64,000 nt of DNA from Pseudomonadota bacterium (GTDB lineage: Bacteria > Pseudomonadota > Alphaproteobacteria > RF32 > CAG-239), in assembly GCA_018362935.1 (NCBI GenBank), contig JAHALQ010000005.1, positions 62,490-126,489 of the forward strand, read 5' to 3'. Positions within the stretch are counted from its first letter, which is position 1, and the number at the start of each line of letters is the position of its first letter. Positions 1-64,000 of this stretch are shown here, one piece after another. The position numbers and the translations under genes are program-made. The notes beneath the pieces are model-generated. The model saw nothing but the letters and a program-made list of their open reading frames with translations, made no database searches and was not told the DNA's origin.

Positions 1-79
1 CGTTAAAATCCAAATAATGGTTTTTCAGCACATCTACAAAATACATGTTAAAACTTGCTTTAATGTTTTCAAAATTCAT
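1..79 (-). CDS. 5' end of an unidentified gene running off the window (N-terminal 26 aa MNFENIKASFNMYFVDVLKNHYLDFN)
   Basis: ATG at 79..77 preceded by GGAGAAAAAA RBS (forward 80-89); frame is open to position 1; not in the supplied ORF track because it is partial. Confidence 0.3.
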   Translation of the reverse strand, partial: MNFENIKASFNMYFVDVLKNHYLDFN

Positions 80-238
80 TTTTTTCTCCTATAAAATATA
101 CCGACTGTCCTAGTTTTAATCTCTCTTGACATAAAAAACAACGTAAAATTAAAATTATACGTGCTATTATTTAAGTACGGCACCAATCTGTATACAATTC
201 GATTGCCACAAGCAACAAACCGGTGTAAAAAAAACATT

Positions 239-1249
239 ATGTCAGAAAACTTGTCCACATTGTTGCTCGAATGGTATGCCGCCAACGGCCGTGACCTGCC
301 CTGGCGGGTTAAAGGCGGCGCGCACCCCAACCCGTACGTTATCCTTGTTTCCGAATTTATGCTGCAGCAAACCACCGTTAAAACGGTTATTCCTTATTTC
401 CATCGTTTTATGGAACGCTTTCCGACAGTCAGCAGCCTCGCCGAAGCGTCTGTCGAAGACGTTTACCAGTACTGGCAGGGCTTGGGATATTATTCGCGGG
501 CGCGTTCTTTGCACGCCGCAGCCCGCATGATTGCCGAAGACTGCGGCGGAATTTTTCCGCAAACCCGCGAGCAAGTGCTCAAGCTGAAAGGCGTCGGCCC
601 CTATACCGCATCCAGCCTGCTGGCACTTGGCTTTAATCTGCCCGAAACCGTCATTGACGGCAACGTTATCCGCGTCATCTGCCGCCTTTGTCATTTTACC
701 GAACCGGCAGCTGAAATTATGGAAAAGATAAAACAAAAAGCTGCGGCTCTGACTTCCCGCCGGCATCCCGCCGACTACGCCTCCGCCATAATGGATTTGG
801 GCGCAACCGTCTGCACCCCCAAGAAACCGCTGTGCCTTGTCTGCCCGTGGCAGAAACACTGCCTTTCCTGCGGCAAAGCCGATGTTGAAAATATCCCTCT
901 CCGCTCCAAAATCGCAAAGAAAGAAAAACAGGGAATAGTCTACCTTATTACCAATTCCCCGGGGCAGATATATATCCGTAAGCGTATCGAAAAAGGACTG
1001 TTGTCCGGACTATGGGAATTCCCCTGGTCAGAAGATGACAAACCTTTGCCCGGCGCTGAAGATACCGGCAGCTCAGTCACCCACGTGTTTACCCACATCA
1101 AACTCCGGCTTAAAATTTATAAGCTTGAAAAAGAATATTCCGGCGACGGTATCTTTATTGCGCCGGACGAGCTGGATAACTTCCCGCTCTCAACCTTAAT
1201 GAAAAAAATCTGGACGCAGATTTCCTGCCGGTCTAAGGACGCCAAGTGA
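239..1249 (+). CDS. mutY: A/G-specific adenine DNA glycosylase MutY
   Basis: HhH-GPD glycosylase core (LLLEWYAANGRDLPWR, PYxILVSEFMLQQT, GVGPYTA), C-terminal 4-Cys cluster (CTPKKPLCLVCPWQKHC) and NUDIX-like tail; the track ORF begins at GTG 161, the first ATG is at 239. Confidence 0.85.
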   Translation: MSENLSTLLLEWYAANGRDLPWRVKGGAHPNPYVILVSEFMLQQTTVKTVIPYFHRFMERFPTVSSLAEASVEDVYQYWQGLGYYSRARSLHAAARMIAEDCGGIFPQTREQVLKLKGVGPYTASSLLALGFNLPETVIDGNVIRVICRLCHFTEPAAEIMEKIKQKAAALTSRRHPADYASAIMDLGATVCTPKKPLCLVCPWQKHCLSCGKADVENIPLRSKIAKKEKQGIVYLITNSPGQIYIRKRIEKGLLSGLWEFPWSEDDKPLPGAEDTGSSVTHVFTHIKLRLKIYKLEKEYSGDGIFIAPDELDNFPLSTLMKKIWTQISCRSKDAK

Positions 1250-1820
1250 CGATTCCGTTTTGCGGATGAGTTTGGCGCCATTTTATAAACTCATCATAAG
1301 TCCGCACATTATCCCGCATGACCGCCATGTAATATTCGATTCCCGGTATCTTGACATCATCAGGCGTTTGCCATTTCAGACGCAGGATTGTTTCTTTCAG
1401 CTCCGGTGTTAACGCAGCGACAATACGCGCCGCCATATCCTCAAAATAACCGTCATAGGTTGAGCCTTTGACAATATGCATCATGTCAATCTGCCATAAT
1501 TGCCCGTCATAATCTTCATACCACGCATGCCATTCCAGACAGCTGTCTTCTTCGTCCAACAGATTGGCATATTCGATTCTTTTAATGCGCGGTTTATCCG
1601 CCAGCCGGGCTATTGCCCGAAAACTGTCGGCAAGTTTCAGCTCCGGCGTATAAATATGAAAATCAATGTCACGGTGCTTCATCAGCAGCCCCATTTTGAG
1701 AGAACCGATTAAATTGACTTCCGCGCCGATTTCCTCCCAACATTCGATGACCCCGCTTCCGGCAATCACCAGCCGGGCTTTTTCCTGATTTTCTTCGGCC
1801 AGCCGCAAAATGTCTTCCAT
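1233..1820 (-). CDS. hypothetical protein, nucleotidyltransferase-like (DUF4269-like)
   Basis: Internal Met MEDILRLAEE taken as start; motifs GSxxxG and HxDIDFHIY resemble a minimal nucleotidyltransferase fold; converges on mutY with a 17-nt overlap. Confidence 0.4.
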   Translation of the reverse strand: MEDILRLAEENQEKARLVIAGSGVIECWEEIGAEVNLIGSLKMGLLMKHRDIDFHIYTPELKLADSFRAIARLADKPRIKRIEYANLLDEEDSCLEWHAWYEDYDGQLWQIDMMHIVKGSTYDGYFEDMAARIVAALTPELKETILRLKWQTPDDVKIPGIEYYMAVMRDNVRTYDEFIKWRQTHPQNGIVTWRP

Positions 1821-1881
1821 AACTCTGCTCCGTAAAAAAACCGCAGCCGTTCGACTGCGGTTTTTGGATAAACAATCAGCC

Positions 1882-3342
1882 TTACCCGATTTTGGAATCT
1901 TTGGTAAGCTGTTCGCCGGTCTGGGCATAAGCGTCAACCGCGCGCGCCGCTTTCTTGGACAGGGCGATACAGCCCGGACCGGAAACACAGCCGCCTTCGC
2001 AGCACATAACTTCCAGCATATTGTTCTCACCGCCTTTGGCCGCATAGCGCTTAAGCAGTTTGATGTTCTCCTTGGTCAGGCCGTCAACCTTTTCGGGACG
2101 GATGTCAATGCTGTCGCCGACCAGACTCGCCACCGCTCCGGCCACGCCGCCGGTAACCGGAAACTGGCGTCCCTGGGCATGCGAAAGCTTACCGAACGGA
2201 ACTTCTTCGCATTCGTCAACATTAATACCGGAAGCAACCAGCATCGCGCCAAGTTCTTCGAAAGTCAGGACATAATCAACGTTCGGATCCCACTCCGCCT
2301 CGGCGCGTTTGGCCAGACACGGGCCGACAAACACGGCAACGCATTCGGGACATTCCTGTTTAACCAGCTCCGCCGTATAATACATCGGCGTTTTGGTGTC
2401 CGAAACAAACGGGCGGATTTCCGGAATATGCACCTGTGCCGCACGGAAATAGGCCGGACAGCAGGAAGTTGTCATAAAAGGCTGACCATGCTCCATTCTC
2501 TCGACAAACTCGGCGGCTTCTTTCTGCGTGGTAATATCGGCGCCGACGGCAACTTCAATCACATCGGCAAAACCGAATTTTTTCAAAGCGCCGGCCAGAT
2601 TATTGAGCGAACCGGGAAATTGCCCGGCAATCGCCGGCGCCAGCATGGCCACGACTTTTTTGCCGGTTTCTTTAATCTCGCGCATAACGTCAATCATTTG
2701 CGAACGCTCGACAATGGCGCCGAACGGGCACGATGCCAGACATTTGCCGCAGGAAATACATTTTTCGGTATCAATATGTTCTTTGCCGAATTCGTCCTTG
2801 GTTATCGCGCCGACCGGACAGGCCTCTTCGCACGGAACCGGAATTTTAACGACGGAATGATACGGGCAGACCTCAAAACACTTGCCGCAGTTGACGCATT
2901 TGTCCGGATCAATATGGGCGCGCCCTTTGACAATCGAGATGGCTTCTTTCGGGCAGTTCAGGCGGCAGGGCTGCGCAAAACAGCCGCGGCAGACATCGGT
3001 AATCACATACTGCGATTTCACACAGGCCGAACAGGCAATATCAATGACCGACAGTTTGTTTTTCGGCGCCTCTTTGCGTTCAAGCGCCTGTTCGCCGTAT
3101 TCTTTGAGACTGGTCAGCTCGTCCTGCTCTTCTTCCGGACAATGCCCCAGACCGGCCATACAGCGGTACTTGAGCACCGCGCGGTCTTTATAAATACAGC
3201 AGCGGCTGGGCTGCATTTCTTTGGGGCGCAGTTCCAGCGGGATTCTGTCCGCATTGGCAAATTTATCATGCAAATAGCTTTCGGCCAGTTTAATCAAAAT
3301 TTTGGTACGCATTAAGTTCGCGTTATTCTTAGGTATCAGCAT
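1882..3342 (-). CDS. hydA: [FeFe] hydrogenase, catalytic-type H-cluster domain with two N-terminal 4Fe-4S ferredoxin motifs
   Basis: Ferredoxin motifs CVNCGKCFEVCP and CISCGKCLASCP; H-cluster motifs L1 FMTTSCCPAYF (proton-relay Cys retained), L2 VGPCLAKRAE, L3 EVMCCEGGCVSGPGC; last gene of the Fd-hydS-PP2C-Fd-hydA operon. Confidence 0.85.
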   Translation of the reverse strand: MLIPKNNANLMRTKILIKLAESYLHDKFANADRIPLELRPKEMQPSRCCIYKDRAVLKYRCMAGLGHCPEEEQDELTSLKEYGEQALERKEAPKNKLSVIDIACSACVKSQYVITDVCRGCFAQPCRLNCPKEAISIVKGRAHIDPDKCVNCGKCFEVCPYHSVVKIPVPCEEACPVGAITKDEFGKEHIDTEKCISCGKCLASCPFGAIVERSQMIDVMREIKETGKKVVAMLAPAIAGQFPGSLNNLAGALKKFGFADVIEVAVGADITTQKEAAEFVERMEHGQPFMTTSCCPAYFRAAQVHIPEIRPFVSDTKTPMYYTAELVKQECPECVAVFVGPCLAKRAEAEWDPNVDYVLTFEELGAMLVASGINVDECEEVPFGKLSHAQGRQFPVTGGVAGAVASLVGDSIDIRPEKVDGLTKENIKLLKRYAAKGGENNMLEVMCCEGGCVSGPGCIALSKKAARAVDAYAQTGEQLTKDSKIG

Positions 3343-3371
3343 TTATTTCAAACTCTTCAGTATCTATATCA

Positions 3372-3641
3372 TTAACAGCTTTTTTTAATTTCTTCGCGGA
3401 TTTTATTGACGACCTTTTCATAGGTGGCTTCTTCAACCAGTTCGTCATTGACAAAAACAAACGGACCGTTGTTATATTTTGTTTTAACGTCCTTGCATAA
3501 ATTCATGCACCGCTCTTCAATAATTTCGATATGATCTGCAATATCAGCCGGCGCATTAAATTCCAATGACTGGATTTGGGCGGCTCCCATAACAAAACAG
3601 GAAGTGCCGACGCAGATTCTAACTCTAACTTTGTTTGCCAT
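3372..3641 (-). CDS. thioredoxin-like [2Fe-2S] ferredoxin (NuoE/HydC-fold small protein)
   Basis: 89 aa with C-x4-C (CVGTSC) and C-x3-C (CMNLC) separated by about 40 aa; RBS AAAGGA 9 nt upstream. Confidence 0.65.
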   Translation of the reverse strand: MANKVRVRICVGTSCFVMGAAQIQSLEFNAPADIADHIEIIEERCMNLCKDVKTKYNNGPFVFVNDELVEEATYEKVVNKIREEIKKSC

Positions 3642-3658
3642 CTCTCAAAAGTCCTTTT

Positions 3659-4834
3659 CTATATGTATTTGACACTAATTTCTTTCAGGTATTTGTCCTG
3701 CAAAATCCTGAATATCTTTTTCACAATATTGCGTCGGATTTCAAGCTCCATCGGCAAATTGGGATCCTGGTGGGCGATGTTGATTTTGGTACCGACCACA
3801 AAATCAATCTTGTCGCTGTCCAACAGCAGTTTGGCCAGCCGGGTCGCCCCGTTGTTTTTATCGGCATCAATGCCTTCTTTTAGCATACGGTACACATCAG
3901 TCAAGGTTAAAATTCCTTCCGTGACCAAATCAATGCCTTCCATTGTTGAACACATCGGGATTTTTTCGTCAAAAGACGTCTTGTCAATCTCGCATTTCAG
4001 ACAAAGTTCACGCTCGATAATATTGGCCGTTGTGCCGCCGCAGATTGCCGTCTTGCCGTCATAAGCAGAAACCAATTCGGCAAATTCGGCGTCGCGTTTT
4101 TCGTCAAACGGAGGGCCGGTCAAAACCAGCAGCTTGCGCGGCTTACGGAAATACAGCACGGTGCAGCTGATATCGTCGCCGGCTTTCTTGTCAACTTCTT
4201 TGCTTAAGGCTTCCTGCACAATCGCATGCGCCAAATCGCTGGCAGAAATTGTCGGGTTCCTGCGGATTTTCTCCAGCACGAAGTCCAGACAACCCTGCCG
4301 CTGCCAGCCCAGCGGATAAAGCCGGTTGCCCAGCCCGGCCTGCGTCACCCCGTCCGACATCAGAATAATCCGGTCTTCTTCCTGATTCGTCAGCTGCGAT
4401 ATATTAATTGTCCGGTCTTTCCACTTTTCGGAATATATCTCGCGGTAACGTACATTGACGGCCTTGTCGTCGCGGATAAACATAAAAGGCGGGTTGTCCA
4501 TCTCGAATATGCGCGTTTTGCCGTCGAGCTGTGTATCCACAACCGAAAAAGTCGCATAGCTGATTTTACGAATCTGACAGACCGGCAGCGCGTCCATCAT
4601 AACTTCCGACGAATGCATCAGTTCCATATTGCTTTCGACAAACTTCATTGCCATCCGCGTTGTCATCGATGACAGGATATTGGCTTTGACGCCGCTGCCC
4701 AGCCCATCGGACAGTATGGAAATAATCCGGCGCTCTTCGGGGATCTTTTTGGAATACACCGTGTCGCCGAAACAATCTTCGCCGTGTTTCTGCTGCTGCG
4801 CCGAACCGATTTCGATAAATAAAGAGTCGCTCAT
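3659..4834 (-). CDS. PP2C-family (SpoIIE/RsbU-like) serine phosphatase with a ~175-aa C-terminal domain of unknown function
   Basis: N-terminal PP2C motifs (GEDCFGD ... ILMSDGV ... GDDISCTVLYF); the C-terminal part (CGGTTANIIERELCLKCE...MCSTMEGIDLV) matches no domain I recognise; 3 nt downstream of hydS. Confidence 0.7.
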   Translation of the reverse strand: MSDSLFIEIGSAQQQKHGEDCFGDTVYSKKIPEERRIISILSDGLGSGVKANILSSMTTRMAMKFVESNMELMHSSEVMMDALPVCQIRKISYATFSVVDTQLDGKTRIFEMDNPPFMFIRDDKAVNVRYREIYSEKWKDRTINISQLTNQEEDRIILMSDGVTQAGLGNRLYPLGWQRQGCLDFVLEKIRRNPTISASDLAHAIVQEALSKEVDKKAGDDISCTVLYFRKPRKLLVLTGPPFDEKRDAEFAELVSAYDGKTAICGGTTANIIERELCLKCEIDKTSFDEKIPMCSTMEGIDLVTEGILTLTDVYRMLKEGIDADKNNGATRLAKLLLDSDKIDFVVGTKINIAHQDPNLPMELEIRRNIVKKIFRILQDKYLKEISVKYI

Positions 4835-4837
4835 CGG

Positions 4838-6619
4838 CTAAAACTTCCTCTCGGTCGAATTGGTACGGATTTTAACCCCCTCGTTCTCGCGATCGTTCAC
4901 GGCATAGTCTTTGGCGATAGAACGCAAAAGCACTTCCGTTTCAGCCATGTGCTCGCCCAGAGTGCATGCAATCTGCTGAACAGTCGCCAGATTCTTATGG
5001 ATAACTTCCTTTGCCCTTTCGGCAATCTGCTCTTTGTGCATCTCGGCGTTGGTCACATCTTCGATAATGCCGCCGACGCTTTGTTTCTTATCGATATTAA
5101 AGACCACCACGTCAAACATCTTGTCTTCGTGGCGGACATGCTCTTTGTGAATATCCTGTTCCAAATCCAGCGACGCCGTAAACAGATTGGTAAAGCTGAC
5201 AAAATCGCGCAGATTGGCACCGTACAGATTGTTGTAGTCATAAATTTCGGCATGTTCTTCCTCGTTCCAGAACGTATCGCGGAACTGGTCGTTGTATTCC
5301 ATGATATTGAGCTTGGCATCGGCAATTACAATCGGCGACGGAATGCAGCGGATAAGCGCGTTGGCTTTGCGCTGCGCCTGATGTTTCATGTGCGAAACGC
5401 ACATTTCGGGCTCGGCCTTTCCTTCCAGCAACGCGCAGGCAAAATTGCGGCAGGTGTTATAACCGCAGCCGCCGCAGTTCAACTCGTCCTCAATGCTGTA
5501 TTTGCCGATTCTCGTCAGTACTTTGCGAATGTCGCTTTCCTCAAATTTGCGGTCCAAGCCGTTAATATCCTGCGACTTATAACTTTCGGCTATATTGTAC
5601 TGCGGTTTGCGTGAAGCGGCTTCGTCAAACGACGCGTTTTTGAGGATTTCCATTCTCTTTTGCAGGCCGGAAGCCTTGTTGCTGGTACAGGGGCCGGACA
5701 CGCAGCCGCCGTAACAGGCCAGGCATTCCAGAAAAGTCGGCCGGTTCAGGTTGTCGATGTCAATATGCGTCAGCTCGTCCTGCAAACTGTATATGCCGGT
5801 AATCTGCGCCATATAAACGTCTTTTGACAGATTATGCGGTTTGATGGTTTCAATCATACCGCCCTCAATCGGATAAGCGCTGCCTTCTTTAGCATTATCC
5901 AGGGCAAAAACGTCAAAGACGCCGGGCACCAATTCTTCCGGATTAATGTTTTCATCTTTCAGCCACTGGCGCAAATCCTCAAAACTCAGAGCCAAAGACA
6001 ACAGCTCCGGATGCCTGTCGGCTTCAAACTTTTTGGCAATGCACGGGCCGATAAAAACGGTTTCAACATTCTGTCCGAACTTTTCTTTAAGCATCCGGCA
6101 GTGAGCCAGCAGCGGCGAAGCCACCTGCGCCAGATACGGCGTCAGTTCCGGCAGATATTTCTCAACATATTCAACCACCGCCGGGCAGGCTGTGGAAATC
6201 ATCAGCCGGTTTTCGTTTCTGGCAACGGCATCTTTGAGCTGGCGGACGGTTTCGGCAGTCACTTCCTGCGCGCCGAGCGCCGTTTCGCTCACGCCTTTAA
6301 TCCCCAGCCGGCGTATTGCCGCTACAATCTGCTCCTTGGTATATTCGGGAAATTCCGTCACCCATGACGGCGCCAGCGACACATAAATCTCGCGATTGGA
6401 AGAAACCAGATATTTGGCGCGCGCCAAATCATTGCGCGGCTGCTTGGCGCTGGCCGGGCAGACTTCGTAGCAAATGCCGCAGGCGATGCACAGCTCCGGC
6501 ACAATCATCGCCGAATTGTCCTCAATCTTAATTGCCTTGACCGGGCAGCGGCGGACGCATTTATAGCAGTCCTGGCAATCGTTCTTAACGGTATGCAGCG
6601 GGAAGTCGCGATTAGACAT
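4838..6619 (-). CDS. hydS: putative sensory [FeFe] hydrogenase HydS (H-cluster domain + Cx2Cx4Cx16C + PAS)
   Basis: N-terminal 2x4Fe-4S motif (CYKCVRRCP, CIACGICYEVCP); L1 ISTACPAVV with Ala in place of the proton-relay Cys; L2 GPCIAKKFE; L3 ECLACYGGCVSGPC; then CGGCGYNTC-x16-C and a PAS-like domain; start overlaps the upstream ferredoxin stop (TAATG). Confidence 0.85.
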   Translation of the reverse strand: MSNRDFPLHTVKNDCQDCYKCVRRCPVKAIKIEDNSAMIVPELCIACGICYEVCPASAKQPRNDLARAKYLVSSNREIYVSLAPSWVTEFPEYTKEQIVAAIRRLGIKGVSETALGAQEVTAETVRQLKDAVARNENRLMISTACPAVVEYVEKYLPELTPYLAQVASPLLAHCRMLKEKFGQNVETVFIGPCIAKKFEADRHPELLSLALSFEDLRQWLKDENINPEELVPGVFDVFALDNAKEGSAYPIEGGMIETIKPHNLSKDVYMAQITGIYSLQDELTHIDIDNLNRPTFLECLACYGGCVSGPCTSNKASGLQKRMEILKNASFDEAASRKPQYNIAESYKSQDINGLDRKFEESDIRKVLTRIGKYSIEDELNCGGCGYNTCRNFACALLEGKAEPEMCVSHMKHQAQRKANALIRCIPSPIVIADAKLNIMEYNDQFRDTFWNEEEHAEIYDYNNLYGANLRDFVSFTNLFTASLDLEQDIHKEHVRHEDKMFDVVVFNIDKKQSVGGIIEDVTNAEMHKEQIAERAKEVIHKNLATVQQIACTLGEHMAETEVLLRSIAKDYAVNDRENEGVKIRTNSTERKF

Positions 6620-6888
6620 TACTTATCTCCGGAGTTCGAATTTTGGTTATTCTGATAGTGTTTTTCCAAAATATCGTACAGCATGCCGCTTTCGATATTA
6701 TTATACTCCACGCCGTCAATCGTAATATTCGGCCCTTTGGAGCATTGGTCACAGCAGCGCAGCCCGGTCAGTTCGACCTCGGCTGACAGGTTATGGCTTT
6801 CAAGAAAATTTTGGATTACCTGAAGATTTTTCGAATTTCCGCGTGCAAAACAGGAACTGCCCATACAAACTTTGATTGTCGAAGCCAT
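6619..6888 (-). CDS. thioredoxin-like [2Fe-2S] ferredoxin
   Basis: C-x4-C (CMGSSC) and CC-x2-C (CCDQC); start set at MASTIKV because GGAGG lies 6 nt upstream, and the track ORF start at 6912 falls inside the RBS; 89 aa, same length as the paralog at 3372-3641. Confidence 0.65.
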   Translation of the reverse strand: MASTIKVCMGSSCFARGNSKNLQVIQNFLESHNLSAEVELTGLRCCDQCSKGPNITIDGVEYNNIESGMLYDILEKHYQNNQNSNSGDK

Positions 6889-6920
6889 TTTTTCCTCCGG
6901 CTGATAAAACACTTGTAAAA

Positions 6921-6949
6921 ATTATATAATTAAGCTCCTCAAAACGCAA
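6921..6949 (-). promoter_or_regulatory. sigma70-like promoter for the hyd operon (TTGCGT-17-TATAAT on the minus strand)
   Basis: Reverse complement of 6921-6949 reads TTGCGT tttgaggagcttaatta TATAAT, about 30 nt upstream of the RBS and start at 6888. Confidence 0.35.
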
Positions 6950-7001
6950 CAGAAATAGTTAACGTCCGAAACATATTTTTACTTAGGAAAACATTGGTAA
7001 T

Positions 7002-7034
7002 TTGCTTGATATAAGCATAAAGCAAGATTATGAT
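7002..7034 (+). promoter_or_regulatory. candidate promoter (TTGATA-17-TATGAT) for the first GGDEF-EAL gene, overlapping inverted repeat TTGCTT-N12-AAGCAA
   Basis: -35 at 7006-7011, -10 at 7029-7034; inverted-repeat arms at 7002-7007 and 7020-7025, a possible operator in the divergent intergenic region. Confidence 0.3.
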
Positions 7035-7066
7035 AAAAAGCAAAATGTCAATCGCTGAGAAACAAA

Positions 7067-8347
7067 ATGGCACAAGCAAACAGATTTGTAGCTGAAAAAA
7101 ATTTACTGGACACGTTGGATCGCATTGCCCGCAATCAGGCGGCATATTCGGTTTTGTATGTCAGTTTGTCCAAACTCAAGCCCAAAAACCGCCATCCCGC
7201 CTTTATCAAAATCATTGCCAAACTGTTTGATGATCTGGTCGGTGCCGCCGAAGGTTCAATGTTTATCCTCAACAACGGCGATTTTGCCATTCTCGGCAAA
7301 AACATTACTGCTGAAATTGTCGCCGATGCGGTCGACAAACTGCGCAAAGGCCTTGCGTCAGACCCGATTTTGTTCAACAGCAACATCTCAGAATTTGCGC
7401 ACCTGTATAACTTTCCCGAAGATTTCTCAACTTTGTACGAGTATATCAGACTGCAGATTGACAATGCCAGGCAGCCCGATTTTTCAAACCTTAAATATCC
7501 TGTCGAAGCTTCGCAGATGGACGGCGTGCTGGCGCACCTGGACGCCATTAACGTTGCCGAAATCATCAAGCATCAGAGCGTCATCCGCGTTGAAAAAGCC
7601 AATCAGTTCAAAGTACTGTTTCAGGAATTCTTTGTCGCTGTCAAAGACCTTAGCACCCTGTATGACAAAAACATCGACCTGACCGCCAACAAATGGCTTT
7701 TTCTTTATCTGACGCAGGCGCTTGATAAAAAAACAATTGCTTCGTTTCAGGCTGCCGAAATAAAAAACTGGCCGGCGTGCATAAGCCTTAACCTCCATTT
7801 ATCATCCGTATTCACGACCGAATTCGACAATCTGGCCGGCAGCCTTTTCGCCCCGCAGCAGCAGATTATTGCCGAAGTCCAGATGATGGACGTATTCAAC
7901 CGGCTCGAAAGTTACTTTGAAGCCAGAGAAAAACTGCATGCGCAGGGAAACCGGATTCTTATAGACGGGCTGATTCCCGAAACTTTATCCCTGATAGACA
8001 TAAACCGCCTGCAGCCTGACTTGATTAAACTGTTCTGGAATCCGATGATGGAATATGACACGAACAATCAGGAGCTGCGTGACATCATCAGCCAATTCGG
8101 CAGCGATCGGATTATTCTGGCCAAATGCACCGACGACAAAGCGCTGCGCTGGGGAATTTCATACGGTATTCGCGCTTTTCAGGGGCCGTATGCCGATAAT
8201 CTGGAAACTGCCGTTATCCGCTCGCAATGCCCGGCCGCAGCCGCATGCACAGCGGCTGACTGCCTCAGGCGCCGCCGCCTGATTACCGGCGCCGCGCGCA
8301 GCCAGTGCAAACATATCGAACACCTGGAAAAACTGCTGGGACAATAA
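7067..8347 (+). CDS. degenerate GGDEF-EAL protein (both domains apparently catalytically inactive)
   Basis: N-terminal GGDEF-like fold with GGDEF replaced by NNGDF and the DxDxFK region by SLSKLK; C-terminal EAL-like fold with DDFGTG replaced by IDGLIP, KLFW in place of KID, AKCTDD in place of AEGVE, and a FQGPY tail. Confidence 0.55.
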   Translation: MAQANRFVAEKNLLDTLDRIARNQAAYSVLYVSLSKLKPKNRHPAFIKIIAKLFDDLVGAAEGSMFILNNGDFAILGKNITAEIVADAVDKLRKGLASDPILFNSNISEFAHLYNFPEDFSTLYEYIRLQIDNARQPDFSNLKYPVEASQMDGVLAHLDAINVAEIIKHQSVIRVEKANQFKVLFQEFFVAVKDLSTLYDKNIDLTANKWLFLYLTQALDKKTIASFQAAEIKNWPACISLNLHLSSVFTTEFDNLAGSLFAPQQQIIAEVQMMDVFNRLESYFEAREKLHAQGNRILIDGLIPETLSLIDINRLQPDLIKLFWNPMMEYDTNNQELRDIISQFGSDRIILAKCTDDKALRWGISYGIRAFQGPYADNLETAVIRSQCPAAAACTAADCLRRRRLITGAARSQCKHIEHLEKLLGQ

Positions 8348-8348
8348 C

Positions 8349-9608
8349 ATGGAAGCCAAAACCGAAACCCGCACAATCCGAACCGATATAGCCGTCGCCG
8401 AATATCTGCGCAAGCTCGACGCGGCGGTCGGCGAATATGACGCGATTTATATCAACGTTTCCAAACTTGAAAGCAAAAACATCCGCGATTCCCACCGGCA
8501 GGAACTGGCCGACACTTTTGCAGCTTTCGTATCCAAAGCGATGGCGCGTTATTTTTGGTTCGCCAATGAAGACGTCATCGTCATTTACAACCGCCGCATC
8601 AAAGACGAAATTTTATCTTGCCTGGTCAAAATCCGTTTTATGTTTCACGACGACGAACTGCTCAAAAATTCCGACAATCTGGAAGCAATCGGCTTTGTCA
8701 AATTTTATAACATGGCCGATGACAAAAGAGAATTTTACCATCTTGTCAGCAAATTGAGCCACCAGCAAAACCCGGTCAAACTGCAGACAAAGAAGACCAA
8801 TCCCTTTGTTGTCAACACAATAGCTTCCTCTGCGCCCGCCAAACAGAAAAAACCGCTCACGCCGGACATTTTGGCGCGCGTTCAAAAAATACTGTCCGTC
8901 GCAGATTTTTCCAGCTTTATCCGCCGTCAGGCAATCTGCGCGGTCATCGGAAAATCGGCGCCGCTGCGTGTCTTTGAAGAAGTTTATGTGTCGATTCCAG
9001 ATTTGCGCGAAATGCTGCTTCCCGACATTGACCTGGTCGCCAATCCGTGGCTGTTTTTGTCGCTGAGCGAAACGCTGGACAAACGCGTTCTGGAAACGAT
9101 CGGACGCCATGACGACGGCTCGTTGATTGGAAATTTCAGCGTCAACATCAACGTATCGACGATTTTGTCAGATGAATTTCTGGCTTTCGACGAAAGTATC
9201 AGCGCTTCAATGCGCCCGAGCATCATTCTGGAGCTTCAGCTCGTAGATATTTTCAGCGACATCAAATCTTTTGTTCTGGCCAAAACTTTTGCCCAGGCGC
9301 GCGGATACAAAATCTGCATAGACGGCATCTCGGTTGACAAACTTAAATATCTTAATCGCGCCAATCTCAATTGCGATTTGATGAAGATTATCTGGCACCC
9401 GAGCTTTATGGACGTGATAAACGAAGACAAACATTTTATGGACTATGTTAACAAGGCAGAACGCGCCAAAATGATTCTCTGCCGGATTGACGACCCCTCC
9501 GCAATTGAAGTCGGCAACTCTCTGGGCATTAATCTTTATCAGGGTCGATATGTGCAAAGGCTCTTAAATGCCGTTGCGCCCAAAGTTCCTTTTACGCTTC
9601 GCAAGTAA
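8349..9608 (+). CDS. degenerate GGDEF-EAL protein, tandem paralog of 7067-8347
   Basis: Same architecture and colinear motifs (ANPWLFLSLSETLDK; ICIDGISVDKLKYLNR...KIIW; ILCRIDDPSAIEVGNSLGINLYQGRY); start lies 1 nt after the upstream stop. Confidence 0.55.
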   Translation: MEAKTETRTIRTDIAVAEYLRKLDAAVGEYDAIYINVSKLESKNIRDSHRQELADTFAAFVSKAMARYFWFANEDVIVIYNRRIKDEILSCLVKIRFMFHDDELLKNSDNLEAIGFVKFYNMADDKREFYHLVSKLSHQQNPVKLQTKKTNPFVVNTIASSAPAKQKKPLTPDILARVQKILSVADFSSFIRRQAICAVIGKSAPLRVFEEVYVSIPDLREMLLPDIDLVANPWLFLSLSETLDKRVLETIGRHDDGSLIGNFSVNINVSTILSDEFLAFDESISASMRPSIILELQLVDIFSDIKSFVLAKTFAQARGYKICIDGISVDKLKYLNRANLNCDLMKIIWHPSFMDVINEDKHFMDYVNKAERAKMILCRIDDPSAIEVGNSLGINLYQGRYVQRLLNAVAPKVPFTLRK

Positions 9609-9644
9609 ATCCCCTCTGCAAGCCCGTATTTTGTGCAATAAACA

Positions 9645-9673
9645 AAAGCTCCCGCCTGAACGGGAGCTTTCTT
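9645..9673. terminator. bidirectional intrinsic terminator
   Basis: AAAGCTCCCG-cctgaa-CGGGAGCTTT hairpin followed by CTT, between convergent genes. Confidence 0.45.
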
Positions 9674-9684
9674 AAGAATTACGG

Positions 9685-9867
9685 TTAATTTGCCTGCAGG
9701 CTTCTGCGTAACATTTCATCTTTTTTACGGAGCTTTTCTTTCTTGAGCTGCTCAATTCTAATCATATTTTTCCAGATGTGGCTTTCTTCCTCTCTGAGAG
9801 CGGCCTCAAGCTGCGCATGCTGGACTTTCAAACTTTCGATGGTAGCCTCAACTTCCGTATACACCAT
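9685..9867 (-). CDS. DUF465 (YdcH-like) coiled-coil protein
   Basis: 60 aa with a ...LKKEKLRKKDEMLRR motif typical of DUF465; AAGGAGA RBS. Confidence 0.55.
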   Translation of the reverse strand: MVYTEVEATIESLKVQHAQLEAALREEESHIWKNMIRIEQLKKEKLRKKDEMLRRSLQAN

Positions 9868-9954
9868 AATATATCTCCTTTTAAAAGGTGATTTATGCTA
9901 TATATTATAATCATACTTTTAATAAATTGCCACAAAAAAATACAGGAGTAACAA

Positions 9955-10344
9955 ATGTTTGATTTGGAATGGTATCAAAGCCTCGGCAAACCTGCCCTGA
10001 CTCCGCCGCCGGAAGCGTTTCAGACCGTATGGCCGGTGCTCTATATTCTGATGGCCGTATCTTTTTATTTTTATCTGAAACAAACGCCCAAAATACAACG
10101 GCCGCTTGGCATCATCTTTTTCTGCCTGCAATTATTCCTGAATTTTCTGTGGAGTCCCGTCTTTTTCGGCATGCAGCGCATTGGCAGCGCACTGTTGGTT
10201 TTATCGCTGCTGATTGTGACCGTCGCCTGTACGGTCTGGATATTCAACAAAACATCACGCCTTGCCGCCGGGCTGCTGTTACCGTATTTTGTCTGGATTC
10301 TTTTTGCCTGGTATCTCAATTTTGAAATCTGGCGGCTAAATTAA
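9955..10344 (+). CDS. tspO: TspO/MBR family tryptophan-rich sensory protein, N-terminally short
   Basis: WYxxLxKPxxxPP, W-rich transmembrane segments, C-terminal LNFEIWRLN; only 129 aa, a TAA 2 codons upstream rules out an extension, so TM1 is absent. Confidence 0.6.
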   Translation: MFDLEWYQSLGKPALTPPPEAFQTVWPVLYILMAVSFYFYLKQTPKIQRPLGIIFFCLQLFLNFLWSPVFFGMQRIGSALLVLSLLIVTVACTVWIFNKTSRLAAGLLLPYFVWILFAWYLNFEIWRLN

Positions 10345-10462
10345 AACCATAAAACAAAAAGCCGGATGGCGTGTGTATACAAAGTGTTTTGCAAGGCAAG
10401 AAAAATTTTAGCGTACAATAAAGACCGCGCAAAATTGCTCTGAATGAGCCGTTACACGCATT

Positions 10463-11602
10463 TTAATCTTTGCCGATATTAATATTACGGTTAATATTGA
10501 CGGAAAGGATAATGCCGAAAGCCGCCATAACCGAAAGGATAACAGTGCCGCCGTAGGATATTAACGGCAGGGGAACGCCGACAACCGGAATCAGGCCGAG
10601 CACCATCGCCATATTAATCATGACATAAAGAAAAAAGTTTGTCGCCAGGCCGACCGCCGCAAGTTTGCCGAAATAGCTGGTCGTACGCAAAGCGAAAGCA
10701 TAGCTGTAAGCCAGAATCAAAATATTGACAAGAACCACAAAAATAGCGCCAATCATGCCGAACTCTTCCGAAAGCATCGTAAAAATAAAATCGGTGTGCT
10801 TTTCCGGCAGAAAGTTAAGGTGGCTCTGCGTCCCCTTCAAAAAGCCTTTGCCGAATACGCCGCCCGACCCCAATGCGATTTTAGACTGGATAATGTGATA
10901 ACCGGCACCGAGCGGATCGCGCTCCGGATCCAAAAATGTCAGCACGCGGTTCTGCTGATAATCATGCAGCAGATTCCACGCAATCGGCAGAGAGATTATT
11001 CCGCCGAGCAAAACAATTCCGAATTTCCACAATTGCACGCCGACGGCAAAAAACATGGCGCCCGCCGTAAAGACCAGCATTAAGGCCGTTCCCAAATCCG
11101 GCTGTGTCATAACCAGCAGCGACGGAACCAATACCATCAGCAGCGGCACCATAATTCCGCGCATGGTTTCGATATTTTGCAGCGACGTGCCGTGGAAATA
11201 GCGCGCCAAAGCCAGAACCAAAGCAATTTTCATTAATTCCGACGGCTGCAGCTTTATAAAACCGAGGTTAATCCAGCGCTGCGCGCCCATACCGACATGG
11301 CCGCCGACTTCAACAATAATTAAAAGCAGCAATACCCCGAAATAAAAGACATAAGCATAACGCATAAAATACTTAACATCGACCAAGGCCAGCGTAATCA
11401 TGACAACCAGCCCGATGCCGAAACGCAGCAGCTGATTCAATGCCCAGGGATGCCAGCTGCCGTTCGCCGCCGAATACAGCATAGTTACGCCGACTGCGGC
11501 CAAAATAAAGATAAACATGATATAGGCAAAACTTAAACTCTGAATTTTTTCTTTCAGGGTCAAAGACTGGCTTTTAAAACTTGTTTCATAAAATTTATAC
11601 AT
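10463..11602 (-). CDS. mrdB: peptidoglycan glycosyltransferase RodA (SEDS family)
   Basis: FtsW/RodA/SpoVE family multi-pass membrane protein directly downstream of mrdA. Confidence 0.9.
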   Translation of the reverse strand: MYKFYETSFKSQSLTLKEKIQSLSFAYIMFIFILAAVGVTMLYSAANGSWHPWALNQLLRFGIGLVVMITLALVDVKYFMRYAYVFYFGVLLLLIIVEVGGHVGMGAQRWINLGFIKLQPSELMKIALVLALARYFHGTSLQNIETMRGIMVPLLMVLVPSLLVMTQPDLGTALMLVFTAGAMFFAVGVQLWKFGIVLLGGIISLPIAWNLLHDYQQNRVLTFLDPERDPLGAGYHIIQSKIALGSGGVFGKGFLKGTQSHLNFLPEKHTDFIFTMLSEEFGMIGAIFVVLVNILILAYSYAFALRTTSYFGKLAAVGLATNFFLYVMINMAMVLGLIPVVGVPLPLISYGGTVILSVMAAFGIILSVNINRNINIGKD

Positions 11603-11605
11603 TTG

Positions 11606-13341
11606 TTATTCCACCGGTTTTGGGCTGGCATCAAGCTTGAGAGCTTCCAGCAATAACTTTCCGCCGATCGGCGCCGCCACAGCCGAACCGCTGCGCCCGT
11701 GCTCGACCAGAACCGCAACGGCATAGCGCGGATTATTATGCGGCGCATATCCGACAAACAAAGCATGGTTGCGATATTTCCACGGCAGATCCTCCTGCCG
11801 GATAATTCCGGTCTGGCGCTCTTTCATGCTGATGCGCCGAACCTGGGTCGTTCCGGTCTTGCCCGCCATTTTAAGGCCGTTAAAATCAAATCTCGACCCC
11901 AGAGCCGTTCCGCCCGGAATATTAACCACGTCAAACATGCCCTGCTTGACAAGGGAAATATTGCCCGAACTGATATTCATCTTCTCAAGTTTAGACTTTT
12001 CGCTGACTTTGCTGAACGTCGGAACCACCGCATAGCCGCCGTTGGCAATTCGCGCCGTCATCGTTGCCAATTGTATCGGCGTCGTCAGTATATACCCCTG
12101 CCCGATGCCGGAAATCAAAGATTCGCCGAGTTGCCACGGTTCCCCGAAACGGCGGCGTTTCCAATCCGTATCGGGAATCAAGCCTTCTTTTTCATTTTCC
12201 AGACCGACGTTGATTTTCTGCCCGAGACCAAAACGCCGCGCCATCTCGGCAATTTTGTTGATTCCCACTTTCTGCGCCGTTTCATAAAAGAAAATATCGC
12301 ATGAATGTTGCAAAGCCTGAACAACGTCCAGATAACCATGCCCTTCTTTTTTCCAGCAGTGAAAAGCATGATCGCCCAAAAACATTTTTCCCGCGCAAAA
12401 AGAACGCGTCTGCGGCGTAATCGCTCCGCTTTCCAACGCGGCCAAAGCCACGACCATTTTGAATGTCGAACCCGGCGAATACTGCCCGGCGAGCACTTTG
12501 TTCATCATCGGCTTATGCTCGTTTTGATTAAGTTCTGCCCACTCTTTGGCACTGACACCCTGCGTAATCATATTGGGGTCATAAGCCGGCGTCGACGCAA
12601 ACACCAATATCTCGCCGCTGTATATGTCAACCATGACCGCGGCGCCGGTTTCTTCGCCAAACAGCTCATAGGCTTTGCTTTGCAGGCGCGCATCAATGCT
12701 CAGTTCTATCTTTTCGCCCGGCACGCCGTCAACCCGTTCTATTTCTTTCATAACGCGGCCGAAAGCATTAACTTCAAGCTTGAGGTTGCCGCCTTTGCCG
12801 CGCAGCTTCTTTTCATAGAGCTTTTCAATGCCGGCCTTGCCGATTTTGAATCCGGGAACTTCCAGCAGCGGATCGTCCTTGACCTTGACATCCTGCTCCG
12901 ACACCGAAGAAACATAGCCGATGACATGCGCCATTTTTTCACCGTAAGGATAATACCTTGTCAATCCTTCATCGATGATAATCCCCGGCAAATCCGGCGC
13001 ATTAAGCTGAATTTGCGCGACTTCGTCCCAATTCAGATTGTCTTTGATTTTTATCGGAACAAAGCTCCGATTCTTTTTCAAATCTTTTTTTATTTTTTCC
13101 TCTTCGGCTTCCGACAAGGGCATAATCCGCTTAAAGGCATCCAGCGTTTCCTGCACGTTGGTCGTCTGTTCGGCCACAATCATTGCTTGGAAATTCTGAC
13201 GGTTGGTTGCCAGCATCTCGCCGTATATACCTGCAGATAATATAAGCGGGCAATAATGATAATCAGCAGCACAATCTGCCCCGCCGCCAACACCAGCGAC
13301 CGACCGATCAGAACTTTTCCCTTATCATTATCCCGGTTCAT
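11606..13341 (-). CDS. mrdA: penicillin-binding protein 2 (MrdA) with an apparent 1-nt frameshift after the N-terminal membrane anchor
   Basis: Transpeptidase motifs (STFK, SxN, KTGT) lie in the frame of the track ORF 11606-13216; the anchor (MNRDNDKGKVLIGRSLVLAAGQIVLLIIIIARLYYLQVYT, ATG at 13341 overlapping the mreD stop) is in the +1 frame and stops after ..WQPTVRISKQ; the junction is around 13219-13228. Confidence 0.8.
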
Positions 13342-13859
13342 TATTCTTCATCCTGTATCAGCGTATTTTGCACAAAAGCCAGCAGCAGTGAAACCAGCGG
13401 ATAGCAAAATACAGTTATCAGATAGCTGAAAAACAGCACGCCGAGCGGCAAAAAGCGGCTGTAATAAACCGACACCACCAACCAGCGCAGCAAAATCGTT
13501 CCCAAAGACAGGGCGACAAAGCCGTACCACAAAACCACGAAAGGTTTTGCCGTCAGAAATTTTGACGCGGCATTGGTCAGAACATACAAAACCAGCATGG
13601 CAAAAATACTTGAACCCATCGGCGCGGCGCTGATAACATCATCAACCAGCCCCAGGCAGCAAATAGACCATAAATTAAACAAATCCGGACGGTGCACCAG
13701 CCAAAAATAGCCGCAAATCAATCCGATAGCCGGATGAATGGTGTTAAGAAACAAAAAATTCAGCGGCAGATAAGACAGCAAAACCAGAAAAACCGAAGAC
13801 AACAGCGGCAGCAAACGCTGAAACAGGGAATTGATGTTTTCATCCAAATCATCACTCAT
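13341..13859 (-). CDS. mreD: rod shape-determining protein MreD
   Basis: Small polytopic membrane protein in the mreBCD-mrdAB cluster; overlaps mreC by 8 nt. Confidence 0.8.
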   Translation of the reverse strand: MSDDLDENINSLFQRLLPLLSSVFLVLLSYLPLNFLFLNTIHPAIGLICGYFWLVHRPDLFNLWSICCLGLVDDVISAAPMGSSIFAMLVLYVLTNAASKFLTAKPFVVLWYGFVALSLGTILLRWLVVSVYYSRFLPLGVLFFSYLITVFCYPLVSLLLAFVQNTLIQDEE

Positions 13860-14730
13860 CGGTATCCCCGTTTTTAAGATTCAGCTGGCTGTCCCTGAGC
13901 AGCCCCTCAAGACCGTAATTGATTAGCTTGATGTACTCAAGCTGCTCCAGCGAGCTGAACGGTTTAACCGCAATTTCGTTTTTTCCGGCGCTGACAACTT
14001 TGCCGATGGGCAGCCCGGCCGGAAAAACGCCGGCCACGCCTGAAGTCACAATCCGGTCGCCGATATTAATCCCGGCATCCAGCGGCGTAAAAATCAGTTT
14101 TGGCAGCGACGTATTGTCGCCCGACAAAATTCCGCGTACCCGCGAACTTTCGACAATTACCGGAATTTTTGAGTTGATATCGGTTATCAGCAAAATCCGC
14201 GCATAGCTGTCGCCGGCGCGGTCAACCCGGCCGACTACCCCTTTGTCCGACATCGCCACTTGTCCCTTGCGCGCTCCTGCATCCCCGACATAGGCAATCA
14301 TCGAATGCGAAAAAGCGTCGCCTTCTTCGGCAATGACGCGGGCGGTAATAAAATCAGATTTCGGCGGCGTCACATAATTGAGCAAATCGGTCAACAGCCG
14401 GTTTTCGATTTCCAGAGATTTAAACTTGTCATACAAAAGGTTGAGTTTGCGGTTTTCTTCTTTCAGGCGTTGGTTGTCGGCATGAATTTCCTTCAAATCG
14501 CTGAAATAATCATAAGCATGTGCAATCAGCTTCGCCGGGATAACCAGCACGTCTATCACGGGGGAAACAACATCCGTCGCCACGTTGGAAGTTTTTTCTA
14601 TCAGCACGGTATCGGTTTTGTTCACCAACATCAAAGCAAACGCAGTCAAAAACAAAATTACCAGCGCAAATTTCTTGGCCAGTAATCTAATGTGGCTTAA
14701 ATGTAAAAATAAACTTCTGCGCCGTTTCAT
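13852..14730 (-). CDS. mreC: rod shape-determining protein MreC
   Basis: N-terminal transmembrane helix, coiled coil and beta domains; position between mreB and mreD. Confidence 0.85.
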   Translation of the reverse strand: MKRRRSLFLHLSHIRLLAKKFALVILFLTAFALMLVNKTDTVLIEKTSNVATDVVSPVIDVLVIPAKLIAHAYDYFSDLKEIHADNQRLKEENRKLNLLYDKFKSLEIENRLLTDLLNYVTPPKSDFITARVIAEEGDAFSHSMIAYVGDAGARKGQVAMSDKGVVGRVDRAGDSYARILLITDINSKIPVIVESSRVRGILSGDNTSLPKLIFTPLDAGINIGDRIVTSGVAGVFPAGLPIGKVVSAGKNEIAVKPFSSLEQLEYIKLINYGLEGLLRDSQLNLKNGDTDE

Positions 14731-14781
14731 AAATCAAAAACTTTCGTGATAATTCACTCCAAGAAGTTTGGCCGGCGTGTG

Positions 14782-14851
14782 TAAATAATAAGAATTAAGG
14801 GCGGCAACACCGGAGTTTACAAAGACGTAAATGAGGATGTTGCCGACCCGC
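14782..14851 (-). terminator. complex palindromic intrinsic terminator, member 3 of a three-copy family (downstream of mreB)
   Basis: GGGCGGCAACAccggag[TTTAC..GTAAA]tgaggaTGTTGCCGaCCCG; on the minus strand it is followed by TTAATTCTTATTATTTA; homologous to 22681-22747 and 44333-44402 with compensatory stem changes. Confidence 0.5.
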
Positions 14852-14889
14852 AAATTCTGTATTAGTTACCAGCCGGACAAGCTTCTCGA

Positions 14890-15945
<1,056 letters not shown>

Positions 15946-16021
15946 TTAAATAAATTGTTGTTGCTTAATTTTTATAACGATATTCCGTTCTGTGCAAGCG
16001 CTATTTGTTTTTTTAACAAAT

Positions 16022-16056
16022 AAATAAGGGGGCAAAAGCCCCCTTTTATATTTTTC
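16022..16056 (-). terminator. intrinsic terminator (GGGGGC-aaaa-GCCCCC)
   Basis: Perfect 6-bp GC stem flanked by A/T tracts on both sides; lies downstream of the GNAT gene. Confidence 0.45.
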
Positions 16057-16067
16057 CCGGCCGGCCG

Positions 16068-16913
16068 TCAGCGGCGCGCGCCGGTTTGGTATGAGCGCAG
16101 CATAAAAGCAGGACTGATTTGCGGACCTTTCTGCTCAATATTGTCTTGTTTCCAGCGTTTTATCCAGGTTCCCATCCGGCCTTTGTTTTCAATCCAGTTG
16201 CCGTAACCGCGGTGGCTGCCGTGAAATCCCTTGGCCAAATCGTTTTTGTCATTGGTATTAATGGCGCCGGTACACAGGGCATACTGGTTTTCCACGCCGA
16301 AATTCTGCACGTAATAACCGTCCAGAGCCTCCGCAAAAAGTTTGCCCAGACCTTTGCCCTGTAACGCTGCCGAAACGGCAATCGTATCGTTGTAAATCAG
16401 TTTGTCCTTAATCGGAATACCCTCTTCCTGCATTTCCCGGGCTTCCCGCGAACCGGCTTCAATCAGCTGAAAAGTGGCAAAACCAACCGGCTTGTTGGTG
16501 GCAATTTCTTCCAAAACAAAAATATCGCTTTTTTGAGCATAGGCTTCATAAGATTGGGGCGTTCCGTCAAAATAAATCGGAAAGTTGTTTTCATATCGGC
16601 CGTATTTGTTATACACCGACATAAACTCGGCCGGATCAAAATCCTGCTCGAAAAAAAGGTTGTCGGCAGCAGGCTTGCCCGAAACCGGGGCTGTATGCTC
16701 CTTGTCATAAATACCGCGGGGCGTAAAAGCGCTGCTCTTGACAATGCGGTAGCCTTTAGCCGCCAGCAGTTCCAAAGATTTATCCACTCCCTCGAAACCC
16801 TGAGCGGCAAGAACTTCTTTGCGCTCCGGCAGCATGACGCCGTCCCAGTACGGCAGTTCCCGCTCTGCGTCGATCCCGTAGCGGGCTTCCATTTTGTCTT
16901 TCCAGTTTGCCAT
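16068..16913 (-). CDS. GNAT-family N-acetyltransferase domain protein with an N-terminal extension of unknown function
   Basis: Acetyl-CoA-binding motif IAVSAALQGKGLGKLFAE; start moved to MANWKD because GGAGG lies 6 nt upstream. Confidence 0.55.
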   Translation of the reverse strand: MANWKDKMEARYGIDAERELPYWDGVMLPERKEVLAAQGFEGVDKSLELLAAKGYRIVKSSAFTPRGIYDKEHTAPVSGKPAADNLFFEQDFDPAEFMSVYNKYGRYENNFPIYFDGTPQSYEAYAQKSDIFVLEEIATNKPVGFATFQLIEAGSREAREMQEEGIPIKDKLIYNDTIAVSAALQGKGLGKLFAEALDGYYVQNFGVENQYALCTGAINTNDKNDLAKGFHGSHRGYGNWIENKGRMGTWIKRWKQDNIEQKGPQISPAFMLRSYQTGARR

Positions 16914-16975
16914 TTCAGCCTCCATGTAAAATTATAGAAGCTAATTTACACCTTATTCAATTTTTTGTCAATATT

Positions 16976-17881
16976 TTAGAAAAAACATTTATCCAGGGTT
17001 ATTTCGGCAGACAGTTTGTTGCGAAACCACGTGCGCTGGCGTTTGGCATATTGGCGGGTATGCAGTTTCGCCAAATCAACGGCTTCTGCCAAAGTCAGTT
17101 GCCCTGACAGATACGCCGCCAGTTCCGGCACGCCGAGCATCTTCATTGCCGGCAGATTTTTGTCCAAATTAAGCGACAGCAAATAACGGACTTCATCCAA
17201 GGCGCCGGCTTTCATCATCAAATCAAAACGGCGGTAGCAGCGTTCGTCAAGCTCTTTGGTATCGGGTATGATTTTAATGACATAAAAATCTGCTTCGGAA
17301 AGTTTTTGAAGCATCGGCTTTTGATACCAATCGGCAATGGAAATTCCGGTTTGCAAAAAAATTTCATATGCGCGGCGAACACGCGTCGTGTCATTAGGAT
17401 TAAGCTTTGCCGCTCCGGCAGGATCATCCTTTTGCAGCAAGCCGAAAAGCCCCTCCTGCCCCAGTTCCGCCGCCAGCCGACGAACCTGCTCGCGGATTTC
17501 CGGCTTTGGTTCGGGTATCGGCGTCGTGCCGTTGACCAGATTATCAATATACATTCCGGTTCCGCCGACAACAACCGGCAAATTGCCGCGGTTCCAGACG
17601 TCGCGGACAGCCGCAACGGCGCGCGCCAGCCAGTCAACCACCGTTCCGTTGACGGAAGGATGGTAAATTTCATAAAGATGATGTGGAATTTCGGCGCGCT
17701 CGGCAGCCGAAGGCACGGCAGAAAGCACCGGTGTTCCCTGATAAACCTGCATTGAATCAGCGTTGATAATTTCGCCGTTATACCGCCGCGCAATATCCAA
17801 AGACAGACCGGATTTACCCGATGCCGTCGGCCCGGCAATCACAATCACGGTATTAGGTTTGATATTGTCCAGTTCAAGCAT
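16976..17881 (-). CDS. miaA: tRNA dimethylallyltransferase MiaA
   Basis: P-loop GPTASGKS plus a DSMQVY motif. Confidence 0.9.
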   Translation of the reverse strand: MLELDNIKPNTVIVIAGPTASGKSGLSLDIARRYNGEIINADSMQVYQGTPVLSAVPSAAERAEIPHHLYEIYHPSVNGTVVDWLARAVAAVRDVWNRGNLPVVVGGTGMYIDNLVNGTTPIPEPKPEIREQVRRLAAELGQEGLFGLLQKDDPAGAAKLNPNDTTRVRRAYEIFLQTGISIADWYQKPMLQKLSEADFYVIKIIPDTKELDERCYRRFDLMMKAGALDEVRYLLSLNLDKNLPAMKMLGVPELAAYLSGQLTLAEAVDLAKLHTRQYAKRQRTWFRNKLSAEITLDKCFF

Positions 17882-17960
17882 CTGTTTTACTCATACTTTC
17901 CTTTGAAAGCTTGGATAGTGGAATTGATAGAGTGATTTCACCATTCCTCCTGCCCACAAA

Positions 17961-18878
17961 TTAAATCTTTCTGCAAGAGGCATTTTCAACAAGTTTCGCA
18001 CACAGCTCCTCATACGATATGCCGGCATACTTCGCCTGTTCGGGCACCAGCGAAAGCGCTGTCATTCCTGGATTGGTGTTGATTTCGAGAAGCACGACGC
18101 CGTCTTCGGGATTGTAGCGCAGATCAACGCGCGAAACTGTGTTGCAGCCAAGGCGCTGGTGCAGTTTCTCGGCATAGGCCTTGCAGATTTCCGAAACTTC
18201 ATAAGGAACTTCAGCCGGCAGAATATGCTGGGTAACGCCGTCGGTATACTTGGCTTTATAGTCGTAAAACTCGTCAGAAGCTTTAAGTTCGGTCACAACA
18301 TAGGCCTTGTCTTCCAGACACATCACGGTCAGTTCCTGCCCGGGAATATATTTTTCTACCAAAATTTCACGGTCAAGATCTTTGTATTTAACCTTGAGCA
18401 AATCTTCCTGGTTATTGACAATAAACACGCCGACGCTCGAACCGTCGCAAACCGGCTTGACCACAAACGGCATAGATATAACCGTTCCGTTTTCAAAGAA
18501 GTTGCGCGCTTTCATTTTCTGGCTCGGCGCCACGCGGATACCGCAGCTTTTGGCAACCATTTTGGTAATATACTTGTCCATGCCGATGGCCGAAGCTTTC
18601 AGCCCCGAATGCGTATAAGGTATTTGCATCAAATCGAGCATGCCCTGAATTTCGCCGTCTTCGCCCCAGTTGCCGTAAAGCCCGTTAAACACGACATCAG
18701 GCTTTTCTTTTTTAAGAACGTCAATCAGTTTCCACACATCGGTAAAATCATGCGCGACGACATGATAGCCTTTGGACTCCAAAGCGTTGCAGATATCCTG
18801 CCCCGAACTCAGGCTGACCTCTCTTTCGGCCGACAATCCTCCCATCAAAACCAAAACTTTTTTAGACATTTCAGACAT
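17961..18878 (-). CDS. ddl: D-alanine--D-alanine ligase
   Basis: ATP-grasp fold with the N-terminal VLMGGxSxERxVSL motif. Confidence 0.9.
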   Translation of the reverse strand: MSEMSKKVLVLMGGLSAEREVSLSSGQDICNALESKGYHVVAHDFTDVWKLIDVLKKEKPDVVFNGLYGNWGEDGEIQGMLDLMQIPYTHSGLKASAIGMDKYITKMVAKSCGIRVAPSQKMKARNFFENGTVISMPFVVKPVCDGSSVGVFIVNNQEDLLKVKYKDLDREILVEKYIPGQELTVMCLEDKAYVVTELKASDEFYDYKAKYTDGVTQHILPAEVPYEVSEICKAYAEKLHQRLGCNTVSRVDLRYNPEDGVVLLEINTNPGMTALSLVPEQAKYAGISYEELCAKLVENASCRKI

Positions 18879-18972
18879 TATTTTAATCCTTTAAATTATA
18901 AATTTTTATGCTATGGTATGCAAAATTGCCCATAGTATATGTCAAAAGTTTTAAAGAAAGAATAAAAAAATT

Positions 18973-19746
18973 ATGAAAAAAATCGGACTAATTCTGCTTG
19001 GCATGGCTTTGTTCAGCCGCAGCGCCGCCGCATTCAGCGTCATGCACGAATTTAATATCGGCATCGGCCCTTTCGATGCCAGCCGCACCCGCTTTTCCTA
19101 TACGCTGGAACCGGAATCTTTTGAAGTAAATTCGTCCGTTAAGACTTTCGGCGTTTTCGACACGCTTTACCCTTTCAAGGCTGATTATAAAACTGCCGGA
19201 AAAGTCAGCAAAAATAATCTGTTGCCGCTGAATTACCGCTACAAGTCGCAGACCCGTTTCAACAAGCGCAGCAAAGAACTGGTTTATGACGATGCCGGCA
19301 CGCTTTTATACCGCAAAAGCAGCAAAAACGGCCGCAGCAAAAAAGTCGGCATTGCAAACGACGACAAAAATAACGGAACAACCGACTTTCAGACCGTTTT
19401 TGCCAAACTTGCCCGGCAGTACCAAAAAGTCCGTTTTTGTGATTCCCGCATGCCGGTTTTTGACGGCAAACGCCGTTTTGACGTCATCTTCAAGGACGAA
19501 GGTACGGAAACCCTCCCGCAGTCGGAAAAATTTTCTTTCGGCGGCAAAGCAGCCAAATGCTCGATGTATATCGACAAACTCAAAAACGACGATGACGATA
19601 TGCTGATGCAGATAAGCGCCGAACGCCCGATTTATTTTTGGATTATGGAACGCGAAGGCAAACCGTTTATTGCCCGCATCCATATTGATGAAACCCCGCT
19701 CGGCGCGCTTGACGCCTACGCTGCCGATATTCAGATTAAGGATTAA
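18973..19746 (+). CDS. secreted hypothetical protein (DUF3108-like)
   Basis: Signal peptide (MKKIGLILLGMALFSRSAAA); beta-rich with no clear motif; family assignment is tentative. Confidence 0.4.
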   Translation: MKKIGLILLGMALFSRSAAAFSVMHEFNIGIGPFDASRTRFSYTLEPESFEVNSSVKTFGVFDTLYPFKADYKTAGKVSKNNLLPLNYRYKSQTRFNKRSKELVYDDAGTLLYRKSSKNGRSKKVGIANDDKNNGTTDFQTVFAKLARQYQKVRFCDSRMPVFDGKRRFDVIFKDEGTETLPQSEKFSFGGKAAKCSMYIDKLKNDDDDMLMQISAERPIYFWIMEREGKPFIARIHIDETPLGALDAYAADIQIKD

Positions 19747-19750
19747 TGCC

Positions 19751-21148
19751 ATGTTGGAAAAAGCCGAACTTCTGCTTCCGGCCGGCTCGCTGGTCAAACT
19801 CAAAACCGCCGTTCTATATGGCGCCGACGCCGTCTATGCCGGCACACCGGACATGTGCCTGCGCGCGCAAAGCAAATTCACCATGGAAGAGCTGCGCGAG
19901 GGTATTGAGTTTGCGCATCAAAACGGCAAAAAAATCTATCTGACGCTCAATCTGTTTATGCATAACCGCGACGTTGAAAAGCTGCCGACTTTTGTCGACA
20001 CGCTGCGCGAGCTCAAACCGGACGGCGTATTGATTGCCGATCCCGGCGTTTTCCAATATGTCCGCGAACATGCGCCGGAATTAAGCCTCTTTGTATCGAC
20101 GCAGGCCAACATCTGTTCTTATCAGGCCGTCAAATTTTGGCAGAATCAGGGCGCCAAACTCTGCGTCCTCGGCCGCGAAGTCAGCTTTGAAGAAATGAAG
20201 GAAATCCGCGACAAATGTCCCGACATTTTGCTTGAATGCTTTATGCACGGCGCCATGTGCATGTCTTATTCCGGCCGTTGTCTGATATCCAACTATCTGG
20301 CCGACCGCAGCGCCAATCAGGGCAAATGCGCGCATTGCTGCCGCTGGCATTACAAATTGCACTTGCGCCTTAAGGACGGCACGATTAAAGAACTGACAAT
20401 AGACGAACATAACAAAGATTCTTTTGAATTTCTGCTGGAAGAAGAATTCCGCCCCGGCGAATATTTTGAAGTTATGGAGGACGAACACGGCGGCTATATG
20501 CTCAATTCCAAAGACATGTGCATGATGCCGCGGCTGGACGATTTACTTTCAATCGGCATGGATTCTCTCAAAGTGGAAGGCCGCAACAAAACCGAATATT
20601 ACGCCGCCACTGTCGCCCGCGCCTATCGCCGGGCGATTGACGACTGGTATAAAGACCCGCAAAACTGGGATTATCGCAAATACATGGGCGAGCTGGAAAC
20701 GCTGCAAAACCGCGGCTACTGCCTTGGCTTTCATGACGGAAAACTGACCAACATCAGCCAGAATTATGAATACACGCGGACACTGGGCGACTGGCTGTTT
20801 GCCGGTTCAATCGTCGAATGGCAGGACGACGACGCCATTTTTGAAATTCGCAATTATATTAATGCGGAAGAAGAAATTGAATTTCTGATTCCCGGCACGC
20901 TTGAAGTCGTTAAACTGCGCCTGAATGAGTTTGAAGACGCCCTCAGCGGCGAAGTCACATCCAGAGTTTCGGCCGGTCAGGAAAAGAAAATCCGCATTCG
21001 CCCGCAACTGTGGAACCGTCCGTTTGCCGAAATCAAAAAGCTCTTGCCCCAATATACAATTGCTCGCAAGTTTGCGCCGCTGCAAGGCGATAATGCCGAA
21101 ATGCTCCGACACAAAAAAGACGAATATGAAGTTCTCCGCCGCAAATAA
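19751..21148 (+). CDS. U32-family peptidase (RlhA/TrhP-like RNA-hydroxylation-associated enzyme)
   Basis: Peptidase U32 signature region (ECFMHGAMCMSYSGRCLIS...CAHCCRWHY); start taken at the ATG at 19751 after the upstream stop. Confidence 0.8.
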   Translation: MLEKAELLLPAGSLVKLKTAVLYGADAVYAGTPDMCLRAQSKFTMEELREGIEFAHQNGKKIYLTLNLFMHNRDVEKLPTFVDTLRELKPDGVLIADPGVFQYVREHAPELSLFVSTQANICSYQAVKFWQNQGAKLCVLGREVSFEEMKEIRDKCPDILLECFMHGAMCMSYSGRCLISNYLADRSANQGKCAHCCRWHYKLHLRLKDGTIKELTIDEHNKDSFEFLLEEEFRPGEYFEVMEDEHGGYMLNSKDMCMMPRLDDLLSIGMDSLKVEGRNKTEYYAATVARAYRRAIDDWYKDPQNWDYRKYMGELETLQNRGYCLGFHDGKLTNISQNYEYTRTLGDWLFAGSIVEWQDDDAIFEIRNYINAEEEIEFLIPGTLEVVKLRLNEFEDALSGEVTSRVSAGQEKKIRIRPQLWNRPFAEIKKLLPQYTIARKFAPLQGDNAEMLRHKKDEYEVLRRK

Positions 21149-21151
21149 GCC

Positions 21152-21180
21152 AAAGGCCGGATTAATCTCCGGCCTTTTTC
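21152..21180. terminator. bidirectional intrinsic terminator (GGCCGGA-ttaatc-TCCGGCC + TTTTT)
   Basis: 7-bp GC stem with A tract before and T tract after; between convergent genes. Confidence 0.5.
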
Positions 21181-21656
21181 ATCAAATCAGAAACGTTTTC
21201 CTTGAGTTTTTCCAAACGGACAACCTCATGGAGCTGTCCTTCCTGCATATAGATTTTGGCAAGGCGGCTGCTGATTTTGATAATTTCTTCGCAGCGCTGG
21301 GTTATGCTGACAGGCGCATCGCCCCACATTTCCAGCATTTGTTCCCACACGCTGGCTTTTTGCCGGTTATCTCCGGCCAGATAAATTGCTTTTTGCCAAT
21401 ATTTCAATGCTTCCATCGGCTGATTTTTTTCTTTTAACGCCTTGGCGATATTATTATGAGCCCAATACAACAACACATTCCGCTTGATGTTGGGATTCCA
21501 GCGGCAGGACTTTGTATTGGCACAGAAATCGATTACTTTTGCATAAGCCTGTATGGTATTGTCAGGATCGGAAATCTGATTGGCGCGCTCATATGCCTGT
21601 TTATATGCCTGCACAATTGAGGTGGGCGGCGAATTAGTGCTGTACTCCGCCTGCAT
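21162..21656 (-). CDS. hypothetical TPR-like helical protein
   Basis: Helical repeats (AYAKVIDFC..., ALKYWQKAIYLAG); start uncertain, and the track ORF start overlaps the next gene. Confidence 0.4.
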   Translation of the reverse strand: MQAEYSTNSPPTSIVQAYKQAYERANQISDPDNTIQAYAKVIDFCANTKSCRWNPNIKRNVLLYWAHNNIAKALKEKNQPMEALKYWQKAIYLAGDNRQKASVWEQMLEMWGDAPVSITQRCEEIIKISSRLAKIYMQEGQLHEVVRLEKLKENVSDLMKKAGD

Positions 21657-21999
21657 CATAAGCTTCCGGGGTCTGCTGACGAAGATTGGTTGCATCGTCA
21701 AACCCGGTCACACATCTGTGCGACAATTTTCCTCCGGTTTTCATGCAGTATTCGTCGCGTACCAAATCATACTTGGCATAAACCGGACAGGTTTCACAGA
21801 GGCAGCCGCGATCCTCATCAATACAATGGCTTTTCTCAAAAGCGCAGAACATACTTTCAAAATGTTCGACATTGTCCAAATCCTCGAACATTTTAATGGC
21901 GTTGATCGGATAGTTTTTAATTTTGCAGCCCAGTGTATATGAAGGGCAGCTTGGACATTGGCATTCCTTCAGATTTTCTTTTGTCTTAGCAACCAGCAT
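21634..21999 (-). CDS. small cysteine-rich hypothetical protein
   Basis: Two CxCxxCPxY motifs (CQCPSCPSY, CLCETCPVY) plus further Cys residues; AAAGGAG RBS 8 nt upstream. Confidence 0.45.
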   Translation of the reverse strand: MLVAKTKENLKECQCPSCPSYTLGCKIKNYPINAIKMFEDLDNVEHFESMFCAFEKSHCIDEDRGCLCETCPVYAKYDLVRDEYCMKTGGKLSHRCVTGFDDATNLRQQTPEAYDAGGVQH

Positions 22000-22160
22000 T
22001 GATTTACTCCTTTGATTAAATGACCAATTTAAAGTATGCCGCTTTAGGGCAAAAACAATAGACCTTTGGAATAGAAGCCCAAACTGCTTGTCTCATGTGA
22101 TTAGTTATTCGTGATTCGTTATTGCTTGAATAATTAAATTTTCTCTTTTATACTTCTTTT

Positions 22161-22328
22161 GCTTTCGGGTATTCCGGAAGCGGAGTGTAACGGCTCCTTG
22201 TCAGTAAAAGAACAACTCCTTATATGGGGAGCCGGGGATATAAGCATGCCTGCATGTCGAATAACCCGGACTGTTCTGACACAGTCGTTAACTCCCCGCC
22301 TTAATTTTTGTTAAGGCGGTTTCTTTTT
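22161..22328 (+). ncRNA. candidate structured small RNA, copy 1 (own promoter TTGAAT-17-TATACT at 22126-22154, 3' intrinsic terminator)
   Basis: Nested stems (GGAG..CTCC; CCGGG..CCCGG; GCATGcctgCATG; ACTGT..ACAGT; GGGGAG..CTCCCC) end in CCGCCTTAA-tttttg-TTAAGGCGG + TTTCTTTTT; no conserved ORF; second copy at 43952-44115 with covarying stems. Confidence 0.4.
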
Positions 22329-22354
22329 AGCAAAAGAATTAAGGAGTTATCAAA

Positions 22355-22597
22355 ATGAGATTAAAAGCACATCATATTCTAAGGGAACGTCTGGCGCCTT
22401 TGCTGATTGAAGAGCGCCTGAAACGAAATTTGCAGCCGGCGCAGATTGCACTGGTCTGCGACTTGTCTGTCGATACCATCAACCAGATAGAAAGCGGCGG
22501 CGCCATGTCTTTCAAAAAATACCTTCGGCTGCTGCGGTATTATAATAAAAAGATAAAACTCGAACTGGTTGATTACAACCCAACCAGTTCAGCATAA
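22355..22597 (+). CDS. XRE-family (Cro/CI-type) helix-turn-helix transcriptional regulator, 80 aa
   Basis: HTH_3-like segment LQPAQIALVCDLSVDTINQIESGG; AAGGAG RBS; lies 25 nt downstream of the RNA terminator. Confidence 0.65.
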   Translation: MRLKAHHILRERLAPLLIEERLKRNLQPAQIALVCDLSVDTINQIESGGAMSFKKYLRLLRYYNKKIKLELVDYNPTSSA

Positions 22598-22680
22598 ATA
22601 ACAGGCACAACGCCAAAAAAGCTCGGAGAACTAGATGAGCCATTATACGAGCTTTCCGGAAAGCTTGGAGTTTGAGCTTT

Positions 22681-22747
22681 ATAATAAAAATTTAGGGCGG
22701 CGAAAGCGGAGTTTACAAAGTAGTAAATGAGCATTTCGCCGACCCGC
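22681..22747. terminator. complex palindromic intrinsic terminator, member 1 (terminates acyP on the minus strand, plausibly also the XRE gene on the plus strand)
   Basis: GGGCGGCGAAAgcggag[TTTAC..GTAAA]tgagcaTTTCGCCGaCCCGC with T-rich tracts on both sides; followed by a second hairpin TTGTATT-agaaagccaaa-ATACAA. Confidence 0.5.
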
Positions 22748-22783
22748 TAATTTTGTATTAGAAAGCCAAAATACAAGCTTTCC

Positions 22784-23071
22784 TCAAACGCGTTTAAACA
22801 CCCCCTCCTCTATCTCTGGCAAAAAACTGCTGATACGCCCGGGAATAAAATCAAGGCTGTCGACCCGAGCTAACGACGGGCCTTTGCGGCAGGCTAATAT
22901 CATCTCGTCAAGTTTTTCTTCTTCGCCGCGCATGAGGATTTCGACACTGCCGTCGGCAGCGTTGTGCACCCAGCCGGAGATTCCGCCGATACGCTGCGCC
23001 TCGCGAACGGCAAACCAACGATAGCCGATTCCCTGCACGCGGCCTTTAATTTTGATGTAGACCTCTTTCAT
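22784..23071 (-). CDS. acyP: acylphosphatase
   Basis: VxGxVQGVxFR N-terminal signature (IKGRVQGIGYRWF) and a GWV motif. Confidence 0.85.
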   Translation of the reverse strand: MKEVYIKIKGRVQGIGYRWFAVREAQRIGGISGWVHNAADGSVEILMRGEEEKLDEMILACRKGPSLARVDSLDFIPGRISSFLPEIEEGVFKRV

Positions 23072-23565
23072 TATTTCAAAAAATCTTCAATCTCATACAA
23101 TTCTTTTTTGCGCTCGGCCAATTTTGCGGCGGCTTCGTCATCCTTGCCCCACTTTTTTTCTTGGAAAAGCTGTTCCAGATAAGCTGCCTGATAAGCCTGC
23201 TCCGCACTTATCCGCTTTTTGACCAAAGCGGCCGCCAGCAGGACGGAACGCATGTTCAGCGCCGCCAGATAATAAGCGGCCAGTTCGCGATCGCTCAGAT
23301 TTTCCAAAAAGGCTTTTAAGCGATAACCGGACTGCTGGTTTTCCTCACTGACATCCAGCCCGTGGGTTTTCTTGAATTTGCCGTCAAATTCTTTTTCAGC
23401 CCACGCAATCAGAGGCTCCCAGTGTTTCTCCTGCTCCGCAATCAGTTCTCTGTCGGTTCCCCAGAACAACAGCATATCCGTGGCCGTATATTTCATCAGT
23501 TTGTCGATAATCTCCGGACGGTATTTCTTGACATCGGCCGCCGCCTGTTCCAGCTGAGTAGACAT
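23071..23565 (-). CDS. ATP12-family F1-ATPase assembly chaperone (short form lacking the usual N-terminal ~70 aa)
   Basis: C-terminal two-thirds are colinear with the ATP12 family (HWEPLIAWAEKEF..., LAAYYLAALNMRSVLLAAALV, KKWGKDDEAAAKLAERKKEL). Confidence 0.55.
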   Translation of the reverse strand: MSTQLEQAAADVKKYRPEIIDKLMKYTATDMLLFWGTDRELIAEQEKHWEPLIAWAEKEFDGKFKKTHGLDVSEENQQSGYRLKAFLENLSDRELAAYYLAALNMRSVLLAAALVKKRISAEQAYQAAYLEQLFQEKKWGKDDEAAAKLAERKKELYEIEDFLK

Positions 23566-23574
23566 ATCGTTCTC

Positions 23575-25701
23575 CTATTTTATTTGCAAAGACTTTAATA
23601 TACCTTTAGCGGTATTCTTCAAATCTTTCAAGCCCTGTTTAAGCTGTTTCTCGGTTCCTTCAACCACGTTCTGGGTTGTTGCCTTAACGCCGCTCGGTTT
23701 GGGAAAACGGCTGGCATAGGACGTACCTTCCAAAGCGGTGTAGCATGGGCTGCCGTCGCCGTTTAAGAATACCTGCGAGCCAAGATAAGACACCCCGCCG
23801 GTTGCCGCAACGCCGACAATCGTTCTCAGCGCCTGCTTGTCATCAATGCCGACTTTCGGATTGTCCAATGTGCCGCCGACCTTAATGAATGAAGCCAAAG
23901 CCTGCGTAACGTTGCCGCTGGCAAGTTTGTTCATCGACGGTTCAATCGTAAAATTAAGTTTGTCGTTCATTAAATTAACTCTGCCGTCGCTGACGATGGT
24001 CAGCTGTTTTGAATCAAACGCTATCCCGCGCGGAAAAACCGCCGTTCCTCCGGCTATATCCGCACGCACCACCGCGCAGGTCAAATCAAGCTGATTGGCT
24101 TTGCGGGTATCTATTTTCAAAATGTTTAATATCTGCGTCAGAATATTGCCCTTCAAAAATTCCAGCGCGCCGGTCTGCATAACCGATTTATCGACAATCG
24201 CCACCAAACGGCCGTTCATATTGTTGACCAGCTGGCGGTAGGTCGTGCCGACCGATGTGCCGTTGGCATAAATATCGACGTTTCCACCGCTTAACACGCC
24301 GAAATCGCTCTTGCCGCTGACAGCAAAATCCGAATGCAGATTTTGCAGTTTCATATTCTGGCTGGTCAAATCAAAAACCACCTTATGCTGGGATGAATCA
24401 ACTGTCAGCTTGCCGTCAATTTCGCCGCCGCCGAATTTCAGTTTCAGCGGAGAAGCCGTCAATAAGCCGTTGTTAAGTTTTACGGATGCATAAACATTGT
24501 CCGCCTGTACAGCCGGATCAATTATCAGTTTACCGATGCTCACAACAGCTTCGCCGTTAAGCTCATTCAGAACCTGATACGGAATTTTTTCATCCGAAAC
24601 GCCGGTCAGCGCATGCGCCTCGGCAATCAGCGGCGGCAGTTCAAAAGCCAGTGGCGATGATTTGGCATTAAGGCTTTCCAGATTAAAGCGGTCGCTTTTC
24701 AGATTAGCCTTAACCCAAGGTTTTTTGCCGTTCCATTTGGCATCAATGTTTCCGGTCACCAGATTATTGGCAATATTGAGCGTGTTAATTGCCGCTTTAG
24801 CGCCGTTGGCATCGCCGTCAACGCGCGCTTTCAGCGTCGTTTCGGGCGCGCCGAAATTGCCTGCCGGATTATACAGGTTGCTTTCAAAGGCGTAAACCGG
24901 CTCATCCGTCAACACGCCGGTAATGCTGCCGTTAAGATTAATGTTTGCCTTGTAGGCCGAAGCGCTCAGCAAAATCGGATAAGCCGCATCTTTTTGCATA
25001 AGAGTATTAAGCGAACCGAACGTCGCCTGGCCGTTAATTGCATCGCCGTTATAAATGATATCAAAATCAATATTGATTTTCTCATCCGCCCCCGGAACTT
25101 CCATTGCAATTTTTTTAATCGCCGCATTATAGACGGTTTTGCCGTCAATATACTGTACTTTTCCGTTTTCAATTAAAACGTCGTGCGCGGCAAAACCGGC
25201 CAGCAGCGCCAACTGCGGATTTTCTTTGAGCTGTTCGGCACTGACAGGCTTGCCGTCTGCAATCTTGGCCGCCTGTACTGCTTTGACTTGCGCCGGTTTG
25301 TCTGCCGGGCCAAAATCCCAATTGGCTGTGCCGTCGGCTTTTTTCTGGAGATAAACTTCCGGGGCGCTGAGCAAAATTTTATCAATGACAACCTCTTTTT
25401 TCAGCAGCGGCAGCAGTGCGAATTTGACTTCCAGCTGTTTAACTTTCAGCATCTGCGGGTTAGACGCCCATTCCGGATTCGCCAGCTCGACATCGTTAAC
25501 CACCACGGTCGGCACCAGCGATATGCCAATCTCGGCATTGCCGTTAATACTGAGTTTCCGACCGGTTTCGCGCAGCACAATCTCTTCGGCATAGGACTTA
25601 TATTTATTCAGGTCAAAATGGCGGATTACCAAATATCCGCCGATAGCCAGAACAATCAGCAGGCTGAAAATAACCGTCGCTAAAATTTTGATAAACTTCA
25701 T
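23575..25701 (-). CDS. AsmA-family outer-membrane assembly protein
   Basis: N-terminal transmembrane anchor plus a long beta-rich AsmA-like region. Confidence 0.7.
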   Translation of the reverse strand: MKFIKILATVIFSLLIVLAIGGYLVIRHFDLNKYKSYAEEIVLRETGRKLSINGNAEIGISLVPTVVVNDVELANPEWASNPQMLKVKQLEVKFALLPLLKKEVVIDKILLSAPEVYLQKKADGTANWDFGPADKPAQVKAVQAAKIADGKPVSAEQLKENPQLALLAGFAAHDVLIENGKVQYIDGKTVYNAAIKKIAMEVPGADEKINIDFDIIYNGDAINGQATFGSLNTLMQKDAAYPILLSASAYKANINLNGSITGVLTDEPVYAFESNLYNPAGNFGAPETTLKARVDGDANGAKAAINTLNIANNLVTGNIDAKWNGKKPWVKANLKSDRFNLESLNAKSSPLAFELPPLIAEAHALTGVSDEKIPYQVLNELNGEAVVSIGKLIIDPAVQADNVYASVKLNNGLLTASPLKLKFGGGEIDGKLTVDSSQHKVVFDLTSQNMKLQNLHSDFAVSGKSDFGVLSGGNVDIYANGTSVGTTYRQLVNNMNGRLVAIVDKSVMQTGALEFLKGNILTQILNILKIDTRKANQLDLTCAVVRADIAGGTAVFPRGIAFDSKQLTIVSDGRVNLMNDKLNFTIEPSMNKLASGNVTQALASFIKVGGTLDNPKVGIDDKQALRTIVGVAATGGVSYLGSQVFLNGDGSPCYTALEGTSYASRFPKPSGVKATTQNVVEGTEKQLKQGLKDLKNTAKGILKSLQIK

Positions 25702-25704
25702 GAA

Positions 25705-26637
25705 CTAACTCTCCAATGCTAACCCCAGAATTGACAAAGCCGTTTTAAAATGTTCCGGAAGCGGGGCACAAATTTCCAGTTTTTTATTATATATTCCCGA
25801 CAAATCAATTTTATAAGCATGCAAAAAAAGTTTATTGGCTACGCCATCGATTTTTTCTTTTAAGCGCCCGAAATATTTATCGTCGCCGACAATCGGACAG
25901 CCCAGATATTCCATATGCACGCGGATTTGATGCGTCCGCCCGGTCTGCGGCCGCGCCTCAACCAAAGCAAACTTATCGGCCAGATTGTCCAGCACACGGT
26001 AATCCGTCAGTGCCGGTTTGCCGTCCGCACTGACAACCGTTTTGTCTCCGCTCTTGTCAAGGCGCGCTTTAACCTGCCCTCTTTCCGGCTGCGGACAGCC
26101 GTTGACAAGAGCCAGATAGGTTTTGTGCAAATCGCGTTCGCGAAATGCCTTTGTCAAAAGCTCCGCGCTTTTGCGGCTGCGCGCCAAAACCAGAATTCCG
26201 CTGGTTTCCTTGTCAATCCGGTGAACCAGCTTTGGCGCTTCTTCATAATCATAACGCAGCGCATTAAGCATGCCGTCAATATGCCGCGTTGTGTTGGTGC
26301 CGCCCTGTACCGCAATACCGGAGGGCTTGTTCAAAACGATGATTTCGGCATCCTTATAAATGACCAGCGAGCGGATAAATTCGGCATCCCGCGCCAAAAC
26401 GCCCTGTTTTTCGGCCGTACCCGCGGCTTCGTTGTCCAGCGGCGGCACGCGGACTTCCTGACCGGCGGCAAGCTTAAGCCCGGCTTCGGCCTTTTTGCCG
26501 TCAACTTTAATCTGTTTGGTACGCAGAAGCTTGTTGAAACGCCCCAGCGAAAGCCCCGGATAATACTTCAAAAACCAGCGGTTTAGCCGCATACCGTCGT
26601 CAACATCCCGAACTTTGACCAATTCCACGCCAGACAT
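25705..26637 (-). CDS. rluC: RluA-family 23S rRNA pseudouridine synthase (RluC/RluD-like)
   Basis: S4 domain followed by the catalytic motif HRLDKETSGILVLAR. Confidence 0.8.
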   Translation of the reverse strand: MSGVELVKVRDVDDGMRLNRWFLKYYPGLSLGRFNKLLRTKQIKVDGKKAEAGLKLAAGQEVRVPPLDNEAAGTAEKQGVLARDAEFIRSLVIYKDAEIIVLNKPSGIAVQGGTNTTRHIDGMLNALRYDYEEAPKLVHRIDKETSGILVLARSRKSAELLTKAFRERDLHKTYLALVNGCPQPERGQVKARLDKSGDKTVVSADGKPALTDYRVLDNLADKFALVEARPQTGRTHQIRVHMEYLGCPIVGDDKYFGRLKEKIDGVANKLFLHAYKIDLSGIYNKKLEICAPLPEHFKTALSILGLALES

Positions 26638-26651
26638 ACTTTTTTCTTTCT

Positions 26652-27011
26652 CTATAAGCAGGCTTTTACCAGCCGCATTCCCAAAAACAAAAAGGCCGCG
26701 CCGGCAGCCAGCGACCCAAACATATAAACCAGACCTTCCACCGTTTTCTGGTTATTTACCAGCAAGCCGAAATCCAGCATATACGTTGAAAAAGTCGTAA
26801 AACCGCCGAGCAGCCCGGTGATAACAAAACTCCGCAGTTCCGGCCGCATATCCGTTTTGGCGGCAAAATACTCAAATGCCATGCCGATAAACAGCGCACC
26901 GAGAATATTTACCAGAAAAACGGCCCAATGGCTGCCGATACGCAGGCAAACCAAATGCCGCAGCAGAGAACCGATGCCGCCGCCAATAAAAACTCCCAGC
27001 AGATTAATCAT
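26652..27011 (-). CDS. crcB: fluoride channel CrcB/Fluc
   Basis: Four transmembrane helices, GxxGxxLR and TGxxGGxTTFSTF motifs; start at MINLLGVF, overlapping the rarA stop by 8 nt. Confidence 0.8.
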   Translation of the reverse strand: MINLLGVFIGGGIGSLLRHLVCLRIGSHWAVFLVNILGALFIGMAFEYFAAKTDMRPELRSFVITGLLGGFTTFSTYMLDFGLLVNNQKTVEGLVYMFGSLAAGAAFLFLGMRLVKACL

Positions 27012-28323
27012 TTTTTGTCCCTTTGGCTCTTTGTTTCTCGGCACGCAGTTTGTCAAAATAGTCAACGCGCTTTTTAACCTCGCGCTCAAATCCGCGGTCA
27101 ACCGGATGATACAGCTTGACCCGGCTCATGCCGTCCGGAAAATAATTGGCGCCCGAAAATCCGTCTTCGCAGTCGGGGTCATATTCGTATCCTTCGCTGT
27201 AACCGAGCTGCTTCATCAGCTTGGTCGGCGCGTTGAGAATATTCTTCGGCGGCATCAGCGAACCGGTTTTTCTTGCCAAATCCCGTGCCGCATACATCGC
27301 CTTATAAACGCCGACCGATTTCGGCGCCGTTGCCAGATACGCGGCCAGCTGCATAATTGCCAGATCGCCCTCCGGAGAGCCCAAACGGTCATAGGTTTCC
27401 CAGCAGGCAATTGCCTGCGTGACGGCATTGGGATCGGCCAGCGACACGTCTTCCACCGCAAAGCGGGTCATGCGCCGCAGCAGATATTTCGGGTCTTCGC
27501 CGGATTCCAGCATGCGCGCCACCCAATATAAAGCCGCGTCCACGTCAGACCCGCGCAAAGACTTGTGCACCGCAGAAATCAAATTATAATGGCCGTCGCG
27601 CCCTTTGTCATAAATCGGCGCGCGCGAACGAATAATTTTGACGATGCTGTCCTTGTCAAAAATTTCGCCGTTTTGCGCATAATTCCACACGCTTTCCGCC
27701 AAATTGAGAATATAACGCCCGTCGCCGTCGGCGGTTTCTTTCATAAATGTCCGCGCTTCATCGTCAACCGGCAGTTTGCGCCCTTCTTCTTTTTCGGCGC
27801 GTGCCAGCAGCTCTTCAAAATTATCAACGCTGAGCCGGTTCAGCACAAACACCTGGCACCGCGACAATAAAGCGGCATTAAGCTCAAAGGACGGATTCTC
27901 GGTCGTCGCGCCGACCAAAATAATCGTGCCGTCCTCAACATAGGGCAGAAATCCGTCTTGCTGCGATTTGTTGAACCTGTGAATTTCATCGACAAACAAC
28001 AGCGTTCCCTGCCCCTGATGCGTGCGGCGCTCCTGCGCATATTGAAAAACGCGCTTTAAATCCGCCACACCGGAGAAAACCGCGGAAATCTGTTCAAAAT
28101 AAAGCTTGGTATTTTCGGCAATCAGGCGCGCGATGGTCGTCTTGCCGCAGCCCGGAGGCCCCCATAAGATAAAAGAAGAAATCTTGCCGCTCTTAATCAT
28201 CCGCCCCAGCGGCGCATTATCGCCCACGACATGATCCTGCCCCACCACTTCAGACAAAGTACGGGGACGCAGCCTGTCGGCAAGCGGGCGCTTAACTGTT
28301 GATGAAAAAAGAGTTTCTTCCAT
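27004..28323 (-). CDS. rarA: replication-associated recombination protein A (RarA/MgsA AAA+ ATPase)
   Basis: Walker A GPPGCGKTT plus the MgsA C-terminal domain. Confidence 0.9.
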   Translation of the reverse strand: MEETLFSSTVKRPLADRLRPRTLSEVVGQDHVVGDNAPLGRMIKSGKISSFILWGPPGCGKTTIARLIAENTKLYFEQISAVFSGVADLKRVFQYAQERRTHQGQGTLLFVDEIHRFNKSQQDGFLPYVEDGTIILVGATTENPSFELNAALLSRCQVFVLNRLSVDNFEELLARAEKEEGRKLPVDDEARTFMKETADGDGRYILNLAESVWNYAQNGEIFDKDSIVKIIRSRAPIYDKGRDGHYNLISAVHKSLRGSDVDAALYWVARMLESGEDPKYLLRRMTRFAVEDVSLADPNAVTQAIACWETYDRLGSPEGDLAIMQLAAYLATAPKSVGVYKAMYAARDLARKTGSLMPPKNILNAPTKLMKQLGYSEGYEYDPDCEDGFSGANYFPDGMSRVKLYHPVDRGFEREVKKRVDYFDKLRAEKQRAKGTKND

Positions 28324-28383
28324 GATTCTTCCGATTCGCATAAAATGATATCGTAATATAGCAGAAACTTTATGATTTTACAT

Positions 28384-30741
28384 CTATTTTTTAGTAAAGG
28401 GATTTTCAACTTTTGACGTGCTGTCAACGGCAAAAGCCTTTTCTTCCAGCCACCATTCGTCCGACGCCGGTTTTGTTCCGCGTCCCCGTTTTTCATTATC
28501 ACCGTGCCATTTGTCAGAAATGTCGCTGGCCATAACGCTGTTAATGTCGGTTTCTTCCGGCATTTTGCTTTTCGCATCGTCATAAGCGGTATTCATAAAT
28601 TGTTTCAGTTCGGTTTCATCTTCAATGCCCAAATCCATGTCATTGAGGACTTCGTCGACCGTCGGAGTCCCCGCATCCTGAATATTGCGGCGGCTGATAA
28701 TCTGCGCATCCAAACCGTAACAAGCTTCTTTTATTGCCTTTTCCTTAAATTTTTCGTCTTTGATATAATGGATATTGCGCGCCAAAATCGGGCGGTTATA
28801 ATACCCTTCTGCCAAAACGACCTGATAATCTCTGGTTTTAATGCGCAAATTGCGTTTTGTTTCAAAATCTTTGGCCAGACGATAAAAATAATTGGCGTCG
28901 GCAAAACCTCTTTTATAACGCAGCGACCGCCGGTTATCCAACGAAATCTGCACCGACTTGGTTGCAAAAAGTGCCAGTTTTTTCAGTTGGCGGCTCATTT
29001 TTTTATTATCCTCCGCCAGAACGATTTTATAAGTGGAATTTGAAACGATTTCTTCAAGCGTTTCTTTGGTATAAGTATTTTCCACGCTGTTCAGGCTGTT
29101 GCACAACAGCAAAAAGGACGTGCGCATCGACGGCCCTTTGGCGACCGCTTCGGACAGGGTCCGCACTTTTAGCATCTGCCCGACATCATCAAGCACCACC
29201 AGAAGCGGAAACGCGCCTTTTGCCTGTCCCTCGATGATGCCCTGCTCCAAAATCAGTTCCATGAACATCCGGCTGACAAATTTGGCGCTTTTGGTGTTGG
29301 CGACCACATACACCGTCACCGGTTCCGGCCGGCCGGTTTCGTTGTTTTTGATACCGCGAAACTCCGACACGTCAAAATCGTTCATACCGGTTTTTTCGCG
29401 AATAACCTGGTTAATGAAACTTTTAAGCGGTTTAACCATACAGACAAAGACAATTTGCCGCTGCTGGCGGGACAAATACAAAAATTGTTCCAACCCGCGG
29501 ATAACATTATTGCCGTAATTAAACAAACCGGCTTCAACCACCAGGGTTTCAAGCCATTTTCGCCAATCGGCGCGATCCCCTTCGTCTTTAGAAGTCAGAT
29601 AATTCTGCAGCAGCCAGTCTGTCAGCATGCCCAGACACAAATCCTTCCCTTTCCATGAATCCGGAATACCGTCCCAGCTGCCGATCGGCACATAATCGTC
29701 CGGGCTGAATTCAGGCGAACGTTTCAGTTTTTCAATCGCTTTGTCCACACACGCACGCGGCATCAACAGATAATAGCTGAGCAAAACCTCACGCTCATCT
29801 TTCTTCAAAGAGTTTTTTTCCAGAATCTTATCCAGAAAATAATCATTGGCCATAGCCTGCGAAACTTTTGCCGTCAAAAATGCCAACATCGCGTTCATAA
29901 CATTTTCGCACAGCCAATACCAATAATTGCTGTCTTCATGCTCTTCGTCGGACAAAACCAGATAAGACGCGATTTTCTTAAGATAATCATCGCGTTTTTG
30001 TCCCTTTGGCGGCAGTCTGTCGATACTGAGCGGATTCCACTTAGGATAAAAAATCCCCTTGTCGGTATCATCGGCCAAATCCCAGTTAAAATAAAAAACC
30101 TTGCCGATTTCGGCACGGTGCCCGCTGGTATGGCGTGCCAAAGTACCGGCATTGTCAACCGCCAAAACGCTGACGTTGTCTGACCGCAAAATCGAAGGAA
30201 TGGCGACGGACGAGGTTTTTCCGCTGCCGGTTTCGCCGATGCAAAGTATATTTGAAGGGCGGCTGACACCCAGGACATAACTCTGAAAACGCCCCAGCAC
30301 CAGCAATATGCCTTTATGCAGACCCATTTTTTCAATATCGCCCAATTTAGCAAAATGAGTATTGAGAATATACCAGAAGTTAAAGGAATAAGAGCTTTTC
30401 ATAAAAGCAAAATAAAGCGCAAACAGCGACACCAGCGGCGCGCTCAGCGGCAGCAGCAGTATCCAGTTCAGGCTGTACGTCCGGAAACCGCGAACCAAAG
30501 CCTCCCACCAGCTTGCATAAACGGCAAAAATATGAAACGGGTTATCCCAAATGCCGAAATCGCCGTGCGTAAATAAATGCGCGTGCGCGCTGCCGTCCCG
30601 AAAAACAAACCAGTGCACCGAACCAAACAGGAAGACCGAAAAAAACATAAAGAACACAAACGTAAAAGCCAGCACTAAAATAATATTCAGGAGCGCTTTC
30701 TTTGGGCTGACTTCGTCTTCAAGTGTTAAATCTGTGGTCAT
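28384..30741 (-). CDS. type IV secretion/conjugation coupling protein (TraD/TrwB/DotL-like T4CP), 785 aa
   Basis: Two N-terminal transmembrane helices; Walker A GETGSGKTS with downstream LAVDNAG (the TrwB/TraD-type GKS/T P-loop rather than the VirD4 GKG form); Walker B-like LLVVLDDVGQM; long acidic C-terminal tail. Confidence 0.7.
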   Translation of the reverse strand: MTTDLTLEDEVSPKKALLNIILVLAFTFVFFMFFSVFLFGSVHWFVFRDGSAHAHLFTHGDFGIWDNPFHIFAVYASWWEALVRGFRTYSLNWILLLPLSAPLVSLFALYFAFMKSSYSFNFWYILNTHFAKLGDIEKMGLHKGILLVLGRFQSYVLGVSRPSNILCIGETGSGKTSSVAIPSILRSDNVSVLAVDNAGTLARHTSGHRAEIGKVFYFNWDLADDTDKGIFYPKWNPLSIDRLPPKGQKRDDYLKKIASYLVLSDEEHEDSNYWYWLCENVMNAMLAFLTAKVSQAMANDYFLDKILEKNSLKKDEREVLLSYYLLMPRACVDKAIEKLKRSPEFSPDDYVPIGSWDGIPDSWKGKDLCLGMLTDWLLQNYLTSKDEGDRADWRKWLETLVVEAGLFNYGNNVIRGLEQFLYLSRQQRQIVFVCMVKPLKSFINQVIREKTGMNDFDVSEFRGIKNNETGRPEPVTVYVVANTKSAKFVSRMFMELILEQGIIEGQAKGAFPLLVVLDDVGQMLKVRTLSEAVAKGPSMRTSFLLLCNSLNSVENTYTKETLEEIVSNSTYKIVLAEDNKKMSRQLKKLALFATKSVQISLDNRRSLRYKRGFADANYFYRLAKDFETKRNLRIKTRDYQVVLAEGYYNRPILARNIHYIKDEKFKEKAIKEACYGLDAQIISRRNIQDAGTPTVDEVLNDMDLGIEDETELKQFMNTAYDDAKSKMPEETDINSVMASDISDKWHGDNEKRGRGTKPASDEWWLEEKAFAVDSTSKVENPFTKK

Positions 30742-30746
30742 TGATG

Positions 30747-31886
30747 TTAGCGGCTGTCTCTTCCCCGGTTGATTATTCTCTCGTCAAACTCTTTTTTAAC
30801 CTCTTTTTTCGGTTCCTCTCTGACGACTTCTTTTTCCAGTTCCTGTTTCATTGCCACGCGCACTTCCAGCTCCCGGCGTTTGCGCTCTTCAATTATTCTG
30901 CGCAATTCCTCGTTATGCGACTTGGCTTTGTTTTCCTGTTCGGAACGGATATTTTTAAGGGCGTCTTCATCCTTGACCGGCGGTTTTTCGGCTCCGCGCC
31001 GAAATACCTTTTTGCCCAGTTTCATAAGGCTTTCTATACTGATACCCTTGTCATTGGCAAAATCCAAAACGCCGAATTCGCGCCCGTCCCCCAGAAAAAT
31101 ATCGCTGATATCGACACCGTTAAAACCTTTGGCTGCTTTCTTTTTGGGAGCCATTAGGCGTGCCAGTTCTTCCTTGTTGGGCACGCGCCCCAAAGCCTGG
31201 GCAATCTGCTGCGGCGTAATGATGCATTCGCTCAAATCAAGTTCCATAATATTGACGCCGGTAAAATCGCAGCCCGTAAAATCCACGCCGCGCAAACTCA
31301 CTTTGCTTAAATCTATCTTAGCCAGATTAAGCAGCGTCAGATTCATTTTTGCCAGATTAAGCTTATGCGGATAATATTTGGCCAAATACTCAATCAGCGC
31401 CTGTAATTCTTCTATGCCAAGCTCGTCAATCTCAATATCAAGCAGAATGGCGTTTTCCAAATCGGCATCCTGCAATTTGATACCGTTAAGTTTAGCACCC
31501 GTAAAATTAGTACCGTGCAAAACCGCGCCGGACAATACCGCTCCGCTTAGATCGGCGCCGGACAAATTGGCATCGGTCAGATTAGCGCCCGAAAAATCAA
31601 CCCCGCGCAAATCAGCGCCGGAGAAATCAACATTGGTCAGGTTTGCAACCGAAAAATTGGCGTTTTTAAAACTTTCGTTGGCAAATTTGCCGTCTTCCAG
31701 ATTTTTTCCGACAAAATCGATTGTGTTCAGAAATGTCCCGCGCCCGACATCATTTTCCGCAGCATTCGACACCGCCTGCCAGACCGATTTGTCGTCGCCG
31801 ATGGAATAAGAACTGCCGGCTGCCGCCCGGCTTTCCTGTATTTTGGAACGAATAGTGTCGATTTTACTGCTTTTGTCGTCTGCCAT
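30747..31886 (-). CDS. pentapeptide-repeat protein with a charged coiled-coil C-terminus
   Basis: Tandem A(D/N)LxG repeats (ANLTNVDFSGADLRGVDFSGANLTDANLSGADLSGAVLSGAVL...); the track ORF starts at TTG 31913, the ATG at 31886 has an AAGGACGG RBS; ends 5 nt before the T4CP start. Confidence 0.75.
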   Translation of the reverse strand: MADDKSSKIDTIRSKIQESRAAAGSSYSIGDDKSVWQAVSNAAENDVGRGTFLNTIDFVGKNLEDGKFANESFKNANFSVANLTNVDFSGADLRGVDFSGANLTDANLSGADLSGAVLSGAVLHGTNFTGAKLNGIKLQDADLENAILLDIEIDELGIEELQALIEYLAKYYPHKLNLAKMNLTLLNLAKIDLSKVSLRGVDFTGCDFTGVNIMELDLSECIITPQQIAQALGRVPNKEELARLMAPKKKAAKGFNGVDISDIFLGDGREFGVLDFANDKGISIESLMKLGKKVFRRGAEKPPVKDEDALKNIRSEQENKAKSHNEELRRIIEERKRRELEVRVAMKQELEKEVVREEPKKEVKKEFDERIINRGRDSR

Positions 31887-31968
31887 AAGCCAACCGTCCT
31901 TATATTCTTGCAACTTAACCTATATCATAAATTATCTTTTGCCATTTTACAAACAAATTATGACAAGC

Positions 31969-33729
31969 TTACTGCAACAGACATTCAAAACGGTTGCTGG
32001 TCAGCTGGCCGCATATTTCCGCCAGTTCGGCTGGCTGGCCGTAAATGCGCAGGCGATACCAGTTTCTGCCGTTGACAACAGCTTCTTCAATCTTGGGTTG
32101 GTGCTTTTTCAGCAATCCGAAACGCGAGCTGAGATTTTTCCAATCCGCCACAGCGCTGTTATAATTTTCATAAGAGCCGAGCTGCGCCAGCCGCGCGTTT
32201 TTCGAAGCCGGAGTCCGGGAGGAGCTTTGCGGACGGCGGTATTTATACCCTTCTTTGACAACCTCTTCCAGCCAGTTGTCGCCGCTGGCCCACCCGCTTT
32301 GTTCCATAACCGGCCGCGCTTTCATCTGCATTGTTACGGCCGACAGCATTTCCACAAGATGGCGGTTAAAAGCCTCGCGCAGCGAAACGGCTATATCGTT
32401 TGTTTTGCCGCGCAGCAGCGTTTTGCTGAACGGCGAAAGCCCGGCGTTAAAATAAAGGTTGCGCAGTGCCATTGCCCGCTCTGCTTTAATTTGCGCCGAC
32501 TTCTGCTCCAATATTATCAGGCTGATTTTGTCATTAAGAAGACTGATTTTTTCATCAACCGGCGCCCGGTATGCTTTTTCCTGCTTTTTCACGGCTTTGC
32601 GGACTTTGGCAATTTCCCGTTCGTTGGCGTCATAATCAGCGTCGGCCTGCTCCACGAGCCGGTAAGAAACTTCAACCTGCGTTAAAATGGCGGCGGCCAA
32701 ATCATCAAACACCGTCCGCTGGCTTGCGCGCCAGGCTTCGCTGCCCGGCTTGCTTTCCTGCAGTTGGCGGACATCATTCAACAGCTTGTCGGCAATGCTC
32801 ATCGCCTTGTCATACAAAGCCTGCTCATAAATATCGTTTTCAACTTTCAGGCCGTTGACATCCAAACGTCTGGTCAGCGGATAATCCCGCAAAACATTGT
32901 GCCGCACCTCGCCGACACCGTAATTTTTGACTTTGGCTTTGGCCAGCGCAAACTCGTTGCGGTTGCGCACAGCCGCTTCCTGAAAGATTTCAATGGTATA
33001 ATTCTTGTCAAAATCTTCCAGTTCGTAAAAACGCCTTCCCTCCAGCCGTATTTCCTTAGGCAGCACTTTGGTCAGCTGTTCATATTCGGCCATATTCATG
33101 GCAAACGACTGTTGGAATTCGCGGAGTTTCAACAACGCCACATCCAGATTTTTCTTATATTTTAAGTCTTCCGCACTGAGACTGCCGTTGCGGTTCATCT
33201 TATTTTTCAACTCATCGGACTTCTTTTGTTCGGTCCGCATCATCCGCGCGATTTCTTTCAGTTTGCGATCGGCAAACCAGGCGTCCTGATGTACCCGAAT
33301 TGCCGCCGAAGCCAAATGCTGGGCAGATTTGTTATAAAGGTAGTTGTCCATAAACTGCGAACTGTTTTCAAGATTGGCAACGGCGTAAATCGTGGCAAAT
33401 TCCAACACGCGCGACGCCGCAAACAACCTGCTTTGGTCGTTCACGTCAGAGCTTTTGATATTATTGATAATTTCCTGCGGCTTAAGATTGGGATTTTGGT
33501 TGTAAATTTTCTTGCTGAGGTTCTGAGTGGCCGCATCGGCATTATATTTGGCGGCCCGCGCCATTGTCGCGTATACGTCCAGTTTGCCCTTGACCGGTTC
33601 GGGATTCGAGGCAAAAACCAGCGTATCCGTTTTTATGTCATTGTTTTTGCTTCCGTTATCAACACTGCACGCTGCCAGCGCCATAAGAGCCAAAACCGCG
33701 CCAAATTTAAGCTTACCGGAATTTTTCAT
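31969..33729 (-). CDS. lipoprotein with TolC-like helical repeats and a C-terminal SPOR (peptidoglycan-binding) domain
   Basis: Lipobox LAAC|S; a TolC-like helical/coiled-coil region that I could not tie to one family; C-terminal NWYRLRIYGQPAELAEICGQL motif typical of SPOR domains. Confidence 0.5.
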   Translation of the reverse strand: MKNSGKLKFGAVLALMALAACSVDNGSKNNDIKTDTLVFASNPEPVKGKLDVYATMARAAKYNADAATQNLSKKIYNQNPNLKPQEIINNIKSSDVNDQSRLFAASRVLEFATIYAVANLENSSQFMDNYLYNKSAQHLASAAIRVHQDAWFADRKLKEIARMMRTEQKKSDELKNKMNRNGSLSAEDLKYKKNLDVALLKLREFQQSFAMNMAEYEQLTKVLPKEIRLEGRRFYELEDFDKNYTIEIFQEAAVRNRNEFALAKAKVKNYGVGEVRHNVLRDYPLTRRLDVNGLKVENDIYEQALYDKAMSIADKLLNDVRQLQESKPGSEAWRASQRTVFDDLAAAILTQVEVSYRLVEQADADYDANEREIAKVRKAVKKQEKAYRAPVDEKISLLNDKISLIILEQKSAQIKAERAMALRNLYFNAGLSPFSKTLLRGKTNDIAVSLREAFNRHLVEMLSAVTMQMKARPVMEQSGWASGDNWLEEVVKEGYKYRRPQSSSRTPASKNARLAQLGSYENYNSAVADWKNLSSRFGLLKKHQPKIEEAVVNGRNWYRLRIYGQPAELAEICGQLTSNRFECLLQ

Positions 33730-33842
33730 GCGTTTATTCCCATATGTAACAATATGTAACAAGAATTTAAAAGCTTTTTACCAAATTTCTTGTTATATGT
33801 AAACCAAAATTAAATCACGTGAACTATTTAGGGGTAAAACTT

Positions 33843-34862
33843 ATGTCTGACAATATCAAAGTAGCAGTCATCGGCGCCGGCATGATGGGCAAGAACCATC
33901 TCAAAACTTATAAAGCGCTGCCCGGCGTTGAATTGGTTGGTGTTTATGATATTTTCCCGGAAGCCTGCAAGGCCGCGGCTGAAAATTTTGGAATTAAAGC
34001 TTTTTCTTCATTGGAAGAAGTTGCCGCCAATGTTGAAGCGGTCAGTGTCGTAACCACTTCCGTCACCCATGCCGAAGTCGGCGAATTTTTCCTGAACAAA
34101 GGCATTCACTGCCTGATGGAAAAACCGCTGGCCACCACCGAAGCCGAATGCCAGCGGCTGATAAAAGCGGCCAAGAAAAACAAAGTCACCCTTTTGGTCG
34201 GACATATTGAACAGTTCAACCCCGCTGTTGAACAAATGCACAAGCTGCTGAGCGACACTTCCAAAATCTGCTCGCTGACGGCGCAGCGCATGTCTGCCGC
34301 TTCCGGACGCATCACCGACGTTGACGTTTCGATGGATTTGATGATTCATGACATGGAAGTCATCCAGTCGCTGGTACAGTCTCCGGTTTCCAAAGTTCAC
34401 GCGGCAGCCGTCAAGACCCCGTCCAGCCCGCAGGGTAAAGATTATATCACAGCCGTTATTGAATTTGAAAACGGCGTAACCGCCAACCTCACTGCCAGCC
34501 GCATTACTCAGGCGCGCGTCCGCACCTTGTCGGTTACCACCGATACCAACTATATTGACATGGATTTCATCAGCCAGAGCATCAATGTCCACACGCAAGG
34601 GCGCATGCCCTATGTCAACCAGGAAGAAATTCCCGAATGGATGCATTACGGTTTGAAAGGCAGCGTTGAGCAGCTGTTCATTCCGACCAACCAGCCGCTG
34701 CAGGCCGAGCTGAGCCACTTCATTAACTGCGTCAAAGGCAAAGAAACGCCGCGCATCACCGGAGAAAAAGCTCTGGCAGCCCTGCGTACCATCTGGACAA
34801 TTCAGGAACAACTCGGTTTTTTCGCCCAAGACAACAACCTGTTGAAGATTGCGGCTGAATAA
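33843..34862 (+). CDS. Gfo/Idh/MocA-family NAD(P)-dependent oxidoreductase
   Basis: Rossmann motif VAVIGAGMMG followed by EKP. Confidence 0.8.
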   Translation: MSDNIKVAVIGAGMMGKNHLKTYKALPGVELVGVYDIFPEACKAAAENFGIKAFSSLEEVAANVEAVSVVTTSVTHAEVGEFFLNKGIHCLMEKPLATTEAECQRLIKAAKKNKVTLLVGHIEQFNPAVEQMHKLLSDTSKICSLTAQRMSAASGRITDVDVSMDLMIHDMEVIQSLVQSPVSKVHAAAVKTPSSPQGKDYITAVIEFENGVTANLTASRITQARVRTLSVTTDTNYIDMDFISQSINVHTQGRMPYVNQEEIPEWMHYGLKGSVEQLFIPTNQPLQAELSHFINCVKGKETPRITGEKALAALRTIWTIQEQLGFFAQDNNLLKIAAE

Positions 34863-34883
34863 ATCACAGCTTGCCAAAAAAAT

Positions 34884-34916
34884 AAAAAAGGGGCATAAAT
34901 CTTATGCCCCTTTAAT
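34884..34916 (+). terminator. intrinsic terminator (GGGGCATAA-atc-TTATGCCCC + TTT)
   Basis: 9-bp stem preceded by an A tract. Confidence 0.5.
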
Positions 34917-34943
34917 AATAACCGAAACCCGAACGGCAGAAAA

Positions 34944-35747
34944 ATGCGATATAAAATAACAATCGAATACGACGGCACTCATACTTTGGGCTGGCAGCGC
35001 CAGCTTGACGGCCCCAGCATTCAGGAATATCTGGAAAACGCATTGTCGCTCTTAATGCCGAAAAAAAAAGAAGAAGAGGAAGCGAGCATCAGATCGGCAC
35101 CGCAGATTCCCGCCATAACCCGATTAACGCCCGAAGTTCAGGGAGCCGGACGAACGGACGCAGGAGTCCATGCGCTGGGACAGGTAGCGCACTTTGATTT
35201 AAAACGGGATATAGAGGATTGGAAGCTGCGCGAAGCGATTAATTTTCATCTGCGCGAGCAGGATGCGCCGGTAGTTGTCCTCAATGTCGAACGCGTCAGC
35301 GAGGATTTTAATGCCCGGTTTTCCGCTGTTGGCCGCGGTTATATATATCGGATCCTCAACCGCCGCACCCCGCCGATTCTGGAAAAAGACCGGGTCTGGT
35401 GGGTACCGGTGCCGCTGGATGTCGAAAAAATGCGGCAAGGCGCCCGATACCTGCTCGGGCATCATGATTTCAGTTCCTTTCGCGCCGCCGCCTGCCAGGC
35501 CAAATCTCCGGTCAAAACACTGGATAAGCTGAAAATTACCCGCCGCGGCGATGAAATCGTTTTTGAAGTCGAAGCGCGTTCTTTCCTGCATCATCAGGTA
35601 CGCAATATGGTCGGCACGCTCAAATTGGTCGGCGACGGACACTTGCGCCCAGAAGATGTCAAAACCATCCTCGAAGCAAAAGACCGTAAAGCGGCCGGCC
35701 CCACCGCGCCGGCCGGCGGATTATATTTAAGCAAAGTCATGTATTAG
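34944..35747 (+). CDS. truA: tRNA pseudouridine(38-40) synthase TruA
   Basis: YDGTxxxGWQxQ start and the catalytic GRTDAGVHA motif; carries an unusual ~40-aa K/E-rich insertion before the catalytic motif. Confidence 0.9.
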   Translation: MRYKITIEYDGTHTLGWQRQLDGPSIQEYLENALSLLMPKKKEEEEASIRSAPQIPAITRLTPEVQGAGRTDAGVHALGQVAHFDLKRDIEDWKLREAINFHLREQDAPVVVLNVERVSEDFNARFSAVGRGYIYRILNRRTPPILEKDRVWWVPVPLDVEKMRQGARYLLGHHDFSSFRAAACQAKSPVKTLDKLKITRRGDEIVFEVEARSFLHHQVRNMVGTLKLVGDGHLRPEDVKTILEAKDRKAAGPTAPAGGLYLSKVMY

Positions 35748-36319
35748 GCAACAGAAGAGGCCAGAACCTTAACTGCCGTATCATAATCAAAACCGGCGCG
35801 TACCAGAATGGCAAGGTCTTTGCTGCGGCGTTCCGCGCGCAGTTCTTCATTTTCGCAGAAAGGCCCGATTTTTTTCTTTTTAGCCAGTTTATATGCGGCC
35901 TCAAACGGGTCATAATCCTGCACGTCCATCAGCGCGTTGACAATTCCTTCGTCCACGCCTTTTTCGCGCAGTTTGCCGAAGATATAACGCGGCGATTTTC
36001 CGGCGCTCATATAATCCTTGATTTTCATTTCGGCATAACGTTCGTCATTGAGATAGCCGTAACGCCGAAAATCCTGTAAGACTTCTTCAATCCAGCCATA
36101 AGCTTCGCTGCGGTCAAAATCCTTGTCCTGATACGCGTAGGCATCGACCCGGCGCTTAAGCACGGTACGCAGATTCTCAACCGAAGATTCAAACCGTTTG
36201 AGATAATACAGGCCGATGTTTTTGACCCGCTGCCGCGTCATCTTGCGTAAAGTCCGCGGTTTTTTGGGGCTTCTCAGTTCCTCTAACACTTGAAAAATCC
36301 TTTCATCTGGATTATACAT
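35744..36319 (-). CDS. recX: RecX-family regulatory protein
   Basis: Three-helix repeats typical of RecX (YYLKRFESSVENLRTVLKRR...). Confidence 0.55.
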   Translation of the reverse strand: MYNPDERIFQVLEELRSPKKPRTLRKMTRQRVKNIGLYYLKRFESSVENLRTVLKRRVDAYAYQDKDFDRSEAYGWIEEVLQDFRRYGYLNDERYAEMKIKDYMSAGKSPRYIFGKLREKGVDEGIVNALMDVQDYDPFEAAYKLAKKKKIGPFCENEELRAERRSKDLAILVRAGFDYDTAVKVLASSVA

Positions 36320-36355
36320 TCTATTAAATAAATAATATACAGGGAAAAAACATCA

Positions 36356-37288
36356 ATGCCTACACAAAATAATACAAATTTCGACTCATGTGCATCATTC
36401 TTTATCGACAACGGCGCCTATCAGGGGCGTCTTATCCGCCTCGGCGGCGTGCTGGACACCATTCTTGGCAAACACTGCTATCCGCTGCCGGTTTCGGCCA
36501 TTATAGCCGAATGCACCGTTTTGGGCGCCATGCTGGCCAGCATGCTCAAATACGAAGGGCTGTTTACGCTCCAGACCCAGAGCAACGGCGTTGTGTCCAT
36601 GGTTGTGGTTGATGTGACTTCCGAGGGCAAAATCCGTGCCTGCGCCCGTTATGATGAAAAACGCCTGGAACAAAACCAGTCTTTGCGCAAAACAAGCGGC
36701 GAAATTGAAGCGGCGCCGCATCTCTTGGGAGGCGGACATCTGGCGTTTACGGTCGATCAGGGCAAAGATACCCAGCTTTATCAGGGCATTGTAGACCTTC
36801 AGGGCAAAACGCTGGCCGAATGCGCGCTGCGTTATTTCAAGCAATCCGAGCAGATTGACACCGACCTCAAATTGTTCCTCAAAGCGCCGGAAGGCGATTC
36901 CCAGTCCTGGGCCGCTGCCGGAATTATGCTCCAGAAAATGCCCTCTGCCGGCGGCAAAGAAAACGGCGTTGATGAAGAAACGCTGAATGAAAACTGGAAT
37001 CAGGCAAAGATTTTCATGCAGAGTTTGTCCGAAAATGAAGTCTTTGATGCTTCCCTGACCTCCGAAGCATTGCTTCACCGCCTGTTCCACGCCAATAACC
37101 TGAATATTTCCAATACCAAAGAATATACTTTCGGCTGCCGTTGTTCGCGTGACAAACTGCTCAACACGCTGAGCTCTTTTTCCGAAGACGATATTAACGC
37201 CATGGTTGAAAACAACAAAATTACCGCCACCTGTAATTTTTGTTCTGAACAATACACTTTTGACAAAGGCGAAGTTTTAAGGCAGTAA
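36356..37288 (+). CDS. hslO: redox-regulated chaperone Hsp33
   Basis: Hsp33 fold with the C-terminal zinc centre CRCS...CNFC. Confidence 0.9.
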   Translation: MPTQNNTNFDSCASFFIDNGAYQGRLIRLGGVLDTILGKHCYPLPVSAIIAECTVLGAMLASMLKYEGLFTLQTQSNGVVSMVVVDVTSEGKIRACARYDEKRLEQNQSLRKTSGEIEAAPHLLGGGHLAFTVDQGKDTQLYQGIVDLQGKTLAECALRYFKQSEQIDTDLKLFLKAPEGDSQSWAAAGIMLQKMPSAGGKENGVDEETLNENWNQAKIFMQSLSENEVFDASLTSEALLHRLFHANNLNISNTKEYTFGCRCSRDKLLNTLSSFSEDDINAMVENNKITATCNFCSEQYTFDKGEVLRQ

Positions 37289-37325
37289 GCGTGTTTAACC
37301 AGTTTTTAATTAATATCTAATATTG

Positions 37326-37362
37326 TAAAAGAAGCTCATTGTCCCGAGCTTCTTTATTTATA
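37326..37362 (+). terminator. intrinsic terminator (AAGAAGCTC-attgtccc-GAGCTTCTT + TATTTAT)
   Basis: 9-bp stem followed by a T-rich tract. Confidence 0.5.
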
Positions 37363-37380
37363 ACATACGGATAGAAAAAT

Positions 37381-38001
37381 ATGACGATTTCAAAAAGAAT
37401 TTTGACCCTTTGCGCCGTTTGCGGATTACTTTCCGGCTGCGCCTATTTATTTCCGTCAGACAATGAAGAATTGCCGCGTTATACCGAACCGCGCTACAAT
37501 ACACAGGAACCGATACAGCTCAAAGTCAGCAAAATTAATGTCGTTTCCGAATTCACGCCTTCGTTCACACGTCCGCATGTTGAGCACCTCTTTCCGGTAT
37601 CCATAGAAAAATCGGCCAAACTCTGGGCGAATGACCGCCTTAAGGCTGTCGACTTCTCCAGCGAAAACGTCGCCGATGTGATTATCAAAGATGCCAGCGT
37701 CACCGAAACGCTTGAGCCTAATGACAAAATGTGGGCCAAAGACCGTGTCAAATACAAAGCCCGCCTGATTGTCGCCGTGCGAATTCACAATCCGAACAAT
37801 ATGTCCGAAGCAACCACCCAGGTTGAAGGCTGGCGCGAACTGACCATCGACGCCGATACCGACATCGCCGACAAAGAACAGTATTGGAGCTCCATGGTAG
37901 ACAAACTATTTGACGATTATAACAACAAAATGACGGCCAATATATACCAGTATCTCAATTTATACGTGGTCAACCAGCCCTTGGTACCGACTTACTACTA
38001 G
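37381..38001 (+). CDS. hypothetical lipoprotein
   Basis: Lipobox LSGC|A after a signal peptide. Confidence 0.45.
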   Translation: MTISKRILTLCAVCGLLSGCAYLFPSDNEELPRYTEPRYNTQEPIQLKVSKINVVSEFTPSFTRPHVEHLFPVSIEKSAKLWANDRLKAVDFSSENVADVIIKDASVTETLEPNDKMWAKDRVKYKARLIVAVRIHNPNNMSEATTQVEGWRELTIDADTDIADKEQYWSSMVDKLFDDYNNKMTANIYQYLNLYVVNQPLVPTYY

Positions 38002-38405
38002 TTAATTATCCGCGGCATTTTCTGCTTGACGGCCGACAGGTTAAAGGTCGGAATTTTGACGTCATGGGGAATGCTCTGCCCTTCGCGCAGCACTTTGCAT
38101 GAGCCGTAAAAAACGGCATTGGCAAAATCCAGCGGCGCTTCGGAAGTAAATTCAAAATATTCGCCCGGCTCCAGTTCCGGCAGTTCGCCTTTGAAACCGG
38201 CGCTGTCATCGACATAGCTGTTTCCGGCTTCGTCGGTAATCCGCCAGTCTTTGCCGACCAGCTGTATTTTTGAATTGGTATTGTTTTCGATACAGAGGTA
38301 ATACCCCCACCAAAAACGATTGTCGCATTTTTCATCAACCAAGACCGGACGTGCCGATACCACGATTCCGTCGCTTTCCTGAACCAAGAAATCTTGTGTT
38401 TCCAT
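37998..38405 (-). CDS. apaG: ApaG (DUF525) domain protein
   Basis: ApaG-domain signature motifs (WRITDEAG...GEQP-like GELPELEPGE...FEFTS). Confidence 0.7.
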   Translation of the reverse strand: METQDFLVQESDGIVVSARPVLVDEKCDNRFWWGYYLCIENNTNSKIQLVGKDWRITDEAGNSYVDDSAGFKGELPELEPGEYFEFTSEAPLDFANAVFYGSCKVLREGQSIPHDVKIPTFNLSAVKQKMPRIIN

Positions 38406-38529
38406 CGTTTTTGTTCCCCAGCAAAAAATATCTTTTCCGCCGGTTCCCCAACCGGCTATAATTAACCTTTAGTTAACCTTTGTCTGATTCGCAAGCGCCG
38501 ATGACTCTTATCCACCCCTTTTTCCACAC

Positions 38530-38560
38530 AAAAAATGCCGCCGGGCAGCCCCGGCGGCAT
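38530..38560 (-). terminator. intrinsic terminator downstream of cdnL (ATGCCGCCGGG-cagc-CCCGGCGGCAT)
   Basis: 11-bp GC-rich stem; T tract on the minus strand. Confidence 0.55.
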
Positions 38561-38585
38561 AAAATGAAAAAACTTTTGTATTGGT

Positions 38586-39092
38586 TTATTTGGCCAGAAT
38601 ACTCAGAATTTTAGACGTTGCTTCTGCCGGCGCAATATTTTCGCAGACAGCATATTCATTAGCAAGACGGTCAAGTGCCTGCTCATAAATCTGCCGCTCG
38701 CTGTAAGACTGCTCCGCCAGATTCTCGCTGCGGTACAAATCGCGGATAACCTCTGCGATTGCCACCGGGCTGCCCGAATTAATCTTATTCTCGTATTCTT
38801 GAGCGCGGCGCGACCACATAACTTTTTTAACTTTAGCCTTGCCTTTCAGGGTTGTCAGCGCGTCAGCCATTGTATTTTCTTCCGAAATCTTTCTCAAACC
38901 GGTGGTTTCGGCTTTGGACATCGGAATACGAAGCGTCATTTTATCTTTGGCAAAATTAACCACTATTAATTCCAGCTCCGATCCGGCAACGGTCTGCTTG
39001 GTAATATCCGCAACTTTTCCGACGCCGTGAGCAGGATAAACAACATACTCACCAGAACAAAAAGGATTTTTTACTGAGATTTTTTTATTCAT
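38586..39092 (-). CDS. cdnL: CarD-family transcriptional regulator (CdnL)
   Basis: CarD_CdnL_TRCF domain motif YVVYPAHGVGKV. Confidence 0.8.
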   Translation of the reverse strand: MNKKISVKNPFCSGEYVVYPAHGVGKVADITKQTVAGSELELIVVNFAKDKMTLRIPMSKAETTGLRKISEENTMADALTTLKGKAKVKKVMWSRRAQEYENKINSGSPVAIAEVIRDLYRSENLAEQSYSERQIYEQALDRLANEYAVCENIAPAEATSKILSILAK

Positions 39093-39279
39093 ATCATTTC
39101 CCTGTTTTTTATTGATTCTGTGGCGGTTTTATTCAAACACAGCGTTACCATATCACAAAATCCGGTTTAAATCTAGTCAAAAAATAATTTTTTGTCAAAA
39201 ATTGCCCGGCTTTTTAACTCAATATTAATTCTAACTCTTTAGTATAGTTTATAATATCTGTAATAGCGGGAAAATTACG

Positions 39280-41007
39280 ATGAAGAATGCCAGAATATTT
39301 GCTTTTGCTGCTCTGTTGAGCCTGTGCGGAACAGCCCGTGCCGCGGTTGTTCCTGAATATGCCACCAACACCTATAAGAATCACGAATTGTCGCGCGCCG
39401 AGCAAAAATGCATTGACGAAGGCTATAAGATTACTTATGCCAACTGTTCCAATCAGACGGCGCCGGCCGAACGCTGCCCGCATCACGATTCGTACTACCG
39501 CAGTTGTTCTCAGGAGCAATGGTGCCGCAATAATAATTTTACCTTCCTTGAAAAAGACTGCAAAATCCCGCTTTATCCGCACAAAATGTGCGATAACAAG
39601 TTCCCGCTTTACCGCGTTTGCATCGAAAACATCGGCAAAGCCTGTGAAGACAAGGGCTTTGTCCATAAGGACAAATGCCAGCTCAATGACAAAAAGTGCC
39701 CTTATTCGCCCGAATACGGCAAATGCTGCGACAATTGCCCGAAATTCACGCATTCCGTAAATGCCGTCCCCGAGGGCTATGTTGCCTTCGGCGAAACCTG
39801 CACCACCTGTTCCGGCGAAGTCAAAACCAACATCAGGCCGGCAGAATGCGAAGGTTTCCAGAACTGCCGGTACGGGCCGATGAGTTCACAGACGCCATCC
39901 TGCCTGCAAGGAAAGAAGACCTTGTACAGCCTTTGCAAAACCGACGCTATGGTCTGCCAGGAAAAAGGCTTTATCGTCAATTCCTGCGCGGACACGGAAG
40001 ACGCTTTTGATTGCCCCGAAAATCCGAGCTTTAAGCATTGCAAAATCAATTGCCTTAAACTGGCGCGTATCGACAATCCCGAAGCCGATGTCTTTGGCGC
40101 CGACCAGGAAAACCCCATTCTTGACGTAACCAAAAATGAACTGATATCCGTCGTCGGGATGATTGACAAAGACTGCCGCAACCTCGGGCGCCCGACACTC
40201 ACTTTCCGCATTAACAAAAGCAATCTCGAACAATATGCCGGACTGTTCGACCGTTATATTGCCGACGTCAACATCAATCTCATATTTGAAGAACCGGTCA
40301 CCCTCTCGGCCAACGGCAAATACCGCAATGTCAAAATAACCGCGCAGGGCGAATTTGCCGGTTGCCCGCTCAGCGGCCACAAAACCGAAATTCTCGGCAC
40401 TGTCAGTTTTAACAACTTCCCGAATATTTGCACCAATTTTACCGTCTTCCCCAATGCCAAGCTGCTGACCACCGGCAGTATCAAAGGCAATGTGGATGTC
40501 GGCAAAGACGCGGCTCTCGGCATCAAGGGCGACCTCAACGGCGCGCTCAAGGCTCAAAGTTTTGCCGAGATTTTCATTAAAGGTCAGTTGAACTACACGG
40601 ACGAACTAAATAATAACCTTGATAATGAAAGTATCGTCTTTGGCTGCAACTCAAAAATAAAAATCGGCGGCGGCATCAATGCCAAAACGTCCAATGTTGT
40701 CATCAAACAGTGGAGCAAGCTTGACACCCCCTATATCAAAATTACCTCAACCAGTGACAACACGAGCCTGCCAAACACTTTGTCAAGCATACATCTGTAC
40801 AAGTATGCCAAATTGTTCAGCACCTATGAACAAACCGTTTTTCCGCTGGTTGAAAACGACGACGCGCAGTGTGACGACAAATATTACCGGCATCTTGGCT
40901 CCGCCACTGACGCCGCGCTGCAGGAATTCAGCCTGGAACCGTCCAATCGCGGCGAAGACAAATGGCAGTGCCGCAGCCTCACTTTCAAACAGCAGGAGTG
41001 TAACTAA
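39280..41007 (+). CDS. secreted cysteine-rich protein (575 aa) with three C-x-[DE]-[EK]-G-[FY] modules and a beta-rich C-terminal region
   Basis: Signal peptide ...GTARA|AV; modules CIDEGYKITYANC, CEDKGFVHKDKCQ, CQEKGFIVNSCAD; more than 35 Cys in the first 260 aa; the C-terminal half is G/N/K-rich and likely beta-solenoid. Confidence 0.55.
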   Translation: MKNARIFAFAALLSLCGTARAAVVPEYATNTYKNHELSRAEQKCIDEGYKITYANCSNQTAPAERCPHHDSYYRSCSQEQWCRNNNFTFLEKDCKIPLYPHKMCDNKFPLYRVCIENIGKACEDKGFVHKDKCQLNDKKCPYSPEYGKCCDNCPKFTHSVNAVPEGYVAFGETCTTCSGEVKTNIRPAECEGFQNCRYGPMSSQTPSCLQGKKTLYSLCKTDAMVCQEKGFIVNSCADTEDAFDCPENPSFKHCKINCLKLARIDNPEADVFGADQENPILDVTKNELISVVGMIDKDCRNLGRPTLTFRINKSNLEQYAGLFDRYIADVNINLIFEEPVTLSANGKYRNVKITAQGEFAGCPLSGHKTEILGTVSFNNFPNICTNFTVFPNAKLLTTGSIKGNVDVGKDAALGIKGDLNGALKAQSFAEIFIKGQLNYTDELNNNLDNESIVFGCNSKIKIGGGINAKTSNVVIKQWSKLDTPYIKITSTSDNTSLPNTLSSIHLYKYAKLFSTYEQTVFPLVENDDAQCDDKYYRHLGSATDAALQEFSLEPSNRGEDKWQCRSLTFKQQECN

Positions 41008-41009
41008 GG

Positions 41010-41507
41010 CTATGGGTTGACATTGGGCGAATATATGGTTTCCGGATTACTCGGATTGCCGATTGCCTTAAGATCCTTAACCGGATAGGCCTGTACGTCA
41101 TAAACCATGCCGTCGGCTTCCATAAGAGTATTTTGGAACTGTTTGCCCAGATTTTCCGATGAGGCGTTGCCGTCAGGCTGCGCCTTTTCTGCTTTCTGAA
41201 GTTCTCCCGCCGTCGGTGCAGACGCATTTATCCCGGCCGGGAGCTGCGCCGGCTGCCCGGGCTCTGCAATGACTTCCGGCAGCGGATTACCCAGCGGATT
41301 GACATTATTGTCCGGCTGTTCGACAATCACCTCGTCGGTCTTCCCGTCCGGACGCCGGGATTTTCCGAACACGACCGTCGGAGCCGTTTCCGTCTGCATT
41401 TGCGCATTTTCTTCTTGTATCCCTTGAGCCTGCGCCGGCCTTGAACCGCTGTTTACCGCACAGGCAATCCACAACAGCATCGCAAAATTTTTCATCATTT
41501 CCGACAT
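41010..41507 (-). CDS. secreted proline-rich hypothetical protein
   Basis: Signal peptide; GGAGGAGGA RBS. Confidence 0.45.
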   Translation of the reverse strand: MSEMMKNFAMLLWIACAVNSGSRPAQAQGIQEENAQMQTETAPTVVFGKSRRPDGKTDEVIVEQPDNNVNPLGNPLPEVIAEPGQPAQLPAGINASAPTAGELQKAEKAQPDGNASSENLGKQFQNTLMEADGMVYDVQAYPVKDLKAIGNPSNPETIYSPNVNP

Positions 41508-41626
41508 TTAAAATCCTCCTCCGCTGCTTATTAAATAGTCACGCTTTAACCAAAAACAAGGGGGATTAAGAATCTCTTAAGCCTTTTGCGCTACACTGGA
41601 TAAATCTGGAATAAGGAGAACAGTAA

Positions 41627-41800
41627 ATGTCCGAATTAGGAGCCCTCAGCAGTTACGCGCTGGCCATTCAGCAGACTCAGATGAGCCTGATAAAAAACAG
41701 TGCCGAAATGCAGCAAAAACTTGTTGAGGTATTATTTGAAGACAACCGCAGCGTTCCGGCATCTTCCGATGTCGGGCAAAACGTCGACGTTTCAATTTAG
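41627..41800 (+). CDS. small protein resembling the YjfB putative motility protein family (57 aa)
   Basis: Absent from the ORF track because it is under 60 aa; strong AAGGAGAA RBS; ...SSDVGQNVDVSI C-terminus like the YjfB family. Confidence 0.4.
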   Translation: MSELGALSSYALAIQQTQMSLIKNSAEMQQKLVEVLFEDNRSVPASSDVGQNVDVSI

Positions 41801-42114
41801 AAACTGAGCATTATAATAAACGAAATTGTCAGGCCGCAGGCGAGAACAAATTTGACAATTCCGCCCAGCCCCGCAAATATCATCGCGGTATAATCCAGAT
41901 TAACGCCGTCGTCTTTATAGACTTTCTTAAACAAAAATACATGGGCAAAAGAAATCAGCGCCGCCAGAGCGTATAAATGATAATCGCTGAACAGCTCGCG
42001 CATCTGCTCCGCATCCATCCGAATCATGCAGTAGACTGCCAGAAAAATTCCCAGTAATACCATCGGGTTTAAAATCGCGCCCGACGTAAACAGCGCCATA
42101 ATACCTTTAATCAT
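41797..42114 (-). CDS. hypothetical membrane protein (3 transmembrane helices)
   Basis: Hydrophobic segments only. Confidence 0.4.
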   Translation of the reverse strand: MIKGIMALFTSGAILNPMVLLGIFLAVYCMIRMDAEQMRELFSDYHLYALAALISFAHVFLFKKVYKDDGVNLDYTAMIFAGLGGIVKFVLACGLTISFIIMLSF

Positions 42115-42123
42115 AAATTAATC

Positions 42124-42348
42124 CTAACGGGTTTCCCAAACGCGGCGGCTTAAATATCTGCCGTCTGCCGCTTTCATATTAGTCGGCCAGACACAGCGGG
42201 TCGTTCCGTTGCTGCCGCTGAAACGGACTTCCGAATCTTTCATCCGGGCAACCACCAGCGAAGCTATCCCCCGGCTCTGTATGCCGACTTTGCGTCCGCG
42301 CTGCCAGTCAAATAAAGACCTGTCGATTGTTTTCTGCATCCTTGTCAT
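42124..42348 (-). CDS. hypothetical small basic protein
   Basis: AGGGAG RBS; no recognisable domain. Confidence 0.3.
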   Translation of the reverse strand: MTRMQKTIDRSLFDWQRGRKVGIQSRGIASLVVARMKDSEVRFSGSNGTTRCVWPTNMKAADGRYLSRRVWETR

Positions 42349-42402
42349 CTCCCTGAAAGAGCTTTATCTCCTCCAGTCTAGGCTCAATTAGTAAATAAAA
42401 AT

Positions 42403-43764
42403 TTAAGATTGGGCATCGCGCAGTTTTTCAATCAGTGCCAACAAACGCCTGCCTGCTTCGTCAACTTTGGCGGCATTGCTGCCGCAGACCCACACGCGGA
42501 TAAGCGGTTCGGTGCCTGACGGATGGATAACCGCCCGGCCGCAATCGCCCAGATTCCGCCGACATTCTTCCAACAAAGACTGCACTTCGGTGCTCAGCGC
42601 AATCGGTTTCACCTGTTCACGGCTGTTCAGCCGCGGATTTTCAAAAAACAAATGTTCAAATTCAAACAGCGGAAAAATCTCGCTCATTTTTTTGCCGGAA
42701 GCCTTAAGCCCTTCTGCCAAAACCAGTGATATTATCAACGCATCGCCGGAACGGCTGTAATCCGACAAGACGATATGTCCAGATTCCTCGCCGCCGACCG
42801 CACCGCCTGTTTCACACATTTTTTCGACGACCGGACGTTCGCCGACCGGCGTGGAATAATAGTCCAGCCCGAGCTTTCCGCGCACAAATTTCTCCAATCC
42901 GGTATTGGACAGGATTGTCGATACCACCGGGCGCCCGCGATTCACGCCTTTTTGCTCCAGATACTGGGCCAGAAAAGCAATCAGCTGTTCGCTTCTGACC
43001 AATTCGCCTTTCTCGTCGCAGACTTTAATCCGGTCTCCGTCGCCGTCAACGGCTATCCCCAAGTCAGCGCCGAAAGCCCTGACTTCTGCCAGCATATTTT
43101 CCACATGCTGTGACCCGCAATCGCGGTTGATGTTATAACCGTCGGGTGAACAGGCAATTGCCTTGACATCGGCGCCAAGCTCGGCAAACAATTCCGGCAT
43201 TATTGCCGAAAAACAGCCGTTGGCACAGTCAAGTACGATTTTCAGGCCTTGCAGCGGTTTGCTGCCCTCGGCGGTTGACAGAGCAATTTGCTTATATTTG
43301 TTCAAAACTTCGTCCGAACAGCTTTTGCACCCGATTTTTTCGGCTTCGAAAACAAAATTATTTTGCTCAATCAAGGCTTCAAGCCGCGCAGTCATCTCGT
43401 CGGAAAACTTATTGCCGTCAGCCGCAATCAGCTTAATGCCGTTGTCATGATACGGATTATGCGACGCGGTAATCATCACTGCCATATCGACGCCAAGCTG
43501 CGGGGTCAGGCTGGTGACCGCCGGAGTCGGCACCACCCCGAGCGACATAACATCAATGCCGGAAGACAGAAAACCGGCGCTGAGCGCCGCCTCGAGCATA
43601 TCGCCGGATATGCGGGTATCTCTGGCAATCGCAACTTTTTTCTGTTTGTCACAAATCAGGACAGACGCGGCTGCGGCCAGCCGAAAAGCAAAATCCGCGT
43701 TCATCGGAAAAACATTAGCAACACCGCGAACCCCGTCAGTTCCGAACCATTTGTTTTTAGCCAT
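42403..43764 (-). CDS. glmM: phosphoglucosamine mutase
   Basis: Active-site motif TASHNP and the alpha-D-phosphohexomutase domains. Confidence 0.9.
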   Translation of the reverse strand: MAKNKWFGTDGVRGVANVFPMNADFAFRLAAAASVLICDKQKKVAIARDTRISGDMLEAALSAGFLSSGIDVMSLGVVPTPAVTSLTPQLGVDMAVMITASHNPYHDNGIKLIAADGNKFSDEMTARLEALIEQNNFVFEAEKIGCKSCSDEVLNKYKQIALSTAEGSKPLQGLKIVLDCANGCFSAIMPELFAELGADVKAIACSPDGYNINRDCGSQHVENMLAEVRAFGADLGIAVDGDGDRIKVCDEKGELVRSEQLIAFLAQYLEQKGVNRGRPVVSTILSNTGLEKFVRGKLGLDYYSTPVGERPVVEKMCETGGAVGGEESGHIVLSDYSRSGDALIISLVLAEGLKASGKKMSEIFPLFEFEHLFFENPRLNSREQVKPIALSTEVQSLLEECRRNLGDCGRAVIHPSGTEPLIRVWVCGSNAAKVDEAGRRLLALIEKLRDAQS

Positions 43765-43951
43765 GGCAAATCTCCGTAGTCATTGTTTTCAGTTATTGTC
43801 GCAGATACAGCGCAAAACTCAATCAATGATAAAGAGATATTCACTTCTTTTCGAGTCGCCATTTTAAATGGGTTCAGTAATTTCTGTATTAGCTGGCCGC
43901 TATACGCCTTTTTTAATTGCTTTTCAATAAAAGAGTTTTTATACTGCTTTT

Positions 43952-44115
43952 GCTTGCGACGTGTTGCCGCAGCGGAGTGTAGTAACTCCTTCACAGTAAA
44001 GAACAACTCCTTATCTGGGGAGCCGGGGGAATAAGCGTGCCTGCACGACGAAGAACCCGGACTGTTCTGTGACAGTCTTCTAACTCCCCGCCTTTGATTT
44101 TTTAAAGGCGGTTTC
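43952..44115 (+). ncRNA. candidate structured small RNA, copy 2 (promoter TTGCTT-17-TATACT at 43917-43945), 3' end eroded
   Basis: Colinear with 22161-22328; stems are preserved by paired substitutions (CATG/CATG becomes CGTG/CACG; CCTTAA/TTAAGG becomes CCTTTGA/TAAAGG); the U tract is lost to a ~120-nt deletion. Confidence 0.35.
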
Positions 44116-44119
44116 AATC

Positions 44120-44250
44120 GTCTGCGACTTGTCCGCCGATACCATTGAACGGATTGAAAACGGCTTGGGTGTTTCAATCAGAAAATATATTCACCTGCTG
44201 CGCTATTATCACAAAGAGATAAAAGTTGAACTGGTTGATTACAACCAATA
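44120..44250 (+). pseudogene. 5'-deleted remnant of the XRE-family regulator (paralog of 22355-22597)
   Basis: Translates in frame as VCDLSADTIERIENGLGVSIRKYIHLLRYYHKEIKVELVDYNQ*; the RBS, start codon and first ~35 codons are missing. Confidence 0.5.
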
Positions 44251-44332
44251 AATAACAGGCACAACGCCAAAAAGCTCGGAGAACTAGATGAGCCATTATA
44301 CGGGCTTTCCGGAAAGCTTGGAGTTTGAGCTT

Positions 44333-44402
44333 TATAATAAAAATTTAGGGCGGCGAAAGCGGAGTGTACTTTAGTGCGTACATGAGCATTTCGCCGACCC
44401 GC
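44333..44402 (-). terminator. complex palindromic intrinsic terminator, member 2 (downstream of ftsH)
   Basis: GGGCGGCGAAAgcggag[TGTAC..GTACA]tgagcaTTTCGCCGaCCCGC; the inner stem covaries relative to copy 1 (TTTAC/GTAAA). Confidence 0.5.
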
Positions 44403-44458
44403 TAATTTTGTATTAGAAAGCCAAAATACAAGCTTTCAACTAGACGAGCTTTTCCCTG

Positions 44459-46324
44459 CTATACTTCGGGTAACGAACTATGCACCCTCTTCTCTTCCGG
44501 CACCGGAGATTCGGAAGACTTGTCTATCGGTTTGCCGTCAAGCAGGTCTTTGATTTCGTCGCCGGTCAGGGTTTCATATTCCATCAGCGCCGAAGCCAGA
44601 GCTTCCCAGTCCTTTTCGTGCTCTTTAAGAAGCTGCGTCGCCTGCTCATGCGCGGTAACAACCAGATTTTTAATCTCGGCGTCAACCAGACGGGCGGTCT
44701 CTTCGCTCATGTTTTTGCTCTGCGTCACAGACTTGCCGAGAAAAACTTCGCCGGTATTTTCCGCATAAAGAACCGGGCCGAGCTTCTCGCTCATTCCCCA
44801 TTCCGTTACCATAGAACGCGCAAGGTTGGTCGCCGCGGCAATATCCGAAGACGCGCCGCTGGTTACTTTCTTGGCGCCGAACTTAAGTTCTTCGGCAACG
44901 CGGCCGCCCATCATGATAATCAGGCGCGACAGCATCTTAATCCGCGAATAGGAATACTGGTCTTTTTCCGGCAGCTGCTGCACCATGCCGAGTGCCCGCC
45001 CGCGCGGAATAATCGTCGCTTTGTGAATCGGGTCGCTGTCTTCGACAAACAGGGAGCAAATCGCATGCCCGGCTTCATGATACGCCGTCAGCCGTTTTTC
45101 GTTTTCATCCATTGCCATAGAGCGGCGTTCGCTGCCCATCAAGACCTTGTCTTTGGCTTCGTCAAAGTCTTTGGATGTCACTTTATGCTTGTTTTTGCGC
45201 GCGGCCAGCAGAGCGGCTTCATTAACCAGATTCGCCAAATCGGCGCCGGAAAAACCGGGCGTGCCGCGGGCAACCACCGACAAATTGACATCGCGTGCCA
45301 GCGGAACGTTACGGGCGTGGACTTTCAAAATTTCTTCGCGGCCTTTCTTGTCCGGATTCGTCACCGTGACCTGGCGGTCAAAACGCCCCGGGCGCAACAG
45401 CGCCGGATCCAAAACATCCGGGCGGTTGGTCGCCGCAATCAGAATAACGTTTTCATTGGCTTCAAAACCGTCCATTTCGACCAGCAGCTGATTCAGCGTC
45501 TGCTCGCGTTCGTCATTGCCGCCGCCCAGACCGGCGCCGCGATGGCGGCCGACCGCGTCAATTTCGTCAATGAACAACAGGCAAGGCGCGTTTTTCTTAG
45601 CCTGCGCAAACATATCGCGCACGCGGCTCGCGCCGACGCCGACAAACATTTCGACAAAGTCCGAACCGGAAATAGAAAAGAACGGCACATCCGCTTCGCC
45701 GGCAACAGCTTTTGCCAACAGGGTTTTGCCGGTACCCGGAGGGCCGACCATCAAAACGCCTTTCGGAATTTTTCCGCCCAAACGCTGGAATTTCTCCGGG
45801 TCTTTCAGGAAGTCGATAATTTCTTCCAGCTCTTGCTTGGCTTCGTCAGCACCAGCCACATCGGCAAAAGTCACCTTTTTGGTATTTTCAATCAACCGCG
45901 CGCGCGACTTTCCGAAGCTCATTGCCTTGTTATTGCCGGAATTGGCCTGCCGCATAAAGAAAATCCAAACGCCGATAAGCAGCAGCATCGGGAACCACGA
46001 AATCAGCATCCCCCACAAATTGTCGGAAGTATTGCTTTCCGGCTGAGCCGAAACCTTAACGTCGTTTTTGCGCAGCATTTCGACCATGGTCGGGTCAAAC
46101 GGCGCGTAAGTATAGAAACGCTTGCCGTCAGTATAGGTACCCGAAATGCTGGCGCCTTCAATTGTCACTTCGGCAATTTTTTTGTTTTCGACATGGTTCA
46201 TAAATTCCGAAAAAGCGAGCTTTTCCGAATTGACCCTGTCACCGCCCGGCACAAACATGTTCATTGCTGCCGAAAGCAGAATAAAGGCCACAACCCAGAC
46301 AATAATATTTCTTGCGTTTCTCAT
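44459..46324 (-). CDS. ftsH: ATP-dependent zinc metalloprotease FtsH
   Basis: AAA+ motifs GPPGTGKT and SRF, plus the HEAGH zinc site. Confidence 0.95.
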
Positions 46325-46413
46325 ATTGGTTCCTCAAAACAGGTTAACTGACTTTCTATATATAAGTTTTTTATTTGCAAAACTCAAGCACGAATGTTCA
46401 CCCGCCCCCAGCC

Positions 46414-46441
46414 GATAAAAAAACGGCCGGGATCCCGGCCG
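46414..46441 (-). terminator. intrinsic terminator downstream of the dsbA-like gene
   Basis: CGGCCGGGA-tc-CCGGCCG with a T7 tract on the minus strand. Confidence 0.55.
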
Positions 46442-46466
46442 TTTCGATACATTTTCAAACTAAAGA

Positions 46467-47192
46467 TTATTTAGCCTGATTAATGGCATCCTGAAGAACG
46501 CCCTCATCCAGAGTTTGAATGATTTTTCCGTTCAGAATCAAAGTCGGAACGCCGTTAACCTGGATTTTGGCAGCCAGATTAGAAGTCTCGTCCAAAGCCT
46601 TGTTGACTTTTTCAGATTCCATATCGGCTTTCATTTTTTCCAGATCGACACCGGCCTTAACAGCGGCTTCGTCGATTTTGGCTTCGGTCAGAGGACCGCT
46701 GATTTCAAAAATAGCCGTATAAACTTCCGAGAACTTGCCCTGCTCTTTAGCGGCCAGAGAAGCCTTGGCGGCATACTTAGACATCGGTGACAGGAATGCC
46801 AGAGGTTTGGCGACAACTTTCAAATCGTCGTTCTTGGCCAGAACATTTTTCAAAACCGGATAGATTTTGTGGCAGTAGCCGCAGGAATAGTCAAAGAATT
46901 CAACCAAAACGACCTTGCCGTCCGGATTTCCGAGGAAACCGTCAGCCGGATTTTTGGTCAGTTCTTCTTCGCTCTGAGCCAGAAGTTCCTGCGCTCTTTT
47001 CTGAGCTTCTTCTCTCTGTCTGGTCTCATAGTTCTGCATAGCCTGGATAATCATTTCCGGATTTTCGTTCAGGGCCTGTTCGACACTGACCGAATTACCG
47101 CCCTTGTTGCAGCAGACAATGCACATAACCAATGCGGCAATGGCAACGACCAGCGCTGCCAGAGATACATATACAGCATTAATTTTATTCAT
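46467..47192 (-). CDS. DsbA-family thiol:disulfide oxidoreductase
   Basis: Signal anchor; thioredoxin-fold CGYC active site. Confidence 0.7.
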   Translation of the reverse strand: MNKINAVYVSLAALVVAIAALVMCIVCCNKGGNSVSVEQALNENPEMIIQAMQNYETRQREEAQKRAQELLAQSEEELTKNPADGFLGNPDGKVVLVEFFDYSCGYCHKIYPVLKNVLAKNDDLKVVAKPLAFLSPMSKYAAKASLAAKEQGKFSEVYTAIFEISGPLTEAKIDEAAVKAGVDLEKMKADMESEKVNKALDETSNLAAKIQVNGVPTLILNGKIIQTLDEGVLQDAINQAK

Positions 47193-47361
47193 GTTAAATT
47201 CCTCAAAGTTATTTATTATCAACTCATCTAATCTAACAAACTATTAGATATTTACAAGCGGAAAATAATATTTATTTATTAGATTTGTTAAAATGGTAAA
47301 TTATTTTTTCATAAATGAGTGATATATCTGACTTAAGTTTAAACCTTTAGAAAGCTGTAAA

Positions 47362-48021
47362 ATGTTTCATATTAACGTATCTCTTTTTTCCAAAACCAAA
47401 AGCCTTGAAAATAAAATCGACTTTTTCCATGACAAGCTGCTTGACGCGGCCATGACATTTAAAAAAGCGGTTCGCGTCTTTCTCGACGAAGGGCGCAGCG
47501 AAGACTATAAAAAACTGTCCAAACAGGTCAAACAGATTGAGCACGACGCCGACAACCTGCGCCGCGAAATTGAAAACAGCCTTTATGCCGAAAACCTGAT
47601 TCCCGATTTGCGCGCCGACGTTTTGCACCTGGTTGAGAACCTTGACAAAGTCATCAATAAGTTTGATGAAGTGACCTATATGTTTTATATCGAAAAACCC
47701 GAAGTCGACCAAGCGTACCATATTCGGATTAACGAACTCTGCGACCTCAGCGCCGAATGCGCCGAAAACATGGCCAAAGCCAGCCGCGCCTTTTTCCGCG
47801 ACCTCAGCTCGGTACGCGACTATTCGCAAAAGGTCTACTTCATTGAACATGAATCCGACATCAGCGCCGACAATCTGCGCAAAGCCGTCTTTGATTCTGA
47901 ACTGCCGTTGGCCAACAAGCTCCAGTTGTCAAACTTCATCAACGAAATTGCCGATATCGCCGACATTGCCGAAGACTTCATTGATGAACTGCTCATCTTC
48001 ACGATTAAGAGAGATATTTAA
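47362..48021 (+). CDS. PhoU-like DUF47 protein (phosphate-transport regulator-related), partner of PiT
   Basis: DUF47/TIGR00153-like helical protein immediately upstream of pit. Confidence 0.7.
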   Translation: MFHINVSLFSKTKSLENKIDFFHDKLLDAAMTFKKAVRVFLDEGRSEDYKKLSKQVKQIEHDADNLRREIENSLYAENLIPDLRADVLHLVENLDKVINKFDEVTYMFYIEKPEVDQAYHIRINELCDLSAECAENMAKASRAFFRDLSSVRDYSQKVYFIEHESDISADNLRKAVFDSELPLANKLQLSNFINEIADIADIAEDFIDELLIFTIKRDI

Positions 48022-48023
48022 CC

Positions 48024-49079
48024 ATGGATTTGACTTTTTTGCTGTTTTTGAGTTCCGGTTTGTTTTTAGGGTGGTCGCTCGGCGCCAATGATGCGTCTAA
48101 CATTTTCGGCACCGCCGTCGGCACCAAAATGGTCAGCTTCCGCACCGCCGCGGTTATATCTTCGATTTTTATCATTATCGGCGCGGTCTATGCCGGTTCG
48201 GGCGCTTCGCAGACTTTGGGGCATCTAGGCACGATTAATACGCTTCCCGGCGCTTTTATGTCCGCTTTGGCCGCCGCCCTGACCATCTACTGGATGGTAC
48301 TGTCTTCCATGCCCATTTCCACCTCTCAGGCGATTGTCGGCGCCATTATCGGCTGGAACTTTTTTTCCGGCAAACCGACCGATATCAGCGTTTTAAGCCA
48401 GATTGTCAGCACCTGGGTAGTCTGCCCGATTCTTTCAGGCCTGATTGCCGTTTTTCTTTATTGGCTGGTACGCGTGATTATCCGCAAGTCACACATCCAC
48501 TTGCTGCGCCAAGACAGCTATACCCGCGCAGGATTGATTATCGCCGGCGCATTCGGCGCCTATGCGCTGGGCGCCAACAACATTGCCAATGTTATGGGCG
48601 TATTTGTCAATTCGTCGCCGCTGCACAGCGTCAATTTCGGATGGGGTATCGTGCTGAGCGCCACACAGGTTTTGTTTCTGATTGGCGGCATCGCCATCAG
48701 CTTTGGCGTCGCGACTTACTCGCACAAAGTCATGAACACCGTCGGTAACTCGATTATGAAAATGTCGCCGCTCATGGCCTGGGTCGTGGTCGTGTCACAG
48801 TCTTTGGTGCTGTTTTTGTTTGCCTCGCAAAACCTCAAATATTTTCTGATGTCGCATGACCTGCCTTCGCTGCCTCTTGTTCCGGTATCCAGCTCACAGG
48901 CGGTCATCGGCGCGTTGATTGGCATCGGCCTGGCACGCGGCGGCAGAACACTGCATTGGGGGCTCATCGGGAAAATAGCCCTCAGCTGGATAACCACGCC
49001 GATAATTGCCGCCATTGTCTGCTATGTCTCGCTGTTCTTTTTGCAAAATGTCTTCGGACAAGTGGTCTTTCTGCCCTAG
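48024..49079 (+). CDS. pit: inorganic phosphate transporter, PiT family
   Basis: GANDxxN motifs in both halves (GANDASNIFG, GANNIANVMG). Confidence 0.85.
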   Translation: MDLTFLLFLSSGLFLGWSLGANDASNIFGTAVGTKMVSFRTAAVISSIFIIIGAVYAGSGASQTLGHLGTINTLPGAFMSALAAALTIYWMVLSSMPISTSQAIVGAIIGWNFFSGKPTDISVLSQIVSTWVVCPILSGLIAVFLYWLVRVIIRKSHIHLLRQDSYTRAGLIIAGAFGAYALGANNIANVMGVFVNSSPLHSVNFGWGIVLSATQVLFLIGGIAISFGVATYSHKVMNTVGNSIMKMSPLMAWVVVVSQSLVLFLFASQNLKYFLMSHDLPSLPLVPVSSSQAVIGALIGIGLARGGRTLHWGLIGKIALSWITTPIIAAIVCYVSLFFLQNVFGQVVFLP

Positions 49080-49088
49080 GAGCATCTC

Positions 49089-49529
49089 ATGAAAATTATC
49101 ATACTGGCTATCGGCAAATGTAAAAAAAACTCGCCCGAAGCAGCGATAATCGCCGAATACGCCAAACGTTCAAACTGGGAAATTATCATCAAAGAGAAAG
49201 ACAATTCCACGCAGGAGGACGAAGCCAAATTTCTGCAAGGCAGCATTCCGAATAATGCCAAGGTCATTGTTCTGGACGAACGCGGCGAAAACATCAAATC
49301 GCAGGAACTTGCCAAACGGATAGAAAACTGGCAGAACAACGGCTGTTCTGAAATATGTTTTTTAATCGGCGGCGCCGACGGCCATCTGCAATCGACCCGC
49401 GACAAAGCCGACTTGCTTCTTTCCTTCGGCCGGCTGACCCTGCCGCATATGCTGATGCGCGCGGTCTTAAGCGAACAGATTTACCGGATTCAGACCATAA
49501 TTGCCGGACATCCCTATCACCGCGAATAA
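49089..49529 (+). CDS. rlmH: 23S rRNA (pseudouridine1915-N3)-methyltransferase RlmH
   Basis: SPOUT fold with a GHPYHRE C-terminus. Confidence 0.85.
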   Translation: MKIIILAIGKCKKNSPEAAIIAEYAKRSNWEIIIKEKDNSTQEDEAKFLQGSIPNNAKVIVLDERGENIKSQELAKRIENWQNNGCSEICFLIGGADGHLQSTRDKADLLLSFGRLTLPHMLMRAVLSEQIYRIQTIIAGHPYHRE

Positions 49530-49601
49530 TAATTAATTGACAGCGAAACTTATTTTGTCTATATTTGTACACAAACAAATATACATCTTAAATTATCCAA
49601 A

Positions 49602-50210
49602 ATGAAAATTTTCAAAAATCTTGCAGATTTGTTTTCCAGGAAGACAACTGCGCCGACACAAAAAGAAACTGCCCCTGAGCAGAACTGTGAAAAACCGATA
49701 CCGTCAGACGATGGCCCGCAAGACGCGCCCTGCACGGTGCACTCTCTGGGCAAGCTGGAACACCCGGCTTTTATGCCGCAGCCCCTGCTGAGTTTTTATG
49801 TCATGTACAAGGCGCTTCAAAACAACAGCGCAGCCTGCGGCGATATATCCTTAATAAAGGCTGTCGACCTGTTTCATCCCGAAACCAGCGCTTACATCTG
49901 CACGGTGTATGCAGTCAAAGTAGAAAAAGGCTGGTTCTGGGCGGAAGTCGGCTCATCGGATGCATATTTTTCAAAACCGGAAGCTTTTATTTACCGCCAG
50001 GCAGATAAATTTCGTATCCGCATGAAGAAAAAAGACGACAAAACCGATTACGTCGCCGTCTGCGAATATAAAGAAGAAGTGCGCGTTACGGCAATCGTCG
50101 AAGAAGTGCTGACGCCTCCGACTGACGCTGACCAAGAACGCTTCGTCAAATGCAAAAAACTTCCCTGCAGTTTGGAAGATGCCGCCGAGTTTGTCGAAAG
50201 CCTCGGATAG
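49602..50210 (+). CDS. hypothetical protein
   Basis: ORF with a downstream terminator; no recognisable domain. Confidence 0.4.
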   Translation: MKIFKNLADLFSRKTTAPTQKETAPEQNCEKPIPSDDGPQDAPCTVHSLGKLEHPAFMPQPLLSFYVMYKALQNNSAACGDISLIKAVDLFHPETSAYICTVYAVKVEKGWFWAEVGSSDAYFSKPEAFIYRQADKFRIRMKKKDDKTDYVAVCEYKEEVRVTAIVEEVLTPPTDADQERFVKCKKLPCSLEDAAEFVESLG

Positions 50211-50230
50211 ACCCAACAGCGTAACACAAC

Positions 50231-50267
50231 AAAAAAGCCCCGCTTCTCCGCAAGCCGGGCTTTTTTG
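50231..50267. terminator. bidirectional intrinsic terminator
   Basis: AAAAAAGCCCCGCTT-ctccgc-AAGCCGGGCTTTTTTG. Confidence 0.45.
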
Positions 50268-50300
50268 TTAAAACACAGAATAAAAAATTCAATATGCGCT

Positions 50301-50678
50301 CTAGTTCGCCGTTTCCCGGATTTTTCCGACGGAAGACCACATCTTCTCTATACTGTAAAACTCCCGCACTTCAGGACGGAAAATATGGACAATAACTTCA
50401 AAGGCGTCAATCAACACCCAGTCGGCTTTTTCTTTGCCTTCGGCAACAGATTTAAAACCGGCCTCTTTAAGCTTGAGCTGGATATTGTCGGCCAAAGAAG
50501 CAACCTGCCGATTGGAAGTGCCGCTGGCGACAACCATATAATTGGCAATGGACGTTTTGCCCTGCAAATCCATAACGATAACATCCTGCGCTTTGCCGTC
50601 ATCCAGCACGCCGGTAATAATATCCAGAATCTGTTCGGCCTCGTCTTTATTCTCTGCAACAACTGCTTTTTTAACCAC
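50301..50678 (-). CDS. rsfS: ribosomal silencing factor RsfS (Iojap)
   Basis: Iojap-family motifs (DVIVMDL, NYMVVASGTSNRQ). Confidence 0.8.
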   Translation of the reverse strand: MVKKAVVAENKDEAEQILDIITGVLDDGKAQDVIVMDLQGKTSIANYMVVASGTSNRQVASLADNIQLKLKEAGFKSVAEGKEKADWVLIDAFEVIVHIFRPEVREFYSIEKMWSSVGKIRETAN

Positions 50679-50695
50679 TTAATCTTCTCCTTTAA

Positions 50696-51829
<1,134 letters not shown>

Positions 51830-51844
51830 TCAGTGCAGAATCAA

Positions 51845-52099
51845 CTATTCGCAAACAACAGAAACAACTGTTTTGTTGCCGGCTTTTTTAGAAAATTCTA
51901 CTTTACCTTCGGCAACGGCGAAGATAGTGTGGTCTTTGCCCATGCCGACGTTAGCGCCCGGATGATACTGGGTACCGCGCTGGCGGACAATAATGTTTCC
52001 CGGAATAACAGCCTGACCGCCGGCCTTCTTCAAGCCCAAACGGCGGCCGATGGAATCACGTCCGTTATTGGAACTACCGCCGGATTTCTTATGTGCCAT
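51845..52099 (-). CDS. rpmA: 50S ribosomal protein L27
   Basis: [11 protein letters not shown]-terminus. Confidence 0.95.
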
Positions 52100-52123
52100 G
52101 ATTAAATCTCCTTAAACCTATAC

Positions 52124-52426
52124 TTATTTGCCGCAAACATCGGTAATTTTTACCAATGTGATTGACTGTCTGTGGCCGTTTTTACGACGATAGTTTTGTC
52201 TTCTTTTCTTTTTGAAGACAATAACTTTAGCATCTCTGGCCTGTTTCAAGATGGTAGCCTTAACAGAGGCGCCGTCAACCAGCGGATTGCCGATGGTGTC
52301 GCCCATAGCCAAAACTTCATTGAAAACAACTTCTTTACCTTCTTCGCCGGCAAGTTTTTCAACTTTTACAACATCGCCGGAAGCGACTCTGTATTGTTTT
52401 CCGCCGGTTTTAATTACTGCATACAT
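52124..52426 (-). CDS. rplU: 50S ribosomal protein L21
   Basis: MYAVIKTGGKQY N-terminus. Confidence 0.95.
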   Translation of the reverse strand: MYAVIKTGGKQYRVASGDVVKVEKLAGEEGKEVVFNEVLAMGDTIGNPLVDGASVKATILKQARDAKVIVFKKKRRQNYRRKNGHRQSITLVKITDVCGK

Positions 52427-52581
52427 ATTTATTCACCTTTATATTTTAAACATAAAACGTTGCTTTGCAATATACATAAGTTTTTCGCTCTGTCAATAAG
52501 AATCTCAACAAAAAATACAAAAAACTCCGCCCGGAGCTTTATGTCCTCTCAAGCTGCGGCCGGTCACGATACTTTGGCCGG

Positions 52582-53052
52582 TTAACGCTTGCGCTGCGCT
52601 TTGTCGGCTTCAAGCGCGCGGTATAAATCCGGACGGATAAACCGCCCGCCCCAAATGCCTTTTTTCTCCCGGCGCGCTTCCTGTTCATCCCCGGCAAAAC
52701 CGGCATAATAATGCGTATACGCCACTGCCAGGCCGTCGCGCACTAATTGTTGATTGACATTGACTCTGCCGGCATAACATATGGAAACGTCGCGGCCGTA
52801 TATATCCGTCGTCTGCTTCCGGCAGTCAACGCCGTTTTTGACCATATCCGCCAGCGCTTCTTTGGCTTTCTGCCCGCATTCGTACAACCGCCCTTCGGCA
52901 TCATAGCAGCTTTGGTTGTATTCGGGCGCGTCGATTCCTTCCAGCCTCACCCGGCGGCCGTCAATCAGCAGGCTGTCGCCGTCGACGGCAGTTACTTCCG
53001 CCCGCGCGGCAAAACACCACAAACACCCCGCGATGAACAAAAATTTTTTCAT
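52582..53052 (-). CDS. secreted thermonuclease (staphylococcal nuclease homologue)
   Basis: Signal peptide; SNase motifs (VDGDS, RLxGIDAPE, GRxxA, GxW). Confidence 0.7.
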   Translation of the reverse strand: MKKFLFIAGCLWCFAARAEVTAVDGDSLLIDGRRVRLEGIDAPEYNQSCYDAEGRLYECGQKAKEALADMVKNGVDCRKQTTDIYGRDVSICYAGRVNVNQQLVRDGLAVAYTHYYAGFAGDEQEARREKKGIWGGRFIRPDLYRALEADKAQRKR

Positions 53053-53210
53053 ATCAGACTCCTCTGCCCGTCATTTTGAACAGTTCTGTGCCGATATGCA
53101 AGTTTTATCAGCATTTGCCGATTAAAATACATTGAATAACTAAAAAAAACTTTTGGTATTTCCGCTTCTTTGTCTTAAGATAAAGTATAATTTTGCAACA
53201 AGGATTAACT

Positions 53211-54083
53211 ATGCTCAAAAATATCTCTAAAAGTGTTCTTTTTGCCGGTGCTGTTTTATGCCTGGCCGGATGCGAATATTTCCGTACGCGCACCCCGCAG
53301 GATATTCTTAGCAATCCGTTTGCCCCGAGCGCTGCCGAATATGCCGAGCAGGGACGCCGCATGCAGCCTTACGTCAAAACGCCGGGTTCAATTGTCGTTT
53401 GCCGCTCCCGTCAGTGCGCGCCGGCCAAATTGTCAATGTCCAAAGAATACATCTACAACAGCCTGTTACAGCTTTTCGACAACAACAATTATCAAAAAGC
53501 TTTGATTTGTCAGGGCGACCCCGCTTCCCATGTCTGTCTTGAAAATTATATCACGCTGCCGATTACCGCCGGCATTACGCCGACCAACGCTTATATCGAC
53601 TATGTCAAAATTACGGATGTCATCATCGGCAAAAGCGCCAACAAGCTCAACCTTATCTTAAATTATAACCTGACCTACGGCGGACAGGTTCCCGACTGCA
53701 CGCCGTCCAAAAGCATTATGTTCGCCAAATCCGTTGACCATGTATTGCTTGAAGACGCCGGTTATACCTGCAAAATGACAACCATCGGCCAGAGCACGAT
53801 TAAGACCGTTTTCGCCGTTGATTATATCGACCTCGATTACGGATACATCGGCGGCTACTATTCAGTCGGCATTTCCGGACCGGCTTACGGCGGCGGCAAC
53901 GGCTACATGATTCTGCGCCTGCCCAAAAACGCCTATCCGCTGACGCCTGCATTGCAAAATCCCGGACAAAAACAAATGTCCAAAGGCGAGCGGACGATTG
54001 CCGAATACAAAAACAATGGCCGTCCGGCCTCACGCAATCACAGTCTCGGCAACGTCGAAGTCTTCCCGATAAGCAAAGAATAA
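53211..54083 (+). CDS. hypothetical lipoprotein
   Basis: Lipobox LAGC|E; the track ORF starts at TTG 53193, the ATG at 53211 has an AAGGAT RBS. Confidence 0.45.
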   Translation: MLKNISKSVLFAGAVLCLAGCEYFRTRTPQDILSNPFAPSAAEYAEQGRRMQPYVKTPGSIVVCRSRQCAPAKLSMSKEYIYNSLLQLFDNNNYQKALICQGDPASHVCLENYITLPITAGITPTNAYIDYVKITDVIIGKSANKLNLILNYNLTYGGQVPDCTPSKSIMFAKSVDHVLLEDAGYTCKMTTIGQSTIKTVFAVDYIDLDYGYIGGYYSVGISGPAYGGGNGYMILRLPKNAYPLTPALQNPGQKQMSKGERTIAEYKNNGRPASRNHSLGNVEVFPISKE

Positions 54084-54104
54084 AACGCCGCCCAGACGCT
54101 TTTA

Positions 54105-54140
54105 ACCCGCAGAATTACTAATCTGCGGGTTATTTATTCC
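54105..54140 (+). terminator. intrinsic terminator (ACCCGCAGA-attactaa-TCTGCGGGT + TATTTATT)
   Basis: 9-bp stem followed by a T-rich tail. Confidence 0.5.
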
Positions 54141-54269
54141 GGTTTCTCCAAATATATATAATTTCTTTATTGTTCTTTTCAGAACAATATATCATGTTTT
54201 AAATTATAACAATCCGCAGATTGTTATAACTTTCATCCAAAATATTCTTTCTTAACCTAATTGCTTTAA

Positions 54270-54302
54270 CACCATATACAAACACCTCCTTTGCGGAGGT
54301 GT
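54270..54302 (-). terminator. intrinsic terminator downstream of the acidic-protein gene
   Basis: ACACCTCC-tttgc-GGAGGTGT hairpin; T-rich on the minus strand. Confidence 0.45.
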
Positions 54303-54307
54303 CTGCA

Positions 54308-55735
54308 TTATGCGCCGTAGCTGAAATAACGCACGCTCTGATAAATCAAAATTCGCTCAATGTTGCTGAAGCGGCATTGGTTCGCCCCGTAGCGTATAAC
54401 CCCGGAATCTGCGGGCAGCGCACCGTTTCTGATTTGATATTTGCGGACGTCATCCAGACTCATAACCGGGCCGCCGTCAAACTCGACCAGCCACCCGTAT
54501 GTATCATAACCGGCATTGACATGGATAATATTATTCTCTGCGCTGCCGTCAATCGCTGCGGGCAATTCGTTTTTGGAAATTTCAAACATTTCGTCATGCA
54601 CCGAGCCGCTGAACCATTTTACAAAGTTCGGCTCCGCGGCAAATAATCCTCCGGGCTTGGTTTCTTCGTCTGATAAACCGGACGCAGCCGCCGTTGCCAA
54701 AGCGCCGGGAGCAGAAACTCCGTCGTTTGCCGCTTCGTTATCGGCCATATAATCCGCACCGTTTATATCGGAATGCTCCTCCTCCGATGAACCGAGCCAT
54801 GCGCTGTCTTCCGCAATGCCGCCAGCCTCATCTTCGCTCTCAACCGATACGGGGGCGGCCGCTTCGGCATTTTCCTCAGCCGCCTCGTACAATTGCGGAT
54901 AGGCGGATAAACTTTCCTCGATATTCGTTTCGGCAGTATCACCTGTTGTCAGCCAGCTGTTTTCAGCGGCAGCTTCGTTTTCTGTCTCAAAACCGGTTAT
55001 TACTGAAGTTTCTGTTTCATCTGTCGGGTTTTCGTCCGCGACAACGGCCGATTCCGCCGGTTCGGCTTCCAACCCAACGGAAGTTTCCGTTTCCGCCAGC
55101 CAGCCGCCCCCATCGGCAGGAGCCGCCTCAGTTTCAGATTCCGGCGTTTCTTCAGCCGCCCAGCCGTTGCCCGCTGCCGGTGATGTTTCCTCAGCCGGCG
55201 CATTATCCGCAGTTAAATCTTCTGTACTGTTAAGCTCATCCGCATCAGTTTCAGAAATAGAAAAGTTCAAACTTTCCGTTCCGCCGTCTTCAACCTGGTC
55301 TGCCGGTATATCCGACATAAAACCGTCATCCCGCACCGGTTCGGGCGCCGCAGCATCCTCGGCGTTTTCCAGAGCAGCGCCATCCGAATTCAACGAATCA
55401 GCAAAACCGCCGGCATCTTCAAATTCCGGCACTCCCTCAGCGCCGCTCACACCAATGCCCGAAAAATCCGGATTGATGTCTGCCGGCGCGTCGTCATCCT
55501 GGCTTATTCCCGACAGCCAGCTTTCCATATCCAAATCGGCTTTGCTCTCTTCCTCTTCGGCAAGGTTTAGCGGCGTTTCGAACCCTGCCGCTCCCGGATT
55601 ATCCAACACTTCGTCCAGATTAAAATCCGTTTCCGCGTCCAAATTCAGATTCTGAGCCGGCTGCAGGTTTTCCGGATTTTCATCGGAAAGCGCAGTTACA
55701 GGCGTCATATCCAAATTTTCTGTTGCGTCATCCAT
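54308..55735 (-). CDS. extremely acidic low-complexity protein (~380 aa D/E/A/T/S-rich) with a ~95-aa C-terminal globular domain
   Basis: AAGGTGA RBS; starts 11 nt after the envZ-like stop; the C-terminal domain (FVKWFSGSVHDEMFEI...VRKYQIRNGALPADSGVIRYG...) matches no family I recognise. Confidence 0.5.
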   Translation of the reverse strand: MDDATENLDMTPVTALSDENPENLQPAQNLNLDAETDFNLDEVLDNPGAAGFETPLNLAEEEESKADLDMESWLSGISQDDDAPADINPDFSGIGVSGAEGVPEFEDAGGFADSLNSDGAALENAEDAAAPEPVRDDGFMSDIPADQVEDGGTESLNFSISETDADELNSTEDLTADNAPAEETSPAAGNGWAAEETPESETEAAPADGGGWLAETETSVGLEAEPAESAVVADENPTDETETSVITGFETENEAAAENSWLTTGDTAETNIEESLSAYPQLYEAAEENAEAAAPVSVESEDEAGGIAEDSAWLGSSEEEHSDINGADYMADNEAANDGVSAPGALATAAASGLSDEETKPGGLFAAEPNFVKWFSGSVHDEMFEISKNELPAAIDGSAENNIIHVNAGYDTYGWLVEFDGGPVMSLDDVRKYQIRNGALPADSGVIRYGANQCRFSNIERILIYQSVRYFSYGA

Positions 55736-55746
55736 ATTATATCACC

Positions 55747-57105
55747 TTATAACGGAATGCTGATTAACACTTTCAAGCCGCCCAATTCGCTGTCGCCCAG
55801 TTCTATTGTGCCCCCGTGCGACGTAATAATGTCTTTGGCGATAGACAATCCCAACCCGACGCCGCCGGTTTCCTTATTGCGCGAATTTTCAAGTCTGTAA
55901 AAGGCCTTAAAAACATCATCCCTTTTATCCTGGGGAATTCCCGGGCCGTCGTCTTCAATCATCAGGTTAAGTTTTTTATTGTTGCTCTCGAGCTTAACTC
56001 CAATTGTTTTTCCGTAGCGGAAAGCATTGGCTATAATGTTGGTCACCGCCCTTTTCAAAGCCTGTTCGCGCCCTTGGATAGCGCTGACCTGATCATTGGT
56101 CGAATAACGGATGAGCGCTTTCTTGTTGCGGAACTTGTTGATAATGCTCAAAATCATTTCATTCATATCGACAAAGCTGGATTTTTCGCCGCCCTCGCCG
56201 CTGACAAACGACAGATAGCCGTCAAGCATTTTCTCCATCTCGTCGATATCCGACAGAAAGTCTTTTTTGTCTTCATTATCAGGCAGCATGGTAACCTGCA
56301 GTTTCATCCGGGTCAGCGGCGTCCGCAAATCATGCGACACGCCGGCCAGCATTTGCGTGCGCTCGCTGATTTGGCGCTGAATCCGCTCTTTCATTTTAAT
56401 AAAGGCAATAGAAGCTTTACGAACTTCCGAAGACCCGGAAGGTTTAAAATCCTTGTTGTCAATGCCTTTGCCGAAATCTTCCGCAACTTCGGCCAGCCGG
56501 GCAATTGAACGCACCTGAATCCGCAGGAACAGCACCGCCACCAAAAACAGCAGAATAGAGGTTCCGGCCATCCAGACCACAAACATGAAAATCGAACTGC
56601 TGAAAATCTTTTTCCGCGAAGTCGTAAACTTGTACAATCCCGATTCCGTATCGACAAACACCAGCAGATCTTTGTCTTCCTTCCCCAGATAAATTGAGGT
56701 TGTATCCGGCCCGAAATTATTGTTGAGGGCTTCCTCAAGGTAACCGATAATCAGTTTGCTGCCTTTCCCGGCTTTGTTCATGACCTGATGCTTGTCCTGA
56801 TTGCTGTAATATTCCATATCCATATCAAAGGTTTCGGCCGACATTTTCTGTAAGGCCGCAATTTTGGAAGGCTCCTGCGTGCCGATATCAATAATAAACT
56901 TCATATCCGAAGCCAGATTTTCCGAAAGGCGCCGCCCCATCCGGCTCCAGCTCCCGTCAAAGAACATAACAACCGAAACAATCTGCACTACAATCAGCGG
57001 CACAAAAATTAACAGCATCGTCCTGAAAAACAATGTCCGCGGCAAAAATTTCAAACGCATATAGCGCAGCTTTTCTTCCCATTTAGGCGATAATCTGATA
57101 TGCAT
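55747..57105 (-). CDS. EnvZ-like sensor histidine kinase
   Basis: Two transmembrane segments, HAMP, H-box AGVSHDLRTPLTRMKLQ (EnvZ-type), and HATPase N/G boxes. Confidence 0.8.
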   Translation of the reverse strand: MHIRLSPKWEEKLRYMRLKFLPRTLFFRTMLLIFVPLIVVQIVSVVMFFDGSWSRMGRRLSENLASDMKFIIDIGTQEPSKIAALQKMSAETFDMDMEYYSNQDKHQVMNKAGKGSKLIIGYLEEALNNNFGPDTTSIYLGKEDKDLLVFVDTESGLYKFTTSRKKIFSSSIFMFVVWMAGTSILLFLVAVLFLRIQVRSIARLAEVAEDFGKGIDNKDFKPSGSSEVRKASIAFIKMKERIQRQISERTQMLAGVSHDLRTPLTRMKLQVTMLPDNEDKKDFLSDIDEMEKMLDGYLSFVSGEGGEKSSFVDMNEMILSIINKFRNKKALIRYSTNDQVSAIQGREQALKRAVTNIIANAFRYGKTIGVKLESNNKKLNLMIEDDGPGIPQDKRDDVFKAFYRLENSRNKETGGVGLGLSIAKDIITSHGGTIELGDSELGGLKVLISIPL

Positions 57106-57109
57106 GGTC

Positions 57110-57805
57110 TTATTCCTTCATAGATAACAACATATAACCTTTTCCGCGAACCGTCTGCAGGTAACGCGGATTTTTGGTATCAGGCTCAATTTTTTTCCTC
57201 AGACGCGTAATTTGCACGTCAATTGAACGCGGACTCTGGCCGGCGCCCAAAATTTCCGCCAGTTTCTCGCGGCTGAATACCTGCCCCGATTTGGCGCCCA
57301 AAACGTTGAGCAGTGCCTGCTCGACCGGCGTGATGTGAATAACCTCACCTTGTCTGGTGAGCAGCTCTTTGGTTTGCAGATTATAAGTACACAACCCCAG
57401 ATTCAGACATTCGTCGACTTCCGGTTTTTCGGCAGGCGCACGGCGCAAAATGCTTTTAATCCGCAATACCAGTTCCTTGGGTTCAAAAGGCTTGGGCAGA
57501 TAATCGTCGGCACCGCTCTCCAAACCGCAGATTCGGTCTTCGGTTTCGCCCATGGCTGTCAGCATGATGACCGGGATATTATTTTCCCGCCGCAGTTTTG
57601 CCAAAAATTCCAAACCGCTTTCTTCCGGCATCATAATGTCCATAATCAGCAAATCAAACTTATACTGTTCCATGAGGTGACGCGCATCCGCCGCCGACTT
57701 TGCCGTCGATGTATAAAAACCGCTCTCCCGCAAAAATCTTTGCAGGAGAGAACGCAGACGCGTGTCGTCGTCGACGACCAGAATATGTTTGATTTCACAA
57801 TCCAT
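57110..57805 (-). CDS. OmpR-family response regulator
   Basis: REC domain (VVDDD ... D in LLIMDIMMP ... KPF) plus a winged helix (RSIDVQITRLRKKIE...YLQTVRGKGY). Confidence 0.85.
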   Translation of the reverse strand: MDCEIKHILVVDDDTRLRSLLQRFLRESGFYTSTAKSAADARHLMEQYKFDLLIMDIMMPEESGLEFLAKLRRENNIPVIMLTAMGETEDRICGLESGADDYLPKPFEPKELVLRIKSILRRAPAEKPEVDECLNLGLCTYNLQTKELLTRQGEVIHITPVEQALLNVLGAKSGQVFSREKLAEILGAGQSPRSIDVQITRLRKKIEPDTKNPRYLQTVRGKGYMLLSMKE

Positions 57806-57835
57806 AAAGCCTCATTTTCAAAGCCGGTGGTGAAA

Positions 57836-58549
57836 TTATTTTTCAGCTTTCTTTTTCGCCTTGGAAACTTTTGCTGTTTTGGCAGCGGCCGGCTTGGCCT
57901 TTTTGCTTTTGGCAGCAGGTTTGGAAACCGGTTTCACCTTTTTCTTTACCGGTGCCGCAGCGGCCGCAGCTTTTTCAGCCTTATTCATCTTGCGAATGTA
58001 ATTCAGGCTTTTTTGAAAATACTGGTAACCGGTAATAAAAGTCAGCACAGCGGCAATCCATAACAGAATCTCGCCGATACCGCCCCAATACCACACGCCT
58101 TTCAGAAGCAGCATCGACAGTGCCGTCATCTGGAAACCCGTCTTCCATTTGGCCAGTCGCGTTACCGGCATGCCGACTTTGACTTCCATCAAAAACTCGC
58201 GCAGACCCGAAACCAGTATTTCGCGGCACAAAATAACCACAACCGGGATATAACTCAGCCGGGTAACCAGCATATCGGGCTTGGCCAGCAGAACCACCAG
58301 CGCCGAAGCCACCAGCAATTTATCGGCAATCGGGTCAAGCAGTCGTCCGAAAGCGGATGTTTCGCCGCGGGCGCGTGCCAGATAGCCGTCAAAATAATCG
58401 GTAATTGAGGCGGCAATAAACAAAATCGCGGCAAATATCGCCCAGACATTGGAAGTAATATAAACCGACAGGAAAATCAGCGGAATAACCACGATTCTCG
58501 AAATTGTCAAAATGTTAGGCAAACTATACACGTTTCTACCCCTTTTCAA
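57836..58549 (-). CDS. pgsA: CDP-diacylglycerol--glycerol-3-phosphate 3-phosphatidyltransferase with a Lys/Ala/Pro-rich C-terminal tail
   Basis: CDP-alcohol phosphotransferase motif DxxDGxxAR...GxxxDxxxD; last ~50 aa are AKPAAKSKKAKPAAAKTAKVSKAKKKAEK. Confidence 0.85.
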   Translation of the reverse strand: MKRGRNVYSLPNILTISRIVVIPLIFLSVYITSNVWAIFAAILFIAASITDYFDGYLARARGETSAFGRLLDPIADKLLVASALVVLLAKPDMLVTRLSYIPVVVILCREILVSGLREFLMEVKVGMPVTRLAKWKTGFQMTALSMLLLKGVWYWGGIGEILLWIAAVLTFITGYQYFQKSLNYIRKMNKAEKAAAAAAPVKKKVKPVSKPAAKSKKAKPAAAKTAKVSKAKKKAEK

Positions 58550-58582
58550 TAATTAACTTTCCCTCATACTAGAGGAGAATTT

Positions 58583-60388
58583 TTAATTATGGAAGTAGTT
58601 AAAGATTTTTTCCGCCGTTTTTTTACTGATTCCGGCAACTTTTTGCAAATCTTTCACCGATGCCTGCGCCACTTCTTCCGCCGAACCGAAATAATTAAGC
58701 AAATCGCGCTTTCTTTTGGCGCCGATTCCTTCGACTTCGTCAAGGGAAGATTTAAAAATAGACTTGCCGCGTTTTTTGCGGTGCGTCCCGATTGCGAAAC
58801 GGTGCGCCTCGTCGCGCAGATTTTGCAGATAAAAAGCCAGCGGCGACTGAAATTCCAAAGCAAAGCTTTCTTTGCCCTGCATATGGTAAAACTCTTTGCC
58901 GGCATTGCGCTCCGGGCCTTTGGAAATAGCGATAATCGCAATTCCGGACAAATCAAATTCCGCCAGCGCTTCATGCACGGCATTAAGCTGCCCGCGGCCG
59001 CCGTCAAGCAGTATGACATCCGGCTTGTTTTCCGGCGCCATCCGATTAAACCGACGCAGCAGCACCTCTTTCATCATCGCAAAATCGTCATTGGTAATAT
59101 CCGGGTTTTTTATATTAAAAGTGCGATAGTTTTTCTTGTCAAAGCCTTCCGGCGTAGCCACCACCATGGCGCCGATGGCATAACTGCCCTGAATATGCGA
59201 GTTATCGTAAATTTCTATCCGCCGCGGAATATCCGGCAGCCCGAAACGCTCCTTAAAGGCCTGCAGATTATTGTCAACGCTGGCCATAAGCGCCGCCTTG
59301 CGCGCGATAGAGGCCATCGCGTTTTCGTGCGCCATATTCACCAGTTTGGCTTTGTTGCCCTTGCGCGCGCAGACGATTTTAGCCCCCACCGCCTCGCTCA
59401 GAAAATCCGCGTTTTCAAGCTCCGCATCAACAATAATTTCTTTGGGCGGCACATGCCCGGTATAAAAGCTGCTGATAAAGGCTTCAAGGACTTCGCCGTC
59501 AGAAGCGTCTTCAACCTGTGCCGGAAAGAAAGGCGCATTGCCGCAGTTCTGTCCGCATCTGATAAAAAAGATTTGAATGCAAACCAGATTTTTGTCACGT
59601 GCCAATGCAATCACATCGGCGGATTTTATACCGGCATATTCGACATTCTGCCGCGATTGTACGGTTGTCAGCGCGCGGATGCGGTCCCGCAGGACAATTG
59701 CCGTTTCATAGTCCTCGCGGGCGCTGGCTTCATTCATGGCGGCCGACAAATCATCCTGAATTTTGCTGTTTTTGCCTTCCAGAAACGCAACCGCTTCTCT
59801 GACCAGCTGCCGATAATCCTCGACCGAGATTTTCGCGACACACGGCGCCGAACAGCGCTTGATTTGATATTGCAGGCACGGCCGCTGGCGGTTATGAAAA
59901 ACCGTATCCGAACACGACCGCAGCAAAAAAGCCTTCTGTACAACGTCAATAACGCTGTTGACGGCGCCGACACTGGCAAACGGCCCGAAATACTTGTTTC
60001 TGTCACGCCTCTGCCCGCGGTATTTGCGCAGGCACGGATACGCCGCCTGCATGTCTATCATCAGATGCGGAAATGTTTTGTCGTCTTTGAGCAGAATATT
60101 ATAACGCGGTTTAAATTTTTTTATCAGCTCGTTTTCGACCAGCAGCGCCCGCGCCTCATTTTCAACAATGATAAACTCCATGCGCGCGATCTGCGCCACC
60201 ATCTGCTGCAAACGCACCGGCAGTTTGTCGATATGCGAATAAGCGACAATCCTTTTTTTAATGTTTTTGGCCTTGCCGACATATAAAACTTCGTCATACT
60301 CGCTGATCATCCGGTAGACGCCCGGATTGTCGGGAGCAATTTGAATATGCCGTTTCAGATTTTCCAGACCTTTCTGAATATCATACAA
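58583..60388 (-). CDS. uvrC: excinuclease ABC subunit C
   Basis: GIY-YIG domain (GVYRM..YVGKAKN), UvrBC region, RNase H-like and HhH domains. Confidence 0.9.
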   Translation of the reverse strand: MYDIQKGLENLKRHIQIAPDNPGVYRMISEYDEVLYVGKAKNIKKRIVAYSHIDKLPVRLQQMVAQIARMEFIIVENEARALLVENELIKKFKPRYNILLKDDKTFPHLMIDMQAAYPCLRKYRGQRRDRNKYFGPFASVGAVNSVIDVVQKAFLLRSCSDTVFHNRQRPCLQYQIKRCSAPCVAKISVEDYRQLVREAVAFLEGKNSKIQDDLSAAMNEASAREDYETAIVLRDRIRALTTVQSRQNVEYAGIKSADVIALARDKNLVCIQIFFIRCGQNCGNAPFFPAQVEDASDGEVLEAFISSFYTGHVPPKEIIVDAELENADFLSEAVGAKIVCARKGNKAKLVNMAHENAMASIARKAALMASVDNNLQAFKERFGLPDIPRRIEIYDNSHIQGSYAIGAMVVATPEGFDKKNYRTFNIKNPDITNDDFAMMKEVLLRRFNRMAPENKPDVILLDGGRGQLNAVHEALAEFDLSGIAIIAISKGPERNAGKEFYHMQGKESFALEFQSPLAFYLQNLRDEAHRFAIGTHRKKRGKSIFKSSLDEVEGIGAKRKRDLLNYFGSAEEVAQASVKDLQKVAGISKKTAEKIFNYFHN

Positions 60389-60401
60389 TTTTATTGTTCT
60401 C

Positions 60402-61364
60402 CTACATCAGAACCAGTCCGCCGCGGTTAATCAAAACCTGCGCATACATATAAGCTATAAAGCATGCCAGCATAAACAAGCCTTCCAGGCGGGTAATTTT
60501 ATTTTTAAACATCATAATCGGCAGCAGCATAAACGAAGCGAACATCATTACCCAGACGTCAAACAGAATAAACTGGTCGGCAACCTGAACATCGGTAATC
60601 ACGGTGGTCGCCCCCATCACAAACACGATATTCCAGATATTCGAGCCGATAACATTACCCAGCGCAATCCCGTTCTGCCGGCGGAAAGCTGCTACGCAGC
60701 TGGTTGCCAGTTCCGGCGCCGATGTGCCGACTGCAACGATGGTAACGCCGATAATTTCTTCCGACACGCCGAAAATGCGCGCCACATCGACCGCGCCGCC
60801 GACCAAAAATTCCGCGCCGTAGGCAATAGCGGCCAAACCGCCGCCCAAAGCCGCCAAAATCATCCACCAGCTGCTGTTGACAAGCTGTGACGGAATTTCG
60901 TCTTCGGGGTTCTCATCCTTTTGCGCGCCGAAATAATTATAAATAAGAAACACTGCCAGAAAGCCCAGCAGCACCCAGCCATTCCAATTAATAAATTTGC
61001 CGTTGACGACAAAAAAAGCAAAGAGCAGCGTCACCACAAACAAAAAAGAAAAATCGCGGTAAAAGGCCTTGCCGTCGCAGCTGATTGGATAAATCACCGC
61101 CGAGGCGCCGAGCACCAGCAGCACATTGGCAATGTTTGAACCGATGACATTGCCGACGGATATGCCCGCATTGCCGTTCAGCGCCGATTTAATACTGACC
61201 ACAAATTCGGGCACCGATGTTCCGAGCGCGACAATCGTCAAACCGATAATCAGGCTCGGAATATGCAGGCGGTTGGCAATCGCCACCGCGCCGCGCACCG
61301 CATATTCGGCGCCGGCCATTAACATCACAAAACCCAACACGATATACAAAGCGGGCATAATCAT
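60402..61364 (-). CDS. Ca2+/Na+ antiporter, CaCA family (YrbG-like)
   Basis: Two alpha-repeat GxSxPE motifs (GTSVPEF, GTSAPEL). Confidence 0.8.
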   Translation of the reverse strand: MIMPALYIVLGFVMLMAGAEYAVRGAVAIANRLHIPSLIIGLTIVALGTSVPEFVVSIKSALNGNAGISVGNVIGSNIANVLLVLGASAVIYPISCDGKAFYRDFSFLFVVTLLFAFFVVNGKFINWNGWVLLGFLAVFLIYNYFGAQKDENPEDEIPSQLVNSSWWMILAALGGGLAAIAYGAEFLVGGAVDVARIFGVSEEIIGVTIVAVGTSAPELATSCVAAFRRQNGIALGNVIGSNIWNIVFVMGATTVITDVQVADQFILFDVWVMMFASFMLLPIMMFKNKITRLEGLFMLACFIAYMYAQVLINRGGLVLM

Positions 61365-61466
61365 TATAAAATCCTTTCACAACAAGAAACTGCAACCACT
61401 ATAAACGAAACGCAAAAAAACTCCAGAGTTTTTACACTCCGGAGCCTTTCTGCGGAAAACGCCGTG

Positions 61467-61739
61467 TCATTTAAAACCGCGTTTCCGGCATTCGTCTTCA
61501 AGCAATTCCAGCATTTCATAAAATAAAGTGGGAATACCGACGTTCTGCATGGAGCAGACTTTGTCATACTCGCCCCAGACATAGACCAGTTTCTCGTGCG
61601 GCCATTCGGATATCTGCTTGCGCAGGTCATCCATGTCTTTCTGATGCTTTTTCTCTCGCTGAATGGCATTTCTAAAGGCGATAAAAGCCAAAACCACAAC
61701 AGCCGAAATTGCGATAAATAATAATACGTTCTCGTTCAT
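61467..61739 (-). CDS. hypothetical single-transmembrane protein (90 aa)
   Basis: Start at MNENVLLFIA...; weak terminator downstream. Confidence 0.3.
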   Translation of the reverse strand: MNENVLLFIAISAVVVLAFIAFRNAIQREKKHQKDMDDLRKQISEWPHEKLVYVWGEYDKVCSMQNVGIPTLFYEMLELLEDECRKRGFK

Positions 61740-61903
61740 GGCGCTATATATTAAAGGGTTTGTAATTTCTAAGTAATTAATAGCAATTGCAAGCATAGCG
61801 TATTTTTGTCCAAAATCAACAAAATTGTCCAAATACTTTCGAACAGGTTTAAAAAATACCACGCCGGCATTATCTTTTTTATATAAACATAAGGAGAAAA
61901 AAC

Positions 61904-62161
61904 ATGCTTTTGGAAAGAAAACCCTGCGGCTTCCAGACCATCGGCTTTACCCCGTATCCCGATGATGACGACGACAAGAATTTTCATATCGGCGATGTCG
62001 AGAAAAACGTCCTGACCGATTCTCTGCCCGAACGCGACGACAAAAGAACTTTTGAAGCCGATATGTATAACTTCGGCGATGAAGATGACCTGCCGGACAG
62101 CGACCGGATTATGGAATGCCAGACAAAAGGTATCAGCCAGGAAAAATGCCTGGACATCTAA
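61904..62161 (+). CDS. hypothetical small acidic protein
   Basis: AAGGAGAAAAAAC RBS; followed by a terminator. Confidence 0.35.
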   Translation: MLLERKPCGFQTIGFTPYPDDDDDKNFHIGDVEKNVLTDSLPERDDKRTFEADMYNFGDEDDLPDSDRIMECQTKGISQEKCLDI

Positions 62162-62162
62162 C

Positions 62163-62196
62163 AAAAAACTCCCGGTTTCCCGGGAGTTTTTGTTTC
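62163..62196. terminator. bidirectional intrinsic terminator downstream of rpoC
   Basis: AAAAAACTCCCGG-tttc-CCGGGAGTTTTTGTTT. Confidence 0.55.
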
Positions 62197-62222
62197 AACT
62201 TAGAGAGCTGTATAATCAGCAT

Positions 62223-64000
62223 TTATTCAGCGGGAGTTTCCTCTGCCGGTTGGTGCTGAATTTCAGCGGCGGCCTCTTCTTTGAGCGCCTGTATCTCTTT
62301 GTCATTCTGAGCGGCAACACGCTTCAGGGCACGCAGGACGTTACCGGTACCGGCCGGAATCAGGCGGCCGACGATAACGTTTTCTTTGAGCCCTTTGAGG
62401 CTGTCAACCTTGCCCTCGACGGCAGCTTCGGTCAGAACACGGGTTGTTTCCTGGAACGAAGCGGCAGAGATGAAGGACTTGGTCTGCAGAGAAGCCTTGG
62501 TAATACCGAGCAAAATCGGATCGGCAACTGCCGGATTCTCGCCGTTGGCAATCGCTTTGGCATTTTCGGCCTCAAACACGTCGCGGTCAACCTGCTCGCC
62601 GACCAGGAAGGTTGTGTCGCCCGGCTGGGTAATCTCAACCTTGCGCAGCATCTGCGATACAATAACCTCGATGTGCTTGTCGTTAATCTTAACGCCTTGC
62701 AGACGGTAAACGTCCTGAACTTCCTTAACCAAATATTCAGCCAGTTTCTCAACGCCCAAGACGCGCAGGATATCGTGCGGAGCCGGCGTGCCTTCAACCA
62801 GCATGTCGCCCTTCTTCACCATATCGCCGTCCTGAACCGCCAAGTGGCGTCCTTTCGGAATCAGGTATTCAATCGGCTGGCCTTTGGCCGGAACGACCGA
62901 AATACGCTGTTTGGCTTTGTAATCTTTGCCAAACTCGACCATACCGTCAATATCGGAGATAATTGCCGGATCTTTCGGGCGGCGGGCTTCAAACAGCTCG
63001 GCAACGCGCGGCAGACCGCCGGTAATATCCTTGGTCTTGGAGCTTTCTCTCGGAATTCTTGCGATAACGTCGCCGACTTTGACTTCGTCACCGTTGTCAA
63101 CCGACAGAATGGCATCAGCCGACATATAATAACGAATTTCCTTGCCGTTATCATAAGTAATCGGTTTGCCTTTGGCGTCTTTGAGAATAATGCTCGGTTT
63201 CAGACCGGCACTGGCAGAGCTTGAACGCCAGTCGATAACCGTTTTGGAAACGATACCGGTGGTTTCGTCCGTGGTTTCGCGAACCGATACATTGTTAATC
63301 AAATCAACCAGTTCAACCTTACCGGCTTTTTCGGTAATGACCGGAATGGTAAACGGATCCCACTCGGCAACCTTCTGGCCTTTCTTGACCTTGGCTCCTT
63401 CGGCGACCAAAATCTTCGTGCCGTACGGAACATGGTGGCGCGATTTCTCGCGGTCGTTGGCATCAACAATGACAATTTCGCAGTTGCGCGACAAGACAAT
63501 GCCGTTGCCTTCCGAGTTAATGACCATATGGTTGTTCTCGAGCTTCAGGATACCGGCGAACGGAACTTCGACCGAAGCCTGTTCGGCGCCTTTCTGAGCT
63601 GCACCGCCGATGTGGAACGTTCTCATCGTCAGCTGGGTACCCGGTTCGCCGATGGACTGGGCGGCAATAACGCCGACAGCCTCGCCGACATTAACCGGCG
63701 TACCGCGGGCCAGGTCGCGGCCGTAGCAGGCGGCGCAGACACCGTCTTTGGTTTCGCAGGTCAGTACCGAACGGATTTTAACCTGTTCGACACCGGCGGC
63801 TTCGACAACTTCAACGTCGTTTTCATCAATCAGCTTGCCTTTGCAGACCAGAATTTCACCGGTTTCAGGATGGACAATGTCTTCCTGAATGGTGCGGCCG
63901 AGGATTCTTTCGCCGATTGAAACGATAACGTTGCCGCCGTCAACAACCGGACGGACAATAATGCCGCGTTCGGTGCCGCAGTTGGTTTCGTTGATGACAA
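62223..64000 (-). CDS. rpoC: DNA-directed RNA polymerase subunit beta' (3' portion; continues beyond the window)
   Basis: [23 protein letters not shown] trigger-loop region; the frame stays open upstream of the track ORF's internal Met to position 64000. Confidence 0.95.

Follow-up and report, generated by a model that had tools for sequence, protein, structure and literature searches.

A five-gene operon with a probable H2-sensing [FeFe] hydrogenase, a protein phosphatase and a second hydrogenase in a gut-associated alphaproteobacterium

Operon layout and host

When two [FeFe] hydrogenases are encoded on either side of a protein phosphatase, the question arises whether the products form one enzyme or an enzyme with its own H2 sensor. 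The window, i.e., the whole 64-kb stretch of DNA that was analysed, belongs to an alphaproteobacterium, uncultured and gut-associated, that carries the label Rhodospirillales or 'Azospirillum sp.'. The alphaproteobacterial host proposed in the earlier note was borne out by the neighbouring ATP12, DUF465, CarD/CdnL, DUF525/ApaG and PBP2/RodA genes and by the MAG labels of relatives. Five genes described before as a minus-strand series with overlaps or gaps below 30 nt were all recovered as open reading frames. In order of transcription they encode Fd1, a thioredoxin-like [2Fe-2S] ferredoxin of 89 aa in the HfsA position (6619..6888); a HydS-type [FeFe] hydrogenase of 593 aa with group C / M2f architecture, a putative H2 sensor (4838..6619); an HfsC-type SpoIIE/PP2C phosphatase of 391 aa (3659..4834); Fd2, a second thioredoxin-like [2Fe-2S] ferredoxin of 89 aa (3372..3641); and HydB, a monomeric group B [FeFe] hydrogenase of 486 aa in the HfsD / HydA2 position (1882..3342). 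The genes are tightly coupled, with a 1-nt overlap followed by gaps of 3, 17 and 29 nt, and in the overlap, TAATG, the Fd1 stop codon runs into the HydS start. Independent metagenome contigs also yielded gene calls for identical proteins. The operon is real, and by its sequence it would combine a probable H2-sensing hydrogenase, a protein phosphatase and an H2-producing hydrogenase.

Gene boundaries near both ends of the operon were revised. The start of Fd1 had been placed at GTG 6912, but Fd1 most likely begins at ATG 6888, which has a GGAGG Shine-Dalgarno sequence 5 nt ahead and agrees with the 89-aa gene called on independent contigs. At the other end, a 270-aa ORF (1233-2045) overlapping the end of HydB was recognized as a 195-aa gene (1233-1820) that had been extended too far upstream. 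An AT-rich intergenic region of 178 nt (6889..7066) is common to the operon and a divergently transcribed EAL-like gene, and from its position it is presumed to hold the operon promoter. A consensus scan gave no sigma-70-type site on the minus strand of this region, and the overall count was not above that of shuffles.

The sensor-like hydrogenase HydS

The H-cluster domain of HydS (5690..6391, minus strand, as are all HydS segments below) was recognized by Pfam Fe_hyd_lg_C (1e-49), while no NCBIfam model for group A or group B was matched above its cut-off. Its motifs are intact, with STACP at residues 142-146, GPCIAK at 191-196 and CLACYGGC at 299-306. HydS also has two [4Fe-4S] motifs and a segment with Fer4-family matches (6446..6586). 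The position of the proton-relay cysteine (C299) is occupied by Ala144, that of M353 by Gly191 and that of M497 by Leu300. TmHydS has Ala, Gly and Ser at these positions (PMC10055695), so that the first two are common to both enzymes, whereas the third differs. Towards the C-terminus, residues 382-407 (5396..5482) carry the accessory cluster motif Cx2Cx4Cx16C, which has been defined for groups C and D (PMC8163306); it consists of C382, C385, C390 and C407, with C395 as an additional cysteine; PF04060 matched residues 380-408 with an E-value of 1.8e-9. Thus every sequence hallmark defined for the PAS-bearing sensory group C, M2f enzymes (PMC8163306, PMC10055695) is present, and the assignment of the longer protein as a group-C sensory HydS was upheld. 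The residue at the proton-relay site differs widely between orthologues that take the place of HydS, being A, S, D or C. Some of them, with SSCCP, retain the proton-relay cysteine, so that a purely sensory role need not apply to all members.

The PAS domain, at about residues 424-536 (5012..5350), is divergent. Its presence was supported through aligned homologues and the family profile, but not by the window copy alone, which matched PAS_8 with an E-value of 0.081, under the Pfam threshold. PAS-family matches were obtained for 11 of 21 aligned C-termini of HydS homologues (best 3.3e-7), and the family profile, compared with the PDB, returned PAS-domain structures first, with DcuS (2w0n, E 0.0072) followed by CitA-type structures and Aer2. 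The AlphaFold model of this domain (pLDDT 52.7) was too poor for use. The PAS domain is followed by a segment (4886..5011) predicted, with low confidence, as a long helix, and within the HydS C-terminus no other part is as well conserved between phyla. Its consensus is A.EVI.KNL.TVQ.IA.LLGE..AETE..L.SI, and V, A, L-G-E and L are invariant in Alphaproteobacteria, Bacteroidales, Oscillospiraceae, Cloacimonadota and a Chloroflexi-labelled MAG. It is a candidate helix for signalling or docking.

Phosphatase, HydB and ferredoxins

As described before, a PP2C gene lies between the two hydrogenases, with HydS on one side and the hydrogenase with the catalytic proton-relay cysteine on the other. The SpoIIE/PP2C-type catalytic domain (residues 1-227, 4154..4834, minus strand) scored 38.8 bits against the Pfam SpoIIE cut-off of 25 and carries the metal-binding motifs GD (23-24), SDGLGSG (42-48), SDG (160-162) and DD (220-221). 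In alignments to the B. subtilis SpoIIE structures 3t91 and 5ucg the first three paired with the matching SpoIIE motifs; the alignment ends at residue 166, and DD, at the expected place of the fourth motif, was located by position only. The C-terminal domain (residues 228-391, 3662..4153, minus strand) is Rossmann-like alpha/beta, unclassified and without a Pfam model.

The shorter hydrogenase had been called HydA. It is a group B monomeric enzyme rather than a prototypical group A one, with 529.6 bits against the TIGR04105 cut-off of 450 (residues 6-459), and other members of its cluster bear the names 'monomeric [FeFe] hydrogenase' and, in IMG, 'group B1/B3'. Fe_hyd_lg_C matched with 2.2e-58. 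The motifs TSCCP (292-296) and MCCEGGC (446-452) were found as described, but the L2 motif, given as 'MPC-type', reads GPC in both hydrogenases (GPCLAK, 340-345, in HydB). The N-terminus is Cys-rich with two classical [4Fe-4S] motifs, and no small-subunit-like C-terminal domain was found in HydB. HydB is likely the ferredoxin-dependent H2-evolving enzyme.

Both ferredoxins matched 2Fe-2S_thioredx (PF01257, cut-off 24.8), Fd1 with 34.2 bits and Fd2 with 24.8, exactly at the cut-off. The cysteine ligands of Fd1, CMGSSC (8-13) and CCDQC (45-49), form a pattern similar to CVGTSC (10-15) and CMNLC (45-49) of Fd2.

Relatives and known systems

A scan of a genome collection gave 40 loci, 39 of them with Fd1 upstream of HydS. 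In related uncultured gut Alphaproteobacteria, 21 loci are covered by sequence over all five gene positions, and each has the complete cassette. Among the alphaproteobacterial loci the phosphatase is 70-98% identical in full-length matches. The order Fd1-HydS-PP2C-(Fd2)-HydB is repeated in Bacteroidales and Oscillospiraceae, the Cloacimonadota locus has Fd1-HydS-PP2C and that of the Chloroflexi-labelled MAG HydS-PP2C; the cassette is conserved across phyla. Fd2 is kept in 27 loci, 23 alphaproteobacterial and four from Bacteroidota, and missing in L029, L038 and L041; the Oscillospiraceae cassette has four genes and, unlike the window operon, no Fd2.

All ten loci of the second alphaproteobacterial subclade have adhE upstream of the cassette, co-directional with it and 24-57 nt away, and in two Bacteroidota loci adhE sits within the cassette; the gene is absent from the 64-kb window. 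In L026 and L042 NfnAB-like genes and a Rex-type CoA_binding-domain protein are encoded directly upstream. Sigma-54 activators and a Rex-type protein occur in Bacteroidales loci and are absent at the window locus.

The earlier note had compared the operon with known HydS/PP2C clusters and had not named the closest studied system, the four-gene hfsABCD / HydS-HydA2 unit. The layouts of hfsABCD of Thermoanaerobacterium and of HydS-HydA2 of Ruminococcus albus are like that of the window operon, which has one extra ferredoxin. In hfsABCD, with the same order, HfsB is a sensor-like hydrogenase, HfsC a Ser phosphatase and HfsD a HydA2-like hydrogenase; deletion of hfsB raises adhE expression and ethanol, for which intact hfsC and hfsD are needed (PMC5707799, PMC11837493). 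In R. albus hydA2 transcripts are 90-fold lower when a partner organism removes H2 (PMC10838669), and for Vallitalea a pairing of HydDB group C3 with group B is reported (PMC6163223).

Maturation and signalling partners

A search of the 64-kb window for HydE, HydF, HydG, an RsbW-type kinase, a Ser/Thr kinase and a STAS protein found none, as the earlier note had stated for the maturases and the STAS partner. Its claim that the window has no HATPase-type kinase had to be corrected, since a HAMP-HisKA-HATPase_c histidine kinase with an OmpR-type regulator is encoded at 55747-57805, about 50 kb from the operon. Maturation, which had been left open, is partly answered by a relative, though not by the genome of the window: at locus L025 the HydB orthologue is CDB53824.1, an entry of Azospirillum sp. 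CAG:239, and the genome of this organism is reported to encode HydE, HydF and HydG at other sites (PMC4967309). The earlier note's caution about the signalling output is shared by the literature (PMC11376134). In the subclade of the window, the genes beside the cassette include no conserved kinase, STAS protein or transcription factor.

Discussion

The earlier note had suggested horizontal transfer, and the cluster could be read as a recently acquired foreign island, possibly non-functional in an otherwise aerobic-type alphaproteobacterium. The absence of maturase genes within 64 kb would fit, as would the nearest outside relatives, which are Bacteroidales (37-43% identity for HydS, 45-46% for PP2C and 44-48% for HydB) and then the more distant Firmicutes-type sequences (29-34%); the cassette has thus crossed phyla at some time, likely by an old transfer. 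However, the composition of the operon is host-like, with GC 0.505 and GC3 0.605 against 0.503 +/- 0.022 and 0.584 +/- 0.031 in 30 flanking genes, and its codon-usage distance is within the host range. HydS and HydB give congruent trees, each with a single alphaproteobacterial clade of the same internal branching, which together with the composition argues against recent transfer. Moreover, every related alphaproteobacterial locus has the cassette, in at least two genomic contexts and even where HydS identity falls to 57%, the 64-kb window contains neither a tRNA gene nor an Rfam match, and relatives are reported with PFOR besides HydE, HydF and HydG (PMC4967309). A recent island is therefore very improbable.

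HydS might also report the intracellular redox state, i.e., the ferredoxin or NAD(P)H pool by way of Fd1 and the [4Fe-4S] clusters, rather than H2, with its H-cluster vestigial or a redox buffer. The translational coupling of a dedicated ferredoxin to HydS, the Rex-type and NfnAB-like genes adjoining the cassette in L026 and L042, and the wide range of residues at the proton-relay position speak for such a role. Against it, neither the window HydS nor any orthologue examined has lost one of the four H-cluster ligand cysteines (C145, C193, C302, C306) or the L2 lysine, the HydS enzymes characterised so far contain a bound [2Fe] subcluster and are reactive towards H2 (PMC8163306), and hydA2 of R. 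albus responds to H2 removal (PMC10838669). We regard it as unlikely, and since the ferredoxin pool is tied to the H2/H+ couple, H2 sensing and redox reporting overlap in practice. It is also quite improbable that the five products form one heteromeric 'Hfs' hydrogenase, in which HydS would serve as a second subunit of low activity, for catalysis or electron transfer, the phosphatase-like protein would be structural and no signalling would occur.

We therefore favour, as the likely reading, an hfs-type operon of H2 metabolism in which HydB works, HydS senses H2 and the signal passes through the PP2C phosphatase. The low-activity, sensor-like behaviour of HydS, the H2-dependent regulation of HydA2 and the link of hfsB to adhE are carried over from literature on homologues, and by inference we assign a direction to the signal, a substrate to the phosphatase and direct contact between the phosphatase and HydS. 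HydB would be the working enzyme, probably venting surplus reduced ferredoxin as H2, with Fd2 as its dedicated electron carrier or subunit. HydS, its canonical proton relay disabled by the change from Cys to Ala, would bind and slowly turn over H2, so that H2 pressure would be reflected in the redox state of the H-cluster and of the [4Fe-4S] cluster at the C-terminus; Fd1 may couple the ferredoxin pool into this readout. The PAS domain and the conserved helix at the C-terminus would relay the state of HydS to the co-translated phosphatase and so change its activity towards a target presumably encoded outside the cassette. The operon adds a new example, from an alphaproteobacterium, to a known cluster type, hfs / HydS-HydA2, and does not represent a new kind of system. 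In its host it may shift the balance of electron disposal between H2 and reduced end products, ethanol among them, through the expression or activity of HydB and, in relatives, of AdhE.

Operon Layout and Ferredoxins

All five minus-strand open reading frames listed in the earlier note were found in the window. They encode the ferredoxin Fd1 (6619-6888), a HydS-type protein of 593 aa (4838-6619), a PP2C phosphatase of 391 aa (3659-4834), the 89-aa ferredoxin Fd2 (3372-3641), and a second hydrogenase of 486 aa, here named HydB (1882-3342). The ATG of Fd1 at 6888 is preceded at 5 nt by GGAGG, and the GTG at 6912 is a less likely start. Fd1 and HydS are joined by a TAATG overlap of 1 nt, and the following gaps are 3, 17, and 29 nt; this spacing suggests that the five genes form one transcript. 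Consensus promoter and terminator scans of the window gave counts not above shuffled controls, and no transcript ends are therefore claimed. Independent metagenome assemblies (Logan SRR13622892 and SRR25947535) yielded gene calls for identical proteins in the same order. The tRNA and Rfam scans of the whole window returned no matches, so there is no RNA feature at any island border. The gene order is that of the hfsABCD type, i.e., a small gene, a PAS hydrogenase, a Ser phosphatase, and a ferredoxin-linked hydrogenase, with an extra ferredoxin gene.

Fd1 was matched by PF01257 at 34.2 bits (cut-off 24.8), which makes it a thioredoxin-like [2Fe-2S] ferredoxin of the NuoE/HoxE C-terminal type. 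Fd2 scored 24.8 bits, exactly at the cut-off, and its family match is thus marginal. Both proteins carry all four cysteines of the Cx4C...Cx3C ligand pattern.

Sensory-Type Sequence Features of HydS

The H-domain of HydS was recognized by Fe_hyd_lg_C (E 1e-49), and the four H-cluster ligand cysteines, C145, C193, C302, and C306, are all kept. The L1 motif reads STACP (142-146), with ligand C145 retained and Ala144 at the proton-relay position, L2 reads GPCIAK (191-196) with Gly191 at the position of M353 in CpI, and L3 reads CLACYGGC (299-306) with Leu at the M497 position. The L2 motif had previously been described as of MPC type; the sequence is GPC in both hydrogenases. Two ferredoxin-type [4Fe-4S] motifs, CQDCYKCVRRCP (15-26) and CIACGICYEVCP (44-55), and a C-terminal Cx2Cx4Cx16C cluster at 382-407, matched by the PF04060 "FeS" module (E 1.8e-9), complete the set.

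Putative sensory classes are characterized by two N-terminal clusters, a C-terminal Cx2Cx4Cx16C motif, loss of C299, and a small residue at M353; M2f (group C) is told from M2e (group D) by its PAS domain, and Ser or Thr is typical at M353 in group D (PMC8163306). HydS has the group C (M2f) features, among them the absence of the proton-relay Cys (C299 of CpI) and a small residue at M353. The PAS domain, together with Gly in place of Ser or Thr at M353, led us to reject group D (M2e). In a local neighbor-joining tree, which held no HydDB references and no bootstrap values, HydS stood apart from its group B paralogues. The subgroup would be C3, judging by the architecture and by the C3-x-B gene layout of PMC6163223, where a neighbouring pair from Vallitalea was classed by HydDB as group C3 and group B.

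The [4Fe-4S] pair, the H-domain, and the Cx2Cx4Cx16C motif are shared with TmHydS of Thermotoga maritima (group C, M2f) and TamHydS of Thermoanaerobacter mathranii (group D, M2e), for which H2 sensing and low turnover have been shown in part. The second-sphere positions of TmHydS are A131, G177, and S267, and among sensory enzymes the commonest residues at the first two are Ala (~43%) and Gly (~51%), respectively (PMC10055695). Ala144 of HydS thus stands at the place of A131, and Gly191 at that of G177, while the M497 position is Leu in HydS as in TamHydS and Ser in TmHydS. TmHydS and HydS also have the PAS domain in common. A PDB sequence search with HydS gave no solved close relative, group A enzymes being the best matches.

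The proton-relay residue was found to depend on lineage among the HydS orthologues. It is Ala in Alphaproteobacteria and in the Bacteroidales loci L026 and L042, Cys (SSCCP) in L028, L030, L031, L032, and L037, Ser in L029, and Asp in L034, and in Oscillospiraceae and a Chloroflexi-labelled MAG the L1 motif ends in CH, not CP. Two orthologues, from L014 (4897-6822) and L025 (10001-11920), measure 639-641 aa, i.e., ~46 residues above the 585-598 aa typical of other alphaproteobacterial copies.

PAS Domain and Following Helix

The AlphaFold model of HydS residues 404-593 reached a mean pLDDT of only 52.7 (29 sequences, >=78% identity) and was not used for fold searching. The PAS domain was assessed instead from Pfam matches of diverse homologues and from a family profile searched against the PDB. 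For the window protein alone, the PAS_8 match was sub-threshold (E 0.081). When the last 190 residues of 21 HydS orthologues from five phylum-level groups were aligned, PAS models of Pfam matched 11 of the 21 C-termini, with a best E of 3.3e-7. The family profile was run against all PDB sequences, and its six best matches were cytoplasmic PAS domains, headed by DcuS (2w0n, E 0.0072) and followed by CitA-type proteins and Aer2. We accept, at the level of the family, that HydS carries a divergent PAS domain, predicted at approximately residues 424-536. The domain is followed by a segment of ~40 residues with the consensus A.EVI.KNL.TVQ.IA.LLGE..AETE..L.SI. Most invariant columns of the whole C-terminal region, across phyla, fall within this segment, which is why we regard it as a candidate signalling or docking helix.

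HydB Is a Group B Hydrogenase

The second hydrogenase had been named HydA in the earlier note. Its catalytic motifs TSCCP and MCCEGGC are indeed kept, while the class had to be revised. HydB was matched by TIGR04105, "monomeric [FeFe] hydrogenase" (group B1), at 529.6 bits against the curated NCBIfam cut-off of 450, the match being full-length (residues 6-459 on model positions 3-459 of 462). With a score above the curated cut-off, HydB is assigned to group B and not to the prototypical HydA of group A. L1 (TSCCP, 292-296) retains the proton-relay Cys of a catalytic enzyme, L2 is GPCLAK (340-345), and L3 is MCCEGGC (446-452). The protein ends 34 residues past L3, without a C-terminal cluster motif and without a small-subunit-like C-terminal domain. 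Its cluster mates are named "monomeric [FeFe] hydrogenase" and "[FeFe] hydrogenase (group B1/B3)". At M353 it has Gly, a residue found there also in CpIII, another group B enzyme (PMC10055695).

The HydB orthologue of locus L025, 77% identical to that of the window, is the exact sequence of CDB53824.1, which Degli Esposti et al. (2016; PMC4967309, Table 1) list for Azospirillum sp. CAG:239 as its "type A [FeFe]-hydrogenase". The "type A" enzyme was described from gut Rhodospirillales MAGs, Azospirillum sp. CAG:239 and Acetobacter sp. CAG:977, and like HydB lacks the small-subunit-like C-terminus and has an extra N-terminal Cys cluster.

The Phosphatase

Residues 34-227 of the phosphatase form a SpoIIE-family PP2C domain (Pfam, 38.8 bits against a cut-off of 25). 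The motifs GD (23-24), SDGLGSG (42-48), and SDG (160-162) pair with those of Bacillus subtilis SpoIIE in the alignment with 3t91/5ucg, and DD (220-221) stands at the expected place of the fourth motif, located by position only, as it lies beyond the end of that alignment. The phosphatase is, from these motifs, probably active. No Pfam family was matched by residues 228-391; the domain was modelled with a pLDDT of 81.0 and a pTM of 0.80 as a Rossmann-like alpha/beta fold. In an exhaustive HMMER search of 1.84 billion cluster representatives it was met in 863 clusters only, almost always at approximately residues 225-395 of proteins of ~390 aa. The phosphatases of this kind, which we call HfsC-type, are a small family with a fixed architecture.

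The SpoIIE-family PP2C domain and its metal-binding Asp motifs are shared with RsbU, RsbP, and SpoIIE, which carry an N-terminal sensor where the cassette phosphatase has its C-terminal Rossmann-like domain. In RsbP, a PAS domain plus a helix are associated with the phosphatase. In the cassette, the PAS is on a separate protein, HydS. The partner-switching modules RsbU/RsbP-RsbV-RsbW differ further in that no STAS substrate or RsbW-type kinase is encoded nearby in the window.

Maturases, Kinases, and Other Genes of the Window

The called genes cover nearly all of the 64 kb, and their annotation with Pfam returned no HydE, HydF, or HydG, and no Ser/Thr kinase, RsbW-type kinase, or STAS protein. 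The absence of maturases and of a STAS partner had been noted correctly; the accompanying statement that no HATPase-type kinase is present was wrong, as a HAMP-HisKA-HATPase_c histidine kinase is encoded at 55747-57105 (minus strand), adjoined by an OmpR-type response regulator (57110-57805, minus strand). No evidence links this pair to the operon, ~50 kb away. Neither a STAS substrate nor a HATPase_c_2 anti-sigma kinase was found among the gene families shared by the flanks of 40 related loci (up to 10 kb on each side), and the phosphatase is thus not accompanied by the two partners of an RsbU/V/W-type module. A kinase of the type belonging to the Ruminococcus albus unit was found neither in the window nor within 10 kb of the cassette in related loci. 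For Azospirillum sp. CAG:239, HydE (CDB54134), HydF (CDB53483), and HydG (CDB54364) are listed in Table 1 of PMC4967309, and pyruvate:ferredoxin oxidoreductase is reported there for these metagenomic alphaproteobacteria.

Among the housekeeping genes, at 28384-30741 and 30747-31913 (both minus strand), there is a VirD4/TraG-type T4SS coupling protein (PF02534), which adjoins a pentapeptide-repeat protein and a domainless protein of 586 aa. An ORF of 475 aa (54308-55735, minus strand) has no Pfam match at E <= 1. At 17961-18878 (minus strand) the window encodes a D-Ala-D-Ala ligase, where the ENA contig L043, obtained through an identical protein 10 kb away, has at its corresponding end a gene with a PHP domain, so that gene content near 18.4 kb is not the same in the two assemblies.

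Distribution and Inheritance of the Cassette

The scan of a genome collection, with one genome per GTDB species, returned 40 loci. Twenty-five of them belong to uncultured, mostly gut-derived Alphaproteobacteria, with HydS 57-91% identical to the window copy, RGIG3920 standing at 91%; their labels include roe-deer caecum and rectum MAGs, "Azospirillum sp."/Azospirillaceae MAGs, and Candidatus Scatocola (Rhodospirillales in the NCBI taxonomy). The remainder come from Bacteroidales (37-43%), Cloacimonadota (34%), a Chloroflexi-labelled rumen MAG (31%), and Oscillospiraceae (29-30%). By tblastn of the window proteins, the five-gene cassette was complete in all 21 alphaproteobacterial loci that span the five genes, its parts intact and conserved as a unit, and the phosphatase was the best conserved large protein (70-98% in full-length matches). 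In Bacteroidales, the order Fd1-HydS-PP2C-Fd2-HydB was found in L028 and L032, an otherwise same cassette with adhE placed before HydB in L031 and L037, a cassette without Fd2 in L029, and Fd1-HydS-PP2C only in L026 and L042. The Oscillospiraceae loci have the four-gene form Fd1-HydS-PP2C-HydB.

The distribution shows that the cassette has clearly crossed phyla at some time, and the earlier note had proposed horizontal arrival in the present genome. We considered accordingly that the cassette might be a recent, non-functional import. Operon GC is 0.505 and GC3 0.605, against 0.503 +/- 0.022 and 0.584 +/- 0.031 for 30 other genes of the window, and codon usage was indistinguishable from that of the same genes. 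In the neighbor-joining tree of all H-domain proteins (without bootstrap), HydS-type and HydB-type sequences formed separate clades, within each of which the alphaproteobacterial sequences made up one group, next to Bacteroidota and with the same internal branching. Host-like composition and matching branching of the two hydrogenases do not bear out a recent arrival; in the alphaproteobacterial lineage the cassette is old, inherited as a unit, and not a recent island.

Between HydB and MutY lies an ORF of 195 aa (1233-1820, minus strand) with a weak NTP_transf_2 match (E 0.013), matched only in the window and in Logan contig L001, which is identical. In the relatives L004 and L006 MutY follows HydB directly, and the ORF therefore has the look of a strain-specific insertion.

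Gene Neighbourhood

The flanking ORFs of all 40 loci were clustered, and the families were checked with Pfam. A second alphaproteobacterial subclade comprises ten loci (L017-L024, L027, and L035), and all ten carry, 24-57 nt upstream of Fd1 and in the same orientation, a bifunctional adhE (at ~7.1-9.7 kb). In Bacteroidota, adhE is found inside the cassette (L031, 13380-16019; L037, 6573-9236), and in L028 an iron-type alcohol dehydrogenase lies just upstream (8414-9580). Seven Bacteroidales loci have a sigma-54 activator (GAF-PAS-AAA-HTH) upstream of the cassette, and L026 and L042 have NfnA/NfnB-like genes together with a CoA_binding-domain protein directly upstream. The CoA_binding domain is found in Rex-type redox regulators.

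In the subclade of the window, the upstream position is held by two paralogous proteins with degenerate EAL-like domains (7067-8347 and 8349-9608, plus strand), divergent from the operon. They are ~420 aa each and 27% identical, with unassigned N-terminal halves, and score 26.9 and 22.6 bits for Pfam EAL, below the cut-off of 31.3. In 15 related alphaproteobacterial loci the pair recurs at this upstream position, which it does not hold in the second subclade. A hybrid histidine kinase (HisKA-HATPase_c-receiver) stands between the pair and the operon in L013 (7454-9640), L015 (5033-7147), and L025 (8321-9574), the first with a periplasmic solute-binding domain. Both the pair and the kinase were considered as signalling output and were not adopted: neither persists in the second subclade or beyond the class, and the members of the kinase gene family have only generic HATPase domains in common.

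Discussion

The locus belongs to the hfsABCD/HydS-HydA2 cluster type (group C3 plus group B); what sets it apart is an added ferredoxin gene and a host among the Alphaproteobacteria. The hfsABCD operon of Thermoanaerobacterium was reportedly described by Shaw in 2009. In T. saccharolyticum and T. thermosaccharolyticum, three genes follow in the same order, HfsB, a PAS-bearing sensor-like [FeFe] hydrogenase, HfsC, a Ser phosphatase, and HfsD, a ferredoxin-linked HydA2-like hydrogenase (PMC5707799, PMC11837493). That operon opens with the small gene HfsA, "not aligning well" with known proteins (PMC11837493), whereas the window cassette opens with Fd1, clearly a thioredoxin-like [2Fe-2S] ferredoxin, and has a fifth gene, Fd2, between phosphatase and HydB. 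The hosts differ as well, a thermophilic Firmicute as opposed to a mesophilic gut alphaproteobacterium. The likeness is drawn from gene order and descriptions of the Hfs proteins (ACU11594-ACU11597 in T. saccharolyticum), with the four-gene Oscillospiraceae loci (29-34% identity) as Firmicute stand-ins. In the Ruminococcus albus 7 unit, according to summaries of Zheng et al. (2014) in PMC10838669 and PMC5707799, a putative H2-sensing PAS hydrogenase, HydS, which has an additional [4Fe-4S] cluster, shares a transcript with HydA2, a monomeric hydrogenase that depends on ferredoxin and whose expression tracks the H2 level; the unit is described there as plasmid-borne.

The hfsABCD operon is tied genetically to adhE and ethanol. 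In T. saccharolyticum, deletion of hfsA or hfsB raised adhE expression and ethanol yield, an effect requiring intact hfsC and hfsD, and deletion of hfsB raised hydrogenase activity (PMC5707799). In R. albus grown with an H2-removing partner, hydA2 transcripts were 90-fold lower, and ethanol was reduced as well (PMC10838669). The adhE genes beside or within the cassette of the relatives echo this tie and would fit, as a parallel, the hfsB-adhE regulatory link of Thermoanaerobacterium; in the window itself adhE is not adjacent to the cassette.

Taken together with the homologues, from which sensor behaviour and regulatory phenotype are borrowed, the parts suggest the following scheme as the most likely. 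HydB would evolve H2 from reduced ferredoxin, and HydS, with Fd1, would use its H-cluster and C-terminal cluster to report H2 pressure or the redox poise linked to it. By way of the PAS domain and helix the signal would reach the HfsC-type phosphatase, which would act on a phosphoprotein, so that electron disposal shifts between H2 and reduced products. The contact between HydS and phosphatase, the sign of the signal, and the target are what we infer in this scheme. We have considered, too, as a less likely reading, that the five products might make up a purely structural five-subunit enzyme. A HydS that senses redox state and not H2 was likewise considered and held to be less likely, though it overlaps with the redox poise allowed for in the scheme.

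The scheme of an H2- or redox-reporting HydS may be carried further, to a reading that we hold to be unlikely. HydS and the HfsC-type phosphatase would then form a self-contained two-protein H2-responsive switch, in which PAS domain and helix act in trans on the PP2C. Metabolic enzymes (HydB, AdhE, or a ferredoxin-linked enzyme) would be dephosphorylated directly, the output thus not being a transcription factor, and the family-specific Rossmann-like domain would supply a second input such as a nucleotide or redox cofactor. If true, the fixed cassette, now met also in a genetically simple alphaproteobacterial setting where neither kinase nor regulator is close by, would offer a compact system in which to solve the signalling problem of [FeFe] sensory hydrogenases.

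The locus holds no new component class, and for this lineage the group B enzyme has been published before. PMC4967309 treats that enzyme solely in the context of eukaryote origins, and a term search of the paper gave no mention of phosphatase or sensor, so the sensor-phosphatase partners and the operon context appear undiscussed there. For Alphaproteobacteria, neither the whole operon nor its sensor-phosphatase half appears to have been described, yet both are predicted by the family. New from the present analysis are the reclassification of the second hydrogenase as group B and the evidence for vertical inheritance of the cassette in the lineage. The HfsC-type phosphatases are defined here as a family, as is the conserved helix after the PAS domain, and adhE is shown to be linked to the cassette repeatedly among relatives.

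Fermenters are believed to use sensory [FeFe] hydrogenases to adjust their disposal of electrons to ambient H2. In the hfs-type module, a ferredoxin, a sensor, a dedicated PP2C whose C-terminal domain is specific to its family, and a group B hydrogenase make up a rigid unit, which is inherited across a whole lineage of uncultured gut Alphaproteobacteria, is found in Bacteroidales and Firmicutes as well, and is repeatedly wired to adhE in relatives. This rigidity and wiring point to candidates for the signalling step, namely the post-PAS helix, the C-terminal domain of the HfsC-type phosphatases, and AdhE or HydB as targets. The finding extends the known anaerobic H2 metabolism of gut Rhodospirillales, which features in the debates on mitochondrial and hydrogenosomal origin, and the way in which abundant gut bacteria handle H2 matters for the balance of gut gases and for the methane formed by ruminants.

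Follow-up and report, generated by a model that had tools for sequence, protein, structure and literature searches.

The window, a stretch of 64,000 nucleotides from an uncultured gut alphaproteobacterium, holds two adjacent plus-strand genes, A (7067-8347) and B (8349-9608), whose open reading frames translate into proteins of 426 and 419 residues; the ATG of B begins 1 nt after the TAA stop codon of A (8345-8347). Both proteins comprise a degenerate GGDEF-like domain and an EAL-like domain, to which A adds a C-terminal tail with four cysteines that B lacks, and B carries a disordered linker at residues 141-164. In line with the initial annotation, which had described a tandem of ~420-aa paralogs, A and B proved to be paralogous over their full lengths (27% identity over 381 residues, E 3e-37, BLASTP). 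Decay into pseudogenes was ruled out, since 78 of 80 species-level loci preserve both reading frames undamaged and invariant residues are numerous.

Divergent from the pair, as that annotation also had it, lies a minus-strand hydrogenase-sensor operon (1882-6912), which forms the genomic context. By Pfam and NCBIfam, and counting away from A, it encodes a 2Fe-2S ferredoxin (6619-6912), a HydS-like [FeFe] hydrogenase homolog with an FeS domain (4838-6619), a PP2C/SpoIIE phosphatase (3659-4834), a small 2Fe-2S ferredoxin (3372-3641) and a group B1 [FeFe] hydrogenase, HydA (1882-3342); PDB sequence matches to [FeFe] hydrogenases agree with these assignments. The operon resembles the group C sensory HydS systems in that a divergent H-domain protein bearing an extra FeS domain is accompanied by a PP2C/SpoIIE phosphatase as well as by a catalytic [FeFe] hydrogenase, a layout that matches the phosphatase-linked sensory hydrogenases. 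In contrast to the group C systems, the HydS-like protein of the window yielded no PAS domain with Pfam. The HydS of Thermotoga maritima has been described as sensory (PMC10055695).

The spacer between the two units measures 154 bp to the listed GTG start and ~177 bp to an ATG preceded by GGAGG; the initial annotation had given 180 bp for this intergenic region. Within it, a promoter-like site directed towards A-B (7006-7034, plus strand; TTGATA, 17-nt spacer, TATGAT) was found by a consensus scan whose site counts in this region are not above those of shuffles; the clade consensus is CTTGCT-N17-TATGAT, and both hexamers are kept in an alignment of 21 intergenic regions. A similar -35 region stands upstream of A where the preceding gene encodes RodA or a histidine kinase, and the putative promoter of A is kept in every synteny class, whatever gene lies upstream. 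We do not favour placing the pair within rodA or histidine-kinase operons, since a promoter-like element precedes A there too, although read-through is possible. At the other end, a G+C-rich hairpin with a 12-bp stem (9644-9671), picked up by a terminator scan 36 nt after the B stop codon, has its better T-run on the minus strand and likely marks the end of the A-B unit. Judging by the conserved promoter, the 1-nt junction and the hairpin after B, A-B appears to form a unit of its own.

The inverted repeat TTGCTT-N12-AAGCAA, which the initial annotation had pointed out, is indeed present (7002-7025, extendable to 9-nt arms with 89% complementarity), but it consists mostly of the -35 box of A's promoter: its left arm overlaps this box and is kept in loci without hyd genes, and its right arm varies among relatives with no compensating changes. 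On these grounds, and because the A+T-rich spacer is rich in repeats of this kind (five with arms of 6 nt or longer in 191 bp, this one included), we rejected a role for it as a common operator of A-B and the hyd operon.

Domain architecture and the EAL-like pocket

The proposed colinearity with GGDEF-EAL proteins is supported at the level of fold. The AlphaFold model of A (pLDDT 83.4) matched, over its full length, the GGDEF-EAL tandems of PA0861, MorA, LapD, PA0575 and DosP (420-435 columns, E ~1e-11, Foldseek), although the sequence signal is weak. A search of the PDB with a profile of the family alignment gave a match to STN1, which contradicts both fold searches and was dismissed as spurious; otherwise it returned only weak EAL matches. 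No other Pfam domain was found in A or B, NCBIfam matched neither the full proteins nor their N-terminal halves, and the secondary structures show no extra N-terminal module, both proteins starting directly with the GGDEF-like domain.

The pair had been described as devoid of sensor and transmembrane modules. This holds for transmembrane and classical sensor domains, but a conserved Cys4 tail on A had been overlooked. The tail (residues 388-426; 8228-8344, plus strand) carries C388-x5-C394-x4-C399-x14-C414 together with an RRRR run. Its motif is kept between gut-clade and Roseospira-type proteins that are elsewhere only ~25% identical, and is absent from B and from the single-copy members of the family; searched on its own, the tail had no match in Pfam. 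It is a possible metal or redox module.

Comparison of the N-terminal halves of A and B with the Pfam GGDEF model (PF00990), a check proposed at the outset, yielded no match at E<=10, and none of 116 family members matched at E<=0.01; the GGDEF (nucleotidyl-cyclase-like) fold is nevertheless present in both proteins. When the domain of A (residues 8-133; 7088-7465, plus strand) was aligned with four E. coli GGDEF domains by hhalign, the motif itself was found replaced by NNGDF (residues 69-73), exactly the equivalence given in the initial annotation, and in B by ANEDV. The DxD metal site has become SxS, a 6-residue deletion removes the guanine-binding IND(T)xG stretch, and no RxxD I-site was found in the domain. 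On this mapping, a low-confidence profile alignment (hhalign probability 73%) backed by a constant distance between the motifs and by agreement in secondary structure, the GGDEF-like domain appears to retain none of the determinants of cyclase activity or of binding at the I-site.

The EAL-like domain of A (residues ~148-387; 7508-8227, plus strand) has the EAL barrel fold. Against Pfam EAL (PF00563), the other model proposed for comparison, A and B score 26.9 and 22.6 bits, both below the gathering cut-off of 31.3, but 109 of the 116 family members match at E<=0.01 and some pass the cut-off (e.g., P0389, 34.9 bits). Residues were mapped to RbdA and five E. coli EAL domains in a low-confidence profile alignment (hhalign probability 44%), which motif spacing and secondary structure again back, and conservation was counted over 143 family representatives with <50% mutual identity. 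E187, N242, D300, Q372 and G373 are kept in all 143, K321 in 142 and E270 in 141. The ligands of the first metal site are thereby retained (E187, the Glu of EAL; N242, the Asn; E270, of ExxE; D300, the first DDFG Asp), and those of the second are all lost, A having G301, F323 and A352 in place of the second DDFG Asp, the KxD Asp and the EGVE Glu, respectively; these roles are taken from PA3825-EAL (PMC5301497).

In its first metal site, catalytic Lys and QG motif, the family agrees with the active EAL phosphodiesterases PdeL/YahA, PdeH, RocR, PA3825 and BlrP1, yet it departs from them at the second-site positions, with Gly at 301 (127/143), a hydrophobic residue at 323 and Cys, Ala or Ser at 352. 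The position that follows the lost EGVE Glu, 353, is Arg in 125 representatives, His in 12 and Lys in 4; A itself deviates here, with K353 for the family's Arg and then Thr for the family's Asp. The second E of ExxE is missing as well, and so is the EALxR Arg, in whose place stands Ser (112/143) or Ala (A191 in A). In canonical EAL domains, this Arg contacts c-di-GMP.

The original label of 'doubly degenerate' proteins is accordingly correct in that the signature motifs of both domains are lost, but not in regard to the first metal site, the Lys and the QG of the EAL-like domain. Two of the motif equivalences, IDGLIP and KCTDD, were each one residue off: DGLIPE better corresponds to DDFGTG, and A352-K353-C354-T355 to EGVE. 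On this mapping, the EAL-like domain is not simply dead, half of its active site being retained.

Family distribution and the hydrogenase neighbourhood

The family to which A and B belong comprises 1,744 clusters at 50% identity, 717 of them at E<=1e-30. Homologs of A number 359, and the 120 among the matches listed are 51-99% identical to it and ~425 aa long. Where a member carries a source name, its annotation goes no further than 'hypothetical' or 'EAL domain-containing' protein, and we found nothing relevant in the literature on the family or on degenerate GGDEF-EAL proteins in Alphaproteobacteria/Rhodospirillales. It is apparently a large, uncharacterised alphaproteobacterial family of soluble, ~420-aa proteins.

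Of 80 related gut loci, 78 have A and B in tandem, separated by 5-100 nt, and the tandem also occurs in Roseospira and locus L086. Reciprocal BLAST places the duplication that gave rise to them before the split between the gut clade and Roseospira. Outside the gut clade, the genes often neighbour a Metallophos (ApaH/PrpE-like) phosphoesterase and HldE or GmhB-like nucleotide-sugar genes. No canonical GGDEF or EAL gene was detected in the window or in 87 loci with small HMMs derived from E. coli proteins; this DNA is only a small part of any genome, too little to argue that c-di-GMP synthesis is lacking.

Conservation of the hydrogenase pairing among relatives, also suggested as a check, was found in part: a hydrogenase gene lies at most 4 kb upstream of the pair in 67 of 78 informative related loci, but a HydS-type sensor operon (HydS/PP2C genes) in only 31. 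The neighbour in 36 loci is just a catalytic HydA-like gene, and 11 lack any hydrogenase within 10 kb and have mreBCD-pbp2-rodA directly upstream. A hybrid histidine kinase gene stands between the pair and the hydrogenase genes in 32 of the hydrogenase-linked loci, and the divergent, adjacent arrangement is seen in the window and 20 related loci. As for other Alphaproteobacteria, including Roseospira and Kiloniella, none of seven loci carries a hydrogenase within the 6-8 kb of retrieved flank. In both sets, the pair thus does occur in relatives with no hydrogenase nearby, an outcome that the initial annotation had named as speaking against it. Hydrogenase adjacency is a feature of the gut lineage and not of the family.

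Candidate functions of the A-B pair

Among the known c-di-GMP receptors, degenerate GGDEF-EAL proteins make up the main class, and few of these are known to have been worked out. We best read A-B as an uncharacterised variant of this known kind, and tentatively favour a heteromeric nucleotide receptor, probably for c-di-GMP, which would use one metal and be neither a phosphodiesterase nor a cyclase. Since EAL domains usually dimerise, A and B, as two subunits of an old paralog pair, would work as a heterodimer, an arrangement suggested by gene order and the coupled junction. The EAL pocket would bind a nucleotide, most probably c-di-GMP, along with one divalent cation, and would not hydrolyse it at a useful rate; such binding without useful hydrolysis would imply a role as receptor or adaptor rather than as phosphodiesterase or cyclase. 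The tail of A, the diverged partner, probably binds metal (Zn or Fe-S); it may provide an input of redox or metal state, or else the surface through which the output is contacted.

A receptor or scaffold role like that of FimX and LapD was the reading first put forward. Both of these proteins have the same tandem of degenerate GGDEF and degenerate EAL and are the closest structural matches of A-B, at a sequence identity of only 11-15%, but their degeneracy is of a different type. In the A-B family, the whole first metal site and the Lys are kept invariant, the proteins form a two-gene pair, and A bears the Cys4 tail. A and B further lack the REC and PAS domains of FimX and the transmembrane, periplasmic and HAMP modules of LapD. 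Moreover, c-di-GMP binding by the EAL domains of FimX and LapD is metal-free (PMC5301497, Table 2). A metal site and a catalytic Lys that are both strictly invariant would be expected of an enzyme more than of the degenerate receptors known so far, which counts against the receptor reading, as does the loss of the EALxR Arg.

A rival reading is a divergent enzyme, in which a one-metal EAL-like barrel, with Arg/His 353 perhaps replacing the second metal, would hydrolyse a phosphodiester, be it in c-di-GMP, in pGpG, in some further cyclic di- or oligonucleotide, or in a substrate other than a nucleotide. Near-invariance of the first-site ligands, the catalytic Lys and the QG is a pattern typical of catalytic sites, and the prevalence of Arg, His and Lys at position 353, the metal-free binding by FimX and LapD, and the phosphoesterase and nucleotide-sugar genes adjoining the family outside the gut clade point in the same direction. 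However, A has departed from the family at and after position 353, and mutating the EGVE Glu or the second DDFG Asp reportedly abolishes the activity of RocR and YahA. With all three second-site ligands gone, and this site being occupied in active EAL complexes (PMC5301497), we regard an enzyme as unlikely. We give considerably less credence to a ligand-independent adaptor in the manner of YdiV/STM1697 or BluF, which would bind a partner protein, or nucleic acid via the basic tail of A. The Arg-rich tail and the want of a recognisable sensor domain in A and in B would suit such a role, but pocket residues for nucleotide and metal that are invariant across the family are hard to explain if the pocket is unused. 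YdiV/STM1697 and BluF (YcgF) are EAL-like proteins that work by binding other proteins; they have lost these pocket residues and are not known to have a GGDEF-like domain, whereas the A-B family has both.

Compatible with any of these biochemical readings (receptor, enzyme or adaptor) is a coupling of A-B to the HydS-PP2C H2-sensing operon, either as its output or through co-regulation from the shared intergenic region. Divergent adjacency in the window and 20 related loci, and the hydrogenase genes close upstream in most of the informative loci, suggest such a coupling, and the Cys4 tail could in principle sense redox state. Nevertheless, HydS/PP2C genes accompany fewer than half of the related loci, the others having a HydA-like gene only or no hydrogenase; the histidine kinase gene often intervenes; A-B pairs with the Cys tail on A occur in Roseospira and L086 without a hydrogenase in the retrieved flank; and the promoter of A appears kept in all synteny classes while the inverted repeat is not conserved. 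All 80 related loci, moreover, represent one clade, in which shared gene order may be simple inheritance. No published link of HydS systems or hydrogenases to GGDEF-EAL proteins or c-di-GMP was found in the literature, and the regulatory link raised in the initial annotation gained no support beyond adjacency. A coupling to this operon seems improbable to us, and the idea of a specific H2-sensing link is weak.

It is also rather doubtful, if conceivable, that A and B constitute a distinct alphaproteobacterial signalling module: a heterodimer with a single-metal EAL pocket, in which the conserved Arg replaces the second metal, and with a Cys4 metal or Fe-S centre on A. Such a module would make the binding or slow turnover of a nucleotide, perhaps one other than c-di-GMP, depend on the redox or metal state of the cell. 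In the anaerobic gut lineage, it would have been recruited beside hydrogenase and hybrid histidine kinase genes.

The A-B family displays a pattern that is absent from FimX, LapD and YdiV, namely one EAL metal site strictly kept and the other cleanly removed, an old A/B gene pair, and a conserved Cys4 Arg-rich tail on A. As the family is found in cultured hosts (Roseospira, Kiloniella), it is open to experiment, and its study could reveal if an EAL pocket with one metal works as receptor or as enzyme, with a bearing on signalling in abundant, uncultured gut Alphaproteobacteria.

A translationally abutting pair of paralogs

The two genes under study, A (7067-8347, + strand, 426 aa) and B (8349-9608, + strand, 419 aa), are both intact and are separated by a single base: A ends in GGA CAA TAA, followed by C and then by the ATG of B. 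BLASTP aligned their products as full-length paralogs (27% identity over 381 residues, E 3e-37). Five genes lie upstream of A on the minus strand. The one nearest to A (6619-6912) encodes a thioredoxin-like 2Fe-2S ferredoxin; beyond it come a HydS-like homolog of [FeFe] hydrogenases that has an additional FeS domain (4838-6619), a phosphatase of the PP2C/SpoIIE type (3659-4834), another small ferredoxin of the 2Fe-2S class (3372-3641) and a group B1 monomeric [FeFe] hydrogenase, HydA (1882-3342; TIGR04105, 529.6 bits, above cut-off). B is followed by a 12-bp G+C-rich hairpin (9644-9671) and by TspO (9955-10344). Further on, a minus-strand cluster (10463-15930) comprises rodA, pbp2, a 172-aa ORF that takes the place of mreD but matched nothing in Pfam, mreC and mreB. 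These ORF calls and annotated neighbours bear out the coordinates and gene layout of the initial annotation.

By sequence, A and B are barely recognisable as GGDEF-EAL proteins. Against Pfam EAL, A reached 26.9 bits and B 22.6 bits, both below the 31.3 cut-off, Pfam GGDEF did not match their N-terminal halves even at E<=10, and NCBIfam matched neither protein. Across 116 family members, Pfam EAL matched 109, some of them above the cut-off, and Pfam GGDEF matched none. The AlphaFold models of A and B, built from the family alignments, were confident, with pLDDT values of 83.4 and 82.7, respectively. When the family profile was run against 1.84 billion representative proteins, 1,744 clusters were recovered at E<=1e-3, 717 of them at E<=1e-30; the best 150 of the 1,744 were nearly all 400-465 aa long and matched end to end. 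Intact and strongly conserved, the two paralogs abut translationally and combine a GGDEF-like fold with an EAL-like one.

Several other features of the window were recorded. The H-domain of the HydS-like protein is divergent (TIGR04105, 180 bits vs a cut-off of 450); the protein also has a PF04060 FeS domain, and Pfam detected no PAS domain in its last ~180 residues; a sensory role is plausible, judging from the neighbouring PP2C gene. A 270-aa ORF (1233-2045, -) overlapping the 3' end of hydA by ~160 nt had no Pfam match and, by tblastn over the related loci, no conserved counterpart; it is probably spurious, or its true start gives a shorter product. The region 28384-33762 (-) holds genes for a TraG/VirD4-like coupling protein of type IV secretion (785 aa) and a 388-aa protein with pentapeptide repeats, and an ORF of 597 aa without a Pfam match; it adjoins a stretch of raised G+C (0.528 at 26-28 kb) and may be a conjugative element remnant. 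Opposite-strand ORFs of ~620 aa each occupy the same DNA at 44459-46324 (-) and 44480-46351 (+).

Genomic context and upstream region

The scan for relatives, at one genome per species, returned 180, and the best 80 of these were analysed, all of them uncultured gut or rumen Alphaproteobacteria (with record names such as CAG:495, Candidatus Scatocola and 'uncultured Azospirillum'). At 78 of these 80 loci A is followed by B, with gaps of 5-100 nt. A divergent ferredoxin-HydS-PP2C-ferredoxin-HydA operon lies upstream of A in the window's adjacent layout at 20 loci, and with a hybrid histidine kinase gene intervening on A's strand at 11. Fifteen loci have an adjacent HydA-like gene only (60-66% identical), 21 have the kinase and a HydA-like gene, 11 have no hydrogenase within 10 kb, mreB-mreC-mreD-pbp2-rodA running into A instead, and two are uninformative. 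A hydrogenase neighbour is present in 67 of the 78 informative loci, the sensor operon in only 31. Seven loci from other Alphaproteobacteria (L081-L087) showed no hydrogenase gene in the 6-8 kb flank retrieved per side. The regulatory link to the hydrogenase genes that the initial annotation had raised is not supported beyond adjacency: these seven and 11 of the 78 carry the pair or a family gene without a nearby hydrogenase, and such a neighbour is frequent in this one clade.

At 33 of the 80 loci, the gene immediately upstream of A, and on its strand, encodes the hybrid histidine kinase (SBP_bac_3, HisKA, HATPase_c and REC domains; 380-690 aa) and ends 50-130 bp short of A (L024:5342-7417 (+), L028:8804-9943 (+), L050:3443-5503 (+) and 30 others). 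The window lacks this kinase gene, which may be a truer functional partner of A/B than the hydrogenase genes. The complete rod-shape cluster (10463-15930, -) converges on the pair in the window; in 11 related genomes it instead leads straight into A, the end of rodA lying 80-95 bp away, and this differing placement implies a history of inversion or insertion around the pair. HldE and GmhB-like HAD phosphatases belong to ADP-heptose synthesis. Among L081-L087 (Kiloniella, Roseospira and metagenomic), the neighbours include HldE (4/7), a GmhB-like HAD phosphatase (1/7) and a Metallophos phosphoesterase of 250-280 aa with weak ApaH/PrpE-like matches (4/7), which could point to a tie with nucleotide or envelope metabolism, or reflect inherited gene order.

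A consensus scan placed a promoter-like site, TTGATA-17-TATGAT, upstream of A at 7006-7034, and both hexamers are kept across 21 aligned intergenic regions (consensus CTTGCT and TATGAT). A similar -35 region is found upstream of A also where rodA or the kinase gene is the upstream neighbour, so A-B has its own predicted promoter. The inverted repeat TTGCTT-N12-AAGCAA (7002-7025), noted earlier in the shared intergenic region, does exist and is unique in the window. However, its left arm coincides with the -35 region, no compensating changes accompany the variation of its right arm among relatives, and the 191-bp A+T-rich stretch holds five inverted repeats with arms of 6 nt or more, this one included; nothing supports it as an operator common to A-B and the hyd operon. 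A conserved motif lies at ~6975-7000, ~10 nt upstream of the -35 box of A (TTAGGAAAA in the window's group, GTTAGCAAAAAAGTAAT in others). It occupies the equivalent position in most related loci, independent of the upstream gene, and could be an UP element or activator site.

Residues kept and lost

Five EAL and four GGDEF reference domains, translated from E. coli K-12 PdeH, PdeK, PdeL, DosP, PdeR and DosC, were compared with the family by hhalign, and an RbdA alignment was also used for the EAL-like domain (residue numbers refer to A). The GGDEF-like domain aligned with a probability of 72.7% over 121 columns, and NNGDF (69-73) fell exactly opposite GGDEF of the four E. coli domains, as had been proposed. 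The DxD metal site is replaced by S33-x-S35, the IND(T)xG guanine-binding stretch is removed by a 6-residue deletion, and the RxxD I-site is absent from this domain. As judged from these alignments, A and B lack the cyclase determinants.

The EAL-like domain keeps Q170 (Q of QP), E187 (E of EAL), N242 (the Asn), E270 (first E of ExxE), D300 (first D of DDFG), D318 and K321 (D..K of DxxK) and Q372-G373 (QG). Five motif residues are lost: A191 replaces the R of EALxR, M273 the second E of ExxE, G301 the second D of DDFG, F323 the D of KxD and A352 the first E of EGVE. The last assignment follows from spacing, EGVE standing exactly 20 residues ahead of QG in each of the five E. coli EAL domains; the loss of EGVE read earlier as KCTDD is thus upheld, but the mapping moves by one residue, to A352-K353-C354-T355. 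In PA3825-EAL, the ligands of the first metal are equivalent to E187, N242, E270 and D300, and those of the second to G301, F323 and A352 (PMC5301497). Given these roles, the first metal site is intact and the second is deleted; the Lys is intact too. The description "doubly degenerate" therefore fits the GGDEF-like domain and only half of the EAL-like domain, where the first metal site, K321 and Q372-G373 are kept.

When A and B are aligned with 141 representatives (<50% identity; n=143 in all), E187, D220, N242, D300, Q372 and G373 are invariant, and K321 (142), E270 (141), D275 (140), Q170 (140) and D99 (138) nearly so; D72, the Asp of NNGDF, is kept in 141. Gly occupies position 301 in 127; at position 353, Arg is found in 125, His in 12 and Lys in 4, and at position 355 there is an Asp or a Glu in 133. 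That half an active site is so strictly conserved speaks for a ligand or metal pocket in use and against a dead scaffold. It also sets the family apart from FimX and LapD, both given as metal-free c-di-GMP binders (PMC5301497, Table 2).

The cysteine tail and a predicted receptor pair

The C-terminal tail of A (388-426; window 8228-8344, +) holds C388-x5-C394-x4-C399-x14-C414 around an RRRR run, and searched alone it matched no Pfam family. Its motif, GCPx4Cx4C(V/L)xRRRx3Gx2Rx2C, recurs in A-type proteins of Roseospira goensis, R. navarrensis and related metagenomic proteins, which outside the tail are only ~25% identical to A. The tail is found on the A-type paralog only; in R. navarrensis and at locus L086, the tail-bearing gene precedes an overlapping or abutting tail-less paralog. 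In reciprocal BLAST, A scored 184 and 198 bits against Roseospira-type A and 115 and 120 against B types, whereas B scored 205 and 204 bits against B types and 84 and 145 against Roseospira-type A. The A/B duplication therefore predates the split between the gut clade and Roseospira. Single-copy members (Kiloniella and several metagenomic contigs) are without the tail and nearer to B. The general form of the family is B, from which its partner A differs by divergence and by the extra module.

We infer that A and B form a heterodimer that would bind a nucleotide (most probably c-di-GMP) together with a single metal ion, would not hydrolyse it efficiently, and would so act as a receptor or adaptor; the Cys4 tail would bind metal and provide an input or contact surface. 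Zn, an Fe-S cluster and nucleic acid are candidate ligands of the tail. No cyclase gene was found in the window and the 87 related loci, DNA that is far too small a sample to judge c-di-GMP synthesis. The main alternative is an enzyme with altered chemistry, which would account for the enzyme-like invariance of the pocket residues and the conserved Arg at position 353. That same invariance makes a ligand-free adaptor less likely. A functional tie to HydS-PP2C in this lineage, suggested by adjacency only, is possible.

Our literature search found no paper on the family; most members have no database name, and the rest are called 'hypothetical protein' or 'EAL domain-containing protein'. The family belongs to a known kind, the degenerate GGDEF-EAL proteins. 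Within it, the predicted one-metal EAL pocket, the Pfam-undetectable GGDEF-like domain, the A/B pairing and the Cys4 tail mark it, on sequence grounds, as a distinct, uncharacterised variant.

Follow-up and report, generated by a model that had tools for sequence, protein, structure and literature searches.

The Split PBP2 Gene (mrdA) of a Gut Alphaproteobacterial Contig Lacks 88 Nucleotides That Are Present in Same-Strain Assemblies

Introduction

The PBP2 gene mrdA is found in the window (the whole 64,000-nt stretch of DNA that was analysed) as two open reading frames instead of one, within an operon on the minus strand that is composed, in order, of mreB, mreC, mreD, mrdA and rodA. The question raised by this locus is what has separated the membrane anchor of the elongasome transpeptidase from its catalytic body, and whether the separation belongs to the organism or to the assembly. 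The split was attributed in a sequence-only reading to a frameshift of one nucleotide, for which a sequencing or assembly indel, a genuine pseudogenisation and expression from an internal methionine without the anchor were offered as origins. The locus was compared with contigs of the same strain, with orthologs from related genomes and with PBP2 proteins of known structure, and the coordinates of its parts are collected in Table 1.

Table 1. Parts of the mreB-mreC-mreD-mrdA-rodA operon, in window coordinates.
Feature	Position	Strand	Description
mreB	14890..15930	-	346 aa, intact
mreC	13852..14730	-	292 aa, PF04085, intact
mreD	13341..13859	-	172 aa, intact; length and position as in 6/6 reference loci
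mrdA 5' remnant	13180..13341	-	Cytoplasmic tail and transmembrane anchor in codons 1-39, identical to P0001; then 14 codons out of frame and a TGA
mrdA deletion junction	13224..13225	-	...GGTATAT / ACGGCGAG...; 88 nt absent relative to all comparison contigs
mrdA 3' part	11606..13224	-	Homologous to P0001 residues 70-607; rest of the pedestal and transpeptidase domain
rodA (SEDS glycosyltransferase)	10463..11602	-	379 aa, intact; DNA identical to L001, L003 and L005

Reading Frames of the Split Gene

The ATG of mrdA at 13341 overlaps the mreD stop codon (ATAATG) and opens a frame that encodes a PBP2 anchor, as had been proposed. This frame (13341..13180, minus strand) was found to contain 53 codons and a TGA stop, where 56 codons had been counted earlier. 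Its first 39 residues (MNRDNDKGKVLIGRSLVLAAGQIVLLIIIIARLYYLQVY) are a typical PBP2 cytoplasmic tail and anchor, with a maximum 19-aa Kyte-Doolittle window of 2.43 starting at residue 15, and the anchor part (...LLIIIIARLYYLQVY) is identical to that of the intact ortholog P0001. The frame is closed by the out-of-frame residues TARCWQPTVRISKQ (T, then 13 residues). The catalytic body lies in a different frame, in a 536-aa ORF (13216..11606, minus strand) that carries the PF03717 (PBP_dimer) and PF00905 (Transpeptidase) domains, and the separation of anchor and catalytic ORF into two frames was thus confirmed. The ATG at 13216, from which this longest ORF of the 3' part starts, corresponds to Met72 of the intact protein.

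The 536-aa ORF scored 631.4 bits on the TIGR03423 model (pbp2_mrdA), above the curated cut-off of 455 bits, and its active-site motifs were located at residues 250 (STFK), 305 (SCD) and 453 (KTGT). Two of the motifs reported earlier, STFK and KTGT, were recovered; the middle one is SxD (S-C-D) and not SxN. Judged by score, domains, motifs and operon context, mrdA is an ordinary PBP2 gene. Both profile matches begin well inside their models, at position 60 of TIGR03423 (positions 60–590) and at position 17 of PF03717 (positions 17–179, the first 16 being missing), which was the first sign that more than one base had been lost. As written, the gene lacks two features that define a functional PBP2: its anchor is not part of the catalytic chain, and its pedestal is incomplete.

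No hydrophobic N-terminus was found in the 536-aa ORF, the maximum 19-aa Kyte-Doolittle value over its first 100 residues being 0.44, and neither a transmembrane segment nor a signal peptide was detected in its product. A spaced Shine-Dalgarno sequence is lacking before the ATG at 13216; the upstream sequence ...GTATATACGGCGAG directly abuts the start codon, and so does the sole purine-rich stretch in the vicinity, GGCGAG. In class B PBPs, a transpeptidase domain located in the cytoplasm cannot reach its periplasmic substrate. As written, mrdA would be a null allele that yields an orphan 53-aa anchor peptide and an anchorless 536-aa fragment. No second PBP2-like gene able to compensate was found within the window.

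Extent of the Lesion

Six comparison contigs (L001–L006), originating from at least five different samples and all encoding P0001, were aligned with the window at the DNA level. The window was found to lack exactly 88 nt (CAGGCGGAC...GATCGCC) between positions 13225 and 13224, with identical flanks on both sides. The missing stretch corresponds to positions 10118–10205 of L001, and the gap measures 88 nt in 6/6 alignments. Outside the deletion, the mrdA of the window is identical to the gene for P0001. Since 88 equals 3 × 29 + 1, the loss shifts the frame: 29 codons have disappeared, and the His69 codon has lost its first base. The peptide lost with them comprises residues 40–69 of the 607-aa ortholog, QADKYKTLSDENRISTRLLVPPRGVIYDRH (30 residues); P0001 matches the anchor of the window through ...YLQVY and matches it again from GEMLATN, with these 30 residues in between. 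The apparent continuity 'YLQVYT-GEMLATN' of the earlier reading is a coincidence of deletion endpoints that fall near codon boundaries.

The earlier claim that one added nucleotide would give a continuous PBP2 did not hold. The protein 'repaired' in this manner has 578 aa and still lacks the 30 residues, whereas the orthologs have 607 aa. On TIGR03423 it matched positions 57–590 with 635.8 bits, and the intact P0001 matched positions 2–590 with 707.1 bits. The start of the model is still absent from the repaired protein, so a single added base does not restore PBP2. Taken together, the alignments indicate that the lesion is almost certainly an 88-nt deletion rather than an indel of one nucleotide. 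The refutation suggested before, reads with one extra base, is therefore aimed at the wrong target, the lesion being one of 88 nt.

Conservation of the Missing Segment

Comparison with orthologs, which had been recommended in the sequence-only reading, returned single-frame proteins of 607 aa. The proteins P0001–P0006 have 607 aa each, are 99–100% identical to the 536-aa ORF and all contain the missing peptide. All of the best 120 protein matches have lengths of 600–625 aa. The best species representative among 185,579 has a PBP2 with 91% aa identity, and all matches span residues 1–590 to 1–607. The closest deposited genomes are MAGs of uncultured Alphaproteobacteria that were recovered from the guts of humans and animals and are related to 'Proteobacteria bacterium CAG:495'.

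The lost segment, one of the most constrained stretches of the protein, is gap-free in all of the 80 species-level relatives that were compared (80/80; 67–91% aa identity). Thirteen of the 30 residues do not vary at all, among them D49-E-N-R52, P60, R62-G63 and D67-R68. The deleted peptide (...PPRGVIYDRH) carries the conserved N-terminal R-G-x-I-x-D-R box of PF03717, with R62, G63, D67 and R68 invariant in 81/81 sequences. Residues 40–69 align without gaps to residues 46–75 of E. coli PBP2 in the RodA-PBP2 complex 8tj3. This membrane-proximal stretch lies directly after the transmembrane helix. It is made up of the juxtamembrane linker together with the beginning of the pedestal (non-penicillin-binding) domain, and it contains the counterparts of Q51, T52 and L61 of E. 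coli. Substitutions of these three residues in E. coli PBP2 bypass MreC, MreD and RodZ and hyperactivate RodA, and the PBP2 pedestal is bound by MreC (PMC6207328). The strong constraint on the lost segment leads us to infer that its removal should inactivate PBP2 even if residues 40–69 were lost in frame.

The Deletion Junction

The junction is blunt, with 0 nt of microhomology. Neither direct repeats of at least 6 nt flanking the junction nor inverted repeats at it were found, and no hairpin that would bring the deletion ends together was predicted (DNA fold, z −0.39). The tetranucleotide GGCG is present at both ends with a spacing of 88 nt, but its register differs from that of the junction by 2 nt; slippage at GGCG would yield TATCAGGCG, and the sequence observed is TATACGGCG. 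A slippage deletion between short direct repeats was rejected on account of the 0 nt of homology at the endpoints. Microhomology is usual in slippage deletions, and homology-free junctions are less typical of spontaneous bacterial deletions. Searches for the deletion allele elsewhere gave negative results that count as weak evidence, since the record from which the window comes may itself be missing from the collections: the junction 38-mer and 22-mer were absent from JGI metagenome contigs, and the 536-, 525- and 53-aa products were absent, by exact look-up, from a public gene-position index.

Same-Strain Contigs and Other Differences

The window and the near-identical contigs, which derive from human-gut metagenome assemblies, were found to agree closely. 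Downstream of the junction, identity to the window was 100.000% for L001 and L003 (11,619 nt) and for L005 (7,671 nt). Likewise, L089, from the same run as L003, and L094 were 100.000% identical to the window over 11,021 and 7,249 nt, respectively. Upstream of the junction, two mismatches each were counted for L003 (over 6,266 nt) and L005 (over 1,954 nt), because the BLAST alignment overran the junction by 6 nt. Compared with L001 over 21.7 kb, the window differs only by the deletion and by a 14-nt cluster at 22713–22726. Base for base, the window is the same strain as the contigs with an intact mrdA.

Relative to the near-identical contigs, mrdA is the only gene of the window that is broken. 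The remaining indels (1–4 nt) are differences from more divergent strains, and what looks like an 8-nt indel comes from a scaffold gap (N10) of L087. An assembly-wide indel problem was rejected, no further gene-breaking indels having been found against the near-identical contigs. The check for decay in rodA, mreC and mreD that had been proposed, extended to mreB, revealed none, the DNA of all four genes being identical to L001. The gene order around mrdA, with mreBCD upstream and rodA immediately downstream, is identical in 6/6 reference loci. A decaying pseudogene in a degenerating pathway was discarded as an explanation, given these identical neighbours and the lack of further lesions in mrdA.

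The N10 of L087 (ZEEV15-1 scaffold_559, around position 5630) stands where the window has 2 nt at about 35105, and represents a scaffold join of the wrong length. The contig L088, from another assembly, ends exactly at this site. The corresponding window ORF (34944–35747, truA-like) is whole, and the N10 of L087 yields a truncated 105-aa pseudouridine-synthase call.

Intergenic Repeats and Neighbouring Genes

A dispersed palindromic intergenic repeat of approximately 95 nt is present in three copies in the window, at 14774–14879 (the mreB-mreC spacer), 22670–22775 and 44325–44437, and larger similar blocks lie at 22146–22782 and 43937–44437. The copy at 14.8 kb folds into one long hairpin (RNA MFE −40.1 kcal/mol, z −7.0), and the copies differ from one another by paired changes that preserve the stem. 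An Rfam scan of 9000–24000 gave no family at the gathering score. A REP/MITE-like element is one possible identity of the repeat; a terminator or a small RNA that the loci share is another.

The 14-nt cluster at 22713–22726 (L001 614–629) is the apex of the hairpin of this intergenic repeat. The apex of L001 at the 22.7-kb locus is the same as that of the 44.4-kb copy in the window (GTGTACTTTAGTGCGTACA), and the allele carried by the window at 22713–22726 is common to L087 and L088. The cluster is a natural two-allele polymorphism. The difference suggests gene conversion between repeat copies or cross-talk in the assembler. The end of the Logan contig L089 lies some 27 nt away from the cluster, as expected at a k-mer bubble.

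An 80-aa HTH (Xre-like) gene (22355–22597, plus strand) adjoins the repeat at 22.4 kb, and a diverged second copy of this region is located at about 44150–44400. In L090, a 76-aa HTH_31 gene was called in this second region, near 44.2 kb. Besides the hairpin, a small regulator gene thus seems to belong to the duplicated block.

The gene content of the window at 1606–8350 and 28384–31913 was read from matching contigs. It comprises two Fe-only hydrogenase-like genes, accompanied by 2Fe-2S thioredoxin-like partners, as well as a SpoIIE-type phosphatase. In addition, an orphan T4SS coupling-protein-like gene (785 aa, T4SS-DNA_transf) adjoins a pentapeptide-repeat protein.

Origin of the Deletion

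Since mrdA is intact in other public assemblies of the same strain, the deletion either arose in assembly or is a private mutation of very recent date. Two of the origins offered in the sequence-only reading, assembly error and genuine loss of function, thus stay live, and anchorless expression from the internal methionine found no support. Between them, the two surviving origins leave at most a slight chance for all others.

An artefact of assembly or consensus is the reading that is favoured, with a confidence slightly above even. The deletion would probably have been introduced during assembly, scaffolding or polishing and would not be a property of the organism; two contig ends may have been joined across an unassembled stretch. 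Several observations speak for an artefact. The identity of 100.000% to the contigs with the intact gene leaves no visible time for divergence, the blunt and homology-free junction is as expected from a mis-join of sequence ends, and the deletion is unique and would strike a core, strongly constrained gene in an otherwise untouched operon. It is also the sole gene-breaking difference in the window, neither its junction nor its truncated products were recovered from the public collections searched, and the 120 best protein matches are all of full length. Scaffold joins of the wrong length do, in addition, occur in sister assemblies, as in L087. Against it, the rest of the window is error-free in comparison with independent assemblies, which makes an isolated artefact odd. 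Moreover, de Bruijn-graph assemblers rarely make an 88-nt deletion in unique, repeat-free sequence without reads that span the junction.

A genuine and very recent loss-of-function deletion, by which the sampled population or its dominant clone would carry a null allele of mrdA, is a serious alternative, held at somewhat less than even confidence. The flawless remainder of the consensus implies that reads probably supported the junction, it is rare for short-read assemblers to create a deletion where the sequence is unique, and no repeat of k-mer size is present at the site to cause a collapse. A young event would also leave identical flanks and undecayed neighbours, as observed. However, the intact allele is the sole form in at least 10 contigs that carry P0001 and in 80/80 related genomes, and the deletion allele is recorded nowhere else in the collections searched. 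The junction lacks the microhomology that is usual for slippage deletions, and the remaining operon is fully maintained. Rod-shaped Proteobacteria either require PBP2 or retain it under strong selection, which counts further against a real deletion. In E. coli, mrdA mutants are conditionally viable, the cells rounding up and depending on other synthases.

If the deletion were real, the cells would be without the transpeptidase of the Rod system, and rounding together with a reliance on other synthases would be expected. It is rather unlikely that the deletion is both real and dominant in the host, in which case a human-gut alphaproteobacterium would be living in situ without the elongasome transpeptidase and with mreBCD and rodA intact. 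Such a clone might have been selected by a beta-lactam that targets PBP2 or be tolerated through slow growth, and would offer a natural in vivo example of the dispensability of PBP2. Even so, the interest of such a gut commensal without PBP2 would be modest, as it would have a single private allele in a well-understood gene and no new mechanism. The disruption of a gene by a short deletion, whether real or introduced by assembly, is of a familiar kind, and nothing suggests a new mechanism.

A functional arrangement, with expression from the internal methionine, with or without the anchor peptide, or with a ribosomal frameshift in the 13225–13180 overlap, was found to be very improbable. Both ORFs are open, and their frames overlap by 36 nt, so that a shift there would fuse them. 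Nevertheless, the 536-aa product has no export signal and would remain cytoplasmic, out of reach of its substrate, and its ATG lacks a spaced Shine-Dalgarno sequence. The product of the internal methionine has no anchor or signal (0.44 versus 2.43 for the anchor ORF in the hydropathy windows) and is missing the start of the pedestal, and could not be a periplasmic transpeptidase. No slippery site of the type X XXY YYZ was visible when the 13225–13180 overlap was read directly, and any fused product would be without the 30 near-invariant residues. A split or a frameshift is present in 0 orthologs, all of which are single-frame. Programmed ribosomal frameshifting or recoding was rejected on the basis of these single-frame orthologs and of the slippery heptamer not being seen in the overlap.

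The model of a single-nucleotide indel near 13219–13228, splitting an otherwise complete mrdA that one base would restore, has virtually no chance of being correct: one added base formally joins the frames, giving YLQVYTGEMLATN, but the alignment gap is 88 nt long, the 'repaired' product of 578 aa (orthologs, 607 aa) is without the TIGR03423 positions before 57 and the first 16 of PF03717, and the 30-residue segment is missing from no relative.

In annotation, mrdA should be labelled as disrupted by an 88-bp internal deletion and not as a fixable 1-nt frameshift. A check of the reads should come before any claim that this organism has lost the Rod system or has an altered cell shape.

Comparison with Known Systems

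The gene of the window resembles PBP2/MrdA, the class B transpeptidase of the elongasome (TIGR03423), in its operon, in its PBP_dimer and Transpeptidase domains and in the motifs STFK, SxD and KTGT. The middle motif of E. coli PBP2 is also SxD (S-A-D in the alignment), like the S-C-D of the window. The intact ortholog aligns end to end with the solved PBP2 structures 7kis (E 1e-133) and 8tj3 (E 2e-115). In contrast to PBP2/MrdA, the window gene is without the equivalent of E. coli residues 46–75, and its anchor and catalytic body are carried on different ORFs. A further point of comparison is the intact allele of the same lineage (P0001), in which the flanking DNA is identical and 88 additional nucleotides give one frame of 607 aa.

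The lesion also shares characteristics with errors of metagenome assembly and scaffolding, which likewise appear as a single, isolated and homology-free error of length in an otherwise perfect consensus. It differs from scaffolding errors such as the N10 of L087 in that no Ns are present at the mrdA junction. Finally, the deleted stretch covers the sites Q51, T52 and L61, at which the pedestal mutants of E. coli mrdA (pbpA) activate the Rod system. Those mutants are activating point substitutions, whereas the gene of the window has lost the entire segment and, with it, its reading frame, and a null allele would be expected.

Follow-up and report, generated by a model that had tools for sequence, protein, structure and literature searches.

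An apparently undescribed family of ~170-nt structured RNA genes upstream of small XRE-family regulator genes in gut Alphaproteobacteria

AbcR1/2 (alpha-r15) of the Rhizobiales and LhrC1-5 of Listeria are multi-copy sRNA genes, some of them arranged head to tail and all equipped with a promoter and a terminator of their own; both families are Rfam entries. To our knowledge, no regulator gene is systematically coupled to them on the downstream side. The closest described layout is that of Brt1-9/Trp1-9 of Bartonella henselae (Tu et al. 2016, PMC5387305; reviewed in PMC8070961). The Bartonella trp genes have no promoters, and trp1 transcription rises when Brt1 is deprived of its 3′ stem-loop (PMC5387305, PMC8070961). 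Brt1 was also reported to respond to heme. Brt has been reported as genus-specific, and the layout was published as unique to Bartonella (PMC5387305).

The RNA family described here, RNA1, resembles Brt/Trp in several respects. Both are alphaproteobacterial and multi-copy, and in both a structured RNA of ~170-200 nt carries a 3′ stem-loop that stops transcription (a prediction in the case of RNA1), with a small promoter-less XRE-family HTH gene directly 3′ of it. In both systems the RNA is conserved above the protein, and a GC-rich hairpin and the SD come, in this order, after a long-range GGGAG...CUCCC helix around hairpins. Both have also been proposed to combine an sRNA with a cis-attenuator. 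Bartonella genomes hold 0-34 Brt/Trp copies, and we find 2 to at least 7 dispersed RNA1 copies per genome as well as tandem arrays. In contrast, RNA1 has a canonical terminator of stem and U-tract ~30 nt ahead of the RBS, from which a U:A hairpin separates it, whereas the end of Brt lies ~15 nt from trp and has no clear U-tract. The RNA1-linked XRE proteins mostly have 72-92 aa (range 60-132), compared with 108-152 aa for Trp, and the modules are flanked by housekeeping genes, while Brt/Trp lies in a plastic island.

To compare the two directly, Brt sequences were recovered from the primers and probes in the PMC5387305 supplement and from Bartonella plasmids; on the recovered plasmid loci, Brt lies on the minus strand and reads into the HTH gene. 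With filters off, our RNA1 covariance model (R1) scored at most 8 bits on three Brt-bearing plasmid loci (L126-L128), with nothing significant on the Brt strand. Alignment of the XRE family with a plasmid Trp-like protein (hhalign) gave a probability of 4.4%, with only the generic HTH in common, and none of the 34 proteins returned by a profile search of 5.8e9 proteins was named as Bartonella. Judged from these sequences, the architecture is that of Brt/Trp, with no detectable homology.

The window, by which we mean the whole stretch of 64,000 nucleotides analysed, carries two copies of the module (copy 1, 22126-22786; copy 2, 43917-44440). The sequence-only reading of this DNA had proposed a duplicated promoter-RNA-XRE module, and the duplication is real: three direct-repeat families pair 22207-22286 with 43998-44077 (89%), 22446-22580 with 44112-44246 (77%) and 22616-22716 with 44269-44369 (98%), and a pairwise alignment of the copies has 81% column identity with a single ~125-nt gap in copy 2. 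The features are as follows.

22126-22154, + strand: sigma-70-type promoter of RNA copy 1, TTGAAT-17-TATACT (promoter scan)
22161-22328, + strand: RNA1 copy 1, ~168 nt (covariance model R1, fold)
22296-22328, + strand: intrinsic terminator of copy 1, stem CCGCCTTAA/TTAAGGCGG followed by a U-tract (terminator scan)
22321-22348, + strand: read-through leader, with the terminator U-tract, the A-tract AAAAGAA (22332-22338) and the RBS AAGGAGTT (22341-22348) (predicted pairing)
22355-22597, + strand: XRE-family helix-turn-helix gene of copy 1, 80 aa (HTH_3, E = 4.8e-6)
43917-43945, + strand: promoter of RNA copy 2, TTGCTT-17-TATACT (read off the sequence; aligns with the family's conserved promoter)
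43950-44115, + strand: RNA1 copy 2 (R1, 155 bits; alignment with copy 1)
44111-44251, + strand: XRE remnant of copy 2, last ~46 codons, without RBS or start (tblastn)

The sigma70-like promoters claimed for both copies are thus present, as is the 80-aa XRE regulator of copy 1. A scan of 21950-22850 found no promoter-like site besides 22126-22154, and the terminator-RBS gap of copy 1 has none; this gap is ~30 nt in the copies measured. The -35/-10 pair is kept, with ~17-nt spacing, upstream of ~50 homologous RNA1 copies. The further claim that the RNA ends in an intrinsic terminator held only for copy 1, where the scan called the stem at 22296-22319 followed by TTTCTTTTTA. In copy 2 the stem is intact (44088-44111), the U-tract is shortened to UUUC, and the scan called no terminator. 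The ~125-nt deletion begins directly after GGCGGTTTC, and copy 2 therefore has the terminator minus most of its U-tract. As had been read, this deletion also removed the RBS, the start and the 5′ half of the XRE gene; tblastn aligns what is left with residues 31-75 of the copy 1 protein at 62% identity (45 aa), and it is probably a pseudogene. The RNA of copy 2 almost matches that of another paralog, L005, and the XRE remnant shares the L005-type ending RYYHKEIKV. By this comparison, the window's two copies are not a pair of diverged twins.

The XRE proteins form a family of small paralogs with ~22% mean identity, alignable end to end, of which 20 of 25 members match HTH_31; NCBIfam has no model for the family. 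Word-indexed protein searches returned 6 and 34 relatives. An exhaustive profile search gave 6599 matches and added little, because these were dominated by generic or multi-HTH proteins.

We compared the RNA with known families; the sequence-only reading had not recognised it as a member of any common one. Rfam 15 at the gathering threshold gave no match in the whole window; around copy 1, matches at E up to 10 were at chance level only, and in 11 other loci nothing at E up to 1 overlapped the RNA. A tRNA/tmRNA search found none. sRNA-Xcc1 (RF02221), whose gathering score is 53, reached 21 bits (E = 0.75) and was treated as chance: its model accommodates the inner three-way junction of copy 1, but threading requires helices that compete with the covarying P3/P4, and sRNA-Xcc1 gave no match in the 11 other loci. 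RNA1 is like the AbcR and LhrC families in having several genes per genome, partly in tandem, but the Rfam searches of RNA1 loci gave no match to them. Among the human-microbiome RNA candidates of Fremin & Bhatt 2021 (PMC8040213), 200 of the 408 supplement files gave no match to the motif. RNA1 is apparently an undescribed family of ~170-nt structured RNA genes, most of them with an XRE gene downstream.

RNA1 consists of a 5′ hairpin (P1), a long-range helix (P2-P3-P4) around the hairpins P5 and P6, and then the terminator. The minimum free energy of copy 1 is -71.1 kcal/mol (z = -5.8) and that of copy 2 is -58 kcal/mol (z = -2.2); R1 scores 189 bits on copy 1 at 22158-22336. In a 52-copy MAFFT alignment, the paired fraction of cells is 96.4%; shuffling lowers it to 79.6% and sliding the partners to 48% or less. 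Double changes occur there in 23 of the 44 pairs. An independent set of 61 distinct copies, collected without reliance on the terminator, is 97.3% paired, with double changes in 30 of 44 pairs, among them 7 of the 8 terminator stem pairs. Overall, the slid-partner control reached at most 49% pairing, compared with 96-97% for the real structure. The copy set A4 was gathered via the terminator pattern, which fixed its terminator columns from the outset. The A10 alignment was fitted to the covariance model and is biased toward the model's structure. G.U pairs are frequent and strand-specific, and the nucleotides of junctions and internal loops (AAAGAACAA, GAUAUAAG/CGAAUAAC, GACUGUUC) are highly conserved.

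Selection on RNA1 for its fold is supported by this covariation, which is strong in two independently collected sets. The stem-preserving paired substitutions first seen between the window's two copies are real and belong to this much wider pattern, and in the collected homologs conservation extends beyond the XRE coding region. The RNA is ~78% conserved at the nucleotide level, versus ~40% aa for the protein. Within-MAG paralogs have RNA identities of 76-79% in the three MAGs with several pairs and 69% in the single CAZFRT paralog pair, compared with protein identities of 32-43%.

The same alignments bear on the idea that the region codes for small proteins, from a 51-codon ORF (22159-22314) across the RNA and a 31-codon ORF (22635-22730) downstream. 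Copy 1 does contain both ORFs, and a GGAGAAC motif, AGGAG-less, lies upstream of the shorter one. Across homologs, however, indels of 1, 2, 4, 11 and 18 nt interrupt the RNA region and its substitutions come in base-paired couples, and the shorter ORF fares no better, as set out below; we regard a coding function as scarcely credible.

The sequence-only reading had taken the shorter ORF as conserved and RBS-preceded, and a 3′ palindrome as a terminator. Neither view survived. The palindrome and the 3′ half of the ORF are taken in by a hairpin repeat of ~130 nt, element B, whose copies and neighbours in the window are listed here.

22635-22730, + strand: 31-codon "small ORF" (MSHYTSFPESLEFELYNKNLGRRKRS...), gene status not supported (ORF list)
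22656-22786, + strand: element B copy 1, long imperfect hairpin repeat (fold z = -8.3)
44309-44440, + strand: element B copy 2, core 98% identical to copy 1 (nhmmer, 125 bits)
14760-14892, + strand: lone copy of element B, mreB-mreC intergenic and antisense to both genes (repeat search, nhmmer, covariation)
13852-14730, - strand: MreC (Pfam)
14890-15930, - strand: MreB (Pfam)

Element B has 48 predicted pairs, of which 28 show compensatory changes in 8 sequences, and its hairpin has no U-tract. The lone copy has no RNA1 or XRE gene nearby. The start and first ~15 codons of the small ORF, its N-terminal half, are missing from L003, L005, L006 and the mreB-mreC copy, all of which retain the hairpin through compensatory changes. 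We read the small ORF as non-coding and as an arm of a distinct, covarying hairpin repeat.

In gut and rumen alphaproteobacterial MAGs and in human-gut metagenomes, 142 RNA1 copies were found. The pattern of the first genome scan was too loose, with about half of its at least 114 loci being unrelated terminators from other phyla. Downstream of the 142 copies lie an XRE-family ORF (101), the next RNA unit (22), a contig end (16) or neither (3), which gives 101 XRE-family ORFs after the 126 assessable copies. Conversely, loci fetched by protein alone have the RNA directly upstream (123-148 bits). The RNA-XRE linkage is nearly universal.

Tandem arrays contain 2-5 RNA units with a period of ~256 nt. 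Every unit has its own -35/-10 (TTGCCA-17-TAATAT) and its own terminator, there is no ORF between units, and in the arrays L177 and L029 the XRE gene follows the last unit. This self-contained organisation shows that RNA1 is an independent gene. At a few loci (L136, L139), the same XRE gene and terminator are present and the RNA body is missing; therefore, the RNA is not strictly required in cis.

The tandem arrays weigh against a pure cis element, that is, a riboswitch-like aptamer (for a ligand, a protein or temperature) that solely controls the XRE gene, with the free RNA as a by-product. RNA1 does share with attenuators and riboswitch leaders a complex, multi-branched and covarying fold, with conserved loop nucleotides, directly 5′ of a terminator and of a promoter-less gene predicted to depend on read-through. 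The linkage of 101 among 126 copies also fits, and repeated GGAG/CUCC segments could allow alternative pairings. Yet ORF-less arrays of up to five promoter-RNA-terminator units are unlike riboswitch organisation, copy 2 retains an intact RNA beside a truncated, presumably dead gene, and RNA1 has no statistically supported, mutually exclusive terminator/antiterminator pair. Unlike the metabolic or transport genes behind riboswitches, the RNA1-linked gene is always a small regulator, and for that reason its context gives no clue to a ligand. We consider a pure cis element unlikely.

The dispersal of the module might suggest a selfish repeat, in which the promoter-RNA-XRE-hairpin block is a non-autonomous mobile element (MITE/cassette-like) and the fold would act as a signal in DNA or for transposition, with no functional RNA involved. 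Near-identical copies (85-96% aa) from the window's own lineage occupy at least five different chromosomal contexts, L002 and the window have the right flank in common and not the left, L136 and L139 show a recombination breakpoint exactly at the terminator, and element B, too, is a palindromic repeat at dispersed sites. We nevertheless judge this reading highly improbable. No transposase, terminal inverted repeats or target-site duplication were found, an inverted-repeat search in the window found none, and the left boundary of the module fades into the promoter. The within-genome paralogs are ancient (26-43% aa identity), yet compensatory changes and strand-specific G.U pairs preserve the RNA structure, and position is kept between distant MAGs (L047 carries the window's upstream flank, and L130-L133 have a common S10-operon context). 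The RNA was not found on viral contigs either: a phage origin was considered on five pattern matches and rejected, as nhmmer confirmed none of them.

Our model is that RNA1 is an sRNA transcribed on its own and that its terminator serves, in addition, to attenuate the XRE gene behind it, and we give this a probability of roughly 70%. The choice had originally been put as one between a novel sRNA and a cis leader gating the XRE gene; the linkage, the promoter-less gap and the tandem arrays support both roles at once. A constitutive-looking sigma-70 promoter would transcribe the ~170-nt RNA, with its 5′ hairpin and multi-branched domain, up to the intrinsic terminator. Because this terminator is strong, most transcripts would stop there and accumulate as free structured RNA. 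The XRE gene, which begins ~30 nt past the terminator with a strong RBS, has no promoter of its own and would therefore be expressed only upon read-through. The RNA would thus have a dual role, as a stand-alone sRNA and as the transcriptional attenuator, or leader, of a regulator.

In read-through transcripts, the U-tract would pair with the A-tract just 5′ of the RBS; nearly every copy is predicted to form this hairpin, and C/G interruptions of both tracts covary. Complementarity between GGAGUU of the RBS and AACUCC of the RNA may provide a second, translational layer of control. The two can pair in 33 of 33 copies. GGAGTT is unusual for this genome, and none of the window's other 52 long ORFs is preceded by it. 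In the full-leader MFE fold the SD is free, not sequestered.

Two possible additions to this scheme gained no clear support. A candidate antiterminator, GGGGAG:CUCCCC, overlaps the terminator by two base pairs only and rests on one covarying pair, 131-223 (GC 35, AU 13), a pattern that may be a single evolutionary event. The alternative helices ("fold B") are 95% pairable, are built of invariant bases and compare with 94.4% for shuffles; fold B and the antiterminator are pairable without statistical support. Autoregulation of each XRE gene by its own product through a paralog-specific operator was also considered. The -35 palindrome TTAATTGCAAATTAA recurs before paralogs that differ in protein, HTH region included, and simple autoregulation by each copy's XRE protein is therefore not supported.

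More tentatively, and with considerable doubt, we raise the possibility that RNA1 represents a new class of signal-responsive riboregulator. The same sensor RNA would stand before every fast-diverging XRE paralog, one signal would free the whole panel of transcription factors, and the abundant terminated RNA would act in trans.

RNA1 is a strongly supported structured RNA family, absent from Rfam 15, from gut Alphaproteobacteria without cultured representatives. The Brt/Trp layout has a counterpart in a distant alphaproteobacterial lineage, and the design is thus more general than thought. The many covarying copies provide a well-supported secondary structure, which is absent from the Brt work and should ease tests of whether the mechanism is that of a riboswitch, a thermometer, a protein sensor or an sRNA. 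Dosage amplification through tandem arrays, together with a conserved RNA set against fast-diverging regulators, is unusual and experimentally tractable. If the sensor-RNA reading is true, RNA1 and Brt/Trp together would make the sRNA-attenuator plus mini-XRE arrangement a general, ancient alphaproteobacterial design and no Bartonella curiosity.

Two direct copies of a block of about 0.5-0.66 kb, separated by 21.8 kb, were found in the window, where they share three repeat families:

22207-22286 and 43998-44077: direct repeat, 89% identity
22446-22580 and 44112-44246: direct repeat, 77% identity
22616-22716 and 44269-44369: direct repeat, 98% identity

Pairwise alignment of the copies gave 81% column identity with one gap only, located in copy 2 and about 125 nt long, and thus agrees with the repeat families that the module is duplicated, as the sequence-only reading had proposed. 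In copy 1, a consensus scan identified TTGAAT-17-TATACT (22126-22154) as the sole promoter-like site of the intergenic region. An intrinsic terminator was called at 22296-22319, followed by TTTCTTTTTA, and the downstream ORF (22355-22597), preceded by AAGGAGTT, encodes an 80-aa HTH_3 protein (E = 4.8e-6). The RNA folds at -71.1 kcal/mol (z = -5.8) in copy 1 and at -58 kcal/mol (z = -2.2) in copy 2. Copy 2 has lost the RBS, the start codon, some 30 codons and the greater part of the U-tract to its deletion, which starts immediately 3' of GGCGGTTTC; this bears out the earlier claim of truncation by a ~120-nt deletion. With most of the U-tract gone, the scan called no terminator there, and the XRE remnant retains 45 codons with 62% identity to copy 1. 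Each copy is antisense to the housekeeping genes on either side of it, which lie on the minus strand: a DUF2769 gene and acylphosphatase flank copy 1, a phosphoglucosamine-mutase-like gene and ftsH flank copy 2. A minus-strand terminator (12-bp hairpin and T-rich tail) was also called at 22561-22591, within the 3' end of the XRE CDS, and could stop transcripts of the convergent acylphosphatase gene; in copy 2, one arm of the equivalent hairpin has gone through a 12-nt deletion.

The RNA had not been recognised as tmRNA, SRP RNA, RNase P RNA, 6S RNA or a common riboswitch. Rfam 15 gave no match at the gathering threshold across the whole window, only chance-level matches around copy 1 and none overlapping the RNA in 11 other loci; a tRNA and tmRNA search found neither. 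Exact or near relatives of the copy 1 XRE protein were confined to a handful of gut metagenome assemblies, whose contigs carry the same module in differing chromosomal contexts (acylphosphatase/ATP12, YebC/RuvC, ClpX and H+-pyrophosphatase). A survey that searched one genome per species by pattern and then by nhmmer yielded at least about 54 copies in at least 20 MAGs labelled uncultured Alphaproteobacteria, proteobacterium or Azospirillum sp., from human gut, rumen, yak and roe deer; the highest number per MAG was at least 7 among the matches listed.

A MAFFT alignment of 52 copies, analyzed with RNAalifold, gave 44 predicted pairs in six helices, with compensatory double changes in 23 of them. 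Pairing was possible in 96.4% of cells; shuffling lowered this to 79.6% and sliding of the partners to no more than 48%. The covariation score was 0.46 versus at most 0.11 in controls. From metagenomes, a pattern lacking the terminator recovered a second set (79 model matches, 61 distinct). Its pairing reached 97.3%, in an alignment fitted to the model and so biased toward the model's own structure, and double changes affected 30/44 pairs, including 7 of the 8 terminator pairs. Covariation in two separately collected sets thus upholds the proposal of a structure kept by paired substitutions. Frequent G.U pairs, which would become A.C if read on the opposite strand, assign the RNA to the plus strand. 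Indels of 1-18 nt among copies rule out a conserved reading frame, as had also been claimed. We conclude that this is a real, conserved, structured RNA outside Rfam.

In the copies measured, the terminator is followed after about 30 nt by a strong RBS and a small ORF. Across all RNA copies collected (n = 142), the sequence 3' of the RNA was as follows:

XRE-family ORF: 101 copies
another RNA unit: 22 copies
contig end, not assessable: 16 copies
neither: 3 copies

The RNA is linked to an XRE-family regulator, as first proposed. Loci fetched from the protein alone, and so free of RNA bias, carried the RNA directly upstream at 123-148 bits in all but two (L136 and L139). In these two loci (L136 40-324, L139 65-349), compared with L137 and L138, the XRE protein, RBS and U:A hairpin are unchanged and unrelated sequence replaces the RNA body; the terminator is retained with a different stem sequence, with the breakpoint at this terminator or slightly 5' of it. 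The XRE proteins form one family that aligns end to end at a mean identity of 22%, with the motif L-G-x2-L-x3-R ... I-D-x2-E-x-G ... Y-G-K-x3-I-x-L-x-D; 20 of 25 matched HTH_31, and among solved structures, generic XRE proteins (for example DdrO, C.BclI and HigA) come closest to them. Between paralogs within a single MAG, the RNAs are 76-79% identical (69% for the sole CAZFRT pair), versus 32-43% for the proteins. In one paralog (L005 3001-3186, L006 247-432), whose RNA is nearly identical to that of window copy 2, the XRE frame opens ATG AGA TGA, with a stop at codon 3, and the 61-aa ORF was called from a TTG further on; like window copy 2, this copy is therefore probably decaying.

On several human-gut contigs (L177, and also L157, L188, L194, L151, L182 and L029), 2-5 complete RNA units follow one another head to tail and recur every 256 nt or so; in L177 the layout is:

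L177 6566-7777: five-unit array, with a TTGCCA-17-TAATAT promoter and a terminator in every unit
L177 7801-8151: XRE gene, after the last unit only

No ORF was found in any gap between the L177 units. In the L029 array, too, the XRE gene comes after the last unit. In the internal units of the arrays, the terminator stem differs (CUCACCUUG/CAAGGUGAG) and the enclosed hairpin P5 is a variant form. These ORF-less arrays argue against a pure leader or riboswitch, and show that the RNA is an independent gene whose dosage is under selection.

In almost all copies, the terminator U-tract is complementary to an A-tract right before the RBS, and the lone base interrupting these tracts covaries (UUUCUUUU with AAGAAA; UUUUGUUUU with AAAACAAA). 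Nearly all copies have GGAGUU as their RBS, which can pair with AACUCC, the 3' strand of the long-range helix P2, in 33/33 sequences. Among the 52 long ORFs of the window, GGAG occurs within 18 nt upstream of the start in 5 and GGAGTT in none; the latter motif is thus typical of the module, not of the genome. The organism seems to rely on weak Shine-Dalgarno sequences or on none, which renders the invariant AGGAGTT of the XRE genes conspicuous. The MFE fold of the complete leader contains P2 and leaves the SD unpaired, so SD sequestration by AACUCC is a possibility rather than a finding. A candidate alternative fold would combine a local GGAGU:RCUCC hairpin with GGGGAG:CUCCCC, which overlaps two terminator pairs, and with ACUGU:ACAGU. 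Although 95% of its cells can pair, its bases are invariant, with a single covarying pair, 131-223 (GC 35, AU 13, GU 4, other 2). The best explanation is a putative sRNA that would double as a transcriptional attenuator. The earlier suggestion of a novel sRNA or a cis-acting leader gating the XRE gene is supported in both its halves, by the arrays and by the terminator about 30 nt before the XRE RBS; the finding was real and its interpretation essentially right.

In many copies, the -35 hexamer lies within an AT-rich inverted repeat, TTAATTGCAAATTAA or, in another subgroup, TTTTGTTGCAAAA, about 10-25 nt upstream of the -10 (for example L002 2781-2795, L003, L046 and L114); window copy 1 has TTATTGCTTGAATAA (22120-22134). 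The palindrome is the same in front of paralogs whose proteins differ, including in the HTH region; this suggests a common operator or promoter element, not an autoregulatory site specific to each paralog. Locus L002 shares its right flank (acylphosphatase, ATP12, AsmA) with the window and L001 and differs in its left genes (His_Phos_1 versus DUF2769/TPR), so a rearrangement breakpoint coincides with the module, around window position 22100.

The 3' end of the module is formed by a separate hairpin repeat of about 130 nt, element B, which in copy 1 folds as a single long imperfect hairpin (z = -8.3):

22656-22786: attached to module copy 1
44309-44440: attached to module copy 2
14760-14892: alone, between mreB and mreC, antisense
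L003 1775-1900 and 3261-3394, L047 4583-4713 and 4728-4860: alone or in tandem

Among 8 sequences, 28 of 48 predicted pairs showed compensatory changes, one G.U pair was invariant, and the apical motif CGGAG-UGUAC-AAAG-GUACA-UGAG was conserved; 20 G.U against 5 A.C cells favour the plus strand. Two earlier claims fall here. The supposed 3' palindromic terminator has no U-tract 3' of the hairpin and is part of element B, and the supposed small conserved ORF (31 codons) spans its 5' arm, with the start and N-terminal half absent from L003, L005, L006 and the mreBC copy. Found in the window's close relatives only, element B is regarded as a lineage-specific REP-like repeat that flanks the module by chance; it could serve as a barrier where convergent genes end.

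Bartonella henselae expresses nine structured RNAs (Brt, 194-203 nt) at high levels, each directly upstream of a small promoterless XRE-family gene (Trp), in a family reported as genus-specific, with 0-34 copies among species (PMC5387305). In later studies reviewed in PMC8070961, trp1 transcription rose on deletion of the Brt1 3' stem-loop, and the signal of a gfp reporter positioned 3' of brt1 changed with the heme concentration. We recovered Brt copies from Bartonella plasmids through the primer sequences of PMC5387305, and set their orientation from primer design and gene order. The 'BrtProbe' of Table S6 matches in sense, on L126, the strand that runs into the HTH gene rather than the complementary strand; either this entry is the target sequence or labels were swapped. 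These plasmids also carry an sRNA-Xcc1-like element at 47-49 bits (gathering 53; E ~1e-6), some 500 nt away from the Brt copy and immediately 5' of a gene with the RBS AAAGGAGTT:

L126 1625-1714, L127 1606-1693, L128 1615-1704: sRNA-Xcc1-like element, below gathering

The covariance model of our RNA, R1, found nothing significant on the plasmid Brt loci, Rfam holds no Brt model, and the XRE proteins have only a generic HTH in common with Trp. Both systems place a GGGAG...CUCCC long-range helix around hairpins, then a GC-rich hairpin and finally an SD. Unlike Brt/Trp, the module has a canonical U-tract terminator, a U:A hairpin, shorter proteins, copies dispersed among core genes and tandem arrays without ORFs. 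The architecture is thus the same, with homology that is not detectable. The RNA-XRE module is a new form within the Brt/Trp-type architecture, and belongs to a multi-copy RNA family, strongly covarying and not catalogued before, that is tied to mini-XRE regulators.
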